Positions 1 to 64,000 of a stretch of 64,000 bases of DNA are shown here, one piece after another; position 1 is the stretch's first letter, and every line of letters starts with the position of its first letter. Below the pieces are notes generated by a model. That model saw only the letters and a list, made by a program, of their open reading frames with translations. It had not been told where the DNA came from and did not search any database. Source of the stretch: a bacterium (GTDB lineage: Bacteria; RBG-13-61-14; DATKZS01); NCBI GenBank assembly GCA_963674965.2, contig CAXXFL010000006.1, forward strand, positions 640,001 through 704,000, in the 5' to 3' direction. A program made the position numbers and the translations under genes.

Positions 1-215
1 TTCTGGGACAAAAGGACGCCAACACCTCCCGGCATCTTTCCGTAATGAGAGCCGCCGGATTGGTGGAGACCCGGAAGGATGGACTCAATGTCTACTACTC
101 AATCAAACTGCCCTGTCTGGTTTCCATGCTCTCGTGCCTCGACGACGGTGTCTGCAGGATAGCTGACGAACATAGCGAGATGGCCCGACTCTTAAGAGCG
201 AAAGCTTCCCAATAA
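1..215 (+). CDS. arsR: ArsR/SmtB family transcriptional regulator, 5'-truncated by the window edge
   Basis: My translation of frame 3 (not in the ORF track) gives LGQKDANTSRHLSVMRAAGLVETRKDGLNVYYSIKLPCLVSMLSCLDDGVCRIA...SQ*. It has the winged-HTH pattern 'SRHLxxLxxAGLV..RK.G..VYY' and lies directly upstream of acr3. Confidence 0.88.
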   Translation, partial: LGQKDANTSRHLSVMRAAGLVETRKDGLNVYYSIKLPCLVSMLSCLDDGVCRIADEHSEMARLLRAKASQ

Positions 216-221
216 ACGCGT

Positions 222-1331
222 ATGGCGAAACATCGTAAAATGAATAAATCCGCTAAAGACACGACTGCCGCAACCAAGAGACTATCATTCCTGGATCGCT
301 TTCTGACTCTCTGGATTTTCCTGGCGATGGCGATTGGCGTGGCCTGGGGATATCTCTCGCCGGGCGTGGCAGATTTTTGGGACCGCCTCAGTTCAGGCAC
401 CACCAACATTCCCATCGCAATCGGCCTCATTCTGATGATGTACCCGCCGCTGGCCAAGGTGAGATACGAAGAGTTGGGCCGGGTGTTCAAGAACTACAAG
501 GTGCTGGCCTTAAGCCTGATCCAGAACTGGGTGATCGGCCCTTTTCTCATGTTCTTCCTGGCCATCATTTTCCTGCGGGACATGCCCCAGTACATGGTCG
601 GCTTGATCATGATCGGGCTGGCCCGCTGCATCGCGATGGTCATCGTGTGGAACGACCTGGCCGAGGGCGACCGCGAGTACGCCGCCGGGCTGGTGGCTTT
701 TAATTCGGTGTTCCAGGTTTTGTTCTTCTCGGTCTTCGCCTGGTTCTTCATCAAGGTTTTGCCGCCGGTGTTCGGTCTTTCCGAGGCGGTGGCCGAAGTG
801 AATCTCGATAAGATCACTATCGTCGAGATTGCCAAGAGCGTTTTTATCTATCTCGGCATCCCCTTTATTGCCGGTATTGTCACCCGCTTCGGCATGCTCC
901 GGGTAAAAGGCCGGGAATGGTATGAGGAGAAGTTCATTCCCCGCATCAGCCCTCTGACCCTGATCGCCTTGCTCTTCACCATCGTTGTAATGTTCTCGCT
1001 CAAGGGCGAGTACATCGTCAAGATTCCAATGGACGTGGTGCGGATCGCCATCCCCCTGCTCATCTATTTCGTGGTCATGTTCGTGGTGAGCTTCTTTTTA
1101 TCGAAGGGAGCGAACGCCAATTACTGCCAGTCCTGCACCCTGAGCTTTACGGCGGCGTCCAACAACTTCGAGCTGGCCATCGCGGTGGCAGTGGCGGTTT
1201 TCGGGATCGAGTCCAAGGTTGCTTTCGCGGCGGTGATCGGGCCTCTGGTCGAGGTCCCGGTGATGATTGCGCTGGTGAATCTGGCGTTTTATTTTCGCCG
1301 CAAGTTATTTAACGAAGCTCCCTCCTGCTGA
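222..1331 (+). CDS. acr3: Acr3 (ACR3/ArsB-type) arsenite efflux transporter
   Basis: Motifs [39 protein letters not shown] (conserved Cys), [12 protein letters not shown] and GPLVEVPV; about 10 TM segments. Confidence 0.96.
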
Positions 1332-1357
1332 TGGGAACTAATCCCGAGGAGAATGAA

Positions 1358-2158
1358 ATGAAAAAGGAAGATTTGATCCGCTTGAATGTAAAGGAACGCT
1401 ATGCCGGTATCGTGAATACCGGCGGTGGATGCGGGTGTGCGCCGTCTCCTGGATCGAGTTGTTGCGGGGGCGCTCCCGGCGGGGTCGGCGACCATGCCAT
1501 AAAGCTCGGTTATTCAGACAACGATGTCGCATCCGTCCCGGACGGGTCCAATTTGGGCTTGGGATGCGGCAACCCCGGTGCCATCGCAGCCTTGAAGCCA
1601 GGCGAGGTCGTGCTCGACCTCGGCGCGGGAGGCGGCTTCGATTGCTTCCTAGCCGCCGAGAAAGTGGGCGAGCATGGCCTCGTTGTCGGAGTAGACATGA
1701 CCCCCGAGATGGTTGCCCGCGCCCGGGAAAACGCGGAGCGGGAAGGTTTCGCCAACGTGGAATTTCGCATGGGAGAGATCGAGCATTTGCCGGTGGCCGA
1801 CGCATCGATTGACGTGATCATCTCCAATTGCGTCGTCAACCTCTCGCCGGACAAATCCCAGGTCTACCGCGACGCTTTTCGCGCTCTCAAGCCCGGAGGC
1901 CGGATAGCCCTTTCCGATACGGTCCGCCTCAAGGACTTTCCCCAAAGCTGGCTTGAAAACGAATCCATGCTTTGTTCGTGCGTGACCGGATCGGCGTCCC
2001 CCGCCGAAATCGAGCAGATGCTCGAAGAGGCAGGGTTCACGAAGGTTGAAGTGCGAATCAAGCCGGAGAGCCGGGAAGTCATCAAGGGGTGGGTCCCTGA
2101 TTCCGGGGTCGAGGATTACGTTGTCTCCGCCGATATTCTGGCTGAAAAACCTTTATGA
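1358..2158 (+). CDS. arsM: Arsenite S-adenosylmethionine methyltransferase
   Basis: NLGLGCGNP, SAM motif VLDLGAGGGFDCF, DVIISNCVVNLSPDK, a distal CSC and an N-terminal Cys cluster. Start is probably ATG 1358 after GAGGAG; alternative is ATG 1331, overlapping the acr3 stop. Confidence 0.93.
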   Translation: MKKEDLIRLNVKERYAGIVNTGGGCGCAPSPGSSCCGGAPGGVGDHAIKLGYSDNDVASVPDGSNLGLGCGNPGAIAALKPGEVVLDLGAGGGFDCFLAAEKVGEHGLVVGVDMTPEMVARARENAEREGFANVEFRMGEIEHLPVADASIDVIISNCVVNLSPDKSQVYRDAFRALKPGGRIALSDTVRLKDFPQSWLENESMLCSCVTGSASPAEIEQMLEEAGFTKVEVRIKPESREVIKGWVPDSGVEDYVVSADILAEKPL

Positions 2159-2281
2159 GGGTGGCAAGATGAGTGGACAAAAACCGTTTGTTTGGCTGGT
2201 CACTGCATCGTGGACTGAAAATGTTTGCGAATTGCGTTCCGACATTTCACAAGACCTTAAGAACAAGCTGGGAGGGTAGTA

Positions 2282-3487
2282 ATGTCCGAAAGTAAATCAA
2301 ACGGGTGGAAAGGATTTGCTATCTTTTCCTTCTTGGCCCTGATAGCGGTAACATCGGCGGCCATAGTAACTAATCATTGGTTTCTAACTGCGATCCCTGT
2401 TGGATTCCTCTTCGGGTTCTTCCTGGAAAAAGCTGACCTGTGTGGAGCATCGGCCTTCAGCGAGGCGCTCATGTGGAAGGATTGGCGCAAGCTCCAGGGC
2501 ATCTGGATCATCGCGGTGATCAGCATGCTGGGCTTTGCCCTACTTTATGGACTGGATCTGATCAAGCTAAATCCAAAGCCGCTATTGTGGGCCAGCTACA
2601 TTGTCGGCGGACTGGTGTTCGGCGTCGGCATGGTCCTGGCTGGAGGATGCGTTAGCGGTAGTCTTTTCAAGACCGGCCAAGGTAATCTGAATTCGATGGC
2701 CGCACTGGTGGGCATCCCTCTTGGCGTGATGGCGGTCGAGTATGGGCCTGTGAACGGTTTTCATAAGACCCTGAAAACGTACGTCATAAAAAACGCGGAT
2801 GGCGGTCCGGTAACTTTCTTTTCCGTTGCCCACCTTCCTTACTGGCTGATGGCAATCATCATAGCGGGCGTCACCATCGGGGTCGCAATATATTTAAGGC
2901 AAAAGAAAGACAAGCCCAAAGAAGACCTGAAGCCATCAGAGCTGCCCTTCATGCAACGGGTACTTACGAGACCCTGGAAACCCTGGCAGGCCGGAGTAGC
3001 CATTGGGGTCCTCGCGGCCTTCGCCTACCTGTCCTCGGCGGCCAGCGGCAGGAACTATCCTCTCGGCGTGACTCACGGGGTCATGCACGCCGAGCTTCTG
3101 CTCACGGACGCTCCGCTTAAACACGTGTATGCGCCCAAACCGAGCCGGCCTCCTTCCGCCAGCGAAGCCCCCGCCGAACAGCCCATGAAAAAAGTCTCAT
3201 GGTGGCTGATCCTTGAAATCAGCGCGCTCGTGCTTGGGTCGTTCGTGAGTGCAAGGCTATCGGCACGAGCCAAGCTTCTGCCCAAGCCGCCTGAACAGAC
3301 GTTGACAGCCTTTTTCGGAGGCATACTGGTCGGGACAGGCGCGGCCGTTGCCGGGGGGTGTGTAGCAGGAAATATCATGAGCGGCCTAGCTCTCATGAGC
3401 GTGGGCAACCTGCTCTTCGCGATTGTCGTTTTGCTGGCCAATTGGGGCATGACTTATATCTACCTGATGGGAGGTCAAACCAGATGA
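2282..3487 (+). CDS. YeeE/YedE (TsuA-like, Sulf_transp) sulfur-compound transporter, two-repeat form
   Basis: Polytopic and Gly-rich, with the three conserved Cys motifs LCGAS, FGVGMVLAGGCVSG and GAAVAGGCVAG. Confidence 0.88.
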   Translation: MSESKSNGWKGFAIFSFLALIAVTSAAIVTNHWFLTAIPVGFLFGFFLEKADLCGASAFSEALMWKDWRKLQGIWIIAVISMLGFALLYGLDLIKLNPKPLLWASYIVGGLVFGVGMVLAGGCVSGSLFKTGQGNLNSMAALVGIPLGVMAVEYGPVNGFHKTLKTYVIKNADGGPVTFFSVAHLPYWLMAIIIAGVTIGVAIYLRQKKDKPKEDLKPSELPFMQRVLTRPWKPWQAGVAIGVLAAFAYLSSAASGRNYPLGVTHGVMHAELLLTDAPLKHVYAPKPSRPPSASEAPAEQPMKKVSWWLILEISALVLGSFVSARLSARAKLLPKPPEQTLTAFFGGILVGTGAAVAGGCVAGNIMSGLALMSVGNLLFAIVVLLANWGMTYIYLMGGQTR

Positions 3488-3930
3488 GCGGAAAAGTAAA
3501 AATATTGTTTCTTTGCACCGGGAACTCGTGTCGGAGTCAGATGGCTGAAGGATGGGCCCAAAAACTCCGGGCAGATGATATAGAGGCATGGTCCGCCGGT
3601 GTAAAACCCAAGGGGATTGATCCCCGAGCGGTCATGGCAATGGAGGAAGCCGGGGTGGACATATCGAAACAGGGATCGAAGGATGTAAAGGACCTGATGG
3701 ACATCCCCTTCGATTACGTCATCACCCTCTGCGGCCATGCCCATGAGACTTGCCCCTTATTCCCCGGTAAGACTAAAGTCATCCATCATGGTTTCGAAGA
3801 CCCTCCTCAGTTGGCCGCGACCTCAAAGACAGAAGAAGAAGCCATGACACATTATCGTCGCGTTGGTCATGAGATCAAAGAATTTATGGGTCTTCCCAAG
3901 AATCTGTGGGTGTTCTTTGACATAGTTTAG
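3484..3930 (+). CDS. arsC: Thioredoxin-dependent (LMW-PTP-fold) arsenate reductase; last ~14 codons derived from inserted IS DNA
   Basis: P-loop ILFLCTGNSCRSQMAEG, resolving cysteines in VITLC..AHETCP and the FEDP acid loop. ATG 3484 overlaps the yeeE stop (ATGA). Confidence 0.92.
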   Translation: MSGKVKILFLCTGNSCRSQMAEGWAQKLRADDIEAWSAGVKPKGIDPRAVMAMEEAGVDISKQGSKDVKDLMDIPFDYVITLCGHAHETCPLFPGKTKVIHHGFEDPPQLAATSKTEEEAMTHYRRVGHEIKEFMGLPKNLWVFFDIV

Positions 3931-4612
3931 TTGAAAAGCACGGTCGTTTCAGGCTAATAGGGTTATGCGAAAACAATCCTGAAGCCTGAAGGAGTCGACC
4001 GTGCTTGTAGAGAGTCTTGTACGAGAAACGCTTGGTGTCAAGGATCACAAGGTTAAGAGCGTCAGCGGAGACGCGGTGGGGCTTACGGTTCTCATGGATC
4101 GCAAGAAGCTTCGGAAGCTCACCTGCTCTTGTTGCGGCTCTCGATCTTGGGTTTACGACACGCTTGCCGAGAGGACCTGGCGTCATGTTCCGTTGTGGGG
4201 CATCCCCGTGACCATCGTTTACAGCCCGCGCCGGGTGAACTGCCCAAATTGCGGCGTCAAGGTCGAGCAGGTCCCGTGGGGGATGGGCAAAAGTCGGCTC
4301 TCCCTGCCGCTGATCATCGTGCTCGCCGCCTGGGCCAGGCTCCTGGCCGTCGGCGTCGTGGCCGACCTTTTCGGCTTGAGTTGGTCCACGGTGGGGGCGG
4401 CGGTCAAGCACGCGGTGGCTTACGGCCTCGAACACCGCGACGTTTCCGGCGTGCTTTACATCGGGATCGACGAGGTCTCTCGCAAAAAAGGCCGCGTCTA
4501 TCACACCCAGGTTTACGAGATCGGCAAGAGGCGGCGTCTTTTGTGGTCCGGAGAGGGGCGCAAGAAAGAGACGCTGGAACGTTTTTTCGATGAACTTGGC
4601 GAGGAGGGACGC
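3888..4612 (+). mobile_element. ISL3-family insertion sequence, left end plus 5' part of transposase (truncated, right end missing)
   Basis: Begins GGGTCTT (ISL3-type terminus) after AT-rich GAATTTAT. The ORF from GTG 4001 has CSCCG and CPNCG zinc-finger motifs, 'RTWRHVP', 'VEQVPW', an HTH and 'YIGIDE' (first D of DDE). Similarity stops after FFDELGEEG (~4612). Confidence 0.85.
3936..4006 (+). promoter_or_regulatory. RNA hairpin occluding the ISL3 transposase RBS and start codon
   Basis: AAGCACGGTCG (3936-3946) pairs with CGACCGTGCTT (3996-4006, containing the GTG start). TTCAGGCT (3948-3955) pairs with AGCCTGAA (3983-3990). The GGAG RBS lies between the two 3' arms. Confidence 0.7.
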
Positions 4613-4696
4613 GTGAAAAGTAACCCGTACCAGAAGGCGAGGCGGCGCATATCAGAGTTGAGCTTTTTCCCGTTGCCCACGAGAGGGAATAACAAG

Positions 4697-5092
4697 ATGA
4701 AGAAAAGGTATATCATCGCAACAATTATATTGGCGGTTTTGGCAACTTTAGTTTTTATCCTGCCTTTATTGCTTTTACGATATGATGATAATGAAGACGG
4801 CGTCACTGACCTGGTGATTTATACCGATGGCTTTTCCATAATAAAGCGAATGGATTTTGATGGCGACGGGATTTTCGACTACAAGGAATATAATTATCTG
4901 ACTGGCGGCCAAATAAAATATTTCCTTGTTCTGAATGAGAAATTTAACAACCTTACTATTACCCAGCACTATGTGGACGGCCAAGTCTGTAGTATCAAAT
5001 CTGGACAGAGATGCCCAAAAAGAAAAGTGAAATTGAGAAAAACTACATGGGAACTTGATTCGGAAATAATTTTCGGAACGGGACGTTGGTAA
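4697..5092 (+). CDS. Small AT-rich membrane-anchored hypothetical protein with DxDxDG-like motifs
   Basis: MKKRYII plus a hydrophobic helix, then DDNEDGVTD and DFDGDGIFD. It has its own ATG after GAGGG and is in frame with the upstream transposase fragment. Confidence 0.6.
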   Translation: MKKRYIIATIILAVLATLVFILPLLLLRYDDNEDGVTDLVIYTDGFSIIKRMDFDGDGIFDYKEYNYLTGGQIKYFLVLNEKFNNLTITQHYVDGQVCSIKSGQRCPKRKVKLRKTTWELDSEIIFGTGRW

Positions 5093-5101
5093 TCGAGCGC
5101 C

Positions 5102-5314
5102 TTGAAATCATCAGGGGCCGGCTGGTCGCTTTCGAACCTGGCCTCCATGCCGCGGCTGAACCTCTTTACTTATCGGGATTTGACGGAATGGCTGCACAAT
5201 CCCTTCGGCGTGGAGCCGATCGTCCCCAAACTCGAAGAACCATATCTTCCCATCAGCGGTCTTAGACGGCCGAGTCGAGACGGGAGGGGAAAACCTAAAC
5301 CAGGAGACCGGTAG
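5102..5314 (+). pseudogene. C-terminal remnant of an IS4-family transposase
   Basis: GWSLSNLASMPRLNLFTYRDLTEWLHNPF resembles the C-terminal 'WSLSNL..LR.NLF.YRDL..W...PF' of one IS4-family group (recognised from memory). No upstream part of the gene is present. Confidence 0.65.
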
Positions 5315-5427
5315 TTTGACCATCTATCTCCTCATCTTATTAGGGGCAAAAGCAAGGTCCGTCATATTTTGGAGGGAAGTGGCGATATAATAAATCAAAA
5401 TGGCAACTACTCTCGCGTCAATCCATC

Positions 5428-7419
<1,992 letters not shown>

Positions 7420-7582
7420 GATCCTCCCCGGCCAACAATGATAACGCGGCCAGGCCCGGGAGGCCAACGCGCAAAGATGGGATGCCCATGCATCCTGCAT
7501 GGACGAGCTTGTCACTGTAACCCGTTTTTTCTTTGTGTTATGATCTTTTTGGTTTCGTTATCCGAGTCATGAAGGCCGGAAA

Positions 7583-8881
7583 ATGAAAAGTGGAATTATG
7601 GGCATGGGACTGATCGAGCCGTTTATAAAGATCCGGGACGTCGGCGTTCCCGATGACATGGCGCCTGAAGAGGCCAAATACATTCGGGCCCTCAATATCC
7701 TCGTGTTCCTGAGTTGGCTGCTTCATCTGACGTGGGGCGTCCAGGCCCTGGCGCGTGGACACAAGGTCAGCCTCGCCATTCACCTGGTCTGGGTGGCGCT
7801 CATCCTATCCAATTATTTTTTTATCGGCCGGCGGCGTTATCTCGCGGCCAAGGTCCTGCTGATCTTTTATCTCAATCTCCACTCCATCGCGTCGGCGGTG
7901 GTCGTTCACGGCCAATATTACGATAAATGGAACGTTTTATTCGCTGCCCTGGTCCCCTTTCTGTTTGCCAAAAAGGAGACCAGGTGGATGCTGGCCATGA
8001 TGTGCTTTTGCTTTATCGCCTATTTCGCCAAGCCGCTGATCGGCCAATATTTCGAGCCCTTGTACAAGGTCGAGAACGGCGGCGTGGAGTTCGGAGGCGA
8101 CTTGGCCTCGGTGATTGTTTTTTACCTGGCCCTGGTGGCTTCGCCCGCCATCTATCGCCGGATATCGATCTCGTCCGACGACCGGCTGAAGGAGGAAAAG
8201 CGAAAGGTCTCGGTCTTAAGCGAGAAGCTGCGGGTGTTTCTTCCCGCCCAGTTCGTCGAGTCCCTGGCCAGCGGCGACCGTGACACCGAGCCCGATTACA
8301 GGCGGCGGCGCCTGACCATTTTTTTCTCCGACGTTCAAGGCTTTACCAAGTGGACGGACAGGCTCGAGCCCGAGGAGGTCCGGGAAATCCTCAACCATTA
8401 CCTTACCGAGATGAGCGCCATCGCCGGGAAATGGGGGGGCACCATTGATAAATTCATCGGCGACGCTCTCATGATCTTCTTCGGCGACCCCGAGTTCACG
8501 AACGACAAGGACCACGCCCTTCGCTGCGTGAAGATGGCCGTCGAGATGCAGGCGAAAATGAGGGAGCTTCGGGAGGGCTGGCGCAAGATGGCCTATGACG
8601 AGCCCTTGAACATCCGGATCGGGATCAACACCGGCTGGGCCACGGTGGGCAACTTCGGCAGCAAGGACCGGCTCAACTACACGGCCCTGGGCTCGGCCGT
8701 GAACCTGGCCTCCCGGCTGGAGTCCGCCTGCGCGCCCGACAAAATCACGGTCAGTCATACCACGTGTCTTCTGGTCTCCGATGAGATCGAGTGCGAGTCC
8801 AAAGGCGAGATCGCGGTGAAAGGCTTTCCCGAGCCCGTGAAGATTTACGAGGTGGCGGGACTAAGGCCAAAGCGCGACTGA
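7583..8881 (+). CDS. Membrane-bound class III nucleotidyl cyclase, probably adenylate cyclase
   Basis: About 6 N-terminal TM helices, then FSDVQGFT, DKFIGDA (Lys typical of ATP specificity), IRIGINTG and YTALGSAVNLASRLE. Confidence 0.92.
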   Translation: MKSGIMGMGLIEPFIKIRDVGVPDDMAPEEAKYIRALNILVFLSWLLHLTWGVQALARGHKVSLAIHLVWVALILSNYFFIGRRRYLAAKVLLIFYLNLHSIASAVVVHGQYYDKWNVLFAALVPFLFAKKETRWMLAMMCFCFIAYFAKPLIGQYFEPLYKVENGGVEFGGDLASVIVFYLALVASPAIYRRISISSDDRLKEEKRKVSVLSEKLRVFLPAQFVESLASGDRDTEPDYRRRRLTIFFSDVQGFTKWTDRLEPEEVREILNHYLTEMSAIAGKWGGTIDKFIGDALMIFFGDPEFTNDKDHALRCVKMAVEMQAKMRELREGWRKMAYDEPLNIRIGINTGWATVGNFGSKDRLNYTALGSAVNLASRLESACAPDKITVSHTTCLLVSDEIECESKGEIAVKGFPEPVKIYEVAGLRPKRD

Positions 8882-9031
8882 CCACCGTTTTATTGCCTCC
8901 AACGCGAGTATTATAACGAAGCCTGATGGACGATTATCCCCGGGCTTGATATGATTGAAGCGAGGCTCGGTCGGAACGATTAGTCGCTCGATGGATCGGG
9001 CGTCCAAATCAAAAAAAGGCCCGTCAAACAA

Positions 9032-10264
9032 ATGGAAGATTCAAAGGAAATATCCGGCGTCAGGGTTTACCCTTACCGCTGGGCGGTGCTTGGCGCGTTC
9101 ATGTTCATCAACCTGACCATCCAGATACTATGGATATGCTTCGCGCCCATCTCCGTGCTCGCGGCCGAGCACTACGGCGTGTCCGACATGGACATAGGAA
9201 TACTGGCCATGACGTTCATGGTGGTCTATATCGTCGCCTTTATTCCCGCCTCATGGATCATCGACAGGTATGGCTTTCAAAAAGGCGTGGGCCTGGGAGC
9301 GGCGCTGCTCGGGATATTCGGACTGCTGCGGGGTTTTCTCGCCCACGACTACAACCTTGTCCTTGCCTCTACCGCGGGCGTGGCCCTGGCCCAGCCCCTG
9401 CTGCTCAACTCTTACACCACCTTGGCCGCCAAATGGTTCCCCATCCAGGAAAGAGCCACCGCCACCGGCCTGGCCATGGCCGCCAACTTTATCGGGACCG
9501 CCATCGGGCTGATGCTGACGCCCTACCTGGCCACGAAATACGGCATCGAAAAGACCCAGATGATTTACGGCGTCGTCACCGCGGCGTCCTGTGCGCTTTT
9601 CATCGTCCTGGCTCGCGAGAAACCGCCGACCCCGGCCAGCCCGCCCGGCTACGTCGAGAGGGCCCTCATGCTGGACGGACTAAAAATCATGATCAAGACG
9701 CTCGACTTCTGGATATGCATGTTCGTCTTCTTCGTGGGCTTCGGCGTTTTCAACGGATTGGCCACCTGGATCGAGAACATCGTCCGGCCCAAGGGCATGG
9801 ACGTCGGCCAGGCGGGGATGATCGGCGGCCTTCTTCTGATAGGCGGAATACTGGGGGCGTTCGTGATTCCAACCCTTTCGGACAAGCTCGGAAGGCGAAA
9901 GCCCTTCATGCTGGGAGGAATGATTTTGGCCACGCCCGGCCTCGTCGGCTTTACGATTTTCGACTCCTACTCCATGCTCCTGGTTTCGGCGGCGGCGCTG
10001 GGTTTTTTCATGATGGGACTCGGCCCCATCGGATATCAGTACGCGGCCGAGATAACCTATCCCGCTCCAGAGGGCACGTCCAACGGACTCCTGGTGCTGT
10101 CCGGCCAGGTCTCAGTGGTGTTCATCTTCGGCATGGAGGCCATGAACGGAGCCTTCGGCTCATTCACTCCGTCCCTTCTCCTGGGCGTGGCCATGATGGC
10201 GGTCAATTGCCTTCTTATCGCCCTGCTGAAGGAGTCCAAGCTGATCGGGGAATTGCGCGACTGA
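9032..10264 (+). CDS. MFS transporter (FLVCR/SLC49-like subgroup)
   Basis: 12 TM segments; N-terminal YPYRWAVL, WIIDRYG, KWFPIQERATATG, LSDKLGRRK and AAEITYPAPEGTSNG. Confidence 0.88.
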   Translation: MEDSKEISGVRVYPYRWAVLGAFMFINLTIQILWICFAPISVLAAEHYGVSDMDIGILAMTFMVVYIVAFIPASWIIDRYGFQKGVGLGAALLGIFGLLRGFLAHDYNLVLASTAGVALAQPLLLNSYTTLAAKWFPIQERATATGLAMAANFIGTAIGLMLTPYLATKYGIEKTQMIYGVVTAASCALFIVLAREKPPTPASPPGYVERALMLDGLKIMIKTLDFWICMFVFFVGFGVFNGLATWIENIVRPKGMDVGQAGMIGGLLLIGGILGAFVIPTLSDKLGRRKPFMLGGMILATPGLVGFTIFDSYSMLLVSAAALGFFMMGLGPIGYQYAAEITYPAPEGTSNGLLVLSGQVSVVFIFGMEAMNGAFGSFTPSLLLGVAMMAVNCLLIALLKESKLIGELRD

Positions 10265-10491
10265 TAAAACGGGCCAGGGTAACGGACGCGCCGTTCGAGT
10301 TATCTGGAAGCCGCGGCCGACGGTCCCGTACGTCGCGGCATGAGTCGCCGCCGTCTCATTGCCATTTCATGAAAAACCGGTTACAGTTCGTTTGTAACCG
10401 ACTTTATCGGCCGTCACCAATCACCATCCTTGTACTTTTCCATTTTCATTGCCGGCGGCCCGAACCGGTCGATCGCCATTTGGGAGGAACC

Positions 10492-12123
10492 ATGAAAAAA
10501 AGTCCGATGTATTCAATTATTTTCGTTATTATTTGCTCGCTATTTTCTATGCCCTCGATTGCCGGCCTCTGCGAGGACGAGGTGCAGACCAGTGAGGGCC
10601 GGGTCGTGGGCCTCGCCTCCGACGCGGCGGCGGCGTGCGCATGGAAAGGAATAAATTACGCGGCCGCGCCGGTTGGAGAGTTGCGGTTCCGTCCGGCCCA
10701 GGCCCCGGAGCCTCGCGATGAGACGTACCAGGCCTACGATTACGGCATGGCCTGCCCCCAGGTGGAGGGCATAACCTCGGGCGGCCACGCCAAGGGGTTT
10801 TCCGAGGACTGCCTGAACCTCAATATCTGGCGTCCCGAGAAGTCGGGCCAGTTCCCGGTCATGTTCTGGATTCACGGCGGCGGCTTCATGCAGGGCACGG
10901 GAAGCTACCAGATGTACGACGGCTCGCGCCTGGCCGCCGAGCGTGACGTGGTGGTGGTGACCATCAACTACCGGCTCGGCCATCTGGGCTGGCTGGCCCT
11001 GCCCGAACTCAAGGCCGAGGACCCGAATGGAGGCGTGGGCAACTACGGACTGACCGACCAGACGCGCGCGCTCGAGTGGGTTAGGCAAAACATCGGGGGC
11101 TTCGGCGGCGACCCGGACAACGTGACGGTCTTCGGCCAGTCGGCCGGGGGCATCAGCATATGCGCGCTGTTAGTAAGTCCACCCGCGAAGGGGCTCTTTG
11201 ACAAGGCCATCGTCATGTCGGGTCCCTGCGACATGATGCTTTCCGAGGAGGAGGCCTACAAGCGCGGGCAAAAGGCCGCGGCCGAGATGGGCTGCGAGGG
11301 TGAGGACCTTATCGAGTGCCTGCGCTCGAGGCCCTTCGAGGAATTCCTCTCGTCCGAGGCGCCCAACCTGCTCATGGAGGGCGGGCCCATCTATTCTCCC
11401 AATTTGGACGGCTACTATATTCCCGACTGGCCGCTAAAGCTGATGGCCGAGGGGAAGTACAGTAAAGTACCGGTAATGGAGGGCTCGACCAAGGAAGAGC
11501 TGAAGATATATACCATTACCAAGTTCGGGCTGGGCACGCTCAGCGAGAAACGGGTGACCAAAATGACCCGCGACCTGGCCGGTCCCTACTCGGACAAGAT
11601 ACTCTCGCTCTACGATTATGACGATTACCGCCGGCCCTTCGACTTGTTCATCGGCTTCGCCACCGACGCGGTGTTCACCTCCCGGGCCTACATGATGGCC
11701 GAGGCGATGGGCGGCCAGAGTGACCTTTACCTTTACCGGTTCGACTGGAACGAGACCCGCATGCCCCACAAGCTGGGGGCCTTCCACGCCCTCGACGTTC
11801 CGCTGGTCTTCAAGGCCCTGGACATGGACATGCCCCTGGCCAAGGTCATCGCCGGAAGAGGGGCCGTGCGGCGCGGGACCCCCCTCTCGGAGCAGATGAT
11901 GAGCTACTACGCCAACTTCGCCCGAACGGGAAACCCCAACGGCGAGGACCTGCCCGAATGGCCGGCCTACGATCGCGCGGCAAAACCCAGGCTCCACCTC
12001 GATACTCCCATCCACCTCGAGAAGATCGGCCCGGAAGAACTGGAGCGTTACGACTACTTCGCCGAGAACGCGCTATACGACATCACCAAGGGGATGCGGG
12101 AGGCCAACAAAAAGCCGTTCTGA
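10492..12123 (+). CDS. Secreted type-B carboxylesterase/lipase (pNB-esterase/cholinesterase fold)
   Basis: Signal peptide MKKSPMYSIIFVII after GGGAGG; SEDCLNLNIW, oxyanion motif HGGGF, nucleophile GQSAGG and catalytic His in GAFHALD. Confidence 0.93.
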   Translation: MKKSPMYSIIFVIICSLFSMPSIAGLCEDEVQTSEGRVVGLASDAAAACAWKGINYAAAPVGELRFRPAQAPEPRDETYQAYDYGMACPQVEGITSGGHAKGFSEDCLNLNIWRPEKSGQFPVMFWIHGGGFMQGTGSYQMYDGSRLAAERDVVVVTINYRLGHLGWLALPELKAEDPNGGVGNYGLTDQTRALEWVRQNIGGFGGDPDNVTVFGQSAGGISICALLVSPPAKGLFDKAIVMSGPCDMMLSEEEAYKRGQKAAAEMGCEGEDLIECLRSRPFEEFLSSEAPNLLMEGGPIYSPNLDGYYIPDWPLKLMAEGKYSKVPVMEGSTKEELKIYTITKFGLGTLSEKRVTKMTRDLAGPYSDKILSLYDYDDYRRPFDLFIGFATDAVFTSRAYMMAEAMGGQSDLYLYRFDWNETRMPHKLGAFHALDVPLVFKALDMDMPLAKVIAGRGAVRRGTPLSEQMMSYYANFARTGNPNGEDLPEWPAYDRAAKPRLHLDTPIHLEKIGPEELERYDYFAENALYDITKGMREANKKPF

Positions 12124-12331
12124 GGGCCGGCGTTGCGGGCTTGTCCCGGCAGTGGGACATGTAAAGCGCTTGCGTGGACCGCGGAGTTTCCGAGGCCGCG
12201 GGAAGCGTCCGCCAGAGCAATGTTTCCCGTTCCCCGGATGGGAATTATCGCGCCGCGCTTCCAGCGCTCGATCCGATTTCTTCTCTCATACTCTGAATTT
12301 AGGCCGCGGCCAGCGGGCGCAGGATTCCCCA

Positions 12332-12421
12332 GCCCCAAAGGGGCGTCCGTCTAAAGCCCAGGGTGACAACCCTGGGGTAATAAGTATATAATATATCGCT
12401 ATAGCCCCACAGGGGCGGCGC
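12332..12421. repeat. Left REP-like hairpin array flanking the Y1 transposase
   Basis: Three hairpins: GCCCCAAAGGGGC, CCCAGGGTGACAACCCTGGG and GCCCCACAGGGGC. The array is an imperfect inverted copy of 12878-12966. Confidence 0.8.
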
Positions 12422-12433
12422 AAAGGAAACAAT

Positions 12434-12876
12434 ATGGCCCAGTCCCTTACGCATAACGTCATTCATCTCGTCTTCAGCACCAAAGAAAGATACCCTTTTA
12501 TATCTAAAGACGTAAGAGAGGGCCTTAACGCCTATATCGTGGGCGTTATAAAAAGAACGAATGCCATTCAATTATTACGGGGTCCGTGGAAGACCATGTC
12601 CACGTCCTTTTCATCCTTTCCAAGAACCGGGCCTTGAAGGACGTGGTCAGAGAGATAAAAGCAGGCTCTTCAAGATGGATAAGAGAGAAAATCTAGAAGT
12701 TCAATTGGCAGGGAGGTTATAGCGCTTTCTCAGTTAGCCAGTCCAACGTGGAGGCGGTGAAAAATTACATACGGAACCAGGAGCAGCATCATAAAACCAT
12801 TTCCTTCAAGGAGGAATTAAAAAAACTTCTCGCCAAACACCGCGTCGAGTTCGATGAGAATTATCTGTGGGATTGA
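12434..12876 (+). pseudogene. tnpA: IS200/IS605-type (Y1 HUH, RAYT-like) transposase pseudogene
   Basis: Starts MAQSLTHNVIHLVFSTKER and frameshifts near 12550-12560. It continues as EDHVHVL (HUH)...EIKAGSSRW, an in-frame TAG at 12694-12696, FNWQGGYSAFSVS, YIRNQEQHH (catalytic Tyr) and ends FDENYLWD*. Confidence 0.9.
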
Positions 12877-12877
12877 A

Positions 12878-12966
12878 GCGCCGCCCTTACAGGGCCGGTG
12901 GGATTATTATTGATTATCCATCCCAGGGCTTCGCCCTGGGCTATAGACCTTGCGCCCTTGCAGGGC
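12878..12966. repeat. Right REP-like hairpin array flanking the Y1 transposase
   Basis: Hairpins GCCCTTACAGGGC, CCCAGGGCTTCGCCCTGGG and GCCCTTGCAGGGC; the reverse complement aligns with the left array. Confidence 0.8.
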
Positions 12967-13003
12967 GTAAAGAATATCTTGCCATCTTCCCGAGGGGCCG
13001 TCC

Positions 13004-13810
13004 TTATTTTTTCTTCTTCCTGGCTTTTCTGGATTTCTTCTGTTGTTTGCGCTTGTTCTTTCTGGCCTTCTCGGCGTTTTGCCGTGGTCTTTTCGCGTGG
13101 CCGGACGGATTGAAGAACATGCCCATGTCGCCGCCGCTTTTCTTTTTAGGAGGAACGTCGGAAAGACCCATATTGAAAAGTACCGCGTCCAACTCTCCGC
13201 AGACGCCGGGAAAAACGTGGCCCGCCTCGTAGGCTTCCTTGATAAGTTGCTCCGCCTCGACGGCCTCGAGGTCCATCAAATACCAAACGAGGTGGCCGTT
13301 AAACTCGGGGTCGTTTTGCTCGTGCATGGAAAGGCGCCTTATGAAAATATCCTTTATTTTCGGGACGGTCTCGGGGTAGCGTTGGGTAAACCGCATTAAA
13401 ATCTCACCGGCCGAAAGCCTTGTAGAGAAGTTCGGGGCGTCGGTCATGAAGAATTCCATCGTGGGCTGAAGAGCGCCTTTTCCTATCAAGGTGAAGACCC
13501 GGGGAAAATCATCGCTCGCGTACTCGTCCATAATCTCGTCGAGGGGCGCTAAAAGCTCGAGAAGCGGCGCGATCGCCTCCTCGGCTTTCAGGACCGCGAG
13601 AGTTCTCCAGGCGTGGACGGGAGCCCAGACGGCGTCATCCTCGGGGTCTCCCTGGTGAAGCTCCATGTCCTGGGCCATGCGGATAAGCTCGGGAACGTGC
13701 TCCGAGGTGAAGCCGAAATCCAGGTATTCATACCAGTCGTCCATGTCCCCGGCGTCTCCAAAGGTCAACAACCTCGCGACGGGTTCTATATAATTGGAAC
13801 TTGACACCAT
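13004..13810 (-). CDS. DUF1186-like alpha-helical (HEAT-like) protein with Lys/Arg-rich C-terminal tail
   Basis: 'VWAPVHAWRTLAVLKAEEAIAPLL', 'LMDLEAVEAEQLIKEAY' and tail KARKNKRKQQKKSRKARKKKK. Confidence 0.65.
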   Translation of the reverse strand: MVSSSNYIEPVARLLTFGDAGDMDDWYEYLDFGFTSEHVPELIRMAQDMELHQGDPEDDAVWAPVHAWRTLAVLKAEEAIAPLLELLAPLDEIMDEYASDDFPRVFTLIGKGALQPTMEFFMTDAPNFSTRLSAGEILMRFTQRYPETVPKIKDIFIRRLSMHEQNDPEFNGHLVWYLMDLEAVEAEQLIKEAYEAGHVFPGVCGELDAVLFNMGLSDVPPKKKSGGDMGMFFNPSGHAKRPRQNAEKARKNKRKQQKKSRKARKKKK

Positions 13811-13967
13811 GCCTCCTTTGTTATCCGACGCGCGTCGAATAATTCCAGACCCAGAATTTTATCCGGTTTTCGGCAAAAATGAAACCGAGTCATGGCCCGC
13901 GACCTTTCCTCGAGGACGGGGACAACCAACCTCGTCTCGCGGTCCGAAATTATCCTCTCGTCCCGAA

Positions 13968-13996
13968 TTGACGTTTGTTTATAGTTGCATTACTAT
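13968..13996 (+). promoter_or_regulatory. Sigma70-type promoter
   Basis: TTGACG-17 nt-TACTAT, followed by AAGGAGG and ATG 14018. Confidence 0.7.
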
Positions 13997-14017
13997 CCGC
14001 TGGAAAGGAGGCGCGTT

Positions 14018-14602
14018 ATGAAAGGAAAAGAGAAAAAGTTCGAGAAGACACTCCCCGTGGAGGAGGCCTGTTCATTGGTGGCGACCCTGGCCTCTGGCCT
14101 CAGGGGCGAGGCGGCCGGGCAATTGGAGGGACTCGAGATCGACCTTAAGGACTTCACCAGCCTTAAGATGAGCCTGGAGAGAAAAAACGACCTTATCGCC
14201 ATCAAGCTTAAAGTGAAAACCGCCCAGGCGAAGGAGAAAAGCCATCGAGCCAAAAACGCTTCCCCGAAAGAGGAAAAATCGAAGGAGATCGGGGACAACT
14301 CCGACGGCAACGGCCTTCCCGATTACAAGAAGCTCAAGAAGCGCATGAAGAAGTCCTTCAAGGCCCTATCCTCAAGCGCCAGGGAAGGCTCCCTCCCGGA
14401 CGAGAAGGTGCTCGGCGCCTTTATCGAGGACTCGGGCATCATGGTCCAGTACCCCGACAAGGGCGAGGAATTCTACGAGGAGTACAAATCCTCCGTCACC
14501 GAGTTGGACCAGGCCTTCAAACAAAGCGACCTAATAAAATTCCAGGCGGCCGTGGACGCCCTCAACAAGATACAAAAGAAAAGCCACGAGAAGTACAAGT
14601 GA
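14018..14602 (+). CDS. GAK-system XXXCH-domain-like protein (CH motif reads SH)
   Basis: YKKLKKRMKKSFK...LP...FIEDS..MVQYPDKGEEFY...VDALNKIQKKSHEKYK resembles XXXCH-domain proteins of sulfate reducers (recognised from memory). Confidence 0.65.
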   Translation: MKGKEKKFEKTLPVEEACSLVATLASGLRGEAAGQLEGLEIDLKDFTSLKMSLERKNDLIAIKLKVKTAQAKEKSHRAKNASPKEEKSKEIGDNSDGNGLPDYKKLKKRMKKSFKALSSSAREGSLPDEKVLGAFIEDSGIMVQYPDKGEEFYEEYKSSVTELDQAFKQSDLIKFQAAVDALNKIQKKSHEKYK

Positions 14603-14618
14603 TTCAGATATCGATCAA

Positions 14619-16421
14619 TTAATATAATGCTCCCCCATGTCGGCGGATAAGGTCGGCGGTCTGGTCTTTTTCAAGGTCCGGGACCATCTTGAGTGGAGTA
14701 TTAAGTTCATTATCTCCGGCGTTGACTTTTGCTCCACTGGATATAAGAAAAGCGGCAAGGTCCGTATCATCGATTAACGCCGCGTAATGCAGGGGAGTCT
14801 CTCCGCGTTTGTCCTTGGCGTTTACGTCGGCCCCTTTGGCGATTAATGCCTTGGCCGCTTCCACGTCCCCTTGCAAAGAGGCAACATGCAGAGGAGTCAA
14901 CCCACCATCATCGGCCGCGTTTACCCTGGCTCCTCTCTTGATGAGCATGGCCATTATTTCATGGCCGTTGGAGCCGCGCGCTTTGTGTAATGGCGTCTGG
15001 CCTCTATTGTTTTGCGCGTTCACGTCCGAGCCCCGTGATATGAGGAAATCAACCAATTCCGCGTTCCCAAAGTAAGCGGCCATATGGAGTAAAGTGTTTC
15101 CCGAGAGGTCTCGCGTCTTGATTCTTTTTGGAGAGCGCTCAATAAACTTCTTGACTTTGTTTGCCCTCCCCTTCGCAATTTCCGAAAAAACGCCGCCGCC
15201 GGCTCCAGCCGATTCAATAAGTTCAATTATATCATCGGCATAAGCGTCCGCCGCGATATCCATGGCGTCACTTCCATTATCGTTCTTGGCTTTAATATCC
15301 GCCCCATGTTCAATGAGGATTCTAACCACTTCTTTTCGACCCTCAAAATTGGTCAGATGGAAAGTGAATGACCGATGAATATAGATAAGGGGCGTGTCTC
15401 CATCATTATTTCTCGCGTTGATATCAGCCCCCGCTCTCAGAATGAGTTCCACCGCCGTCGGATGGCCCTCATTGGATGCCAGGTGTAATGGCCTGTTCCC
15501 ATCATTATCTTGAGCTTCGATTTCAGCGCCATTTCCTATTAATATTCTGACCACCTCGATATGCCCAAACATGGCGGCAATATGAAGTGGAGTCTCCCCT
15601 AATTCATTCTTTACGTCCAAATCGATATTATTGTTAATTAGAATTTTCGCGACGCGCGGCGCGTTACCCCATGCACACGCGTGCAGCGCGGTATTGCCCT
15701 TATTATCCTTGCGGTTAACGTCAGCTCCATGAGACAATAAATATCTCAATGATTCTAAATATCCATTATACGCCGCAATACCGAGAGCCGACGCCGCGTT
15801 TTCGCCATGAGGATTAACGCGGGCTCCATTGTCAATAAGGAACTTCATTATTGCCACGTGATTGTTTAGTACCGCCAGCGTCAAAGCTGTATGACCTCCT
15901 TTATCCGTCGCGTCGAGAAAAGCATCATTGTTTAGCAAGACTTTTACCGTGTCCAAATGCCCCATTTCGGACGCCAATTGCAGTGCCGTTTGACCAGTAT
16001 CGTTTTTCGCGTCAACCTCAGCCCCGTTTTCCAAAAGGAATCTGACTATGTCCGTCTGACCCGACCGCGCCGCTACTCCCAGCAAATTATTGCCGCTTTT
16101 ACAATCACCCTCATCCTTGAAGTTAATGAGTTCGGGGTGGTCTTTGGTAAGTTCTTTTGCAAGAGATGAATCTCCATCCTCGGCGGCTTGAATCATCATT
16201 TCCCCAAATCGTGAAAATTGTGATTTTGCGGCTTCTTGCAAGTAATCGGGCTTTGATTTATCCCTTCCCGTCAGCCGAGAAGCTCGATCACCTTTTTTTT
16301 CGGCGGCTTTTTCTTCAGGACCTTGAATTTTGCAGGATGAAGTCGCGATTAATGAAGAAGCCATTAGGAACATCGCGAAAAGGACTTTCATATTTGCCCC
16401 AATAATTGCTCTTTGGTCCAT
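14619..16421 (-). CDS. Ankyrin-repeat protein (~16 repeats), probable exported lipoprotein
   Basis: Repeated G.TPLH.A...G...V..LI..GA.VNA.D units and a hydrophobic N-terminus ending IATSSC. Start is uncertain (16421 or 16391). Visibly more AT-rich than its flanks. Confidence 0.9.
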   Translation of the reverse strand: MDQRAIIGANMKVLFAMFLMASSLIATSSCKIQGPEEKAAEKKGDRASRLTGRDKSKPDYLQEAAKSQFSRFGEMMIQAAEDGDSSLAKELTKDHPELINFKDEGDCKSGNNLLGVAARSGQTDIVRFLLENGAEVDAKNDTGQTALQLASEMGHLDTVKVLLNNDAFLDATDKGGHTALTLAVLNNHVAIMKFLIDNGARVNPHGENAASALGIAAYNGYLESLRYLLSHGADVNRKDNKGNTALHACAWGNAPRVAKILINNNIDLDVKNELGETPLHIAAMFGHIEVVRILIGNGAEIEAQDNDGNRPLHLASNEGHPTAVELILRAGADINARNNDGDTPLIYIHRSFTFHLTNFEGRKEVVRILIEHGADIKAKNDNGSDAMDIAADAYADDIIELIESAGAGGGVFSEIAKGRANKVKKFIERSPKRIKTRDLSGNTLLHMAAYFGNAELVDFLISRGSDVNAQNNRGQTPLHKARGSNGHEIMAMLIKRGARVNAADDGGLTPLHVASLQGDVEAAKALIAKGADVNAKDKRGETPLHYAALIDDTDLAAFLISSGAKVNAGDNELNTPLKMVPDLEKDQTADLIRRHGGALY

Positions 16422-16583
16422 CGTCAATGCTTTTCTCTCCATGAGATATAAAAAGTATCGACTAATACAAATGAAAAATGAATAAGCCATCCTACCCATC
16501 AACCGGAAATTCTAATTGTGAGTTCATATAGCCGTTAATTGTTCCAAGCTTACTGGATAACGAGAGGCAAACATATCGGCGAT

Positions 16584-18557
16584 TTATTCCTTCACCGCAA
16601 ACCCCATTCGCCTCAGGACGGTTGCGCCCTGGGGGACGAGGGTGACTTGGCGGGCTTTGCCGCGGGCGTTTACCATCTCCCCCTCCAGGGCGACGGGAGG
16701 GTCGCGCCAGGGCAAGGCGCGTTCCTCGGGCGCCACGCGGGTGAACTCGAACTCGGCCTGATGGGGGACGCGGTATTCCCAGCCGGCTTGGTCGGTACAG
16801 GTGATGACCTTGTCGTAAAAACCGGAATCGCCATGCTCCCGGCCGTTTTCGACCTCGATAGGAAAGCGGAGCCCGTAGAGGAGAGGGCCGCGCTGGAAGC
16901 AGACGCCTTTCCTCCTTCCCTTCCATGAAACGAGGATGGGGACCTTGAGGACCTCGAGTTCCATCTTCAACCGCACCCGCTCGCCGGGGGACCAGGGTCG
17001 TTCAAGCTCGATAAAGCCGTCCCTCTCGGCGGTCCGCGTTCCCGGCGGGGTATCCAGCTTGAGTTCCCGGGCGAAGGCCGGCTTCCTGAGGAAGAGGGAG
17101 AACCGGGCGGCCTTTTCCGGCTCGATCTCGAAGAGTATCTCATCGGAGAAGGGGTAGGAGGTTTCCTCCTTGATCCTTACCTGTATTCCGTTAATTATCG
17201 TCTCCAGGACGCACGGCCCGTACATGCAGGCGGCCACTCCCTCGTCCTTCCACTTCATCCACATGCCCTCGACGTAATAAGGCATGAGCCTGCCCGCGTT
17301 GAGGGTGCAGCAGGCGGCGGCCGAGTGGGAGGGGCTGTATATCTGCCTTCCCAAATGGCCGTGGGGATTGATCTGCTCGCGGTTGTCGGACGTGAGGTAC
17401 GAACACGAGTCGAGCAGGGGGAACCTCGCCCCCTGGCCCCCGTTGAAGGTCATCTTCTCGACCAGGTCGAAGGCCTCGAGGGAATGGCCGTACTGCGCCA
17501 CCCTGTTCATGCCGATGGCCAGCTCGGTAATGCAGCAGTACTCGTAAAAGGAGTCGGCCGCTCCCGGCCTCCCGTTCACGTTCTCCGAGCTGACGAGGCA
17601 TCCGCTGGGGGTGAGGTGGCGGCGGAGCTTTCTGATGGCGTTATTCGCCGCGACCAGGAATTCCTCCTTGCCCGTCTCGCCGCCCAGGAAAAAGGGGACC
17701 ATGAAGTGCTCGCAAACGTGCGGCCCGTGGAGCATGAACCTGGTCCGGGCCTTGCGCAGCTTGCGAAGGGACATATCGTCGTTAAAGCGGCAATGGTCGA
17801 AATCCCGGTAGAGGAACTCGGCGTAGTTAAGGAAGTCCTCGTCCCGCGTCTTTCGATGCATCCACTCGAGTACGTCGCAAAAAGCCAGCCCGTGACTGAG
17901 GCCCCCGCTGTGGGTGGTGGGCCCGGCCGACTTGAAATATCCGCGGCCGGACGGATACTTGGACATGGTGAGACGGACGGCCCTGTCCACCGCCTCGAGG
18001 ACGTCCTTGTCCCCCGTGTACTCGTGATAGGCGAGCATGGCCACGAACAGGCGGCTCTGGGTCCAGAGTTCCCCATTCTCCCGCTTGTGGTTATAGCGGT
18101 TGTCGGGCGGGTAAATCCCGATGTATCCGTCGGGCGACTGGTACTCGAGGACCCGCTCCATCCATCCCCGGACCGTGTCCATATATTCCTTTTGCCGCGT
18201 CAGGAAAGCGGCCCGGGTGACGGCGTCCTTCCAGTAGCCCTCGTGCTCGCCGCTCCACCATGGCTTTTTGCCGGCGACGAAGAACTGGTCGCTCGATCTT
18301 TCCTTGTTGGCCCCGAACAGGTCCCGGTCAACGGTGTCGTTGATCTCGTCGTAATGCCCGGTAATGCCGTGGATGAGGTCGTTCTCGAGCTGCTCCCGAA
18401 TCCACCCGCCCGGGATGACCGACCCGGCGGGAGGTATTCTCAGTTCTCCGTCAAGGGCGGGGTGCGATTTTTTGCCCAACGCCGACCCGGCCGGCAGTGA
18501 GGCTACGGCCGCCGCGGTCAAGGTCCGGCCGAAACGGCGCCTGTCCATTTTTTCCAT
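16584..18557 (-). CDS. Tat-exported GH127/GH146-like beta-L-arabinofuranosidase-family hydrolase
   Basis: Twin-Arg signal DRRRFGRTL...; QSPDGYIG, YEYCC and ACCTLN (Zn/Cys nucleophile motifs); beta-domains EETSYPFSD and RGPLLY. GGAGGT RBS. Confidence 0.85.
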   Translation of the reverse strand: MEKMDRRRFGRTLTAAAVASLPAGSALGKKSHPALDGELRIPPAGSVIPGGWIREQLENDLIHGITGHYDEINDTVDRDLFGANKERSSDQFFVAGKKPWWSGEHEGYWKDAVTRAAFLTRQKEYMDTVRGWMERVLEYQSPDGYIGIYPPDNRYNHKRENGELWTQSRLFVAMLAYHEYTGDKDVLEAVDRAVRLTMSKYPSGRGYFKSAGPTTHSGGLSHGLAFCDVLEWMHRKTRDEDFLNYAEFLYRDFDHCRFNDDMSLRKLRKARTRFMLHGPHVCEHFMVPFFLGGETGKEEFLVAANNAIRKLRRHLTPSGCLVSSENVNGRPGAADSFYEYCCITELAIGMNRVAQYGHSLEAFDLVEKMTFNGGQGARFPLLDSCSYLTSDNREQINPHGHLGRQIYSPSHSAAACCTLNAGRLMPYYVEGMWMKWKDEGVAACMYGPCVLETIINGIQVRIKEETSYPFSDEILFEIEPEKAARFSLFLRKPAFARELKLDTPPGTRTAERDGFIELERPWSPGERVRLKMELEVLKVPILVSWKGRRKGVCFQRGPLLYGLRFPIEVENGREHGDSGFYDKVITCTDQAGWEYRVPHQAEFEFTRVAPEERALPWRDPPVALEGEMVNARGKARQVTLVPQGATVLRRMGFAVKE

Positions 18558-18822
18558 CCAACACCTCCGGCTACAGTTTACCGGATATTGTAGCACGCGA
18601 GGAGTGCTTTTTCGGGGCGGACCCGCGACAACCGCCTTTCACCGCGAAAACGCCGCCGGCCGCGACGACAAGTTCCGCTACTTCCGGATCAACCCGCCCA
18701 GGTAGTACTATTCCTTGCCCCTGGATTCTCCGTTTTCCCAAAAACCCAGTATGAGTGCTCCCGCGAGGTCATCTTCGAAGCTTTGGTTTTCAAGCCTTCC
18801 AAGCTAAGATAATTTCGAGACG

Positions 18823-20076
18823 ATGGGACCACCAGGCAAATCCGGCCGCCTTCGCGAGGCGATCAAGGGCAACGTTCTAGCTCTCGGTCTCGTCAGTTTT
18901 TTCACCGACGTCTCGAGCGAGATGATCTACCCTCTCCTTCCCGTTTTCATGACCGGCCTGGTCTCCGCGTCCGCGGCCGCGATATACGTGGGCCTGATGG
19001 ACGGCGTGGCGGAGAGCGCCTCGAGTCTTCTCAAGATTTTCTCGGGCGGTCTGAGCGACCGCATGGGCAAGAGGAAGCCCCTGATAACGGCGGGATATTT
19101 AGTATCCGCGATCAGCCGCCCGCTTATGGCGCTTGCCGCGGCCGGGTGGCAGGTCATCGCCCTCCGGTTCATGGACCGCCTGGGCAAGGGCACGCGGACC
19201 TCGGCCAGGGACGCCCTTATAGCCGAGTGCACAAAGGAGGATTGCCGCGGCGTGGCCTTCAGCTTTCACCGCATGATGGACCACGCCGGCGCGGTGACGG
19301 GTCCTATCGCGGCGGCGGCTGTTCTGTACGCTTTTCTCGGTTACGGCTTGTGGCGCGGGCGCTCCTCGGCGGCTAGCGCGGAAGAGATGGAGGCCATGCG
19401 TATTCTCTTCGCATTGGCCCTCATTCCCGGCGCGGCGGCCATGGCGGCCATATTCTTGATGGTCAAGGAGACCGGGGGGGAAGAAGCCCCAGATGATGAT
19501 TCTCTCGAGGTCTTGGAGGCATCCTCGGCGAAGCCTTCTCGACGGTTTTATCATTACCTCCTGGCCGTGACCGTTTTCACCCTTGGCAACAGCTCGGACC
19601 TTTTTCTGGTGTTTCTCGGCCGAACGCGCTTCGACCTGGGCCTTGGCCAGACGCTTTTTCTCTGGCTCGGGCTTCACGTCTCTAAAATCATCTTCAGCCT
19701 GCCGGGCGGAAGGCTGGCCGACGACCGCGGACGAAAAACCGCCATCCTGGCGGGCTGGTCGATCTACGCCGCCGTTTACGCCGGGCTGGCTTTTTCCTCC
19801 AGCCTTTTCTCCTTCCTTGTCCTTGTCTTTATTTACGGGGCCTATTACGGAATGACCGAGGGCGCCGAGCGGGCCTTCGTGGCCGACCTGGTTCCCAGAA
19901 AACAACTGGGAAAAGCCTACGGACTCTACCACGGGGCCGTCGGCATAGCCGCCTTGCCCGCCAGCCTCGTGTTCGGACTTTTCTGGGCCAGCCTTGGCCC
20001 GACCGCGGCCTTCTCCATAGGAGCGGCCCTGGCCCTGGCCGCCTTTATTATCCTTGCCGCTTTAAGGCGGGCTTGA
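18823..20076 (+). CDS. MFS transporter
   Basis: LGLVSFFTDVSSEMIYPLLP, GLSDRMGKRK, RFMDRLGKGTRT, GRLADDRGRK; 12 TM segments. Confidence 0.92.
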   Translation: MGPPGKSGRLREAIKGNVLALGLVSFFTDVSSEMIYPLLPVFMTGLVSASAAAIYVGLMDGVAESASSLLKIFSGGLSDRMGKRKPLITAGYLVSAISRPLMALAAAGWQVIALRFMDRLGKGTRTSARDALIAECTKEDCRGVAFSFHRMMDHAGAVTGPIAAAAVLYAFLGYGLWRGRSSAASAEEMEAMRILFALALIPGAAAMAAIFLMVKETGGEEAPDDDSLEVLEASSAKPSRRFYHYLLAVTVFTLGNSSDLFLVFLGRTRFDLGLGQTLFLWLGLHVSKIIFSLPGGRLADDRGRKTAILAGWSIYAAVYAGLAFSSSLFSFLVLVFIYGAYYGMTEGAERAFVADLVPRKQLGKAYGLYHGAVGIAALPASLVFGLFWASLGPTAAFSIGAALALAAFIILAALRRA

Positions 20077-20796
20077 ACCTTCACTTCGATTCTTGCCGTT
20101 GTCCTCTTTGATTTTTTACCGAGGCCAGATACAAAGCATGGGAGTCAAAGTCGCTCGGGAATCCGTTCGGAACATTGGACGCGCGATGCATTATGAGCGT
20201 CCGGGCATTTACCCGAGACATGGTCATAACGTCCGTTATAATCATAACGGATAAAGCTTAAGCGCGGATATTTTGTCGCATTCTTGCATCCTTATTCACC
20301 TGGAGGAAATTGGCGGGCAAAGGGGGGATCAAAGATTTAATTCCTGCATATTACGTCGGCACGACTTACAGTTTATTATCCTTTTTATACGGTTATTTAC
20401 ATTATTTTCAAGTTGGTTTTAATTACTATATAGGTTAATACAATTATATTTTTCCAATAACCTATAAAAATATCCTTGACATCATTATCAAGTTGATGTA
20501 TATAGATTATCAGTATCAGTAAAATATATCAAAATTTTATCAATTATAATCCATCTTAACAAAACCGCTATATAATTTCTTTGAATCTTTTATCGGTTAT
20601 CCGCGGCGGATACGGCAGAAGCGCTTTGGTTTAACGTCACACGCCCTGACACGCTATGAAAGTCTCCGGCTGGCCATGTTCGGAGGAAGGGAAGGTTGCG
20701 CCCCAAGGGCCTTGTAACAATCGACGTCGTCAACATGTAAATTGGAAAAAGACTTAGGAGCGATTTCACAAAACTCATGAAGAAAGGGGATTTATC

Positions 20797-21888
20797 ATGA
20801 AGAAACAAAAAGTCAGCAAGTATTTTTCTCTCGCGGCCCTGCTATTTTTGGCCGTAGTATTCTCGTCAGCCTGCGCGCCTCCGTTTTTCGTCAGTACCTC
20901 GGCTGAATCTCCCGTGGAAGTGGGACCCGGCGCGGCGTTTTTAGCCGGATTATTTGGCGACATGACCAGTAAGTATCAAGTTGACGGCACGATGAACCAA
21001 GGCGCGCAAAAAACGGGCGAAGATTTCTGCCTGTACATCGATATCGGAGGCAGCGGAGAGCGCGACCTATTGGTCTGGGACGGAACGGACTGGCAGAACG
21101 TGACCGACGACGACGACGCGGCTGAGGCCCTCGACGCGATCGTGGACAACGGATATATCCATTTCAAGCCCGACCTGGACCTCTCAAGCGTGTACATTTA
21201 CTGGGCCGATTACTCGACCTCGACTCCCGAACTCTGCATCGACGTCTCCGACATTGACGAGATCGCCGGCTACGAGGAAACCCTCTACACGGTCATAGTC
21301 GAAAGCAAGGACGCTAGCGACCATGATATCTGGAGAGTGGATACCGGCTCCAATAACTTTTACATGGCCCCGGATCGGAGGTTCTATTTCAGGGCCGGAA
21401 AAAACTCGGACACTTCCTTACCCGTGGTGAAAGACCTGAACTTCGAGTGCGACGACAGCGAAAGAGTAGATATAAATTTTTCCCCTCAAATCACCTTTGG
21501 CGAAACCATGGGAGCCCTGTACGCCTTTCTGGTGGATGAGAATGGAAAAGGTTTTACTCTCGCCAATTCAGGCCATTCGATTTCCAGCGGAGACCATACT
21601 TACTGGTGGGCCCTTCCCGCCGACAGAGATTTCAACCAGATACTGCTTGAATACGACACTCAATACAAGTTCGTCATTTGGGATAAAAACAACAGCACAA
21701 CCTTGGACCCGAGTCTCATTCCGCCAAACCTGCCGCTTTCCCAGGACATGAACGGGAACGTCATATACGATCAATACAACCTCCTCGAGGGCCCCATTGA
21801 TATTAACGACATTGATGGGCCGGAACACGACGATATCGGCATTCTCGTCTACTACCAGTGCTTCTATACTATAGAGGAGCCTGAGTAG
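20797..21888 (+). CDS. Acidic orphan lipoprotein of unknown function
   Basis: AAGGGGA RBS; signal peptide with lipobox FSSAC; Asp/Tyr-rich, beta-strand-like sequence with no family recognised. Confidence 0.75.
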   Translation: MKKQKVSKYFSLAALLFLAVVFSSACAPPFFVSTSAESPVEVGPGAAFLAGLFGDMTSKYQVDGTMNQGAQKTGEDFCLYIDIGGSGERDLLVWDGTDWQNVTDDDDAAEALDAIVDNGYIHFKPDLDLSSVYIYWADYSTSTPELCIDVSDIDEIAGYEETLYTVIVESKDASDHDIWRVDTGSNNFYMAPDRRFYFRAGKNSDTSLPVVKDLNFECDDSERVDINFSPQITFGETMGALYAFLVDENGKGFTLANSGHSISSGDHTYWWALPADRDFNQILLEYDTQYKFVIWDKNNSTTLDPSLIPPNLPLSQDMNGNVIYDQYNLLEGPIDINDIDGPEHDDIGILVYYQCFYTIEEPE

Positions 21889-21916
21889 CGACCGGCAATA
21901 GAATAAAATATCCTTT

Positions 21917-21952
21917 GAAAGGGGCGGACCAAAGCGTTCGCCCCTTTCTTTC
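21917..21952 (+). terminator. Rho-independent terminator
   Basis: GAAAGGGGCGGA-loop-TTCGCCCCTTTC followed by a T-run, 28 nt after the lipoprotein stop. Confidence 0.75.
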
Positions 21953-22076
21953 GACCTCACGCGTGAAGGGACCTAACTTCCCTTGGAAATCTCCGAGTTT
22001 AGGTGGTATATCTAAATATTATCCTCATATTCCAATTCCGCGAAGGCGGAAAGTTCGGTTTTGTCGGGAGAATTAC

Positions 22077-23402
22077 ATGGCCCTGAGAAATATTTTCAAG
22101 AAGAAGAAAAAAAACGCTTCCTTTGTCATCGGGCTTGACGGGGTACCCCACACCCTGGTGCAAAGGTTCGTCAAGGACGGGACCTGGCCCTTCATGGCCA
22201 AACTGGCCGAGGCGGGCTCCCTCCATAAAATGAAGGTGACCCTGCCCGAGATAAGCGCCGTGAGCTGGCCCAGCTTCATGACCGGCTCCAACCCCGGCGT
22301 TCACGGTATCTTCGGTTTTACCGAGCTTGACGGCGGCTACGGCATGCGCTTTACCAACTTCACCGACCTCAAGGCGCCGACCATTTGGGACAAGCTGGGG
22401 GAGAGAGGCAAAAAGAGCGTCGTAATCAACCAGCCCGGCACCTATCCGGCCCGGGACATCCCCGGGGTCCTTATCAGCGGCTTCGTGGCCATCGAGCTTC
22501 ACAAGTCCTTGAAGCCCCTCAAATACCTGGCCCTTCTCCGCCGCTTGAACTACGAGATCGACATTGACACCCAAAGGTGCAGGCGCGACCACAACCAGTT
22601 GTTTATCGAGCTTAATAAAACCCTGACAAGCAGGAGGAAAGTCATCGAGGAGCTGTGGAAGTCCGAGGAATGGGACTTCTTCCAGGCCGTGGTCACGGGC
22701 ACGGACCGGCTCCAGCATTACATCTTCAGCGCCATCGAGGACCCGGGCCACGAAAGACACGGCCAAGTCATGGACTACTATCGCAAGATAGACGACTTTA
22801 TCAAGGAAAACTGGGAGAGGCACAACTCGACCATCGACGTCAGCCGGGAGGGCGAGGGCTTCTTCCTCCTTTCCGACCACGGGTTCTGCGCCATCAAGAC
22901 CGAGGTTTACTTAAACGCGTGGCTTAAAGAACAAGGATACCTGGCGTTCGAGAACGACGACCCCAAAAGCATGGAAGATATCACCGCCGACTCGAGGGCC
23001 TTTGTCCTGGACCCGGGCCGCATATACCTCCACCTGGAGGGAAAGTATCCCAAGGGAAACGTCAAGGGGTCCGAGGCCGGCCCTCTTCTTAAGGAGCTGA
23101 AAGAAAAACTCCTTTCCCTGTGCTACGATAATAACGGGATACTCGAGGACGTGAAGACCAGGGAGGAGGCCTATTCGGGACCGGAGGCCGCGAACGGTCC
23201 CGACCTCGTGTGCGTTCCCAACCACGGCTACGACCTTAAAGCGGCCGTCGGAGCCAAGGAGGTCTTTTTCAGGACCGACCTGACGGGCATGCACACCTGG
23301 GACGACGCCTTCTTCTGGGCCCTTGACGACCACGGCCAGGACATGGAAATAACCCGGCTGGCCAATATTGTTACGAAACCTCTTGGGGTGGGGGAACTCT
23401 AA
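22077..23402 (+). CDS. Alkaline-phosphatase superfamily (type I phosphodiesterase/NPP-like) protein 1, no signal peptide
   Basis: IGLDG, ISAVSWPSFMTGSNPGVHGIFGF (Ser nucleophile region), TDRLQH, LSDHGF and GMH. Start ATG 22077 after GGGAG. Confidence 0.9.
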   Translation: MALRNIFKKKKKNASFVIGLDGVPHTLVQRFVKDGTWPFMAKLAEAGSLHKMKVTLPEISAVSWPSFMTGSNPGVHGIFGFTELDGGYGMRFTNFTDLKAPTIWDKLGERGKKSVVINQPGTYPARDIPGVLISGFVAIELHKSLKPLKYLALLRRLNYEIDIDTQRCRRDHNQLFIELNKTLTSRRKVIEELWKSEEWDFFQAVVTGTDRLQHYIFSAIEDPGHERHGQVMDYYRKIDDFIKENWERHNSTIDVSREGEGFFLLSDHGFCAIKTEVYLNAWLKEQGYLAFENDDPKSMEDITADSRAFVLDPGRIYLHLEGKYPKGNVKGSEAGPLLKELKEKLLSLCYDNNGILEDVKTREEAYSGPEAANGPDLVCVPNHGYDLKAAVGAKEVFFRTDLTGMHTWDDAFFWALDDHGQDMEITRLANIVTKPLGVGEL

Positions 23403-23484
23403 AATACTAAGGACTTTAGCGAGAAAGCCTTGAGCCCTCTCGCGAGGAAGCTAATATCATTCGGCATTAATAGGGGAGATAGGT

Positions 23485-25719
23485 TTGCCTTCCAAATTCT
23501 TATTTTATAGGCCGAGATTTATCCTGGCCGCGCTGGTATTGCTAGCGGTCCTTTTCCAGGCCTCTTTGGCCGGCGCCTATATCGGACCAGGGGCCGGGTT
23601 TGCCGTGGTCGGGTCCTTCATGGCCTTTTTCTTTGCCTTTTTATCGGCCCTTCTTTCCATGCTGGTATGGCCGGCTCGGGCGCTTTACATTTTTATCCGG
23701 CGCAAACTTCTCAAGCTACGGCCCCAGGTCAAAAGGGTAATAGTCCTGGGCCTTGACGGCCTGGACCCCAGGACCGTGCATAAGATGTTCCAGGAAGACA
23801 AGCTGCCTAACCTGAAAAAGCTGAAAGAAGAAGGATACTTCAGGCCCCTGAAAAGCACGACCCCATCCATCTCCCCCGTGGCCTGGTCGACCTTCATGAC
23901 CGGAGTCAATCCGGGAAAGCACGCCATCTTCGACTTTTTGGCCCCGGACAGAAAAGCCTATCTCCCGGTCCTCAGTTCCTCCAAGATCGGCAACGTGGAA
24001 AGGACAGTGAAAATCGGCAAGTACGTCATCCCCCTGGGAAGCCCCGAGATAAGGCTCCTCAGAAAAAGCGCGCCCTTTTGGAAAATACTGGGGGACAACT
24101 TTATCTTCTCCCAGATTCTGAGGGTCCCCATTACCTTCCCGCCCGAGAAACATTACGGGACCAACCTGGCCGCCATGTGCGTGCCCGACCTTCGAGGCTC
24201 CCAGGGCAGCTTCACCTATTTCACCAGCGCCAAGGGCGAGAACGCCAGACATACCGGCGGCATCCAGGTCACCCTCGAGTCCGACGGCAACGGGGGCTTT
24301 GTCTGCGACCTGCCCGGCCCGGATAACCCTCTGGTTCCCGGCGTTGGCGAGATGAAGATTCCCCTCAAGCTGAAAAAGGAAAAGGACGACTGGAAGCTGA
24401 TCCTTCCCGACGCCGAGGTCGCCCTGGCCAAGGACAAATATACGGACTACGTCGATCTCACGTTCAAAGCGGGCCTGGGAGTGGCGGCCAGGGGCATCGG
24501 GCGCTTTCGGCTGCTGGCGACCGAGCCGGACCTCGAGCTGTACCTTACGCCCATCAACATCGATCCCAGAAGCCCGGCCATGCCCATATCTCATCCGTCC
24601 TTTTTCTCCAGCTATATCGCCAAGCTGCAAGGTCCCTACGCTACCCTGGGGCTCAACGAGGACACCTGGAGCCTGAACGAAAGGGTACTCGAGGAAGGCG
24701 CTTTCCTCGAACAGGTATGGGACATACATGAGGAACGGGAAAAGATGTTCCTCCGCGCCATCGACACCACCAGCAAGGGATGCGTGGTATGCGTGTTCGA
24801 CGCAACTGACCGCGTCCAGCATATGTTCATGCGCTACGAGCACCCGGACCACCCGGCCAACGCGGGCAAGGACACGCAAAAGTACAAGAACGCCATACCG
24901 GAGCTTTACGAAAGGGCCGACGAGCTGGTGGGCAAGGTCATGGCGAAAAGGAGAAAGGGCGACGTCCTGATCGTGATGAGCGATCACGGGTTTACCAGCT
25001 TCAAGCGGGGCATGAACCTTAACTCGTGGCTGTGGAAGGAAGGATACCTGGCCACCAGGGACGGAAAGCCCTCGGGCGAGCTTTACGAGAACGTGGACTG
25101 GGAAAATACGCGGGCCTACGCTCTGGGCCTGGCCGGAATGTTCCTCAACCTGAAAGGCCGGGAGGCCAGGGGCGTGGTGGAAAAGGACGAGGCCCAGGCC
25201 CTTAGGGCCGAGATAGCGGCCAAGCTCGAGGGGATCGAGGACAAGGAAGGCGGCGGCGTGGCCATCGAGAAGGTCCACCTGTCGGGCGACGCCTACTGGG
25301 GGCCCTACGCCGGGCAGGGGCCCGACCTGGTCCCCGGCTTCCGGCCGGGATGGCGGGTAAGCTGGGACGGGGCCATGGGCGTGGTCAACGACGTGGTCTT
25401 CGAGGACAACTTAAAGGCCTGGAGCGGCGACCACTGCGTGGACGAGAGGTTCGTGCCCGGAGTGCTCTTCTGCGACCGCGACCTCGAGTGCAAGACCCCC
25501 TGGATAGGGGACGTGGCCCCCACTATCCTCGAGTGGTTCGGAGTGCCCATCCCGGCCCATATGGACGGCAAGTCGCTTCTTCATCCTCGCCATGAAGAAA
25601 CAAAGTCCGACAGTATAAAAGAAAAAGCGGGGGAAAACCTCGAAATAAATCAAGACAACGGAGAAGACGCGCCCGCGGCCGCCATATCGAGCGCGTCAAT
25701 AAAAGACGAGGCCATCTAA
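23485..25719 (+). CDS. Alkaline-phosphatase superfamily protein 2, with signal peptide, AYIGPGAG motif and membrane anchor
   Basis: TTG start after GGGGAG; signal-like segment, AYIGPGAGF, a long hydrophobic stretch and a basic patch; then LGLDG, ISPVAWSTFMTG, DRVQH, MSDHGF and WSGDHC. Confidence 0.9.
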   Translation: MPSKFLFYRPRFILAALVLLAVLFQASLAGAYIGPGAGFAVVGSFMAFFFAFLSALLSMLVWPARALYIFIRRKLLKLRPQVKRVIVLGLDGLDPRTVHKMFQEDKLPNLKKLKEEGYFRPLKSTTPSISPVAWSTFMTGVNPGKHAIFDFLAPDRKAYLPVLSSSKIGNVERTVKIGKYVIPLGSPEIRLLRKSAPFWKILGDNFIFSQILRVPITFPPEKHYGTNLAAMCVPDLRGSQGSFTYFTSAKGENARHTGGIQVTLESDGNGGFVCDLPGPDNPLVPGVGEMKIPLKLKKEKDDWKLILPDAEVALAKDKYTDYVDLTFKAGLGVAARGIGRFRLLATEPDLELYLTPINIDPRSPAMPISHPSFFSSYIAKLQGPYATLGLNEDTWSLNERVLEEGAFLEQVWDIHEEREKMFLRAIDTTSKGCVVCVFDATDRVQHMFMRYEHPDHPANAGKDTQKYKNAIPELYERADELVGKVMAKRRKGDVLIVMSDHGFTSFKRGMNLNSWLWKEGYLATRDGKPSGELYENVDWENTRAYALGLAGMFLNLKGREARGVVEKDEAQALRAEIAAKLEGIEDKEGGGVAIEKVHLSGDAYWGPYAGQGPDLVPGFRPGWRVSWDGAMGVVNDVVFEDNLKAWSGDHCVDERFVPGVLFCDRDLECKTPWIGDVAPTILEWFGVPIPAHMDGKSLLHPRHEETKSDSIKEKAGENLEINQDNGEDAPAAAISSASIKDEAI

Positions 25720-25736
25720 TAAAAGAGGTATTTATC

Positions 25737-27803
25737 ATGTCCAATAAAAAAAGCTTCTCCTCATTTGGCCGCTTTATCCCGCCTCCGGCGTTCGTGATGG
25801 CAGGCCTTCTGCTGGCCCTGTCGCTGGTCGCCTCGTGCGGGACCAAGACCAAACCCACGGGCAAGAAGGTATTGATCGTGGGCATCGACGGCATGGACCC
25901 CCGCTTGGTGGACGAGTTCATGAGCCGTGGACTTCTGCCCAACTTCGAGAAGCTCATGAGCATGGGCGACTTTAAGCCCCTTACCAGCTCGATCCCGCCT
26001 CAAAGCCCCGTGGCCTGGGCCAACTTCATTACCGGCACCAACCCGGGAAAGCACGGAATATTCGATTTCATCCACAGGGACCCGGACACTTATATGCCCT
26101 ACCTCTCCACCAGCAAGACCGAGGGCGCCCCGGAGGACGACTCGATCGCGCTGGGAAAACGCGTGATCTGGCTAAAGGGAGGCGTGGCCGAGAACAAGGT
26201 CGCGGGCACGCCCTTCTGGGAATACCTGGCCGAGAACGGCATATGGGAGCGCGTGTTTAAGATACCCTCGAACTTCCCGCCCGCCGGGGGCGTGGGATGG
26301 TCCGGCTCGGGCATGGGCACTCCCGACATCCTTGGCACCTACGGCACCTTCACCTATTTCACCGACAACCCGCCCGAGCACCCGGACTCGATCGGCGGCG
26401 GCACCATCACTCCCGTGTACATGGTCGAGGAAAACGTGTTCAGGACCAAGTTCGTTGGTCCCACCAACACCTGGGCCCTCGACGAGAAAAGACCATATCT
26501 GGGAGGCGATAAAAGGAACTACGCCGACTCCGAGGTCCCCCTTACCATCTACGTGGACCCCGAGAACCCGGCCGTCAAGATCGAGTTCCAGGATAATGAG
26601 CTGGTCCTCAGTCAGGGCGAATGGAGCGGATGGCTACCCATCAAGTTCGACATGTTCCCCCCCTTCCTCGGCGCCAGGGGAATAGTCAGGTTCTACCTCA
26701 AAGAGGTCAGGCCCGACTTCAAGCTCTACGCCAGCCCCATTAACATGGACCCCCTCGAGCCACCCATGCCCGTCACCAACCCGCCCGAGTACGCGGTCGA
26801 GGTGGCCGAGAACTGCGGCTACTACTACACCCAGGGCATGCCCGAGGACACCAAGGCCAGGCAGGCGGACCTCGACATACTCAACGACGGAGAACTCTTC
26901 CAGCAGATGATGCTGATCCATGATGAAGATAAAAAGATATTCAAGTGGCACCTGGACCAGTTCAAGGACGGACTGCTCTATTATTATTTCGGCTCTCTCG
27001 ATCTTGGCACTCACATGTTCTGGCGGCTTCACGACCCGAGCCACCCGGCTTATGACCCCAAGTGGGCTAAAAAAATGGGGGACCCCGTCGAGAAGCTCTA
27101 CGTCATGATGGACAAGATCATAGGGACGGCCCTGGAGAGGACCGGACCCAACGACGTCCTGATAGTGATGAGCGATCACGGCTTCGCCTCCTGGGACAAG
27201 ACCTTCCAGGTCAACTCCTGGCTGCTCGAGAACGGATACCTTCGGCTCGAAAAGGGCGTGGACCGGGAAAAGGTCGCCTATTTCAGGGACCTCGATTCCG
27301 GCAAGTTCGGCGTCGACTGGTCCCGTACCATGGCCTACGGCATGGGAATCAACGGGGTGTACATAAACAAGCTGGGAAGAGAAGCCTACGGCGCCGTCTC
27401 GCCCGTCGAGTATCGAGAGTACGTGGACGAGATAGCCGAAAAACTCATGGACTACGTGGACCCGGCAACGGGAGAGAAGCCCATACTGGTGGCAGCCAAA
27501 AGCTACGAGACCTATAAGGGAGACGGCCTCGAACACGCGCCCGACATAGTACTGGGATTCAAACGCGGATACAGGGGTGGAGACGAGAGCGCCCTGGGCA
27601 AGTTCCCCAAGGAAATCGTAAGCCTAAATAAAAGCTCATGGTCGGGCGACCATTGCGTGGCCACCAGGGAAGTCCCGGGAATTATCGTGACCAACCAAAA
27701 GATAAGGAAACAAGACCCCGCCCTTATTGACGTGGGTCCCACGGTGCTGTCCATATTCGGGATTGAAAAACCCGCGCAAATGGACGGAGAGCCGCTTTTC
27801 TAA
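25737..27803 (+). CDS. Alkaline-phosphatase superfamily protein 3, lipoprotein
   Basis: Lipobox LVASC; VGIDGMD, QSPVAWANFITG, DLGTH, MSDHGF and WSGDHC. Confidence 0.9.
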   Translation: MSNKKSFSSFGRFIPPPAFVMAGLLLALSLVASCGTKTKPTGKKVLIVGIDGMDPRLVDEFMSRGLLPNFEKLMSMGDFKPLTSSIPPQSPVAWANFITGTNPGKHGIFDFIHRDPDTYMPYLSTSKTEGAPEDDSIALGKRVIWLKGGVAENKVAGTPFWEYLAENGIWERVFKIPSNFPPAGGVGWSGSGMGTPDILGTYGTFTYFTDNPPEHPDSIGGGTITPVYMVEENVFRTKFVGPTNTWALDEKRPYLGGDKRNYADSEVPLTIYVDPENPAVKIEFQDNELVLSQGEWSGWLPIKFDMFPPFLGARGIVRFYLKEVRPDFKLYASPINMDPLEPPMPVTNPPEYAVEVAENCGYYYTQGMPEDTKARQADLDILNDGELFQQMMLIHDEDKKIFKWHLDQFKDGLLYYYFGSLDLGTHMFWRLHDPSHPAYDPKWAKKMGDPVEKLYVMMDKIIGTALERTGPNDVLIVMSDHGFASWDKTFQVNSWLLENGYLRLEKGVDREKVAYFRDLDSGKFGVDWSRTMAYGMGINGVYINKLGREAYGAVSPVEYREYVDEIAEKLMDYVDPATGEKPILVAAKSYETYKGDGLEHAPDIVLGFKRGYRGGDESALGKFPKEIVSLNKSSWSGDHCVATREVPGIIVTNQKIRKQDPALIDVGPTVLSIFGIEKPAQMDGEPLF

Positions 27804-27827
27804 GGCGGGAACAAAGGGGAGGTATTA

Positions 27828-28013
27828 ATGCCTAAGGTAAAGATTTCCAAGGAGCTTTTCGCTCGGGTCAAGAAGTTCGCCGGCATGGCGGGCTACAGCT
27901 CGGTGGACGAGTTTGTCTCTCACGCCCTCGAGAAGGAAGTGAGCCAGCTCGAGGGGGCCGACTCGGAGGAAGAGATCAAGAAGAAGCTGCAAGGACTGGG
28001 TTATATTTCCTGA
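27828..28013 (+). CDS. Small ribbon-helix-helix (CopG-like) protein with C-terminal LxxLGY motif
   Basis: Strong GGGGAGGT RBS; VKISKELFARVK...GYSSVDEFVSHAL (RHH pattern) followed by EEEIKKKLQGLGYIS. Confidence 0.8.
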   Translation: MPKVKISKELFARVKKFAGMAGYSSVDEFVSHALEKEVSQLEGADSEEEIKKKLQGLGYIS

Positions 28014-28022
28014 GGTCACCAG

Positions 28023-28892
28023 ATGGTAAACCTTTACGTCATGATCAACCGGCTGATCGACTCCCTCATGGGTCCCCTCGAGGGAGTCAGCCCGATATGG
28101 CCCCTGGCCATCTGGTCCATTGTCGTGGGCGTCGTGGCCATGATTATTTACAAGTACACCTCCAAGCAGGACGGCATCAAGGACGCCAAGGACAAGATCA
28201 AGGGCCATTTCTACGAGGTCTGGCTCTATATCGACGACGCGCCGGTTATCGCCAAGGCCCAGCTCAAGGTCATGTTTAACGCCTTCCGGTACATGGCCTA
28301 CGCGGCCCCTCCCCTGGCCATCATGATCGTCCTGTTCTTTCCTCTTTTCGCCAACCTCGAGACCCGCTACGCCATGAAGCCGGTCCCCGTGGGTGACGAG
28401 ACCCTGGTCAAGCTGCGCCTGGCCCGGGAGTTCGACGGGTGGCAAAACCAGGTCAAGCTCGACCTTCCGCCCGGCGTCGAGCTGGTGGGAAACCCCGTCA
28501 GGTTTTCCCGCCGCGTGTTCGAGTCGGACTCGAGCAAAAAGGTCGTCCGCGTGGACCATGAGGTCAACTACAAGCTGAAGGCGACCGAACCGGGCCGCCA
28601 CGACCTGGCCTTTACGGTCAAGGGCAAATCCTTCACCGTGCCCTTCCTGGCCGGACCGGACTACGGCAAAAGGGCCACGCCCCTGGCGGCGACCACCAGC
28701 CTGGGAGAGGCCCTGCTTTTCCCGCCAACCGCCAAGGTCCCGGCCGAGGCCGACGTCGAGCGGGTCGAGATCAAGTACCCCGAGGCCGACTTCCCCTTCC
28801 TGGGATGGAACGCCTGGTGGATATGGCCGTTCCTTATAATCTCGATGATCGCGGCCTACGCCGTCAAGGGCGTCTTCAAGGTCGAGATATAA
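28023..28892 (+). CDS. EMC3/TMCO1 (DUF106)-like three-TM membrane protein with inserted soluble beta domain
   Basis: Amphipathic N-helix, TM1, charged coiled-coil (TSKQDGIKDAKDKIK), TM2 (PLAIMIVLFFPLF), a ~140-aa beta-rich loop, TM3 (WWIWPFLIISMIAAY) and a basic C-end. Confidence 0.65.
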   Translation: MVNLYVMINRLIDSLMGPLEGVSPIWPLAIWSIVVGVVAMIIYKYTSKQDGIKDAKDKIKGHFYEVWLYIDDAPVIAKAQLKVMFNAFRYMAYAAPPLAIMIVLFFPLFANLETRYAMKPVPVGDETLVKLRLAREFDGWQNQVKLDLPPGVELVGNPVRFSRRVFESDSSKKVVRVDHEVNYKLKATEPGRHDLAFTVKGKSFTVPFLAGPDYGKRATPLAATTSLGEALLFPPTAKVPAEADVERVEIKYPEADFPFLGWNAWWIWPFLIISMIAAYAVKGVFKVEI

Positions 28893-28928
28893 TTCGCCAA
28901 AGCCGGCGATAAGGCCCCTCGGACAAAA

Positions 28929-28965
28929 AAATCGCGCCCGGACCTTTTCCGCCCGGACGCGATTT
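28929..28965. terminator. Hairpin between convergent genes (probable bidirectional terminator)
   Basis: AAATCGCG-CCCGG...CCCGG-A-CGCGATTT, with an A-run on the left. Confidence 0.55.
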
Positions 28966-28979
28966 CGCGTTTTAAGATT

Positions 28980-29450
28980 TTACTCGGCCTTGATCACGAA
29001 GGTCTTGGCGATCTTATCGTGCCAGCCCTGGTTGTTGGCGTCAATGAATATCCAGATGAAGCCGAGATATATTACAAGGCTAGAAACGGCGTATCCCACC
29101 AGTCTCAATATAGCGTCAACCGGACCCAGGTCCGCGCCGTCCGCTTTAATCGCCTTGATCTTCATCACCTTCTTGCCGAACGTCTGTCCCCTCCCCGTAA
29201 GCGGATTGTCCATGCCTACAAGGTAAATAAAGTAGCCGATCACAACGACAAGATTCAGAAGGCTTGCAACAAGCGCCAAAATGCCGCTTATTTTACCAAG
29301 GATAGCCCCGAGTATCCCGAAAACGATCCCTATCACGAAAAGGATACCCCAATCGATAAGGAAAGCGATAAACCTTGGTCCGTAATCCGCCAATTGTCCG
29401 GGTACGCCCGCTCCCGCCGCCGGCTGTCCGCCAGGAACCTGTTCCGTCAT
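28980..29450 (-). CDS. RDD family membrane protein
   Basis: LADYGPRFIAFLID, GQTFGKKVMKIK and QGWHDKIAKTFV. Confidence 0.92.
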   Translation of the reverse strand: MTEQVPGGQPAAGAGVPGQLADYGPRFIAFLIDWGILFVIGIVFGILGAILGKISGILALVASLLNLVVVIGYFIYLVGMDNPLTGRGQTFGKKVMKIKAIKADGADLGPVDAILRLVGYAVSSLVIYLGFIWIFIDANNQGWHDKIAKTFVIKAE

Positions 29451-29533
29451 TTTCTCCTCCTTTTCATTGTTACCTTTTTAATCCATAGAACCGAAAGCGG
29501 CAAAGGCCGCTTGTGAACGCCCGTGTTATGAGA

Positions 29534-29561
29534 ATAATACAACGCCGCGCTCGGATGTCAA
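29534..29561 (-). promoter_or_regulatory. Sigma70-type promoter for the RDD gene
   Basis: Minus strand TTGACA-16 nt-TATTAT. Confidence 0.55.
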
Positions 29562-29583
29562 GAGCGCCATGAAAACCTAATAT

Positions 29584-31224
29584 TTATTCCACCTCCTCCC
29601 TGGCCTTATTTGGGCCCGCGTTCCTCACGAAAACGCTGGCCCGCAGACCCTCGAGGTCGGGCCATATTCTCCCGTAAAATGACGACCCGAAACTGGTTCC
29701 CACCCACCGGTCCTTTTCCGTGTAGCCCAGTCCGCCCAGCCTCAGCTCGAGATAGGTCTTCCTCATCCGCGCCACCTTTGCATTATCCATCAGCTCGGGG
29801 TTGTCCTTGTAGGCGTTGTAATAGGCCTGATGGATCATGATCCGGTCCGCGTCCCTGGCCGCCAGGGTCTCCCGCGAGAGAGCGAACTGGGGCAGGAACT
29901 CCATGGTCCAGTTTATCTCCGGGTTAGGATAATAGGGCACAAAAGCCAGGTCCTTTTCGCCCGGCTCGTGGGAAAGGGCCATGGCCGCCGTGGGCGCCCG
30001 AAGGATGTAGTCCTCCAGCTTCGTAAACCCGTGGAACAAAAATAGGTTATAGGCCGCCGCGGCGCCCACGACGATTACCGCTCCCGCCCTCTTCAAGCGG
30101 GACTCGGCCCTCAGCCAGGGCTCGAGAAGAAGCGCCGCCAGAAGCGCGAAAAAAGGAGCGGCCGAGGCGTACAAATGGGGAACGCCCAACTCGCTCATGA
30201 AAATCATGAAGAGCAGGAACCCGGCCGGGTAGCTGAAAAAGAGGAGCCGTCGCCAATCTTTTAAATTCAGGCGAAACCATGCCCCCAATAGGGCCATTAA
30301 GCAAACGGGCGCTCCCATGGCCAGGGGCAGGGCTGAGGAAAACTGGAACAGCACCGGCTTTTGCCACCAAAGCTCGGGGGACCGCCGAAAAAGCGGGTTC
30401 AGCTTGTTCTGGAGGGCCCACTCGATGGGCGCCTGGCGAAGCGCCCCGTGCCAGTCGATAAAGGTCCACGGTGACAGGAGCATGAACGTCCCCATCGCGC
30501 CCAGGCCCACGATCAGCCAGCTATAGAGCTCGTCTTTGCCCGTCTCCTTTTTCCAGTGGCGCCTGGCCAGTATGATCAAGAAGGGCGCGGCCGCGACGGC
30601 GTGGTACTTCGCGGCCAGGGCAAAGCCGATGGAGACGCCGGCCAGGACGTAGTCCCTTATTGCTCCCCGGTCCACGATCCTGAGCGCGGCGTGGGTCGCG
30701 GCCAGGGCCGCGATGGCCACCAGGGGATCGTTCTTGATGAGGTTGGTGGTAAAGAGGAAAGTCGGGGTGGTGGCGCATAAAAAGGTCGCCGCCAGGGCCG
30801 CTCCCTCCCCGAACTCCCGCCGGGCGACGAGGTAAAGGAGCCACAAGGCCAATGCCCCGAGGATGGCGCCAAGGAGCCGCCCGAAAACGATGGTCTCCTC
30901 AAAGGGGAAGTGATAATGCCGAATGTGCCACTTGAAGGAGTCGAAGCTCTCGAAGCCGGGAAGGGCCGAAAAGTTGGCCGCCGCGTAAACGAGGCCGTAA
31001 GCCCCGGCCGTCAGGGTGAACTCGAGTTGCGGATACTTGTGCGTGCCGGGGCTGACGCTCAGGTTCTGGAGCATCTCGAGGGCCCCGTCCCTTACCCACC
31101 TCTCGTCCTCCACGCAGTATTGGGGCAGGAAAAGGCCGATGGACAAGGCGCGGTCCAAAAGGAAAAAGGCGATTATGGCCAGGGCCGGCGCCCATTGGCC
31201 CGGTGTTTTCCACCTGAGTTTCAT
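29584..31224 (-). CDS. GT-C fold (PMT/ArnT-like) polyprenyl-phosphate-sugar glycosyltransferase
   Basis: Multi-TM with acidic EDE in the first outer loop, KYP, 'GRLL', KND and ALAAKY. Confidence 0.82.
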   Translation of the reverse strand: MKLRWKTPGQWAPALAIIAFFLLDRALSIGLFLPQYCVEDERWVRDGALEMLQNLSVSPGTHKYPQLEFTLTAGAYGLVYAAANFSALPGFESFDSFKWHIRHYHFPFEETIVFGRLLGAILGALALWLLYLVARREFGEGAALAATFLCATTPTFLFTTNLIKNDPLVAIAALAATHAALRIVDRGAIRDYVLAGVSIGFALAAKYHAVAAAPFLIILARRHWKKETGKDELYSWLIVGLGAMGTFMLLSPWTFIDWHGALRQAPIEWALQNKLNPLFRRSPELWWQKPVLFQFSSALPLAMGAPVCLMALLGAWFRLNLKDWRRLLFFSYPAGFLLFMIFMSELGVPHLYASAAPFFALLAALLLEPWLRAESRLKRAGAVIVVGAAAAYNLFLFHGFTKLEDYILRAPTAAMALSHEPGEKDLAFVPYYPNPEINWTMEFLPQFALSRETLAARDADRIMIHQAYYNAYKDNPELMDNAKVARMRKTYLELRLGGLGYTEKDRWVGTSFGSSFYGRIWPDLEGLRASVFVRNAGPNKAREEVE

Positions 31225-31273
31225 GGCCCTATCTTACGCCAGGACCGCTCCCATGAAAACCCGGACGCTCGGG

Positions 31274-32956
31274 TCAAAGGCCCGGCGCAAGGATATCCCG
31301 CCAGGTCCGGCCGAACTCGACGCCCCTGCCCTCCATGTCCTTTCGGATCGGCGCGAGCCTCTTGATGAAGCTTCCATAGTCCCGCGACTCGGCCGGGGTC
31401 CACATAACCTCGGAGTGCGCGATCAGGCGGGGAAAGACCTTCGAGTCCATGTTGTCAAGCGTCACCCACTCGCCCCACAGGTTGACCTCCCCTCCCAGCA
31501 CCATGGGGTAAAGGGAAGGATCGAGGCCTCCGGGAATCGGCTCGAACCCGTAGAGGCCCTTGAGCGTGAAAAGCTTCTGAGAATAATCGATATAGCAGTG
31601 GGTCACGGGCGAGATGATGGTTTGCCGCCCGTTCTCGGCGGCGACCCGGCCGAACTCCTGTCTTCGCCACGCCTGCACCACCGAGCCCTCGGGCGCGTAG
31701 TCGGTGACCTCGTCCCAGGCGATCATGGTCTTCCCGCGTTTCGCCAGTATCTCGCTCACCCTCTCCACGAAGTAGCTTTGCAGGCCGTGATTGTCCGTAT
31801 ACCCGCGCTCCTCCATCAGCGCCCGGTTGGGCGGGTAGTCCTGCCAGTCGGAGGCCATCACCTCGTCGCTCCCGATATGAACGTACCTCGAGGGAAATAT
31901 CTCGGCTATCTCCCCGAACAGCTCGTCGAGAAACTCGTAGACCTCCTCCTTGCCCGGGCAAAGGGCCGACCTGTAGATGCCCGGACCCGAGCGCACGGGC
32001 ACTGGCTCGCCCGAGCAGGTAAGCTCGGGGTACCCAGCCAGCATGGCCGAACAATGGCCGGGCACGTCGATCTCGGGAATGATCTCGACACCGCGGAGGC
32101 GGGCGAACTCGACCACGTCCTTTAGCTCAGCCTTGGTGTAATAGCCCCTCATCGAGGCGGCGGCCTCCTCCCCCGAGCCGAAAAGGGCGCCGGGAAGCCT
32201 CCTGCCCGACTCGTCGAACCTCCAGTTGGCCAGGCCCTCGAGCTTGTCCTCGCTCATGTTGGTGATGATCCCGCCCTTCTCGTGCAGGAGGGGAAACTTC
32301 TCGCTCTCGATCCTCCACCCCTGGTCGTCCACAATATGCCAATGGAGCACGTTGATCTTCAGCTCGGAGAGCATGTCGATGTAGCGCTTGACCATGCCCG
32401 CGGGCAAAAAGGAGCGGGAGGAATCGATAAGCATGCCCCGGTGCGAAAACCTGGGATAGTCGGTTATCCAGAGCGTGGGCAAGGCGGGTCCTTCCCCGGC
32501 GGCGAAAAGCTGAAGCAGAGTCATAAAGCCGTTATGGAAGCCCGAGGCGGTCCTTGCCCGGAGCACCACGCCGTCATCCTTGACCGACAGCGCGTAGCCG
32601 CCCTCCACGGCCGGGGCTTCAAGAGTTTCCACCTCGGATAGAGTCGGGCAAGGGACCGGACGGATCGTTACCACGTCCTTTTCGTCCGAGGTCGCGACCT
32701 CGAGATCGAGGCCTTGCCTTTCTTTTACCTTGCCGGCGAAGACCCGAGCGAAATCGAGGACCATCGCGTCCAGGTTCGAGGACACGGAAATCTGGGAACC
32801 ATCCGGGATATCGATCGAGCCTCCCTCCAACCGGACCTGGACCGGCCGGGGGATAAGGGGAAGCTCTTTTCCCCTCCCGGCCTTAACCGGGATGGAAAGA
32901 CATAGAAGAGCCAGGGCGCATAACGCGGCCGCGGTCCTGAAATACCTTTTTCTCAT
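31274..32956 (-). CDS. Secreted GH20 beta-N-acetylhexosaminidase
   Basis: Signal peptide; DYPRFSHRGMLIDSSR, HWHIVDDQGWR, PEIDVPGH, catalytic HIGSDE and GGEVNLWGE. Confidence 0.94.
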   Translation of the reverse strand: MRKRYFRTAAALCALALLCLSIPVKAGRGKELPLIPRPVQVRLEGGSIDIPDGSQISVSSNLDAMVLDFARVFAGKVKERQGLDLEVATSDEKDVVTIRPVPCPTLSEVETLEAPAVEGGYALSVKDDGVVLRARTASGFHNGFMTLLQLFAAGEGPALPTLWITDYPRFSHRGMLIDSSRSFLPAGMVKRYIDMLSELKINVLHWHIVDDQGWRIESEKFPLLHEKGGIITNMSEDKLEGLANWRFDESGRRLPGALFGSGEEAAASMRGYYTKAELKDVVEFARLRGVEIIPEIDVPGHCSAMLAGYPELTCSGEPVPVRSGPGIYRSALCPGKEEVYEFLDELFGEIAEIFPSRYVHIGSDEVMASDWQDYPPNRALMEERGYTDNHGLQSYFVERVSEILAKRGKTMIAWDEVTDYAPEGSVVQAWRRQEFGRVAAENGRQTIISPVTHCYIDYSQKLFTLKGLYGFEPIPGGLDPSLYPMVLGGEVNLWGEWVTLDNMDSKVFPRLIAHSEVMWTPAESRDYGSFIKRLAPIRKDMEGRGVEFGRTWRDILAPGL

Positions 32957-33015
32957 TTATCTTCCCTTCTCGCCCTCCTCGGGGCGCAAGGCGTCCGACT
33001 ATGCAATGGATGAGG

Positions 33016-34095
33016 TTATGATGGACGGCTGACGTTGACGCGATATGAGTAGAAAGAACTTTGCTCGGGCTGTCCCGAGATTTTTCCCGCGGGCATGAAC
33101 TCGCGTTTTTCCTCGTCCCACGGGTAATGCCAGGCGTAGACCATTTTGGCCTCGAGGTCCACGGCGGCGAAGGTGAAGGCGGGGGAAGGCTCGCCCGCGA
33201 CGGCGCATGAGGCGCTGATTACGGGCGTGAATTTTTCTCCGTTTCCGATTTTATCCTCGCCCCCGTGCTCGTGCCCCCGGAAGGCCAGGTCGCAGCGCCT
33301 GACCAGGTCGTCGAGCGCGCTTTTGTCGCCCGGCTTCATCCATTCCGCGGGATGATGCAAAAGGGCCATGGTAAAGTCCGGTCCCCACTCCCTGCCGGTC
33401 ATCTTCACCGCGTCGCGCCATGCCCTTTCCACCTGGTACTCTCCCAGGCAGAGCATGCCCTTGTCGATATCCATCCTGCACCGGCAGGCCCAGGCCGAGT
33501 TCAGTCCCAGCACGGCAATCTTCTTTTCGCCGTGCTCGAACACGTCGGAGAAGAAAAAGTCCGAGGCGGCCGATGGTATCCTGGTCCCGTACCTCCGTCC
33601 CAGGGAGTGAAGGAACTTCTGATAGGACGCCAGCCTTCCGGCGATCCGGCCCGAGTACCCTTTCCTCTCGTCCCGAAGCAGCTTGTTCCACTCATCCGGG
33701 CCCGGAAGCTGAAGAGCGTCGTCGGTGTTCTTGATGAACTGGAGGTAAACGTCGTGCTCGCCCGGGACCACGTAGAGCCGCTCGCCTCCAATATGGAGTT
33801 TGTCCAGCAGCTCGCCCAAAAAGTCGGCGGCCGCGTCGAAGTCCTCGCCCTGCCCCTGGTAGGCCACGTCTCCGGCCACGAGCACGGCGTCGACCTGGGC
33901 GAACTCGGGGAATTTCCTGGCCCAGGCCTCGAGATGTCGGTCAAGGGCCCGGAAGAAGCGCCGTATGGCCCGCGCCCTCGATACCGCGTACTTGGGCGAT
34001 CGGAAGTGGATATCCGACAGGTGCAGAATTTTCAGCGGGTCGCCCCGAAAGTCGGGCGTCTCGATTTCATCGTGCTTGAAGATGTTCCATGCCAT
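33016..34095 (-). CDS. Calcineurin-like metallophosphoesterase (GNHD motif reads GEHD)
   Basis: HLSDIH, AGDV, VPGEHD, LNSAW, LLHHP and GHEH. Confidence 0.85.
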   Translation of the reverse strand: MAWNIFKHDEIETPDFRGDPLKILHLSDIHFRSPKYAVSRARAIRRFFRALDRHLEAWARKFPEFAQVDAVLVAGDVAYQGQGEDFDAAADFLGELLDKLHIGGERLYVVPGEHDVYLQFIKNTDDALQLPGPDEWNKLLRDERKGYSGRIAGRLASYQKFLHSLGRRYGTRIPSAASDFFFSDVFEHGEKKIAVLGLNSAWACRCRMDIDKGMLCLGEYQVERAWRDAVKMTGREWGPDFTMALLHHPAEWMKPGDKSALDDLVRRCDLAFRGHEHGGEDKIGNGEKFTPVISASCAVAGEPSPAFTFAAVDLEAKMVYAWHYPWDEEKREFMPAGKISGQPEQSSFYSYRVNVSRPS

Positions 34096-34168
34096 GGCGC
34101 TAAATCAATTCTATAATAATCGGCGCCGCCAATGCAATCTTGCATCGCGGAAAACCAAAGCCAATAAA

Positions 34169-34657
34169 TTATCCGTCCTTGAACACCACCGCCGTGCCGT
34201 AGGCCAGGACCTCGACGCTGGGCATGGACGCCTTGCCCTGAGATCTGGTAATGGTCGAGGTTTCCATCCTGACGTTGAGCACCAATTGGGCGCCGTAAGC
34301 CGCGGCCTGCTCCCGCATCCGCATCATGGCCTCCCGTCTTCCCCTGTCGACCAGGGTCTCGAGGGTCCCGAGCCTGCCGCCCACCAGGGTCTTCAAGTTG
34401 GCGCCGAAGGTCTTAAAGTAGTCGCTGGCTATGACCACCGACCCCGTTACCAGGAAGGACTGGGCAATGGGACGGTCGGGCGGCGTCTTCATGGAGGTGG
34501 GGATGGCGATGGTCATGGCGGCCTCCCGCCGGGCCAGCGAGGCCAGGTGGTTCCTTTCCATGTAGCGGCCCACGAAGTAGCCGATCAATATAAGCGCGAC
34601 CGGCGTGCCCCACGTCATGACCATGGAGAAAATATTTTCAGCTCCCATGTTTTCCAT
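34169..34657 (-). CDS. YbjQ/UPF0145 family protein with N-terminal TM
   Basis: LVTGSVV...LVGG.L...E.L..RGRREAM.RM...A...GA..V.NVR and EVLAYGTAV. Confidence 0.88.
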   Translation of the reverse strand: MENMGAENIFSMVMTWGTPVALILIGYFVGRYMERNHLASLARREAAMTIAIPTSMKTPPDRPIAQSFLVTGSVVIASDYFKTFGANLKTLVGGRLGTLETLVDRGRREAMMRMREQAAAYGAQLVLNVRMETSTITRSQGKASMPSVEVLAYGTAVVFKDG

Positions 34658-34666
34658 GGACGTCCC

Positions 34667-35071
34667 CTATATGGAAGGCGGGCCGCCCCGGCCCTGGCCT
34701 TGTCCCGGTCCCGGCCTGGGAGGGGCCGCCGGCGGCCTTGGCGCCTGGGCCGCCAGGGGCTCGATCACCACGGCCGTTCCATAGGCGAAAAGCTCGGCCG
34801 CTCCCTGCGTCACCGAGCTGGTCGAGAACCTCACGTTGACCACCGCGTTGGCGCCCATGGACTGGGCCATCTGGATCATGCGCGAGATGGCCTCGTTGCG
34901 GGACTCCGCCAGAAGCTCGGTGTAGCCCTCCAGCTCGCCGCCCACTATGTTTTTAAGGCCCGCCATGATGTCGCGCCCGATGTGCTTGGCCCGTATGGTG
35001 TTGCCGCTCACCAGTCCCAAATGCCGCGTGACGCGAGCGCCCGGAATGGTCTCCAGGTTGGATAGTATCAT
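34667..35071 (-). CDS. YbjQ/UPF0145 family protein with Pro/Gly-rich tail
   Basis: HLGLVSGNTIRAKHIGRD, GGELEGYTELL, GANAVVNVRF and AYGTAV. Start MILS at 35071 after AGGAG. Confidence 0.92.
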   Translation of the reverse strand: MILSNLETIPGARVTRHLGLVSGNTIRAKHIGRDIMAGLKNIVGGELEGYTELLAESRNEAISRMIQMAQSMGANAVVNVRFSTSSVTQGAAELFAYGTAVVIEPLAAQAPRPPAAPPRPGPGQGQGRGGPPSI

Positions 35072-35182
35072 TTTCGTCTCTCCTGTATTCCCGAATAGTA
35101 AAGCGGGCCGGGACCGCCCGCCTGACCGATATTTTGTCAAGTATTTTGAAGACATGCAAGCCGGGTCACCGGCATTGTCGAG

Positions 35183-36256
35183 TCACCGGCTTTGGGCGGC
35201 CTTTGCCTTGCCCGCGGCCCGGAGGTAGTAAAGATATATCATGGCCGAGTGCTCGTCGAAGAAGCCGCGGTTGTCGAATATCTTTTTTTGTCCCTCCGTC
35301 ACGCCGAGGGCCATGGCCAGCTCGTCCTTTACCTTGTCCTCCTTGGGCGTCTCGCGGAGCGTATAGCCGACCACGTTGAAACTCTTGTCGAGTATGACGC
35401 CGGGCGCCTTCTCGATGACCGCGTTGACTATCCGGTTAAAATTGAGAAGCCCGGATGGAAGCATGTCCGTCCCCAGTCCCGAGTAATCGAATTCCGTCTC
35501 GACCACCCTGATCGACCTTGGGGTGCTTTTCCTGTAAAGGTCCACCATCTCCGCGCTCTGCCCGGGCATCACCCACCGGATCAGGCCGGCCCTGGGCCTG
35601 ACCGAGAACCTGCTTACGGTCTCGCGCAGCGCGCTGGGCTCGGCGTTGGGGTCCTCCGGTCCCATCATCATCTTGCCCAGGCTGACGGCGGGGGTCTCCT
35701 CCTCCATGTCCCCATCCCGCTCCGCCTGCTCGCGGATCCTTCCCCGTACGATCAGAAAAACGTCGGAATAAGGAACCTCGATCAACTCTCCGTCCTGATC
35801 CAACAGGATAAGTTTTTCCTCTCCTATCTCCCTCACGCCCCTGGCCGCGGTCCTGTCCTCCAGGCGGTCCAGTCCGCTCCGCTTGATCAGGTAGGAATCG
35901 ACGCCCATGGCCTCGAGCCTCTTGACCATGGCGCCGGCCTCGGCCTGCTCGTAATAAGAACGGGCGATCCACGGCGCGGGCCGGATGAGTCTCTGTCTCG
36001 CCGTGTAGGGATCGGCGTTCATCTCCCCGGCGAAGGCCTCGATCGTCGCGGCGTCGGTCGCCTGGGAGGGGGAAACCACCACCAGGAAGGCCTCCGGCGG
36101 TTTCCTCTTGAGGGTAGCGGCCTCGCCTGCTTTTTGAGGCTGGGCCGTCTTTTCCGGCGCGGGCGAGAAGGCGTCCTCGAAGAGGCCCCCGCAGTAGATG
36201 CACCGCTTGGCCCTCTCGTTGTTCGGACGCTCGCATTTAGGGCAGTTTTTAGCCAT
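35183..36256 (-). CDS. Hypothetical protein with N-terminal zinc ribbon
   Basis: CPKC-x9-CIYCG; host-like codon usage. Confidence 0.7.
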   Translation of the reverse strand: MAKNCPKCERPNNERAKRCIYCGGLFEDAFSPAPEKTAQPQKAGEAATLKRKPPEAFLVVVSPSQATDAATIEAFAGEMNADPYTARQRLIRPAPWIARSYYEQAEAGAMVKRLEAMGVDSYLIKRSGLDRLEDRTAARGVREIGEEKLILLDQDGELIEVPYSDVFLIVRGRIREQAERDGDMEEETPAVSLGKMMMGPEDPNAEPSALRETVSRFSVRPRAGLIRWVMPGQSAEMVDLYRKSTPRSIRVVETEFDYSGLGTDMLPSGLLNFNRIVNAVIEKAPGVILDKSFNVVGYTLRETPKEDKVKDELAMALGVTEGQKKIFDNRGFFDEHSAMIYLYYLRAAGKAKAAQSR

Positions 36257-36325
36257 GTTTTTTAACCACCGTTTCGATGCGGCCGGGCGGCGGCTGGATT
36301 CAATCCGTCTCGAGGGGAAGGGGTC

Positions 36326-38899
36326 TCAATCATTTTTCCCTTCGCCCGCTTTTTCCGTTTCAGCCGCTTGTTCGCCTGACGCGTCACCCGCGTTTTTCGC
36401 CCCTATGTTAAACCGGGGCGTCCCTTTAATCCAAATGTCTCTTTGCGGGAAAGGTATGCCGATGCCCGCCTCGTTCAACGCGTTATAGATCGCCACCCGA
36501 AGCTCGCTGGCCACGGAGAGTCTGCGGTTTATGGAGGGGAGGAAACACCTGAGCTCGAAGTCGAGGGATGAGTCTCCGAACCCGGTAAAAAGCGCCGAGG
36601 GAGCGGGGTCGGTAAGTATCTCGGGATGCTCGGCGCCGACCGCCTCGAGTATCTCGATGACCTTCTCCGGGTCGGACCCGTACTCGACTCCCACGCTGAT
36701 ATGAATCCTGTTCCTTCCATGGGAGTAGGTCCAGTTGGTAAGGTTGCTCCACAAAAGGTCGCCGTTGGGCACGATGAACTCCGACTCGTCCCAGGTCTCC
36801 ATCAGGGTGGCCCGGATCCCCACCCGCTTGACCACGCACCATTCGCCGCCGACCACCACGTTGTCGCCCACTTTGACCGGACGCTCGACCAGCATGATGA
36901 GGCCGGCTACAAAATGGTTGACCACGTTCTGGAGGCCGAAACCTATGCCAACGCCCAATGCGCCGGCCACTATGGCCAGGCTCTGGAGACGGACGCCGAG
37001 GATGAAGAGGGAGACCACGAAACCGATAAAGACGATGGCGTAACGAAGGCCCTGGTTGATGGCGCTTTGAAGTCCCTTCTCGACGTTCCTCCTCGGATAT
37101 ATCTCCTCGTCCAGCATGTAGACGGTGAAACGGGAAATACGCACCGAAAGGTAAATGGCCAGAATGGACCCGAAAATAAGCCCGACCGTTACCCTGGACG
37201 CGCCCACCTCGAAGCCCGCCCCCCACAGGGCCGAAAGACCCGACAAAAACGAAGACCCGACTCCCCAGACCACCGCGACCAGATATATCCAAAGCAGAAC
37301 GAAACCGTAACCTAAAAGGCGATTGACGGACGCCATAATCTCGATCTCGTGTCCCTTAACGCTTTTTAGCCTCGCGGACTTGTCGCTGAAGAGCGCCAGT
37401 ACCACGAAGGACCTGGCCACCCTGTATCCGGCCAGGAGGAAAAAGGAAACGTACACGGTTTTGAAGGTCATCCGGGCCAGCATGGCGCTCGCCCAGTTAT
37501 ACCCCAGTATTTGCCCGAGAAGCGCCAGGGCCAGAAGGCCGACCAAGGCCCGCTGGGTGAACTTGAACCAGGGGATAAGCCTTTCCCAGCGCCCTTCCCT
37601 GGCGTGCTCCATGAGCCTGGACGGCGCCAGATAGACGAGGCTTATGGCCAAACCGATGGCGAGGCGAGCCACCAGGTCAACCTGGTCGAGCGGGGGAGAG
37701 GACGCGAGAAAGTCGTTCAATACCTCGAGACCGAAAATCACGCCCACCCCAGCTATAAAGAACCGGAGATGCTCCTCCTTGATGACCTGCACCAGAAGGT
37801 TGATTACCGGGATGGCCATGATAAGCCAGTAAAGGTCCTTGGCCATGAGAGGCGGAGCGGAGTAAACCAGCGGAGAAGGAAGGAACACTATAAGCAAGGC
37901 CACGGAAAAGGGGTTCGAGAAAAGGGCCCTTAGTTCCTTTATCCTGGGCAGGTCCTCCGTCCTCTTCCGGATGTGAGGAAGGACCGTGCGAAGCCACAGC
38001 CATACTCCAAGCAGGATAACGAGTTGAAGACCCAGCTTGCCCTGCGACTGGCCCAGATAATCGCGGGACTCGGTGAAATAATCCCTCCCGTCCTCCAGGA
38101 TGGGGGCCATCGAGGCGTCTCCAAAGGGCCTTATAAAATCCGCCTCGAAGAACGCCGGCTTGTCCTTGGCCCAGAGCGATAAAGTTAGGACCGATTTGAT
38201 CTCGTTCAACGAGTCGATATGCCCATCGATCAGGGTCGCTCGGCCGCTAAGGTCCTTTTGGGCCTCGATAAGGGGAGTGAACCTGGCGTCGAGATCGGCG
38301 CGGGCCTTGTCGAGGTTTTTGATGACCTCGTCGATTCTTTCCGTCGTCGGGCCCGAGTAGCCGGCTTTGCCGTAGGCCTCGAGGGTCGATTTCCAGCGCT
38401 CCCGCTCCTTGCCTATCTCGACGTTGGCGCCCTGAATGGCGGTGATGACGGCGCCCACCTGCTTGGATAAGGCGTCGATCCCCTCCCTCTCCCGCTGCCA
38501 CTCGACGATCCTCGAGCTCACGTCGGTCAAGGAAAGGGTCTTTCGCGCCCGAAGCTTGTTGATTTTGCTTTTCGACTCCTTGATCCTGGCCTCGGTCGAG
38601 TCTCCTTTTTGTATCTCCGGGGGAGGAGAAGGGATGGATTTAAGCAGGTCGTTTATTTTCGTCTCGCTGTTTTTGGCCTCACTGAAAAGGTCGGCCACCG
38701 GCACCACGCCCTCGGGCAGGGTCGGGGCCGGAGCGGCCGTGTCGCCGGCCAACGCGGCCGTCCCTCCCGCCTGGGTTTCCTGGGCGCCGGCCTTGGCCGG
38801 GAAAAGAAAAAAGACACACAAGACGAGCGCGAGACTTACCGCCCACGTCCACTCCCTTTTGCTCCTTTTCGTAATCAACTTGTCGGGTCCCCGATTCAT
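36326..38899 (-). CDS. Large MscS-family (MscK-like) mechanosensitive channel
   Basis: Signal peptide, periplasmic coiled-coils, multiple TMs, GALGVGIGFGLQN, ERPVKVGD, IVPN, FGDSSLDF and IPFPQRD. ATG overlaps the CoA-transferase stop. Confidence 0.93.
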   Translation of the reverse strand: MNRGPDKLITKRSKREWTWAVSLALVLCVFFLFPAKAGAQETQAGGTAALAGDTAAPAPTLPEGVVPVADLFSEAKNSETKINDLLKSIPSPPPEIQKGDSTEARIKESKSKINKLRARKTLSLTDVSSRIVEWQREREGIDALSKQVGAVITAIQGANVEIGKERERWKSTLEAYGKAGYSGPTTERIDEVIKNLDKARADLDARFTPLIEAQKDLSGRATLIDGHIDSLNEIKSVLTLSLWAKDKPAFFEADFIRPFGDASMAPILEDGRDYFTESRDYLGQSQGKLGLQLVILLGVWLWLRTVLPHIRKRTEDLPRIKELRALFSNPFSVALLIVFLPSPLVYSAPPLMAKDLYWLIMAIPVINLLVQVIKEEHLRFFIAGVGVIFGLEVLNDFLASSPPLDQVDLVARLAIGLAISLVYLAPSRLMEHAREGRWERLIPWFKFTQRALVGLLALALLGQILGYNWASAMLARMTFKTVYVSFFLLAGYRVARSFVVLALFSDKSARLKSVKGHEIEIMASVNRLLGYGFVLLWIYLVAVVWGVGSSFLSGLSALWGAGFEVGASRVTVGLIFGSILAIYLSVRISRFTVYMLDEEIYPRRNVEKGLQSAINQGLRYAIVFIGFVVSLFILGVRLQSLAIVAGALGVGIGFGLQNVVNHFVAGLIMLVERPVKVGDNVVVGGEWCVVKRVGIRATLMETWDESEFIVPNGDLLWSNLTNWTYSHGRNRIHISVGVEYGSDPEKVIEILEAVGAEHPEILTDPAPSALFTGFGDSSLDFELRCFLPSINRRLSVASELRVAIYNALNEAGIGIPFPQRDIWIKGTPRFNIGAKNAGDASGEQAAETEKAGEGKND

Positions 38900-40071
38900 T
38901 TGACGACGTTCTTGGATTTCAGATCGGCAATTTCCCGGTCCGTGAAACCGGACTCCTCGAGAATATCCCTGGTATGGGCTCCCACGCAAACGCCGGAGTG
39001 CCGATACTCGAGCGACGACCTGGAGAACTTGAAGGGGCTGGCAATCTGCCTAACGGGCGTCCCGTCCTCCATCTCCACCTCGATCACCATTTCCCTGGCC
39101 TCGAGATGAGGATGCCCGGCCATCTCGTCAACCGTCAGGACCGGCTCGACGCAGGCGTCCACTTTCGAGAAGATTTCCTCCCACTCGGAGCGCGTCTTCT
39201 TTTTGAACTCCTTTACGAGTTCCTCCTTTAGCTTCTCGCCCTTCGGGCCCATGGCCAAGTGGAAACTCGAAAGGTCCTCCCGCCCCAGGGCCTTGAGCAT
39301 GGCCTGGAAAAATTGAGGCTCGAGACCGCCCACCGACATGTACCGGCCGTCGCCGGTCTCGTAAAAGCCGTAATAGCCGCCGCCGTTAAGCACGTTGGTT
39401 TCCCATCCTATCTTGTCGCCGTGAAGGTGGTTGGCCCCGTGCAGGGCCCCGAGGGTAACGGCCCCGTCGGTCATGCTTATGTCGATATATTGGCCCTTGC
39501 CGCTCCTTTCCCTCTCGTAGAGGGCGGCCAGAATGGCGATGACCGCGTTCATGCCGCCGCCGCACTGGTCGGCCACCTGAATTCCCGGCGCGACCGGTCC
39601 CACGTCCTTCCTGCCCGTGTAGGACATGACCCCGGAAAGGGACATATAGTTGATGTCGTGACCGGCCCGGAGGCGGTAAGGCCCGTCCTGGCCGTAACCC
39701 GTTATGGAGCAGTAGACGAGCTTTTCGTTATGCCTGGCCAGTTCCTCGTGGCCCACGCCCAGCTTTTCCATCACGCCGGGCCGAAACTGCTCGATAAGAA
39801 CGTCGAAGTTTTTCACCAGGCGCTTGACCACCTCGACCCCCTCAGGCTTTTTCAGGTCCAGGGTGATGCACTTCTTGTTCCGGTTAAGCTCGAGATGGCC
39901 AACGGACATGCCGCCCTTCATGGGAGGCATCATCCGGAGAAGGTCGGGAGGGTTGGCCGCCTCGATCTTGATCACCTCCGCCCCCATGTCGCCCAGGAGC
40001 ATGGTCCCGAAAGGACCCGGCAGCAGCCTGGTGAAATCCAGGACTTTTAAACCCGTTAGCGGACCGCTCAT
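38896..40071 (-). CDS. CoA-transferase family III (CaiB/BaiF; alpha-methylacyl-CoA racemase-like)
   Basis: PLTGLKVLDFTRLLPGP, NRNKK..TLDLK, EQFRPGVM, SITGYGQDGP and AGHDINY. Confidence 0.94.
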   Translation of the reverse strand: MSGPLTGLKVLDFTRLLPGPFGTMLLGDMGAEVIKIEAANPPDLLRMMPPMKGGMSVGHLELNRNKKCITLDLKKPEGVEVVKRLVKNFDVLIEQFRPGVMEKLGVGHEELARHNEKLVYCSITGYGQDGPYRLRAGHDINYMSLSGVMSYTGRKDVGPVAPGIQVADQCGGGMNAVIAILAALYERERSGKGQYIDISMTDGAVTLGALHGANHLHGDKIGWETNVLNGGGYYGFYETGDGRYMSVGGLEPQFFQAMLKALGREDLSSFHLAMGPKGEKLKEELVKEFKKKTRSEWEEIFSKVDACVEPVLTVDEMAGHPHLEAREMVIEVEMEDGTPVRQIASPFKFSRSSLEYRHSGVCVGAHTRDILEESGFTDREIADLKSKNVVK

Positions 40072-40266
40072 ATTTCTTCCTCCATTTCCTCGGCGGAAAT
40101 TGTTATATATCGTCCCGGTTGACGCTCCATCTCTCCCCCTTGTCGCTTCCTTTGCCGGCTCATGGCGAGCCCTTGCCCATCTAAAATCAAGCGGCGCGGA
40201 CGTGCCGGCCCCGCGCCATGTTTTTTCCCGTCAATAAATCCGCCAAGACCTCTCTTCCCTCCCCGG

Positions 40267-40701
40267 TTATTTGCCCTCCTGCTTCATGACCTCTTTGATC
40301 TTGGCGAGCAGCAGTTCCTCCGAGTCCGGCCCCTTGCCTATGTATCCTCGGTAGTTCTTCTTGAAGCCGGGAGACATCTCCGAGACCTCGAGGCTCATTC
40401 TTTCGACGAAATCCTGGTCCCTGGCCGAGTAAATGATAAAAGGCACGGAAACCAGCTCCTCGTACATCAACTCCACGATGGCCCCCACCTGGGCCCCCGT
40501 CATGTCGGGCATCTCCATGTCCAGCACGAACATGTCGATGGCGCTGCGAAGAAAAGGGTCCGCCACCAGGAGACGCTCCAGGTCCTGGGCGTCCTCGGCG
40601 CTCCTCACCTCGAGGCCGGCCCGCTCGAGGGCCTCCCGAACCATCTCCCTGGCCGTCAGGCTGTCCTCAACGTGCATGATTACGTGTTTGCCGTCTCTCA
40701 T
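40267..40701 (-). CDS. Single-domain response regulator receiver
   Basis: HVEDS, LDMEMPDMTG (phospho-Asp), IIYSA and YIGKG. Confidence 0.85.
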   Translation of the reverse strand: MRDGKHVIMHVEDSLTAREMVREALERAGLEVRSAEDAQDLERLLVADPFLRSAIDMFVLDMEMPDMTGAQVGAIVELMYEELVSVPFIIYSARDQDFVERMSLEVSEMSPGFKKNYRGYIGKGPDSEELLLAKIKEVMKQEGK

Positions 40702-40727
40702 TTTTCCTCTCCAAGCATGATGACGCC

Positions 40728-41399
40728 TCACGGCGTCGAGTTGGTCCTGGCGCGGACCGCCTTCTTAAGGCGATCGGCTCTTTTCTCTCCCTTTTCGTCC
40801 TTGACCAGGGACTCCTCGTCGATAAAAGCGTATTGCACGCTCACCGCCGACTCGTATAGAGTATTGACTATACCGTAAAACGGGTTCGAGGGCGTCTCGC
40901 ATCCATGGGCCTGCACGGCTAGGTCCGCCGCCCGAAACAACCTGGCCGCCCTCTTCAGGTGATAGGGCGAACTGACCAATATACAGCTCGTCCAGCCCCG
41001 TTCCTTCATTATCTTCGCCGAGTAGCGGGCGTTACCGATGGTGTCCATCGCCTCGCGCTCCTCGATGACGGAGTCGGCCGGCACGCCCAGCCCCAGCAGG
41101 GCCTCCTTCATGACCGCCGACTCGTAATAGTCCTTATAGGTGTTGCCCCCCGTCACGATTATCGCCTCCGCCAAGCCCCGCGAGAAAAGATCGGCCCCGG
41201 CCTCGACCCTCCTTAAAAGCTCCGGCCTTATGGTCCCCTTTTTGTCCACGGGAGGACCGTAACCCAAAATCACTATGGCGTCGGCGCGCGTCAAGCCCTC
41301 CTCCATTACCTCACGCGGTCCTTTCTTTGGGGCGCAACCCAGGATCAACAATGACGTTACAACCACCAAGATGGCCGCTTTATTCGAGAGTCCAATCAT
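40728..41399 (-). CDS. YdcF/DUF218 (ElyC/SanA-like) protein, probable lipoprotein
   Basis: Lipobox ILGC; DAIVILG, IIVTGG, ES..M, DTIGNA and VSSPYHLKRA. Confidence 0.88.
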   Translation of the reverse strand: MIGLSNKAAILVVVTSLLILGCAPKKGPREVMEEGLTRADAIVILGYGPPVDKKGTIRPELLRRVEAGADLFSRGLAEAIIVTGGNTYKDYYESAVMKEALLGLGVPADSVIEEREAMDTIGNARYSAKIMKERGWTSCILVSSPYHLKRAARLFRAADLAVQAHGCETPSNPFYGIVNTLYESAVSVQYAFIDEESLVKDEKGEKRADRLKKAVRARTNSTP

Positions 41400-41533
41400 C
41401 TCCAAATTCGTTTTACCAGATAATCTATCAAACCGCGGGCGCCTGGACAAGGCCGGCCCATAACTTTCGTTATTTTATTCGCCGGACAGGCGTCCGGGAA
41501 TATCACCTTTTATTCCGTTTCGGCGCCGTTGTA

Positions 41534-43030
41534 TTACAACCTGACCCTTTCCACCGCCTTTTTCCATCCCGAGTAAAGCTTTTCCCTTTCCTCGGTCCCC
41601 ATGGTCGGCTGGAATTTTCTCTCGGTTTTCCTTACTCTTGCCAACTCGTCGGCCGACTTCCAAAGTCCCACTCCCAGTCCGGCCAGATAGGCGGCCCCCA
41701 GCGAGGTCGTCTCGTGCATGACCGGGCGGTCAACGGTAAGATCGAGAAGGTCGGCCTGGAACTGCATGAGGAAGTCGTTGGCGCAGGCCCCGCCGTCAAC
41801 CCTCAACTCGACCAGGCCAAAGCCCGCGCCGGCTTCCTCCAGGTCCTTCTTCATGGCCTCGATCATGTCCTTTGACTGATAGGCGATGGACTCGAGGGCG
41901 GCCCTGACTATATGCGCCCTTCCCGTTCCCCTGGTCATTCCCACCAGCGCCCCCCTGGCCCGGGGGTCCCAGTAGGGCGCGCCAAGACCCACGAAGGCGG
42001 GAACAAGATACACGCCCCCCGTGTCCTTGATCGATGTTGCCATGTCCTGGGTCTCGCCCGCGTTCTTGACGATCCGAAGCTCGTCGCGCAGCCACTGGAT
42101 GGCCGCTCCCCCGATGAATATGGAACCCTCGAGGGCGTAGCCCGGTCCGCCGTCGGGACCGCAGGCCACGGTCGTGACCAGTCCCGCCGACGAGCGAAGC
42201 GACCTTTTGCCCGTGAAAATGAGACAGAAGCAGCCCGTGCCGTAGGTGTTCTTGATCGTGCCCGGCTCGAAGCATCCCTGCCCGAAGAGCGCGGCCTGCT
42301 GGTCTCCCGCCACGCCCGCGATGGGCAGGCCGCTTCCCAGAAAGTCGGAGCAGGTCTCGGCCATGACTCCCGAGCTGTTCCTGACCTCCGGCAGCATCGA
42401 GCGGGGAATGCCCAGCTCTCCCAGCAGCTCCTCGTCCCACTCGAGCTTCTCAATGTTGTAGATCATGGTCCGCGAGGCGTTGGTGTGGTCCGTGACGTGG
42501 GTCTTGCCTCCAGACAGCTTGTGGATGAGCCAGGAGTCGATGGTCCCGAAGCAAAGCTTGCCCGCCTCGGCCTTGTCCCTGGCGCCGGGTACCTTGTCCA
42601 GTATCCACTTGATCTTGGTCCCGGAGAAATAAGCGTCGATGACGAGGCCGGTCTTGGCGCGGACCGTATCCTCGAGTCCCCTCGATTTGAGTTCCTCGCA
42701 AAGGTCGGCCGTCCGGCGGCACTGCCAGACGATGGCGTTGTAGACCGGTTTTCCCGTTTCCTTTTCCCAGACCACCGCGGTCTCGCGCTGGTTGGTGATG
42801 CCGATCCCCGCCAGATCGCTCGGCTTGACGCCCGCGTCCTCCGCGGCCGCCTCCATCACCTTCGAGGTGACCGTCCAGATTTCCTCGGGGTCGTGCTCGA
42901 CCCAGCCCGGCTCCGGATAATGCTGCGTGAACTCCGAGTAGCCCCGGCCGGCGACCTCGCCATCCTCGTTAACCACCAGCGCGGTGGTCCCCGTCGTGCC
43001 CTGATCGATGGATAAAATGAACTTGGACAT
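41534..43030 (-). CDS. glpK: Glycerol kinase
   Basis: [57 protein letters not shown] and GLGAPYWD. Confidence 0.97.
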
Positions 43031-43077
43031 TTCCCGGTCCCCCTCCTCGATATTGCCGCCCGAGCGCCTCGGGCGTA

Positions 43078-43929
43078 TTAACCTGGCAGGCCCTCCTCGA
43101 GCGCCTTCCTCATCGCCTCCACCGGCGCCTTCTCGCCGGTCCAGGCCTCGTACTGAAGGACGCCCTGGTTCAGAAGCATGTCCAGCCCGCGAGCAGTCCG
43201 GCACCCGGCCTCCCTGGCCTCCTTAAGAAGCCTCGTCTCCCGCGGGTTGTAAACGATGTCCATCACCGCCTGGTCCGCCCGCCAAAGCCCGGGGGAAACG
43301 ACCGACTCGCCCTCCTTCGGGTGCATGCCCACGGGAGTGCAGTGGATGACCACCTCCGCCCTCTCCATGGCCGCCGCCAGGGTCCTCTCGTTTAAAAGGT
43401 CCGACTCCGTCTCGACGCCCGCCTTGTCGCGGCAGTCGGCCGCCAGGGTCTCGAGTTCCTTCTCGATCACCCCGAGGATATGGAGGGAGCCGAGTCCGGC
43501 TTTGGCGCCCAGAGTGATGGCCACGGCCCGGGCCCCGCCGCCTGAGCCTAGGATCAGCGCCCGCTTTCCCTCAAGCTCGACCCCCGCGTCAACCAGGGCC
43601 TTCATGGCGCCGGCCCCGTCGGTGTTGGTTCCTACCAGCCGGCCGTCCTCGTTTATTATCGTGTTGACCGAGCCTATCCACTCGGCCACCGGGTCCAGCT
43701 CGTCCAGGTGCTCCATCACCGCCACCTTGTGGGGGATGGTCACGGAAGAGCCGCGGATGCCCAGGGCGCGGATGCCCTGGACCGCCGCCCTCAGGTCCTT
43801 AACCTGGAAGGGAACGTAAACCCAGTCCAGACCGGCCGCCGCGTAAGCCGCGTTGTGCATGGCCGGCGAAAGCGAGTGCTCCACCGGGTCCGCGATGATA
43901 CAACAAACCTTGGTCTTTGCGCTTACCAT
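43078..43929 (-). CDS. aroE: Shikimate dehydrogenase
   Basis: [45 protein letters not shown] and GLDMLLNQG. Confidence 0.95.
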
Positions 43930-44075
43930 TCGATACTCCTCCTCGAGGCGCCGGAAAGATCGTCTCCCGGCGCGGGTACTACAATATAAAATTTTTCACG
44001 CGAGCGCGCAATAAGGCGCCTCCCTTCTCGGGTCCGATCAGGCGCCCGCGCAAAAGCGGGATATAGCGCGCGAGC

Positions 44076-44104
44076 TTGCCATGAGATCGTATAAATCGCA
44101 TAAT
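44076..44104 (+). promoter_or_regulatory. Sigma70-type promoter for the ECF genes
   Basis: TTGCCA-17 nt-CATAAT, about 20 nt upstream of ATG 44124. Confidence 0.45.
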
Positions 44105-44123
44105 CGGGTAATCCATTTTCACC

Positions 44124-45833
44124 ATGACCGCGATTGAAATAAAGGGAGCGAGCTTTCGCTACAAGGGAGCCCAAAGGGACGCTCTCGTAAAAATCGACCT
44201 CGTGGCCGCGAGGGGCGAGAGGATCGGAGTGGCCGGCTTGACCGGCGCGGGCAAGTCCAGCCTGCTCCGCCTGGTCAACCGGCTTATTCCCCACGTCCAC
44301 AGGGGTGACCTGACGGGAACGGTCGAACTCTTCGGGGAGGACGTTTCAGGCCGCCGTCCGGCCCAGCTTTGCCGCGAGGTGGGCATGGTCTTCCAGGACT
44401 TCGAGAGCCAGCTCTTCTCCACCGCGGCAATAATGGACGCGGCCTTCGGCCCTGAGAACCTGGGACTTGAATCCTCTGAAATAAGGCGGCGCGCCCTCGA
44501 GGCGATCGAGCGGGTCGGCCTTTCCGGCCTGGAGGACCGGGACCCCGCGACCCTCTCGGGCGGACAGAAGCAGCGCCTGGCCATCGCCTGCGTGCTGGCC
44601 ATGAAGCCGAGGATTGTCTGTCTTGACGAGCCCACCACCGACCTGGACCCCCAGGGAAGGGACGAGGTCTCGTCGATCGTCAACGACCTTTCCGCCGAGG
44701 GCGTCACCATGCTGGTGGCTGAGCACGACGCGGAAATCCTCAAGTCCTCGGGAAGGGTCATCGGCCTCGAGGAGGGAAGGATGGTCCTCGACTCCAGGCC
44801 GGAGGACCTTCTCCTCTCCGGCGACCTTTGCCGTTCCATGGGCGTCCGGCGGCCCGCGCTTATCGAGGCCGTTTCCGCGCTGGGGCTGGCCGCTGGGCCG
44901 TTATCCCCCGTTGAAGTCGCTCAAGAGATGCGGCGCTCGGGCCTCATGGTTGACGCCGCGACCTCCGAGTCACTCGCCAAGTCCGACGCCGTGAGGGCCT
45001 CCGCCCTGGGGGAGGAAACGGTCGCGTTCGACTCGGCTCGCCACTCCTACGAGGGAGGGTTCGAGGCCCTGGGCGGCGTCACCCTTTCTATAAAGGCGGG
45101 TGATTTCGTGTGTCTCCTGGGCAGGAACGGCTCGGGCAAGACCACTCTTGCCAAGCATATAAATGGACTTCTGAAGCCGTCCTCCGGCTCCGTCGCCGTC
45201 AAGGGCGTGGACAACGCCGGGCGGGACCCCGGCGAGCTGGGACGCGAGGTGGGGTTCGTTTTCCAGGACCCGGACCACCAGATATTCGCGGCCACGGTCC
45301 AGGAGGAAGTGGCCTTCGCTCCCCGCAACTTCGGCGTGGAAAAGGACGAGATCGAGAGACGGGTCGCCGCGGCCCTCGAGCTGACGGGGCTGTCGGACCA
45401 CCGCGAGTCCGATCCCTTCGTGCTCACCAAGGGCATGCGCCAAAGGGTCGCCCTCGCCTCCGTGCTCAGCTCGGAGCCGGAAATAATCGTTTTCGACGAG
45501 CCCACCACCGGGCTGGACTACCCCGCCCAGCGGGCGGTCATGGACCTTCTTCATAAGCTTAATCAAAGCGGCAAGACGGTGATCGTCATTACTCACGCCC
45601 TGTGGGTGGCGGCCGAGTACGCCAGGCGCCTGGTGGTGATGGACCGGGGCGCGGTGGTGGGTGACGGCCCGGCCCGGGAGATCATGTCCGACGCCGGCCT
45701 GATGGAGAAGGCCGGCCTCAGGGTCCCCGATATCACTCGCCTGGGCCTCGAGCTGGGAGTGAAAATCACAAGCCCGGCCGAGCTTCTCCTGGCCCTGGGC
45801 CGGGACAAGGGCAAGCGGGGAGGCCCGTCATGA
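44124..45833 (+). CDS. ECF transporter duplicated ATPase (fused A1-A2)
   Basis: Two ABC domains: GLTGAGKS/LSGGQKQR/LDEPT and GRNGSGKT/LTKGMRQR/FDEPT; FQD..SQ and FQDPDHQ Q-loops. Confidence 0.92.
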   Translation: MTAIEIKGASFRYKGAQRDALVKIDLVAARGERIGVAGLTGAGKSSLLRLVNRLIPHVHRGDLTGTVELFGEDVSGRRPAQLCREVGMVFQDFESQLFSTAAIMDAAFGPENLGLESSEIRRRALEAIERVGLSGLEDRDPATLSGGQKQRLAIACVLAMKPRIVCLDEPTTDLDPQGRDEVSSIVNDLSAEGVTMLVAEHDAEILKSSGRVIGLEEGRMVLDSRPEDLLLSGDLCRSMGVRRPALIEAVSALGLAAGPLSPVEVAQEMRRSGLMVDAATSESLAKSDAVRASALGEETVAFDSARHSYEGGFEALGGVTLSIKAGDFVCLLGRNGSGKTTLAKHINGLLKPSSGSVAVKGVDNAGRDPGELGREVGFVFQDPDHQIFAATVQEEVAFAPRNFGVEKDEIERRVAAALELTGLSDHRESDPFVLTKGMRQRVALASVLSSEPEIIVFDEPTTGLDYPAQRAVMDLLHKLNQSGKTVIVITHALWVAAEYARRLVVMDRGAVVGDGPAREIMSDAGLMEKAGLRVPDITRLGLELGVKITSPAELLLALGRDKGKRGGPS

Positions 45834-46609
45834 GCCGGGGGTTCTATTGTCCCGGCGACGGTTTCTTTCATCGGCTTCATCCGGTGACCAAGATAGTCGT
45901 CCTGTTCCTGTCCTTCATATCCGCCATGGCGCTCGATCATCCCCTTTGGGTGCTCCTTCTTTTCATGGTCTACGCCCTGCTCGGGGCCAGGACCGGCGCC
46001 ATGAAAAACGCCGGGCGCGTGGCCGTCATCCTGGTCCTGGTCGCCGTCGCCAGCTTCGGTATCTGGAGTTTTTCCTACGAGGGAGGGACCGAGGTTTTCC
46101 GCCTCGGCCCCCTTTCGGTGACGCGGGAAGGAATGCTCTTTGGCGCGGGCATGGGCCTTCGCCTCGACCTGATGGTTTTTTGCGGCTTGATTTTCCTCGC
46201 CGTCACGCCGGTGGAGGAGTTGACCCATGGCCTCACCCGCTTGGGCGTTCCCTTTCCCGTTGGCTTTGCCCTTTCTCTCAGTTTCCGGCTGGCCCCTCTT
46301 TTTTCCGACACGGTGGGGTCCATACTCGACGCTCAGCGGGCGCGGGGCCTGATCGTGAAGGGTGGTCCCATAAGTCGCCTTCGCCTTTACGTCCCTCTTT
46401 TCGTCCCCGTTTTCGCCGGGGCCCTGAGAAGGACCGACCAACTGGCGGCGGCCCTCGAGTCCAAGGGCTTCGGCCTCGGAGTCAAACGGGGCAGCCTGGT
46501 CGATTATCGCGCCGGATACCGGGACGTCGTCTCCCTTATAGTCGTGACGGCCATAATAATCGCCTTGATCGCCGTCCGCCTCCTTGGCTGGGGCATGGTG
46601 GCCGGATAA
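45830..46609 (+). CDS. ecfT: ECF transporter transmembrane T component
   Basis: HRLHPVTK, plus the AQRARG and ALESKGF coupling motifs. Confidence 0.92.
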   Translation: MSRGFYCPGDGFFHRLHPVTKIVVLFLSFISAMALDHPLWVLLLFMVYALLGARTGAMKNAGRVAVILVLVAVASFGIWSFSYEGGTEVFRLGPLSVTREGMLFGAGMGLRLDLMVFCGLIFLAVTPVEELTHGLTRLGVPFPVGFALSLSFRLAPLFSDTVGSILDAQRARGLIVKGGPISRLRLYVPLFVPVFAGALRRTDQLAAALESKGFGLGVKRGSLVDYRAGYRDVVSLIVVTAIIIALIAVRLLGWGMVAG

Positions 46610-46779
46610 ATGGAAAATATTGGCCTTATGTCGGTCGCCTCTTGATTTTTCCACCGCTTCTCGTGTTATGATTAAGCGTCGCGCACTGTCCGGGGCGTGG
46701 TCCGCGGCATTCGAGCCGTTATTTTTTTCCCGGCGCGGTTCTGGCCGGGGGGACGTATTAACGCTGAGAGGAGCCCATA

Positions 46780-48594
46780 ATGGAAGACAGAAGCATCCCC
46801 GACCGATTGTACAAACTGGTGGCGAAACACCCCGACCGCGTGCTTTTCAAGAACAAGGAAAACAACGCCTGGAGGAACGTGACTTACGGCGAGGTGGGCA
46901 AGACCGCCTCCGAGATCGCCTACGGCCTCTTCGAGCTTGGCATTCAGGCGGGAGACCGCGTCTCGGTCCTGGCCGAGAACAGCCTCGACTGGATTTTCGC
47001 CGATCTTGGAATATTGTCCGCCGGCGGCGTGACCGTGACCATCTATCCCTCCAACCTTCCCCACGAGGTCGAGTACATCGTGTCCAACTCCGGGTCCAGG
47101 TACATCGTCATCTCCAATGAGGACCAGTACAAAAAACTTGCCGACCGGGCCGAGACCATGTCCTGCCTGGAGAAAATCGTGTCCCTCGAGGACGTGCCCG
47201 GCGCGGCGGACGACGTTATCTCCCTGGCCGGCCTTCGCGAGCTGGGCGTGAAGAGGATGGAGAAGTCGGCCGACGAGCTGACAAAAAGGATTGGCGAGAT
47301 CAAACCCGAGGACCTTTGCACCATGGTCTACACCTCGGGGACCACGGGACCGCCCAAGGGCGCCATGATCACCCACGGCAACATCCTGTCCGTCTACTAC
47401 ATGCTCGACAAGGTGCTGGCCCTCGACCCGGACACTGACGTGTCCCTCTCGATCCTTCCCTACGCCCACGTCTACGAGAGGATCGGAGGACTCTTCACGG
47501 GAATATTCGCCGGCATCACCATCGCCATCTGCGAGGGCCTGGACAAGATCACGGCCAACGTGGCGGAGATCCGGCCCACCCTTATTCTCGGCGCCCCCCG
47601 CCTTTACGAGAAGATGTACGCGGCCATCCTCAAGAACATCGAGAGCCAGTCGCCGCTCAAGAAGAAAATCTTCGAGTGGGCCATGTCCGTGGGCCGCGAG
47701 GTCGGTCCGTACAAGCTGGCGGAAAAGCCCCTGCCCGCCGTCCTGGGCGTCAAGTACAAGCTGGCCGACAAGCTGGTGTTCGACACCATCAAGCAGAAGT
47801 TCGGGGGCCGCATAAGGTTCTTCGTCAGCGCGGCGGCGCCCATCTCGAAGGACATCATCGAGTTCTTCCACGCCCTGGATATCCTCATTATCGAGGGATG
47901 GGGCATGACCGAGACCAGCGCTCCCTCGACCGTGAACCGTCCGGGCGAGATCAAGTTCGGCACCGTGGGCAAGGCCCTGCCGGGGGTCGAGGTGGTCATC
48001 GCCGACGACGGCGAGGTCATGGTCAAGGGGCCCAACGTATTCGGGGGCTACTTCTCGAAGGACGGCGCCATTCGCGACGAGTTCAGGGAGGACGGCTTCT
48101 TCCACACGGGCGATATCGGAAAGATCGACGAGGACGGATACCTCTCCATCACCGACCGGAAAAAGGACATCATCATCACGGCCGGCGGCAAGAACATCGC
48201 CCCCCAAAACGTGGAGAACCTCCTCAAGACCGACCTTTACATCTCCGAGGCCCTGGTCTTCGGCGACAGAAAGAAATTCCTCTCCGCCATCATCACCCTC
48301 GACGAGGAGGCGGTCCAGGAATGGGCGGCCAAGGAAGGCGTATCCTTCAAGGACTTCGCCGAGCTGTCCCAAAAGCCCGAGACCTACCGCCTGGTCGAGG
48401 GAAGGCTGGCCATACTCAATAAAAGTCTTCCCAAACACGAGACCATCAAGCGTTTCCGCCTTTTGGACCGGCAGTTCCTGCAGGACAAGGGTGAGATCAC
48501 GCCCACCATGAAACTGAAGAGGAAAGTACTTTACGATAAGTTCAAAAACGTCTTCGAGGAGTTCTACGAGGGACTCGAGGACGGGGCCATTTAA
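46780..48594 (+). CDS. Long-chain fatty acid-CoA ligase (AMP-binding)
   Basis: YTSGTTGPPKG, LPYAHVYER, EGWGMTET, FHTGDIG, ITDRKKD, GGKNIAP and TPTMKLKR. Confidence 0.95.
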   Translation: MEDRSIPDRLYKLVAKHPDRVLFKNKENNAWRNVTYGEVGKTASEIAYGLFELGIQAGDRVSVLAENSLDWIFADLGILSAGGVTVTIYPSNLPHEVEYIVSNSGSRYIVISNEDQYKKLADRAETMSCLEKIVSLEDVPGAADDVISLAGLRELGVKRMEKSADELTKRIGEIKPEDLCTMVYTSGTTGPPKGAMITHGNILSVYYMLDKVLALDPDTDVSLSILPYAHVYERIGGLFTGIFAGITIAICEGLDKITANVAEIRPTLILGAPRLYEKMYAAILKNIESQSPLKKKIFEWAMSVGREVGPYKLAEKPLPAVLGVKYKLADKLVFDTIKQKFGGRIRFFVSAAAPISKDIIEFFHALDILIIEGWGMTETSAPSTVNRPGEIKFGTVGKALPGVEVVIADDGEVMVKGPNVFGGYFSKDGAIRDEFREDGFFHTGDIGKIDEDGYLSITDRKKDIIITAGGKNIAPQNVENLLKTDLYISEALVFGDRKKFLSAIITLDEEAVQEWAAKEGVSFKDFAELSQKPETYRLVEGRLAILNKSLPKHETIKRFRLLDRQFLQDKGEITPTMKLKRKVLYDKFKNVFEEFYEGLEDGAI

Positions 48595-48606
48595 AGGGAG
48601 GCGGAC

Positions 48607-49368
48607 ATGGAAATCAGAAGAAGGGGCTTCATGGGCCTGGCCGCCGCGGCCGGGCTGGGCGCGGCGTTCCTGCGGGGAGTGAAGTCCTGGGCCAGGGGCC
48701 TTCCCTCCGACCCGGGCTCGGGGGCCAAGGCGGAGGGCGATGAGATAGCCCTGCCCGCGTTCGAGAAAAACCTCGGGGTCAGCCTGGATCAGGCCATGCT
48801 GTCGAGGAAATCCGACCGGTCCTTTGACGGGGGCAAGACCTTAAGCATGGAGCAGGTGGCGCGCGTTCTCTGGTCGGCCAACGGGGTCAACAGGGAGGAC
48901 GGCCACCGGACCACGCCCAGCGCCCTGGCGCTCTACCCGGTGGACGTTTACGCGGCCCTGCCCGATGGGGTTTTCCTCTACGCCCTCAAGGAGCACAAGC
49001 TGGTCAAGGTCTCGGGAGAGGACATAAGGGACAAAGTACCCATCTTCCAGGCCGGGCTTAAAAAGGCGGCCATGATGATACTTTACGTCATCCGGGCAGA
49101 CAAGGCGGTGGACGACAAGAACATGCTTTCCAACCTCGAGGCCTCCGAGGCGACCGAGCAGGAGATAGCCAAGGTGGTCGAGAACAAGACCAAGTGGGCC
49201 GACCTCGAGATCGGATGCATGGTCCAGAACGCCTACCTCGAGGCGGCGGCCCTGGGCCTCGGTTCATGCGTGTTCGCCCTGGTCAGGTTCGACAAGGTCT
49301 CGGGCTACATGGGCCTCAAGGACAACCAGGTCCTGAGAATAGCCCAGGCCGTGGGACCGCTGAAGTAA
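48607..49368 (+). CDS. Tat-exported nitroreductase-family (SagB-like) flavoprotein
   Basis: Tat signal RRRGFMG; RKSDRSF, LWSANG, RTTPSA and QNAYLEAAALGLGS. Confidence 0.87.
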   Translation: MEIRRRGFMGLAAAAGLGAAFLRGVKSWARGLPSDPGSGAKAEGDEIALPAFEKNLGVSLDQAMLSRKSDRSFDGGKTLSMEQVARVLWSANGVNREDGHRTTPSALALYPVDVYAALPDGVFLYALKEHKLVKVSGEDIRDKVPIFQAGLKKAAMMILYVIRADKAVDDKNMLSNLEASEATEQEIAKVVENKTKWADLEIGCMVQNAYLEAAALGLGSCVFALVRFDKVSGYMGLKDNQVLRIAQAVGPLK

Positions 49369-49375
49369 AGGGAAA

Positions 49376-49696
49376 ATAGTATCTCGAAAGGAAGCGAAGG
49401 ACGAGTTAGGTTTGCCGATTGAAAAACCGAACGACGACCTTTACAAACTGATTAAGTCGATTTATGACGACGTCGCTGATGAACTCAAACTGAATGATCC
49501 GTTCGACCCGAGCGTATCCCTGGGCACGGACCCGGAAAAGCAATACGAACACCATCGTGCTATTATTGAGAGCGTGAGCGGAGGTTCTGACGTATTTATC
49601 ACTGAGGGACGGCTCGTAAAAACACAGGTCCATGTACAGCCGGGTGTAATCAGGGAAACCATTCAGGACAGCCCAATATATGAGGGATGGAAATGA
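49376..49696 (+). pseudogene. C-terminal fragment of an SDH-family Clp-fold serine protease
   Basis: IVSRKEAKDELGLPIEKPNDDLYKLIKSIYDD..ELKL..PFDP...RAIIES...EGWK. No start or N-terminal catalytic half; begins immediately after the nitroreductase stop. Confidence 0.55.
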
Positions 49697-49998
49697 AGTC
49701 ATCGACCAATAAATATGAGAAAGACGATGAAAGCTTCTTCGCCACCGGGACTTCCGTAAGTTCGATTACGGTGGGGACGGCAACTAACGTTCGCTATTTC
49801 AACTATTCCCCCGCGCTGTTCCCCGATCTGAATCCTGAGCATGATATTGCGCCAATCGTTCATCCGATGGATATAGTAAAGCCTTCCAAGGAACAGTTGC
49901 TTCGATTGGCGAATGAAGCCTACGCCGCGCTTGATCCTGATGATCGCGACGAGATGGACGTTTGGGACGCAACGATCAAAGACGGGTTGGAAGAATAA
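49693..49998 (+). CDS. Putative MazE-type antitoxin (C-terminal neutralising segment, atypical N-terminus)
   Basis: Acidic C-terminus LANEAYAAL...WDATIKDGLEE, typical of antitoxins upstream of PemK/MazF genes; 6 nt before the mazF-like ORF. Confidence 0.6.
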   Translation: MKSSTNKYEKDDESFFATGTSVSSITVGTATNVRYFNYSPALFPDLNPEHDIAPIVHPMDIVKPSKEQLLRLANEAYAALDPDDRDEMDVWDATIKDGLEE

Positions 49999-50004
49999 CA
50001 TGTC

Positions 50005-50343
50005 ATGCCTTATCGGGGGGAAGTCTGGTTAGCTGATCTTGAGCCGGTAAAAGGACACGAACAAGGGCGAACCAGACCGGTCTTGGTAATTTCCAATAAT
50101 ACTTTCAATCAAGGCCCCTCGTCCATTGTCATCGTGGTCCCAATAACTAAAACAAACCGAAAAATCCCTTTCCACGTCCAGATACAACCGCCGGAGGGCG
50201 TCCTGTCTAATACGAGCTACGCCTTGTGCGATCATGTAAGGGCTATTTGAAAAAAAGACCGCTTAATCCGAAGGCTGGGCACTTTGAAAGTAGATACCAT
50301 AAACGAAATATCCGATCGCTTGAAAGTCCTTATGGACTTGTGA
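50005..50343 (+). pseudogene. mazF: PemK/MazF family toxin interrupted by an in-frame TGA
   Basis: RGEVWLADLEPVKGHEQGRTRPVLVIS...VPIT...CDHVRAI, TGA at 50248-50250, then in the same frame KKDRLIRRLGTL...ISDRLKVLMDL*. Confidence 0.85.
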
Positions 50344-50499
50344 TTGCATTGATATTTACTTCATTGTTTCTTCGCGCGATAACCTTGCATGTTTCTATTT
50401 GCCGTTGGCGGTGGGACTTGTAATATAATATCAACGGCCGGGCGGCAACGTCGGCCGGACCGGATAATCGTCCGCCCGCGGCGGCGCTGGAGCATTCTA

Positions 50500-52005
50500 T
50501 TGTTACGTCCGTACCTTAAAAGCCGAAGGACCTGGGGCGCCCTGCTTGGAGCTTCATCCTTCCTTTTTCTCGTTTTCTCTCCTCCCCTCGCGGGCCTTGG
50601 CGGGAAAGCGCAAAACGCCGGGGCCGTGGCCGCGCTGATGGCGTGCTTCTGGATCGGGGAAGTCGTTCCCATTTACGCCGCGGCCCTTTTTCCCATCGTG
50701 CTTTTTCCCCTGTTGGGAATACTGGACACCAAGGCGGCGGCCGCCCCTTACGGGGACAGGATCGTGTTCCTGATGATGGGCGGGTTCATGATCGCGGCGG
50801 CCATGCGCAAATGGGGGCTCCATCGCCGCATTTCCCTGCATATCATCAAGCGGCTGGGCCGGTCTCCGGGCGGCATCATCCTCGGCTTCATGGCGGCGGC
50901 GGCGCTTTTATCCATGTGGATGAGCAACTCGGCCACGGCGGTGATGATGATGCCCATCGCCGTCTCGGTCAGTTGGCGGGCCCAGGGGGCCGACGGTCCC
51001 GACGGCCTCGAGCCGAGCGCCTTCTCGACCTCGCTCATGCTGGCCATCGCCTACTCGGCCGGCGTGGGCGGCGTGGCCACCCTGGTGGGGACCCCTCCCA
51101 ACGCCATCTTCGCCGGCCAAGTCCAGGCCCTTTTTCCCGAGGCCCGGGAAATCTTTTTCGCCGACTGGATAAAACTCGGCCTTCCCGTGAGCCTTTGCCT
51201 TTTCGTCCTGGTCTGGTTCACGTTGAACAAGGTGTTCTTCCGCCTCAAGCCCGAGGACGTGAACTTCGATCCCGCCGTGCTCGAGGAGGAACTGAAAGGC
51301 ATGGGGCCGCTCAGCCGGGGCGAGTCGGCGGTGCTTTTCTGCTTCGCCCTCGCCGCTATCCTCTGGATGACGAGGGGGCTGTGGGGAGAGGCGGCCGAGG
51401 ACGCGGGCATACTGGTGCACGACTCGACCATAGCCATGCTCGCGGCCCTCCTGTTGTTCATGATTCCCGTGGACCTGAAAAAAAGGGAGTTCGCCCTCGA
51501 TTGGGAGGCGGCGGCTCGAATACCGTGGGGGGTGCTGGTCCTTTTCGGCGGCGGCTTCGCCCTGGCCAAGGGGCTTCAGACCTCCGGTTTCGCCGAGTGG
51601 GTGGGGGCCAATCTCCACGGCCTCTCCGGCCTCCATCCCCTCGTGGCCATCCTCGCCGTGTGTCTTATGATGACCTTTTTGACCGAGGTCACCTCGAACA
51701 CCTCGACCACCACCATCATGATGCCGGTGATGGCCTACACCGCCGCCGCCCTGAACATGCACCCCTTCCTCTTGATGCTGCCCGCGACGATCAGCGCCTC
51801 CTGCGCCTTCATGCTCCCGGCCGCCACGCCTCCCAACGCCATCGTGTTCGGATCGGGCCTGATCAGGCTTCCCCAAATGGCCAAGGTGGGTCTGGTCCTG
51901 AATTTGCTCGGGGCCGTAGTGGTGGCCCTTTTAGTATACTGGCTTGGCGGCTGGGCCCTGGGGGAGGACCTGTCGGCCTTCCCTTCCTGGGCGGCGCCGA
52001 GGTAA
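50500..52005 (+). CDS. DASS/SLC13 family sodium:dicarboxylate (or sulfate) symporter
   Basis: WGLHRRI, SMWMSNSAT, ATLVGTPPN, TEVTSNT and AFMLPAATPPNA. Probable TTG start at 50500 after GGAG. Confidence 0.92.
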   Translation: MLRPYLKSRRTWGALLGASSFLFLVFSPPLAGLGGKAQNAGAVAALMACFWIGEVVPIYAAALFPIVLFPLLGILDTKAAAAPYGDRIVFLMMGGFMIAAAMRKWGLHRRISLHIIKRLGRSPGGIILGFMAAAALLSMWMSNSATAVMMMPIAVSVSWRAQGADGPDGLEPSAFSTSLMLAIAYSAGVGGVATLVGTPPNAIFAGQVQALFPEAREIFFADWIKLGLPVSLCLFVLVWFTLNKVFFRLKPEDVNFDPAVLEEELKGMGPLSRGESAVLFCFALAAILWMTRGLWGEAAEDAGILVHDSTIAMLAALLLFMIPVDLKKREFALDWEAAARIPWGVLVLFGGGFALAKGLQTSGFAEWVGANLHGLSGLHPLVAILAVCLMMTFLTEVTSNTSTTTIMMPVMAYTAAALNMHPFLLMLPATISASCAFMLPAATPPNAIVFGSGLIRLPQMAKVGLVLNLLGAVVVALLVYWLGGWALGEDLSAFPSWAAPR

Positions 52006-52008
52006 AAA

Positions 52009-52695
52009 CTATCCGAAGCCGCCGTACTGTCCCGGTCCCGACTGGCTCATGGGGAGGACCCGGCGCGGCCGCCTTCCCCTCACCACCGCCAACACGATCA
52101 GGGCGACGGATACAAAGACGGTCAGGAATAGAATGCCGATGGAGGAGAAGATCGTGATCAGGAGGTCGGTGACGAAGCCTTTGTCGATGGCCAGCACCGT
52201 CTCGGGCCCTTCCTCGCCCCCCTGGTAAAAGGCGGACAAATGGTATTCGCCCGCCTGTCCGGCGGAAAAGGAAAAGACCCCGTAGGCCGAGGTGGATCCC
52301 ATGTTGTAGGTCTGGTTGCTCATGAGAGGGCCCAGGGGCACGTTCTCGCCTGAGGGACCGGTAAGGGTTATATTCATGCTCCCGAGTTGGGCGCCCGAGG
52401 AATAGACCTTGCCGTCCACCACGCTCCGGTACTCGTGGAACACCGTGTACGAGCCGGGCTCCTCCAAGCGGAACGTCCGCTCGCCGGGGACCACCAGCCG
52501 GACCATGTCGTCACCCATGCCGGAAATGGACCTGATAAGAAAAAAGACGAACAGGCCGATACCCATGGCGAGAATCAACCCGGCCATCAGGAAAAAAATC
52601 ATCCCCGATGAGCGCCCGTCCCCGCTTGTTCCAAGGGTCCCCGGCTCCAGCGCCCCGGGGCTCATTCCCATGTCGTTATTCTGGTAATAGCTCAC
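52009..52695 (-). CDS. Hypothetical two-TM membrane protein with extracytoplasmic beta domain
   Basis: TM, ~110-aa soluble region, TM, RGRRPRR; co-oriented as last gene of the radical SAM operon; GGGGAGAG RBS. Confidence 0.7.
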   Translation of the reverse strand: MSYYQNNDMGMSPGALEPGTLGTSGDGRSSGMIFFLMAGLILAMGIGLFVFFLIRSISGMGDDMVRLVVPGERTFRLEEPGSYTVFHEYRSVVDGKVYSSGAQLGSMNITLTGPSGENVPLGPLMSNQTYNMGSTSAYGVFSFSAGQAGEYHLSAFYQGGEEGPETVLAIDKGFVTDLLITIFSSIGILFLTVFVSVALIVLAVVRGRRPRRVLPMSQSGPGQYGGFG

Positions 52696-52716
52696 GTCAT
52701 CTCTCCCCGCGGCCCG

Positions 52717-53808
52717 TCAGGTCCGGGCCTGAATCCTGGCGTATTCCCATAGTATGGACGGCCAGCTCCTCAGGTTAAAAAAGATCGTGTTGGACAGGAA
52801 ACACTGGTGATAGCACGAGCACCGCGAGGATAGAATCTCGCCTCTTATGGCCCGGGCTTTTTCCGAGTTCCACAGGGCCGGGAAGTCGTAGCCCGATTCC
52901 CGTACCGAGCCGATGGGCTCGGGCCAAAGCTCGCAGGGGAAGACCTCGCCCTCCGGCAGAAGCACGCCGGCCACTCGTCCCGCCTCGCAGGGCAGATGGT
53001 AAGAGCCGCTCCGGTAGATATCCAGGGCCATGCGCCTCAGGATTACGTCCTTGGCGTGGAGCAGGCCGCTGAAAAAGCCGTAGCCTCGCACCGCTCCTTT
53101 CCTTATATCCTCTTCCATCAGGTTATAGACCTTCGCCACCTCGTCCGTATCGAGCTCACGGGCGCCCTCTTCCATGGGCACTCCCCTCGTGAGGATCAGG
53201 TTGATGGCGTCGGGTTTGATCTCGTCCCTCACCAGCTTGTAGGTCTCGACCAGCCTTCCCGCGTTGAAGGCGGAGGCCGTGACGTCCACCAGGATGGTCA
53301 GGTTGGGGTGGGCGCGCTTAAGCGCCCGAAGGCGCTCGAGGGATTCAGCGGTCCGCTTGAAGAAGTTCTCCCGTCCCCGTATCTCGTCGTTCAGCTCCGG
53401 CGGCCCCTCGATGGGCAGGCCCACGGTGACGTTCGAGCGCGGGCAGGCCTCGAGGATTTGCTTCATGCCCGCCCCGACCCTCTCGGGGTGGAAGCCGTTG
53501 GTGGCGATCCCCAGGTGATAGACCTTGTTGTTGCGGTAGAAAGTCTCGACCAGCCGGGGAAAGTCATCGCGCAGGAAGGGCTCGCCGCCGGTAAAGGTCA
53601 CCTGGAGAAGGGGACCCATCGAGGCGGAGACCTTCTCCACCTCCTCCGGCGTAAGGGGCGACTCCTCCTTGTTAAGGGACTCCCAGTAAAAGCAGTGCTT
53701 GCATCGTCCCGAGCACTTGCTGGTCACGAAGAATATCAGGTAGGTCGGGTGGGACAGTGGCCCGCGCCCGAAATACTTAAGCGACGTTATGGCGGTTTTA
53801 AAGTCCAA
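52717..53808 (-). CDS. Radical SAM protein with SPASM/twitch auxiliary cluster
   Basis: CSGRCKHC, FTGGEPFLR, ATNG, CEAG, VFPCE and CSCYHQC. Confidence 0.92.
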   Translation of the reverse strand: MDFKTAITSLKYFGRGPLSHPTYLIFFVTSKCSGRCKHCFYWESLNKEESPLTPEEVEKVSASMGPLLQVTFTGGEPFLRDDFPRLVETFYRNNKVYHLGIATNGFHPERVGAGMKQILEACPRSNVTVGLPIEGPPELNDEIRGRENFFKRTAESLERLRALKRAHPNLTILVDVTASAFNAGRLVETYKLVRDEIKPDAINLILTRGVPMEEGARELDTDEVAKVYNLMEEDIRKGAVRGYGFFSGLLHAKDVILRRMALDIYRSGSYHLPCEAGRVAGVLLPEGEVFPCELWPEPIGSVRESGYDFPALWNSEKARAIRGEILSSRCSCYHQCFLSNTIFFNLRSWPSILWEYARIQART

Positions 53809-53877
53809 TTGAAAAGCCTCTTGCCCTCCCCGGCCAATGACCCTCGCGCTCCGGCGAGGTCATTGAATTATTATAGC

Positions 53878-54897
53878 TCAAATCCAGCCGGGCCTTCCGT
53901 AAGGAGACCGGCCCAGCAGGCGGCCCAATACTCCGGCGGCCGCGCCGGCGCATATGGCCAGCAGCCCGAGCGCGTAAAGGCCGAAGGCCGGGATCGATCT
54001 CCATCTAAGACGCGCGCGCAGAAGACGTCCCAGGCCGTGATTGAGATAAAAATATCCCATAAAGGCCGGCGCGAAAAGAACCGTCATTTCGGGCGCCCAT
54101 GGAATACACAGCAGGCAAGCCGCGAGAAGCGCGATGGACGCGGCGTTTTCCGCGCTTTTAAAGCTGGGCGCTCGCCTGGGCAGTCTTCCGGCCAGGGTCA
54201 GCTTCATGCCCAGGACGGCCTTTTTATAGTCGTTGGCCAGCATGCCGGCCAAGGAGAAGTGATGGGCGTGGGCGCCCTCGGCCGCGGGCAGGTATCGCAG
54301 ATCGTATCCCGCCTCGGACAGGGCCAGTCCCAGTTCCATGTCCTCGGCGCTGGCCCCCTGGTAGCGCTCGTCGAACCCGCCCACTTCGAGGAAGGCCTCC
54401 CGCCTGACCGCCCCCAGCGCCCCCCAGAACCAGTCTATCCTCTCGGGGGAGAGGTCGTGATGGTAGCGGGTGAAGGCGTTATGGTACTCGTTGATTATTC
54501 CCCTCGCCGCCGGCTTCTCCGAGTATCTTCCCACCACCCCGGCCACCTCGAGGTCCTCGTCCATGCGGCTTATAATGGACGCCAGCGCGTTGGGGTCGAG
54601 GAAAACGTCCGAGTCCACGAAAACCAGGACCGGCGCCGACGACTCTGCGACCCCCCTGTTCCTGGCGGCGGCGGCCCCGGAGTTTTTCTCCATAACCGCG
54701 AGCTTCACGAAGGGAAGTCGGGCCTTATCGGCGCCTCCGTCGGTGGAGGCGTCGTCCACCACGATCACCTCGAGGTCGCCCGGCTCGATTCCCCGCTGAT
54801 TTTCGATCGCCTCGAGGCACTTCCCGATCGAGTCGCCGGCGTTGTACATGGGCACGATCACGGCCAGCCTCGGCGTGTCCCGCTCGGCCGCGCTCAT
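53878..54897 (-). CDS. GT2 glycosyltransferase with C-terminal TM helices
   Basis: VIVPMYN, VVDDASTD, AAARNRG, FVDSD, GGFDE and AEDMELG. Confidence 0.93.
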   Translation of the reverse strand: MSAAERDTPRLAVIVPMYNAGDSIGKCLEAIENQRGIEPGDLEVIVVDDASTDGGADKARLPFVKLAVMEKNSGAAAARNRGVAESSAPVLVFVDSDVFLDPNALASIISRMDEDLEVAGVVGRYSEKPAARGIINEYHNAFTRYHHDLSPERIDWFWGALGAVRREAFLEVGGFDERYQGASAEDMELGLALSEAGYDLRYLPAAEGAHAHHFSLAGMLANDYKKAVLGMKLTLAGRLPRRAPSFKSAENAASIALLAACLLCIPWAPEMTVLFAPAFMGYFYLNHGLGRLLRARLRWRSIPAFGLYALGLLAICAGAAAGVLGRLLGRSPYGRPGWI

Positions 54898-56606
54898 TTT
54901 TGGCCTCCCACCAGCGCGGAGTCCTTCCTGTCCCTTTTGACGAGGACGACCATTTCCACGTCGTGCTCGGGGTCCAGGGCCACGTAGTAGCCTCGGTTGA
55001 AGTAATCCGGCTTATATCGAAAGACCACGTCATAGCCGGTCTCGCCGGCCATGATGGAGTCGGCCAGGGGCGCCAGCCAGTATTCTCCCGTCTCCTTGTC
55101 TACGATCCATCGCTCGTCGTAAATGGGAGCGGTCGCGGCGTCCTTGTATACTTTCCGAAAACCTCCCAGGGCCCAGGCGTCGATAATGATTACGTCCGGG
55201 TCGGTCTCGCCTATCAACTCCTCGGTGAAACTCTGGGGCCAGACCAGGCTTAGTCCCGGGACTCCCAGCGCCCGGGTCGGCTCGTGGACGGACATGAGGA
55301 GGACGCGGCTATCAGGCGCTACCCTCTTTTGTATCCATTCACCCAGCTTGTCGTGATGGGAATAGAACATGGACCAGTGGGCGTCCACGCGGAGGACGCT
55401 CCAGACAAGAAGCAAAACCGCGATAAAGGGACCGAGGGTCCTCACGGCCGGCCTGGGCGATATGGCCAGGTCGGAAACCAGTTCCACGGCCATGAGTATC
55501 CCGATGGGGACCATGTTGAGGAAAAGATAATAGGCGAAAGCCCCGCCCTTGGGACCGCCCGAGTGCGTAGCGAAGACATAGATGAAGATCGCAAAATTCA
55601 AGGCCAGGTAAAAGTCGGTGGGAAGCCTCTTTTTCACGTGGTTAATAAAACCGACTATGGCGGCCCAGAAAAGAGGCAAGCCAAAAACAAAGGGAAGCAC
55701 GATGGACCCGAGGTAGTAATATCGGTCCCGCCACCAGACGTGAGGGTCGGTGTGATAAAAGCTGTGAATTTCGGCCTGGCGATAAAGCCATCCCATGTTG
55801 ACCAGCGTGTCCTTGAACCTTATGAACGAGTATGGCGACCCGATAAAGGCGGCGGCGGCCATGATTATCAAGGCGAGGTAAATATGAGGTGACTTGATTA
55901 TCGAGAGATAGGACCGTTTTCCCTCCAGGCATTTGTATACGACCAGGGGCGTCAGGGTCACGCCCAGTTGGTAATTGTTTTTAGTCACCACGGAGAATCC
56001 CGCCATAAGAGCGGCCGCGGCCAGCCATCGTCCGCTTCCCTCGCGATGGTACATGACGGCGGAGTAATATCCCGCCGTCATCCAAAAGAGGTTCAGCGAG
56101 TCCACTTTGGCCATGGCCGACATGGAGACGTGCATGGTATTAAGGGTCAGGAGCAAAGTGGCGAAAAGGGCCCAGCGCCAGTTGAGGTAGAGCTTGAACA
56201 GGAGATGGGCGGCCGCCAGGGACGCCATGGCGAAGGCGAGAGATATCCAGCGGGTGAGGTTAATCGTCACCGGGCTGAGGGGATCGAGTCCTCGGAAGAA
56301 CTCGGGGACGACGGATATCCCGCTTTGCATGATTTGGCCCACGAGGCCGGGAATGGCCCAGATAATATAGAAGATCGCGTTGACGTAAAAACCCAACGCC
56401 GGGTAAAAGCCGTGGGCCGTGTCCATGGTGGGACCTGACAGCAGGTGAAGGGTCACGCTGGTGGCCCTCTTTTCATCCTCGAAAAGAAACCATGGAAGCA
56501 GGGCGTCCAGGTGGCGGAGGCGAAGTAAAAGGGCGACGGTAAGAACGGCCAGGAGCCCGAGGTACTCCAGCCTTTTCTCTCCCAGTCCCTCCTTTTCCAT
56601 CTTCAT
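54894..56606 (-). CDS. GT-C fold (PMT/ArnT-like) glycosyltransferase
   Basis: LLLRL after TM1, EDE, FYP, AKVD, VVTKNN and F.GSPY; multi-TM. Confidence 0.82.
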   Translation of the reverse strand: MKMEKEGLGEKRLEYLGLLAVLTVALLLRLRHLDALLPWFLFEDEKRATSVTLHLLSGPTMDTAHGFYPALGFYVNAIFYIIWAIPGLVGQIMQSGISVVPEFFRGLDPLSPVTINLTRWISLAFAMASLAAAHLLFKLYLNWRWALFATLLLTLNTMHVSMSAMAKVDSLNLFWMTAGYYSAVMYHREGSGRWLAAAALMAGFSVVTKNNYQLGVTLTPLVVYKCLEGKRSYLSIIKSPHIYLALIIMAAAAFIGSPYSFIRFKDTLVNMGWLYRQAEIHSFYHTDPHVWWRDRYYYLGSIVLPFVFGLPLFWAAIVGFINHVKKRLPTDFYLALNFAIFIYVFATHSGGPKGGAFAYYLFLNMVPIGILMAVELVSDLAISPRPAVRTLGPFIAVLLLVWSVLRVDAHWSMFYSHHDKLGEWIQKRVAPDSRVLLMSVHEPTRALGVPGLSLVWPQSFTEELIGETDPDVIIIDAWALGGFRKVYKDAATAPIYDERWIVDKETGEYWLAPLADSIMAGETGYDVVFRYKPDYFNRGYYVALDPEHDVEMVVLVKRDRKDSALVGGQK

Positions 56607-58009
56607 CACAGGAACTTGAGTCGGAAATGTTTCAGCCCGACCTTGACGAAGTCCATCGGCTTGGGCATGGTCGAGACGATCCTCCAGGCCCGTCTCGGGC
56701 TGCCGTAGAATTTCCAGTGCGCGGTCCGGTGCATCCTCTCGAGGGTCGCGTCGTCAACGGCCGAGAGGTTGGCCGTCACCTTCTGATAAGACGCGTCGTC
56801 GGGATCGAACTCGACTTCCTTTCCCGCCTCGGCCGCCATCCGGCTTACCTCGGTCCCCGGGAACGGGCTCAGGATGGCGAAGCCCGCCGTGTGAAGGTCG
56901 CTGGCCGCGGCGAAATCAATGGTCCGCCGCATCTCCTCCTCGGTCTCGGTGGGAAAGCCGAGCATGAAGAACCCGTGCGTGAATATCCCCCGGGAGGCGG
57001 TCCTCTCGATCCCGTCCTTTATGGCCTCGAGCGAGAGCCCCTTCCGGATCATCTTCTGTATCCGCTCGTCGCCGCTCTCGATCCCGAGGTTGACCTTGTA
57101 GACGCCGGCCTCCTTCATAAGGTCCAGAAGGCCGTCGGGCAGGCGGTCGCCCCTCATCCCGTTGGGGAAGGCCAGCTTGTAATCGAGTCCCTCCTCCATC
57201 ATGCCCGTGAGGATTTGCATGGCCCGCTCCGGCCGGCAGTTGAAGCAGTCGTCGATAACGTGCAACTCGCGTATGCCCAGCTCTCTTTGCAGGAACTTCA
57301 TTTCCTCGAGGACGTTTTCAACTGACCTTCCCCTGAACTTCTTGCCGAACATGTTATGGCAGAATATGCAGCGGAAGGGACAGGCGCGGGAGGTAAAGAT
57401 GGTCGTCACCTCCCGCCTGAAGGTGATGTCGTTCTGGTTGAGCATGACGTCGGTGAAGTACCGGCGCGGCTCGATGAGGTCCCAGGCCGGGAAAGGTATC
57501 TCGTCCAGGTCGGAAACGTACTCGCGCGGCGGGCCCAGGATCAGCTCTCCCTCCTTCATTACGGCGGTCCCGGGCACGCCCTCGAAACCCTTTTGGTCCA
57601 CCGCCCTGTCCACCAGGTCGACGAAGGTCAGCTCGCCCTCCCCCATGGCCGCCACGTCCACGTTCGCGTCGGACAGGGTCCAGCGGGGGGCCGCGCTCGG
57701 GTGAGGACCTCCGACCGCCACCGGGACCTTCCGGTCCCATGACTTGATCCGGGCGGCCAGGGCGTGCATGCACGAGGCCTGGAAGCTCATGGCGTGGATG
57801 GCCACCAGGTTCGGTTTGAAGTCCTCGAGTATCTCGTCTATGGCCGACGCCCGGGCCCTCTTTTCCATCATGTCGAAAAGGCGAAGCTCGTGCCCCGGCC
57901 TTCTCGAGCGCAAATAAGACGCTAGATACATGAGGCCATGAGGCGGATAACACTGGTAAACGAACCTCTCCGGCGCCGTCACGCCCGACTCGACCAGAAG
58001 TATCCGCAT
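56606..58009 (-). CDS. Cobalamin-binding radical SAM enzyme (class B methyltransferase-like)
   Basis: YPPHGLMYLAS, VGGPHPS, MGEGE, TSRACPFRCIFC, IDDCF, GIESG and FFMLGFPTET. Confidence 0.93.
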   Translation of the reverse strand: MRILLVESGVTAPERFVYQCYPPHGLMYLASYLRSRRPGHELRLFDMMEKRARASAIDEILEDFKPNLVAIHAMSFQASCMHALAARIKSWDRKVPVAVGGPHPSAAPRWTLSDANVDVAAMGEGELTFVDLVDRAVDQKGFEGVPGTAVMKEGELILGPPREYVSDLDEIPFPAWDLIEPRRYFTDVMLNQNDITFRREVTTIFTSRACPFRCIFCHNMFGKKFRGRSVENVLEEMKFLQRELGIRELHVIDDCFNCRPERAMQILTGMMEEGLDYKLAFPNGMRGDRLPDGLLDLMKEAGVYKVNLGIESGDERIQKMIRKGLSLEAIKDGIERTASRGIFTHGFFMLGFPTETEEEMRRTIDFAAASDLHTAGFAILSPFPGTEVSRMAAEAGKEVEFDPDDASYQKVTANLSAVDDATLERMHRTAHWKFYGSPRRAWRIVSTMPKPMDFVKVGLKHFRLKFL

Positions 58010-58010
58010 C

Positions 58011-58952
58011 TCAGTCCTTGCCCCGAACAGCGAAAACCAGAACGTGGCCGGCCGGAAGGTTAAGACCCGTGACCACGAAACGAAGGGCCCTGAATCCGAG
58101 CCGGGCCAGGCGGTCGAGAAGCGGCGAACCCTCGCCCCCCAGGAACTCGGGGACAAGGAGGGACGTCCTGTGGTCGATCACGCCGAGACCCACCTTGTGG
58201 CACGCCCTCTGCAGAGTGTCCAGGGAATACTCGTAAAGATGGTAAGGCGGCGGCGGGGTCCCGGACTTGGACAGCTTCAAGGCGGACAGAAGCTTGTTGT
58301 CCAGCTTGCCCAGGGTCCAGCTAATGGGAAAATGCCTGGCGGCACGGTAATAAAAGGAGTTGACGTAAGTGGGCACCTTGATGGCCACCAGGCCGTCGAT
58401 GGCGGCTATTCTTTTAACCTCGGTCAGGAACTCGATGGGCTCGGGCTCGTGCTCGAGCAGGTCTCCCAGAAAGACGACGTCGAAGGTCTTCTCGGGAAGT
58501 CCCAGGTCGGCCAGGCGTCCGCGATGGACGGTAAGACCGAACTGCTCGGCCGCCGTTCTCGCCGCCCACTCGGAAACGTCCACCCCCTCGACCTGGAAGC
58601 CCGAGCGGCCGGCGTAATTAAGGAAGCTGCCGCCCGCGCATCCGACCTCGAGGAAACGGCCCGATCGCTTGTATTTCCTGATGAACTCGAGAATCTCCCG
58701 GTACTCCTCGACGCGGCTGGCCTCGGTCTCGAGGTAGGCGCCGGCCCGGACACCGCAGGAGAAATCCTCGTTGAAATAGTCCGCGGTGTACATGGCGCCC
58801 GCCCGCTCGGGATCGAGCATGGGGGTCACGCGGGCCAGGCCGCAGCCCCGGCAACGGACGAGGTCGAAGGTTTCTCCCTCCAGCGCGTACACCTCGGGAA
58901 GGTACATGTCGTAGTCGGTCCCCTCACAAAGACGGCAGGCCTTGAGTTTCAT
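58011..58952 (-). CDS. Class I SAM methyltransferase with N-terminal zinc ribbon
   Basis: CRLC...CRGCGL, FLEVGCAGG, GVDVS, FDVV..D.LEH and PPYHLYEY. Confidence 0.9.
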   Translation of the reverse strand: MKLKACRLCEGTDYDMYLPEVYALEGETFDLVRCRGCGLARVTPMLDPERAGAMYTADYFNEDFSCGVRAGAYLETEASRVEEYREILEFIRKYKRSGRFLEVGCAGGSFLNYAGRSGFQVEGVDVSEWAARTAAEQFGLTVHRGRLADLGLPEKTFDVVFLGDLLEHEPEPIEFLTEVKRIAAIDGLVAIKVPTYVNSFYYRAARHFPISWTLGKLDNKLLSALKLSKSGTPPPPYHLYEYSLDTLQRACHKVGLGVIDHRTSLLVPEFLGGEGSPLLDRLARLGFRALRFVVTGLNLPAGHVLVFAVRGKD

Positions 58953-60370
58953 CTCTCGTACTTGATTTCCAGGTACTCGTCGGCGATCACCGGACCGTCT
59001 CCCCCCCCTCCTTTTCCCATGGCGGTAAGGGCGGCCCGAATGCCCGTCTCGATCGAGTGGTCCATGTTGTTGTAAACGAACTGGCCATAACGCCCCATCA
59101 GGATGAGGTCGCCGATGGAGTCGATGTATTTCTTGATCACGCCCAGAGGCTCCATGTGCCCGATGTCGTGCAGGGGGTAGGCCTTCTTCGCCCTGACCAC
59201 GCAGTGGTCGATCACATAGCGCTCGGAGCCGGGCGCGAGCTTGATGCGCTCGAAGTCGGCCAGGGTCTTTTTGACCAGGTCCTTGTCGTCCATTTTCCAG
59301 ACCTCGTCGGTCTCGAAGCAGAAGTACTCGAAGACCAGGGAGGTCTTGTCCGGCGGGCTCATGGCCGGGCTCCAGTTGGTCGGCTCGTGGAGTCGGCCGA
59401 ACCCTATCTCCGGGTCGGGGATGTAGACCCAGGTGTCGTTGGTAATTCGTTTCCTGTCGAACATGACGGTCACGATGACTAGGTCGCGGTACCGAAGCTT
59501 CATGGCCGCCTTCTTGACCTCGTCCGGCGCCGGCGGGTCGAGGATCATGATCAGCTCGGTCACGGGTATGCTCGAGAGGACCTTGTCCCCCTCGAGGATT
59601 TCCTCGCGCCCGTCCTTGTGCCTCACCTTGACGCCCGTGACCCGGCCGTTCTCGTGGAGAACGCCCACCGCCCGGGCGTTTAGTTTGATCTCGTTTCCCT
59701 TCCTGATCTCCTGGGCCAGGCGCTCGCTTATTCTTCCTATCCCGTGGGCCGGATACTTGAAGGACCCGATAAGGCTCACGGGCTTTTCCTTGCCGGGAAG
59801 GATGCTTTCCTTGATGGTCCCCAAAAGGCTCATGCCCTTGATGCGCTGGGCCGCCCAGTCGGCGGAGATGTGGTCGCAGTTGACCCCCCAGACCTTCTCG
59901 GTGTAGGTCTTGAAAAATATCTCGTACATGCGCCGGCCGAACTGCTGGGTCATCCAGTCCTCGAGGGTCACCACGTCCTTGCCGCTGTACCTTATCTTGT
60001 CCGCCACGAAGGAGTACAAGATGCCGAGCGACATGAGCGGCCCCAGTCCCTGGAAGGCGTTCATGAAAGTGGGAGGATAATTGAAATACTTTTGAAGGAA
60101 GTAAATCTTGCTCGAGCGGTCCACGTCGATAAGCTCGTCCACCATCAGCTCGTGAAGGAACTGGTCGAGCTCGGCCTTCTTGGTGAAGAAGCGGTGTCCC
60201 CCCAGGTCGAAGAGGAAATCGTTGTGCGAGTGGGTGCGCGAAAGCCCCCCTACCCCGTCGTCTTTCTCGAGCACCGTGGCCGGTACCTTGAAATCGGTCA
60301 GAATCTTGCCGGCTGTGAGTCCGGCCGGCCCTCCTCCCATGATGATCGCGCGCTTTATTTCTTCCGACAT
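58949..60370 (-). CDS. FAD-dependent oxidoreductase (HemY/UDP-galactopyranose-mutase-like, glycan-cluster type)
   Basis: IMGGGPAGL, VGGLSRT, FDLGGHRFFTK, YTEKVWG, DWAAQRI, KAYP and GRYGQFVYNNMDHS. Confidence 0.88.
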   Translation of the reverse strand: MSEEIKRAIIMGGGPAGLTAGKILTDFKVPATVLEKDDGVGGLSRTHSHNDFLFDLGGHRFFTKKAELDQFLHELMVDELIDVDRSSKIYFLQKYFNYPPTFMNAFQGLGPLMSLGILYSFVADKIRYSGKDVVTLEDWMTQQFGRRMYEIFFKTYTEKVWGVNCDHISADWAAQRIKGMSLLGTIKESILPGKEKPVSLIGSFKYPAHGIGRISERLAQEIRKGNEIKLNARAVGVLHENGRVTGVKVRHKDGREEILEGDKVLSSIPVTELIMILDPPAPDEVKKAAMKLRYRDLVIVTVMFDRKRITNDTWVYIPDPEIGFGRLHEPTNWSPAMSPPDKTSLVFEYFCFETDEVWKMDDKDLVKKTLADFERIKLAPGSERYVIDHCVVRAKKAYPLHDIGHMEPLGVIKKYIDSIGDLILMGRYGQFVYNNMDHSIETGIRAALTAMGKGGGGDGPVIADEYLEIKYER

Positions 60371-60385
60371 TTCATTAACTCCGGG

Positions 60386-61663
60386 CTATGCCACCCAATA
60401 TCCGTTTACGTACAAGGCCGCGAAAAGTCCAAAGGCCCCGGCAAAAAGGCAAATGGCCGCCATCCTCGCCGCCGGCCTTCCCTCCAGTAGCCGGGCAAGC
60501 TCGATAAACAAGGGAAGGCACTGGACCTGGTAGCGAAGATAGCTGTGGTTGCTGTTGGTGGCGTGAAAGGCGAAAAAGAGCGCCATCCAAATCCAGTAGC
60601 TTTTCCTCGCCCCCTTGAACCCCAGAAACAGAACGGCCAGAAGCAGGCCGTGGAGGGGCAGTTCCTTCATCCACACGTGCCATCCCTTGTTATAGGTCTC
60701 CTTCATCATCAGCCAGGGCCAGTTGAGAGTGCCGTACTCGTTCACCTCGTGGACCCTGGTCCATATGAGCGCGTCCCCCGCGGCGAGGTAAAAGCCAAGG
60801 AGCACCGCCATCGTTCCCATCGGTATAAGGAGGGCCCACCATACCCCGGGCCACTCTCTGATCCCGGCCAGGGCGCCTTTGATTCCCGAGGGGGACAGGA
60901 CCCGGGCAAAGCCGTCTCCTTCTCCCTCGGTCCTGGCCGCCATCCACTCGTAAAAGAGCGGGACCGCGAGAAACGCGCCGAAAATCCTCGTGGCGGCGGC
61001 GGCGGCCCCCAGCGCGCCGCAAAGGAGGAACTTCTTTTTCCGGGCCGAGAGCATGGCCCCGGCGGCCAGGGCCAGGAACATGGACTCGTTATAAGCCCCG
61101 GTCAGGGAGTATCCTCCCGGGTGGAAAGCCGCCAGGGACACGGCCAGGGCCGCGCCCGCCGCTTTCAGGTCCTCCCGGGCGAGCATGTATAACAACACGC
61201 AATATATTACCGTGAAAAGGTTGGACAGGAAAACCGCCGAGGCGACGTAGTCCAGCCCCGCCGCTCCCGCGGCCCGGACCAGCCAGACGAACCCCAGCCA
61301 ATGCCTGTACCCGTAGCCGCTCCCGATGGGCTCGGGTTTGCCTTTCCACAGGCCCTGCTCTCGTCCCAGTTCGTCCATAACTCGAAGGCGGGCGGTCTCC
61401 CGGGCCAGGTCGTAGTCGCCCGAGGCGAGCTTTGCGTGGCCGATGGCGGCCACTCTCACGAACCAGGCCCCGTCGAAATTAGCGAGGTTGTCCATGAACG
61501 AGGTGTCGGGCCTGGTCATCCAAAGGTCGGCTTTATACTCGGCCCGGGGCAGGAACATCCAGCCGTAGTACATGAGAATAAGGGCGATGATTTTGAGGGA
61601 GAGGGCGAGGGTTACGGCTCTGGCCCAATCCTTTTTTAGGGTCGAGCCGGCGGACTCTACCAA
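60386..61663 (-). CDS. PIG-V-like (Mannosyl_trans2, GT-C) glycosyltransferase
   Basis: NFDGAWFVRVA (WD..WY-like), SN.F, YNESMFL, AAATRIFG and 'LRY...CLPL'. TTG start after GAGGAGG, overlapping the upstream stop. Confidence 0.75.
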   Translation of the reverse strand: MVESAGSTLKKDWARAVTLALSLKIIALILMYYGWMFLPRAEYKADLWMTRPDTSFMDNLANFDGAWFVRVAAIGHAKLASGDYDLARETARLRVMDELGREQGLWKGKPEPIGSGYGYRHWLGFVWLVRAAGAAGLDYVASAVFLSNLFTVIYCVLLYMLAREDLKAAGAALAVSLAAFHPGGYSLTGAYNESMFLALAAGAMLSARKKKFLLCGALGAAAAATRIFGAFLAVPLFYEWMAARTEGEGDGFARVLSPSGIKGALAGIREWPGVWWALLIPMGTMAVLLGFYLAAGDALIWTRVHEVNEYGTLNWPWLMMKETYNKGWHVWMKELPLHGLLLAVLFLGFKGARKSYWIWMALFFAFHATNSNHSYLRYQVQCLPLFIELARLLEGRPAARMAAICLFAGAFGLFAALYVNGYWVA

Positions 61664-63153
61664 AGATTCCTCCTCAGAATCCTGACGAACAGTCCCAGGG
61701 TATAGCCCGGTCTTTTCAACAGGAGGTCCACCACGGACTTCTTGAAAAACACCAGGGGATGGCGGAAAAAGGAACGCAGGTTATATTTCAGGAACTCCCT
61801 TCCGGCCATGCGCTCGAGGGTCCCCTTTGGAAAAATCCCCTCGTGATAGGCGCTCCTTGTAAAGGTCAGGTTCTCGAAGTTGAAGTCGCCCCGCAGCATC
61901 TTCATGTCCTTGGCCATCCTGTACATCTCCGTGCCCGGCAGGGGGTTGGCCACGAAGAAGTAGGCCATGTCGGTCCTCATCTCGTTGGCGAAACGGAAGG
62001 TCTGCTGCATCTGGTCCAGGGTCTCGCCGGGAAAGCCGAAGATGAAAAAGGCGTTGGTCCGGATGTCCTTGCTCTTGATGTATTTGGTTATCTTCCTCGC
62101 CTTTTTTAGGTTGAGAGGTTTTTTCACGATCCTGGAGAGGACCTCCTGGCAGCCGCTCTCGAAGGCCAGGGTCATCTCGTAGGCCCCCGCCTCGACGATC
62201 AGGTCGATAAGCTCCTCGTCCAGCGTCCACAGGGCCACGCCGTTGGGAAAATTGAACTTAACGTCAAAGCCCCGGTCGATGATGCCCTGGAAAATTTGCC
62301 GGGCCCTCTCCCGGTTGGCCGTGATGTTGTCGTCCTCGAACTGGATTTCCTTGATGCCCCACTTGGTCACCAGTTCCTCGATTTCGTCGAGCACGTTCTC
62401 GGGCGACCTGAACCTGTAGCGGTTGCCCCAAAACTTCGTGCTCGAGCAGTAGATGCAGTGGGCCGGACATCCCCTCGAGGTAATAAGAGGAGCGTTATAG
62501 CGGCTGGCGGCGCTGAAGCTGTGAGGTACGCCGATCCGGTTATAGGTTTCCATGGGTAGAAGGTCGCGGGCGGGAAAGGGTATCGAGTCGAGGTCCTCGA
62601 TGTATTTGGTCTTGGCGTTCACTATCACGTCGCCGTTGTCCTTGTAGGCGAGGCCGTCTATGTCCGATATGGGTTTCCCCTGGTTCACCCGCCGGATTAT
62701 ATCTTGCATGGTGGTCTCGCCCTCGCCCAGGGCGATAAGGTCGAGCGACGGCTCGCTCAGGCAGTACTCGGGCATGAAGGTGGGATAGGTCCCGCCCGTG
62801 ATGGTTATAATGTCCGGGTCGATCCGCTTGACCTCCTGACAAACCTCCCGCACCATGGGAAAAACCGAGCTGAAAAGACAGGACATGCCCACCACGTCGG
62901 GCTTGAAATACTCGATGCGCCTGCGGACGTCGGCCAGGGAGCTTCCGAACCGGATGAAGTTCTCATCCAGTATCTCTTCCCGGTTGAACCCCTCCGCCGC
63001 CGCGTCCATGATCTCCACCTCAACGTCGTCCCGGATGACCGAGGCGATGTAGGCCACGCCAAGGGGAGAGAACACCAGCTTCATCGTCTCCCGGTAAAGG
63101 CGCACGGGAGGAAACATCAAAAAGACCCGCTCGATTTTATCCTTTTTCAACAT
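61657..63153 (-). CDS. Cobalamin-binding radical SAM enzyme
   Basis: SPLGVAYIAS, GGTYPT, LGEGE, TSRGCPAHCIYC, FEDDN, AFESG and FFIFGFPGET. Confidence 0.93.
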   Translation of the reverse strand: MLKKDKIERVFLMFPPVRLYRETMKLVFSPLGVAYIASVIRDDVEVEIMDAAAEGFNREEILDENFIRFGSSLADVRRRIEYFKPDVVGMSCLFSSVFPMVREVCQEVKRIDPDIITITGGTYPTFMPEYCLSEPSLDLIALGEGETTMQDIIRRVNQGKPISDIDGLAYKDNGDVIVNAKTKYIEDLDSIPFPARDLLPMETYNRIGVPHSFSAASRYNAPLITSRGCPAHCIYCSSTKFWGNRYRFRSPENVLDEIEELVTKWGIKEIQFEDDNITANRERARQIFQGIIDRGFDVKFNFPNGVALWTLDEELIDLIVEAGAYEMTLAFESGCQEVLSRIVKKPLNLKKARKITKYIKSKDIRTNAFFIFGFPGETLDQMQQTFRFANEMRTDMAYFFVANPLPGTEMYRMAKDMKMLRGDFNFENLTFTRSAYHEGIFPKGTLERMAGREFLKYNLRSFFRHPLVFFKKSVVDLLLKRPGYTLGLFVRILRRNLW

Positions 63154-63552
63154 GCCCGGAAATTACCCTTGACCAGTCAAAAGCGGTCAGGCGAAAATCG
63201 GTCCGTCGCCTTCCCTTTCCCCCGCTTTTGCATGGTCATTGCAATATAGCCCACTTTCCCTCCAATACAAAGTCAAAGCTCGATCGATCCTCGATTCACC
63301 CTTTCCCCCACGCGCTTCAATTCGCTGTTTTTTAACGGGATAAGATTTTCGACCTCATGGCCGCGTTCAATGTTCCCCATTAAAACCGGCCAAAGGACAA
63401 AAAACGTGCCCGGACTACCCGAGGTAAACCCTGAAGGTCATAAGCCGCTTCCCTTTTCGTTTTCCCTCGATGCAATCAAGCGTACCGACTTGTAAAGGCC
63501 TCCCGATTTTAGCATAATCGGCCCTATCCAGGATAAGGACGGAGGAAAAGAC

Positions 63553-64000
63553 ATGAAACGCCTTGCGACCGCTTTTTTTATGGCTTTATTGCTCATGATT
63601 TTCGGCTGCGCCAATATCGTGAGCCGCGTGGCCGACGTCGGCCGGCCCGAGTACCGCTTCAAGGTGGAGAAGAACGTGATGGTCCCCATGAGCGACGGGA
63701 CCATGCTGGCCACGGACGTTTATATACCCAAGGGCCTTGGCCGGGCCCCGGCCATCCTCATCCGCACGCCCTACAGCAAGGGCACGAAGGGCGACCTGGC
63801 GCCGCTTAACCTGATCGTCACCCGCCTGTTCGCGGGCCAGGGTTACATAGTGGTGATCCAGGACTGCCGCGGCCGTTTCGACTCGGAGGGCGAATTCTAC
63901 TCGTTCCTGAACGAGGAACAAGACGGACACGACGCGGTCGCCTGGGTCTTGGCCCAGCCCTGGTCCAACGGCATGGTGGCCACGTGGGGCCCTTCCTACC
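63553..64000 (+). CDS. CocE/NonD (S15) family hydrolase, probable lipoprotein, 3'-truncated by the window edge
   Basis: My translation (not in the track): MKRLATAFFMALLLMIFGC...VPMSDGTMLATDVYIP...RTPY...GYIVVIQDCRGRFDSEG...DGHD...QPWSNG.V..WGPSY. GGAGG RBS. Confidence 0.9.
   Translation, partial: MKRLATAFFMALLLMIFGCANIVSRVADVGRPEYRFKVEKNVMVPMSDGTMLATDVYIPKGLGRAPAILIRTPYSKGTKGDLAPLNLIVTRLFAGQGYIVVIQDCRGRFDSEGEFYSFLNEEQDGHDAVAWVLAQPWSNGMVATWGPSY

Follow-up and report, generated by a model that had tools for sequence, protein, structure and literature searches.

A conserved bacterial gene unit of alkaline-phosphatase-superfamily enzymes, a ribbon-helix-helix-like protein and a DUF106/Ylp1-like membrane protein, joined to sulfate-activation genes

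The genes designated here g2-g3-g4-g5 are the invariant core of a widespread gene cluster linked to sulfate activation. The fullest order of this cluster is RHH' (g4')-ATP sulfurylase-g0-APS kinase-g1-g2-g3-g4-g5, where g0 is a further paralogue of the alkaline-phosphatase (AlkP) superfamily enzymes encoded by g1, g2, and g3. In the window (the whole stretch of DNA analysed, 64,000 nucleotides long) the cluster is represented by five genes, g1 to g5 (Table 1). The new element is that the unit is joined elsewhere to sulfate-activation genes. We favour, with a probability of about 0.5, a PAPS-dependent module that sulfates a membrane-associated envelope molecule (a lipid or lipid-linked glycan) and then processes the product, with NPP-clade enzymes replacing canonical sulfotransferases. 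The unit was not found in the published literature.

Table 1. Features of the five-gene unit and its boundaries (positions in the window)
Feature	Position	Strand	Description
g1	22077-23402	+	441 aa; NPP-clade AlkP-superfamily enzyme with a polybasic N-terminus, predicted to be cytoplasmic
g2	23485-25719	+	744 aa, TTG start; NPP-clade enzyme anchored in the membrane, with a beta-rich insert of ~230 aa
g2 residues 1-84	23485-23736	+	signal peptide, YIGPGAGF, TM helix, basic stretch
g3	25737-27803	+	688 aa; exported sister of g2, predicted lipoprotein; lipobox at nt 25824-25838
g4	27828-28013	+	61 aa; ribbon-helix-helix-like, acidic linker, conserved tail
g5	28023-28892	+	289 aa, three-TM; DUF106/Ylp1-like (Oxa1 superfamily) core
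intrinsic-terminator hairpin	21917-21948	+	upstream boundary; ends the lipoprotein-like gene 20797-21888
hairpin between convergent g5 and RDD genes	28928-28966	.	downstream boundary

Layout and conservation of the unit

The five genes are co-oriented and separated by gaps of 82, 17, 24, and 9 nt, in exact agreement between the initial annotation and the ORF coordinates. The two hairpins given there as bounding the unit stand unequally. The upstream one folds as RNA with −23.9 kcal/mol (z −5.05, 0 of 200 shuffles being as stable) and is followed by UUUCUUU, while the downstream one is strong on the minus strand only (−29.8 kcal/mol, z −4.15, followed by U7) and weak on the plus strand (−17.6 kcal/mol, z −1.0). 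The latter is therefore primarily the terminator of the convergent RDD gene.

The g2-g3-g4-g5 order is not a product of chance. The core recurs in the small phylum to which the window's genome belongs (the own phylum below), in Planctomycetota, in Acidobacteriota-labelled records, and on 80 metagenome contigs. g5 is present in 12 of 13 own-phylum genomes, and the unit in 57 of the 401 sampled Planctomycetota. The order g2-g3-g4-g5 is kept in all ten own-phylum loci with enough contig, and of 20 Planctomycetota loci all retain g3-g4-g5 and 19 retain g2. On the metagenome contigs g5 is the next gene after g4 in 71 of 72 cases, and the gene immediately before g4 is an AlkP gene in all 67 cases. 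The proposal of a gene set conserved across phyla is thus borne out by the recurrence of its order in the own phylum, in Planctomycetota, and on metagenome contigs, but the set is not the whole system, as a larger cluster exists of which the five genes are the distal half.

Link to sulfate activation

The complete nine-gene cluster is found in the metagenome loci L085/L086 and L138, and L135 lacks only the ATP sulfurylase gene (Sat). An APS kinase (CysC) match is present in the fetched stretch of 18 of 21 Planctomycetota loci, where most of the APS kinase genes lie directly 5' of g2 on the same strand, in the order g4'-Sat-sulfatase-like-CysC-g2; the gene between Sat and CysC belongs to PF00884. 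In the own phylum g0 and CysC are adjacent in 11 of the 12 genomes examined; in G001 and G002 this pair is continuous with g1-g2, and in four genomes Sat precedes it. At the level of whole genomes, APS kinase occurs in 57/57 g4-positive and 220/344 g4-negative Planctomycetota genomes (related genomes are not independent) and in 13/13 genomes of the own phylum. The choice between a phospho- and a sulfo-linked group, both offered by the initial annotation, is tipped toward the latter by the many genomes in which the genes for ATP sulfurylase and APS kinase are joined to the unit.

In the window's genome g0 and APS kinase are found at a second locus, on another contig, apart from g1-g5, and no PAPS gene adjoins the unit within the window. 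The ATP sulfurylase gene of this genome adjoins APS reductase genes, which suggests that the separate APS kinase is unlikely to serve assimilation. This lack of a PAPS neighbour counts against the PAPS link, as do the metagenome loci that extend 9 kb or more upstream, of which only 7 of 18 have an APS kinase match, and the fact that APS kinase is common in Planctomycetota regardless of the unit (277/401). No canonical sulfotransferase domain of Pfam was found in g1-g5, in the other genes of the window, or in the scanned ORFs of the g4'-g5 stretch of loci L066 and L059. CysQ-like and HD-domain genes, candidates for the clearance of PAP, accompany the unit in 6/21 and 8/21 Planctomycetota loci, respectively.

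Enzymes and accessory proteins of the unit

g1, g2, and g3 code for NPP-clade (PF01663) AlkP-superfamily enzymes retaining all catalytic residues, and their activity is predicted on this basis. The recognition of three AlkP-superfamily paralogues in the initial annotation is upheld by the PF01663 HMM, matched by all three (g1 E 2e-37, 130 bits; g2 8e-31, 108; g3 2e-31, 110; cut-off 23), and by their shared catalytic motifs; g0 scores 152 bits with the same HMM. PF00884 is not matched by g1-g3 and appears, weakly, only in relatives of g0 (E 7e-8 and 2e-5). When g0-g3 sequences of two phyla are aligned, the conserved positions include the Asp of G[LI]D[GC] (G[LI]DG throughout g1-g3), D-x-x-x-H, SDHG, and the last His, with Ser as the nucleophile in g1-g3 (S-[PA]-V-[AS]-W) and Thr in g0. 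All four paralogue groups keep the full set of metal ligands and nucleophile; in g2, residues D91, S130, D439, H446, D500, H501, and H650 are invariant in 22/22 sequences. In the tree, a single branch separates each group from the rest, and each group spans phyla (support 100, 100, 92, and 99, the g1 group having 100). g2 and g3 are 35% identical (tblastn) and carry the same beta-rich insert.

The NPP fold is supported by Foldseek, with 55 matches (E<=1e-3) headed by PafA, Xac NPP, and ENPP1. For the AF2 model of g2 (pLDDT 71) the best VIA matches were ENPP5 (Z 20.7, 303 residues aligned, rmsd 4.0), ENPP7 (20.6), and Xac NPP (20.4), with ENPP6 also among the best. When all PDB sequences were searched with phmmer, g1 matched only PhnA (E 2.2e-4) and g2 had no match. 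The enzymes thus resemble the NPP/ENPP group (Xanthomonas NPP and ENPP1-7, also PafA, SPAP, and PhnA) in fold (Z of ~20 over ~300 residues), bimetal site, and hydroxyl nucleophile, but the identity is only 11-17% and the nucleophile of g1-g3 is Ser, not Thr. Further differences are the ~230-residue insert of g2 and g3, a predicted cytoplasm-facing anchored form, and the linkage to PAPS synthesis.

The targeting of the enzymes was read from features of their sequences and from how well these are conserved. No hydrophobic segment is present in g1, and neither g0 nor g1 has a signal. g2 has a Sec-type signal peptide (residues 1-31, ending in A-G-A), then YIGPGAGF (residues 32-39) and one TM helix of ~25 residues, so that two hydrophobic segments flank AYIGPGAG, and a basic stretch with 8 K/R among the 23 residues 62-84. 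The layout of signal peptide with small residues at -1/-3, Y[IVL]GPG, TM helix, and basic patch is kept in 57/57 homologues (30/30 from genomes and 27/27 full-length metagenome sequences), and by this arrangement the catalytic domain of g2 should face the cytoplasm. g3 has the lipobox LVASC, with Cys34 after a hydrophobic stretch, and every N-terminus read among its homologues has a lipobox, a Tat-type or Sec-type signal, or a signal anchor. The two sister enzymes should therefore lie on opposite faces of the membrane, g2 facing the cytoplasm and g3 exported. The three locations suggested earlier, namely no signal in g1, a cytoplasm-facing g2, and g3 outside, are all consistent with these predictions.

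Judged by sequence, g5 is a bacterial relative of the archaeal DUF106/Ylp1 proteins (Oxa1 superfamily) with an inserted Ig-like domain, and a putative insertase. A profile of 32 g5 homologues run against all PDB has MJ0480 (5c8j) as its first match (E 3.4e-4), residues 7-122 aligning on 8-127 collinearly over TM1, the coiled coil, and TM2, with a weak stretch at TM3; with a profile of 16 homologues the E value of MJ0480 is 0.018. The AF2 model (pLDDT 88, pTM 0.79; helices 25-46, 49-68, 73-116, and 267-285) suggests an N-terminal helix, TM1, a cytoplasmic coiled coil, TM2, an Ig-like beta-sandwich of ~150 aa lying outside, and TM3; the loop 47-89 has 8 K/R. In a VIA comparison with 48,161 chains the best match of the model was chain 8 of 7tut, a multipass translocon entry, the chain being putatively TMCO1 (Z 10.8, rmsd 4.6, 136 residues aligned; the next match 8.3), and YidC (3wo7) gave Z 7.0, such values being often reached by helical models. 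Foldseek matched only the Ig-like insert. PF01956 was matched by none of 16 own-phylum-type g5 homologues (E up to 10) or 21 Planctomycetota ones (E up to 1), and by nothing at g5 in a six-frame search of the whole genome. The Oxa1-superfamily character ascribed to g5 hence stands through the MJ0480 profile match and finds no support in PF01956 (0/37 homologues). g5 shares with DUF106/Ylp1, EMC3, TMCO1, and YidC the three TM helices and the cytoplasmic coiled coil between TM1 and TM2, and differs from them in being bacterial and in the 150-residue Ig-like domain predicted in the outer TM2-TM3 loop; the DUF106 group is described as archaeal and eukaryotic in the available text of PMC5868721. 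Unlike insertases of the Oxa1 superfamily, which are housekeeping proteins, g5 always lies within one specialised operon; in the window's genome it is single-copy and found only in the context of the unit.

Among 1.84 billion representatives, 346 clusters match g4 at E<=1e-3, and the 90% collection yields at least 7977 at E<=1e-8. Among 41 family members, 13 match RHH_1 (best E 7e-5), 10 match DUF7557, and 7 match PSK_trans_fac, with antitoxin-type ribbon-helix-helix (RHH) families represented by FitA-like (4/41), TacA1 (1/41), and VAPB (1/41). The window's own g4 matches no RHH family at E<=0.01, and the RHH-like label given to it earlier is made likely by the RHH_1 matches of its family. A PDB search with the family profile brought up NikR chains, weakly (E 0.09-0.26). 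As in RHH regulators and antitoxins (CopG/RHH_1 PF01402, NikR, VapB/FitA-type), the probable DNA-binding fold, for which RHH families suggest themselves over the N-terminal 45 residues of g4, is followed by a short C-terminal extension. What sets g4 apart is its position between g3 and g5, not at the head of an operon, and the C-terminal end L-x-x-x-G-Y-[IL], peculiar to the g4 family and its paralogue g4'. The tail reads ...RLxGLGY[IL]x, with G58 invariant and L54, G56, L57, and Y59 kept in at least 90% of the sequences.

Proposed function and alternatives

In the sulfation module that we favour, PAPS would be made by ATP sulfurylase and APS kinase, whose genes are observed and whose tie to the module is suggested by gene order. 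The soluble g0 and g1 and the anchored g2 would work at the inner face of the membrane, probably through a covalent sulfo- or phospho-Ser/Thr intermediate, as in the superfamily. The product would then get to the outer face, where the exported g3, given its paralogy and topology, may act on the same kind of group. A possible role of g5 is to place the hairpin at the N-terminus of g2 in the membrane or keep it there; alternatively, with its coiled coil in the cytoplasm and its Ig-like domain outside, it may bridge the two faces. The tail of g4 would dock on a partner, as in RHH antitoxins and regulators, coupling the unit to regulation or assembly. The hairpin of g2 recalls M13 procoat, a YidC substrate of the type handled by Oxa1-family insertases, in that a signal peptide and a second TM are separated by a very short outer loop, with positive charges at both cytoplasmic ends; it differs in that the loop is of ~8 residues and invariant (YIGPGAG) and that the passenger is a 660-residue enzyme, predicted to be cytoplasmic. 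Further points count against sulfation: known NPP-clade members hydrolyse phosphodiesters and pyrophosphates, which bears on g1-g3, and PAPS is not available outside the cytoplasm, which bears on PAPS-driven chemistry of g3. For the latter, EptA, LtaS, and OpgB, multi-TM PF00884 enzymes with outside domains only, which take their group from a membrane lipid, may by analogy serve as a model of an AlkP-fold enzyme using a lipid-linked donor where a nucleotide donor is absent. Those enzymes, unlike g3, belong to PF00884, are multi-TM, transfer phospho-substituents, and have no inward-facing sister.

The closest functional parallel is archaeal. The initial annotation knew of no characterised pathway with this gene set; this needs qualifying, as related sulfotransferases of the AlkP superfamily, Agl30 (VNG1056C) and Agl31 (VNG1057C), which act on N-glycans in Halobacterium salinarum, were published in 2025 (Zaretsky et al., mBio 2025, PMC11980604). 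According to the available text of that paper, Agl30 is membrane-bound and Agl31 soluble, both sulfate the N-glycan built on dolichol phosphate, and their best structural matches are sulfatases; the same text names no sulfate donor and has 0 mentions of PAPS or phosphoadenosine. As far as that text goes, the likeness lies in the combination of soluble (g0, g1) and N-terminally anchored, putatively cytoplasmic-side (g2) AlkP-superfamily enzymes, in the presence of a third AlkP-superfamily gene in the Agl cluster, and in a tie to sulfate, of the unit to its activation and of the Agl proteins to a sulfated product. The differences are that g1-g3 are PF01663/NPP-clade and the Agl proteins sulfatase-like (compared by description, not by sequence), that the Agl system is archaeal and the unit bacterial, and that no exported sister enzyme, RHH-tail protein, or DUF106 partner is mentioned in the part of the paper available.

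It seems unlikely that g0-g3 are plain NPP-type phosphodiesterases or phosphatases without group transfer, with g4 as the repressor of the operon. Such enzymes could clear or recycle compounds of the sulfate-activation pathway (PAP, PAPS, APS, or pyrophosphate) within the cell, or they could act on both membrane faces by splitting phosphodiester head groups off lipids or polymers. All the closest solved folds (ENPP5, ENPP6, ENPP7, Xac NPP, autotaxin, PafA, PhnA) are hydrolases, those of ENPP6, ENPP7, and autotaxin acting on lipid head groups according to the structure entry titles, the full bimetal site is kept in g0-g3, and g4 resembles RHH regulators. Yet four ancient, separately conserved paralogue groups, a predicted inside/outside pair that is retained without exception, and an Oxa1-like protein dedicated to the unit exceed the expected housekeeping need. 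Moreover, the Planctomycetota loci already have the CysQ-like and HD-domain genes to clear PAP, and the cluster would be left with no other candidate user of the PAPS for which it encodes the enzymes. A transfer of phospho-substituents (phosphoethanolamine-, phosphocholine-, or phosphoglycerol-like) to envelope acceptors in the style of EptA, LtaS, or OpgB, the PAPS genes serving a separate pathway, was the first choice of the initial annotation and is improbable. It would suit the AlkP superfamily and the Ser nucleophile, the binding of phosphocholine and lipids by the NPP-clade relatives ENPP6/7, and a window in which the unit has no PAPS neighbour; it fits poorly with the recurrence, in three lineages, of a single co-oriented string that combines the unit with Sat and CysC and has g0 or a sulfatase-like protein wedged between those two, and with one sister, g2, predicted to face inward.

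It is very improbable that g4 and g5 have no functional partnership with the enzymes, g5 being a general second insertase of these bacteria and g4 a hitch-hiking regulator or antitoxin-like protein. Oxa1-family proteins are indeed general insertases and some g4 members match antitoxin-type RHH families, but the near-constant adjacency of g4 to g5 and of an AlkP gene to g4 on the metagenome contigs and the confinement of the single-copy g5 to the unit speak for partnership, and no defence or toxin family was matched by the five genes (PADLOC 0/5). A bolder extension of the sulfation module, a trans-membrane relay of the kind that the initial annotation inferred for a phospho- or sulfo-linked group, is quite unlikely: g0, g1, and g2 would load sulfate from PAPS on a membrane carrier (a lipid or lipid phosphate), g5 would pass the charged head group across, and g3 would transfer the sulfate to envelope acceptors via a covalent intermediate. 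Oxa1-type relatives of g5 thin the bilayer with a hydrophilic groove. For YidC, one such relative, the abstract of PMC11997395 reports lipid scramblase activity. If true, the relay would be a sulfate counterpart of the periplasmic chemistry based on undecaprenyl-phosphate-sugar and phospholipid donors, an exit route for activated sulfate from the cytoplasm, and a non-insertase function for a bacterial branch of the Oxa1 superfamily.

If the favoured sulfation module is correct, sulfation by enzymes of the alkaline-phosphatase fold would take place in Acidobacteriota-labelled records, Planctomycetota, and the own, sulfate-reducer-like phylum, large and mostly uncultured groups, and genome surveys that count canonical sulfotransferases would miss it. 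The predicted inside/outside sister pair poses a testable question, that of sulfate handling where PAPS is absent. The bacterial DUF106 branch, encoded beside its likely client or partner, offers a simple system for roles beyond general insertion.

The spacing of the g4 tail is the same as that of an invariant element inside all four enzyme groups, and this shared spacing hints at a docking rule.

Organisation and conservation of the unit

The unit is a real, widespread and uncharacterised system of five co-oriented genes, in which g1, g2 and g3 code for AlkP-superfamily enzymes, g4 for an RHH-like microprotein and g5 for a three-TM protein resembling the Oxa1 superfamily, with g2-g3-g4-g5 as the core. 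The distances between the genes, taken from the ORF coordinates, are 82, 17, 24 and 9 nt, identical to those in the initial annotation, which had also placed the unit between two hairpins. The RNA fold of the first (-23.9 kcal/mol, z -5.05) is strong, followed by UUUCUUU, and ends the upstream gene. The second folds strongly when read from the minus strand (-29.8 kcal/mol, z -4.15, followed by U7) but only weakly from the plus one (z -1.0), and is therefore assigned first to the convergent RDD gene. The boundaries of the unit are based on the RNA folds, since a simple consensus scan for terminator-like sites did not rise above shuffled sequence (12 found versus 11.3 expected). The DNA upstream of g1 is unalignable among five loci, and hence no operator is proposed. 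The neighbouring genes of the window (MFS, lipoprotein, RDD, PMT_2, and GH20) lie outside the unit and are not kept beside it in other loci, except for one weak PMT_2 match.

Coordinates of the unit, of related loci and of other genes of the window (window positions unless a contig, C, or a fetched locus, L, is named)
Feature	Position	Strand	Description
g1	22077-23402	+	441 aa
g2	23485-25719	+	744 aa, TTG start
Post-SDHG element of g2	~25015-25050		residues 511-522 (L516...G520 Y521 L522)
g3	25737-27803	+	688 aa
g4	27828-28013	+	61 aa
g5	28023-28892	+	289 aa
Upstream hairpin	21917-21948		
Downstream hairpin	28928-28966	-/+	
g0 and APS kinase, neighbours, own genome	C7:89698-91695 (L080 5699-7699)		g0 460 aa, PF01663 152 bits, Thr nucleophile
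ATP sulfurylase and APS reductase genes, own genome	C6:1043000-1051185 (L171)		
g4', Planctomycetota	L066 1403-1699; L059 1320-1604		
HD hydrolase gene after g5, Planctomycetota	L066 10149-10697		
ISL3-family transposase-like ORF	4001-5092	+	lower-GC region
Ankyrin-repeat protein	14619-16502	-	627 aa
Putative modification cluster	54894-63153	-	

The gene order is conserved across phyla. In the organism's own phylum, g5 is present in 12 of the 13 species genomes of the collection, and the g2-g3-g4-g5 order is intact in all ten loci with enough contig, two more being cut by contig ends; g1 adjoins the core in six loci, is separated from it by 1.7 kb in one, and lies elsewhere in others. Among Planctomycetota, the g4 profile is positive in 57 of 401 sampled genomes, and all 20 fetched loci comprise g3-g4-g5, 19 of them together with g2. 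In a metagenome sample of 80 contigs chosen by the g4 tail pattern, g5 follows g4 in 71 of the 72 with downstream room (the single miss is an ORF-calling overlap), and an AlkP gene precedes g4 in 67/67. Two large AlkP genes are found before g4 in 34/40 cases; four of the six misses are contig-cut, while the remaining two show g3 only (locus L088) or g2 only (locus L104). g1 is present in 12/22. Literature searches that took in few subscription journals turned up no paper describing the bacterial unit, a bacterial relative of DUF106, or an association of NPP-clade enzymes with PAPS genes.

Link to sulfate-activation genes

The main new result is the link of the unit to genes of sulfate activation. 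In Planctomycetota, the region upstream of g2 carries on the same strand g4', coding for a second protein of the RHH-plus-tail design, the ATP sulfurylase gene sat (PF01747 with PUA_2), a gene for a 315-aa sulfatase-family protein (PF00884), and the APS kinase gene cysC (PF01583). Among 21 such loci, APS kinase is found in 18, the sulfatase-like gene in 14, and g4' in 12, while sat is co-oriented in 11 and encoded in a bifunctional form on the other strand in three. The full string g4'-sat-g0-cysC-g1-g2-g3-g4-g5, where g0 is a fourth PF01663 paralogue located outside the window, occurs in the metagenome loci L085/L086 and L138, and near-full strings in L135 (without sat) and L104 (without g3). 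APS kinase is present in seven of the 18 metagenome loci with at least 9 kb of upstream sequence.

In the organism's own genome, g0 is located directly before the APS kinase gene, on a contig other than that of the window. The two genes are adjacent in nine of ten further genomes of the phylum, with sat before the pair in four, and are joined to g1-g2 in genome G002 and to the entire g1-g5 in genome G001. APS kinase is present in 13/13 genomes of the phylum. In Planctomycetota, it is found in 57/57 g4-positive genomes versus 220/344 others, the two lists having been compared by hand and including related genomes, which are not independent, and many incomplete ones. The ATP sulfurylase gene of the own genome lies beside those for AprB (PF12139, APS reductase), an AprA-like flavoprotein, and Qmo-like oxidoreductases, so that the organism resembles dissimilatory sulfate reducers, or sulfur oxidisers with the reverse pathway; the separate APS kinase is therefore more probably the source of a sulfate donor than a part of assimilation. 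A canonical sulfotransferase domain was not found among the cluster genes scanned.

Several other genes accompany these loci. g4' heads the sat-sulfatase-like-cysC string in L066, L059 and other Planctomycetota loci, where its product has a longer acidic linker, and it occurs in 4/18 long metagenome loci. A small gene for a RelA/SpoT-type HD hydrolase (PF13328) directly follows g5 in 8/21 Planctomycetota loci, and a CysQ-like inositol-monophosphatase-family gene is located near the unit in 6/21; their products could dispose of PAP. Divergent beside the g0-APS kinase pair of the own genome are a GT2 (DPM-synthase-like) gene and a gene for a 610-aa membrane protein without a Pfam match, and an acetoacetate-decarboxylase-family gene lies after the pair.

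Proteins encoded by the unit

The products of g1, g2 and g3 match PF01663 in Pfam (E 2e-37, 8e-31, and 2e-31, respectively), while NCBIfam yields for the proteins of the unit only matches far below the cut-off, e.g. PhnA. Alignment with the Planctomycetota orthologues bears out the AlkP motifs initially noticed in the three paralogues: g0-g3 all retain the first metal Asp, the nucleophile (Ser in g1-g3, Thr in g0), D-x-x-x-H, SDHG, and the last His, and the catalytic positions are invariant in 22/22 g2 sequences. g2 and g3 are 35% identical over ca. 650 residues and have in common a beta-rich insert of ca. 230 residues that g1 does not have; an Atlas search with the g2 insert returned only fragments belonging to the same family. 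In a quick maximum-likelihood tree of 43 sequences, rooted at the midpoint, g0, g1, g2, and g3 each occupy one side of a branch (support 100, 100, 92, and 99, respectively), with g2 sister to g3 and g0 to g1. The AF2 model of g2 (pLDDT 71, pTM 0.73) has 55 Foldseek matches among known structures at E<=1e-3, with PafA, Xac NPP, and ENPP1 on top (E ~1e-6), and its VIA matches are ENPP5 (Z 20.7), ENPP7 and ENPP6 (20.6), and Xac NPP (20.4), each with ca. 300 residues aligned at 13-17% identity. A sequence search of solved proteins gave zero matches for g2 and PhnA only for g1 (E 2.2e-4).

The differences in targeting predicted from the three sequences at the outset are borne out by sequence features, and those of g2 and g3 are kept in their homologues. 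The N-terminus of g1 is polybasic, with no hydrophobic segment. g2 begins with a Sec-type signal peptide (small residues at -3 and -1), directly followed by YIGPGAGF, a TM helix of ca. 25 residues, and a basic stretch (8 K/R in 23 residues), a layout kept in 30/30 genome-locus homologues and 27/27 full-length metagenome ones. By the well-established positive-inside rule, the catalytic domain of g2 would be cytoplasmic; cleavage of the signal peptide would leave the invariant Tyr, on the outer surface, as the start of mature g2. g3 has the lipobox LVASC; its homologues start either with a lipobox as well, with a signal of the twin-arginine (RRGFIK, NRREFLK) or Sec type, or with an N-in signal anchor. 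As all of these are of the export type, g3 is probably exported throughout.

g4 belongs to a large family: a search of 1.84 billion representatives gave 346 clusters at E<=1e-3, most of them 60-68 aa long, and the 90% collection contains at least 7977 at E<=1e-8, out of 8000 candidates scored; the named records are from Acidobacteriota. Its N-terminal 45 residues are RHH-like, as initially proposed, at the level of the family: RHH_1 matches 13/41 members, DUF7557 10/41, and PSK_trans_fac 7/41, none of the three matches the g4 of the window itself, and the family profile weakly matches NikR chains in the PDB. The C-terminus reads RLxGLGY[IL]x, with an invariant G58 and with L54, G56, L57, and Y59 each conserved in 90% or more, and that of g4' reads KLxNLGYL. 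The L-x-x-x-G-Y-[IL] tail of both is spaced like an invariant element that directly follows SDHG in g0-g3 (N.WL...GYL), a likeness that may reflect mimicry or a shared docking surface. The RHH-plus-tail design suggests that g4 is a partner-binding regulator. When g5 was modelled together with two g4 chains, the complex scores were 0.00 and 0.10 (mark 0.32), which weighs neither for nor against binding. Long database proteins bearing g4 (P0034, P0157, P0121, P0044, and P0036) mostly contain the full g4 start motif within a spacer-like linker, and the open frames of ca. 800 aa over g4 in Planctomycetota overlap the g3 ORF in another frame, in DNA that is rich in GC. Since the apparent fusions are mostly read-through calls or such overlaps, no Rosetta-stone fusion is claimed, P0157 (817 aa versus 750 aa in its cluster mates) being ambiguous.

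g5 is unmatched in Pfam and NCBIfam. Its confident AF2 model (pLDDT 88, pTM 0.79) begins with an N-terminal helix and TM1 (25-46); a helical hairpin (49-68 and from 73) then leads into TM2, which extends to 116, and a beta-sandwich (ca. 120-264) precedes TM3 (267-285). A 16-homologue profile ranks archaeal MJ0480 (5c8j), a DUF106 protein, first among all PDB sequences (E 0.018), and with 32 homologues from two phyla the E value falls to 3.4e-4, residues 7-122 of g5 aligning with 8-127 and a weak second stretch lying on TM3; the insert resembles filamin-type Ig domains (E 0.012). In a structure search against representatives, a chain of the multipass-translocon entry 7tut is first (Z 10.8, 136 residues aligned; next 8.3) and YidC (3wo7) gives Z 7.0, while Foldseek returned only weak Ig-like matches (E>1e-3). 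The language-model Atlas gave clusters from Aminicenantota, Acidobacteriota, and Planctomycetota (scores 0.94-0.95) and, at rank 8 (0.88), a cluster with PF01956 in 17% of its members, which is a lead only. PF01956 itself matched 0/16 and 0/21 g5 homologues, and nothing at g5 in the genome. The Oxa1-like character proposed earlier is thus upheld by MJ0480 but not by PF01956, and we conclude that g5 has a DUF106/Oxa1-type core outside PF01956 as now defined. The DUF106 group has been described as archaeal and eukaryotic (PMC5868721). Word-index searches found at least 31 and at least 80 relatives of g5, counts that understate its family, given the number of g4 clusters. Oxa1-family insertases handle procoat-type hairpins, which the N-terminal hairpin of g2 resembles. 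g5 may insert or hold that hairpin as its dedicated partner, or may form a bridge or passage between the membrane faces, both roles being in keeping with what is known of its family. On contig C151 of the own-phylum genome G010 (L018/L019/L024), the g5 match is in two pieces (profile positions 6-167 and 171-288), which may be due to a frameshift or an assembly error.

Proposed function and other genes of the window

The most economical reading is that of a PAPS-linked module in which the AlkP-fold enzymes would carry out sulfate chemistry. The initial annotation's observation of the unit is confirmed, and its interpretation is partly supported. The relay of a phospho- or sulfo-linked group across the membrane that it put forward survives as a bolder and less probable reading, in which the group passed to the putative acceptor would be sulfate. 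In Halobacterium salinarum, the membrane-bound Agl30 and the soluble Agl31, sulfatase-like members of the AlkP superfamily, are required for sulfation of the N-linked tetrasaccharide built on dolichol phosphate and are sufficient for it in a heterologous host (PMC11980604); the paper does not name their sulfate donor. This pairing of a soluble and a membrane-bound enzyme is mirrored by soluble g0/g1 and membrane-anchored, presumably inward-facing g2. The two systems differ in that g1-g3 are of the NPP clade and not sulfatase-like, and in that the exported sister enzyme g3, as well as g4 and g5, are always part of the unit. We rate the unit as related to known AlkP-superfamily sulfation and Oxa1-superfamily proteins.

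The strongest rival to sulfate chemistry is that the enzymes are plain NPP-type hydrolases, because every close fold is that of a hydrolase. Transfer of a phospho-substituent by the same enzymes ranks behind it, and behind both comes the explanation that g4 and g5 merely hitch-hike with the enzyme genes. A reading of the unit as a PglZ-like defence system was dropped, since PADLOC matched 0/5 of its proteins.

Elsewhere in the window, a string of genes on the minus strand codes for a second PMT_2-like GT-C glycosyltransferase, two B12-binding radical SAM enzymes, a methyltransferase, an amine-oxidase-type flavoprotein, and a 425-aa protein without a Pfam match, and may serve as a cluster for modifying lipids or glycans. 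Another minus-strand gene codes for a protein that consists of ankyrin repeats over nearly its whole length (Ank_2, 445 bits), an uncommon composition in bacteria. The ISL3-family transposase-like ORF is adjoined by a sulphur-transport gene (PF04143), a low-molecular-weight phosphotyrosine phosphatase-family gene, a bile/arsenite-type SBF transporter gene, and a methyltransferase gene.
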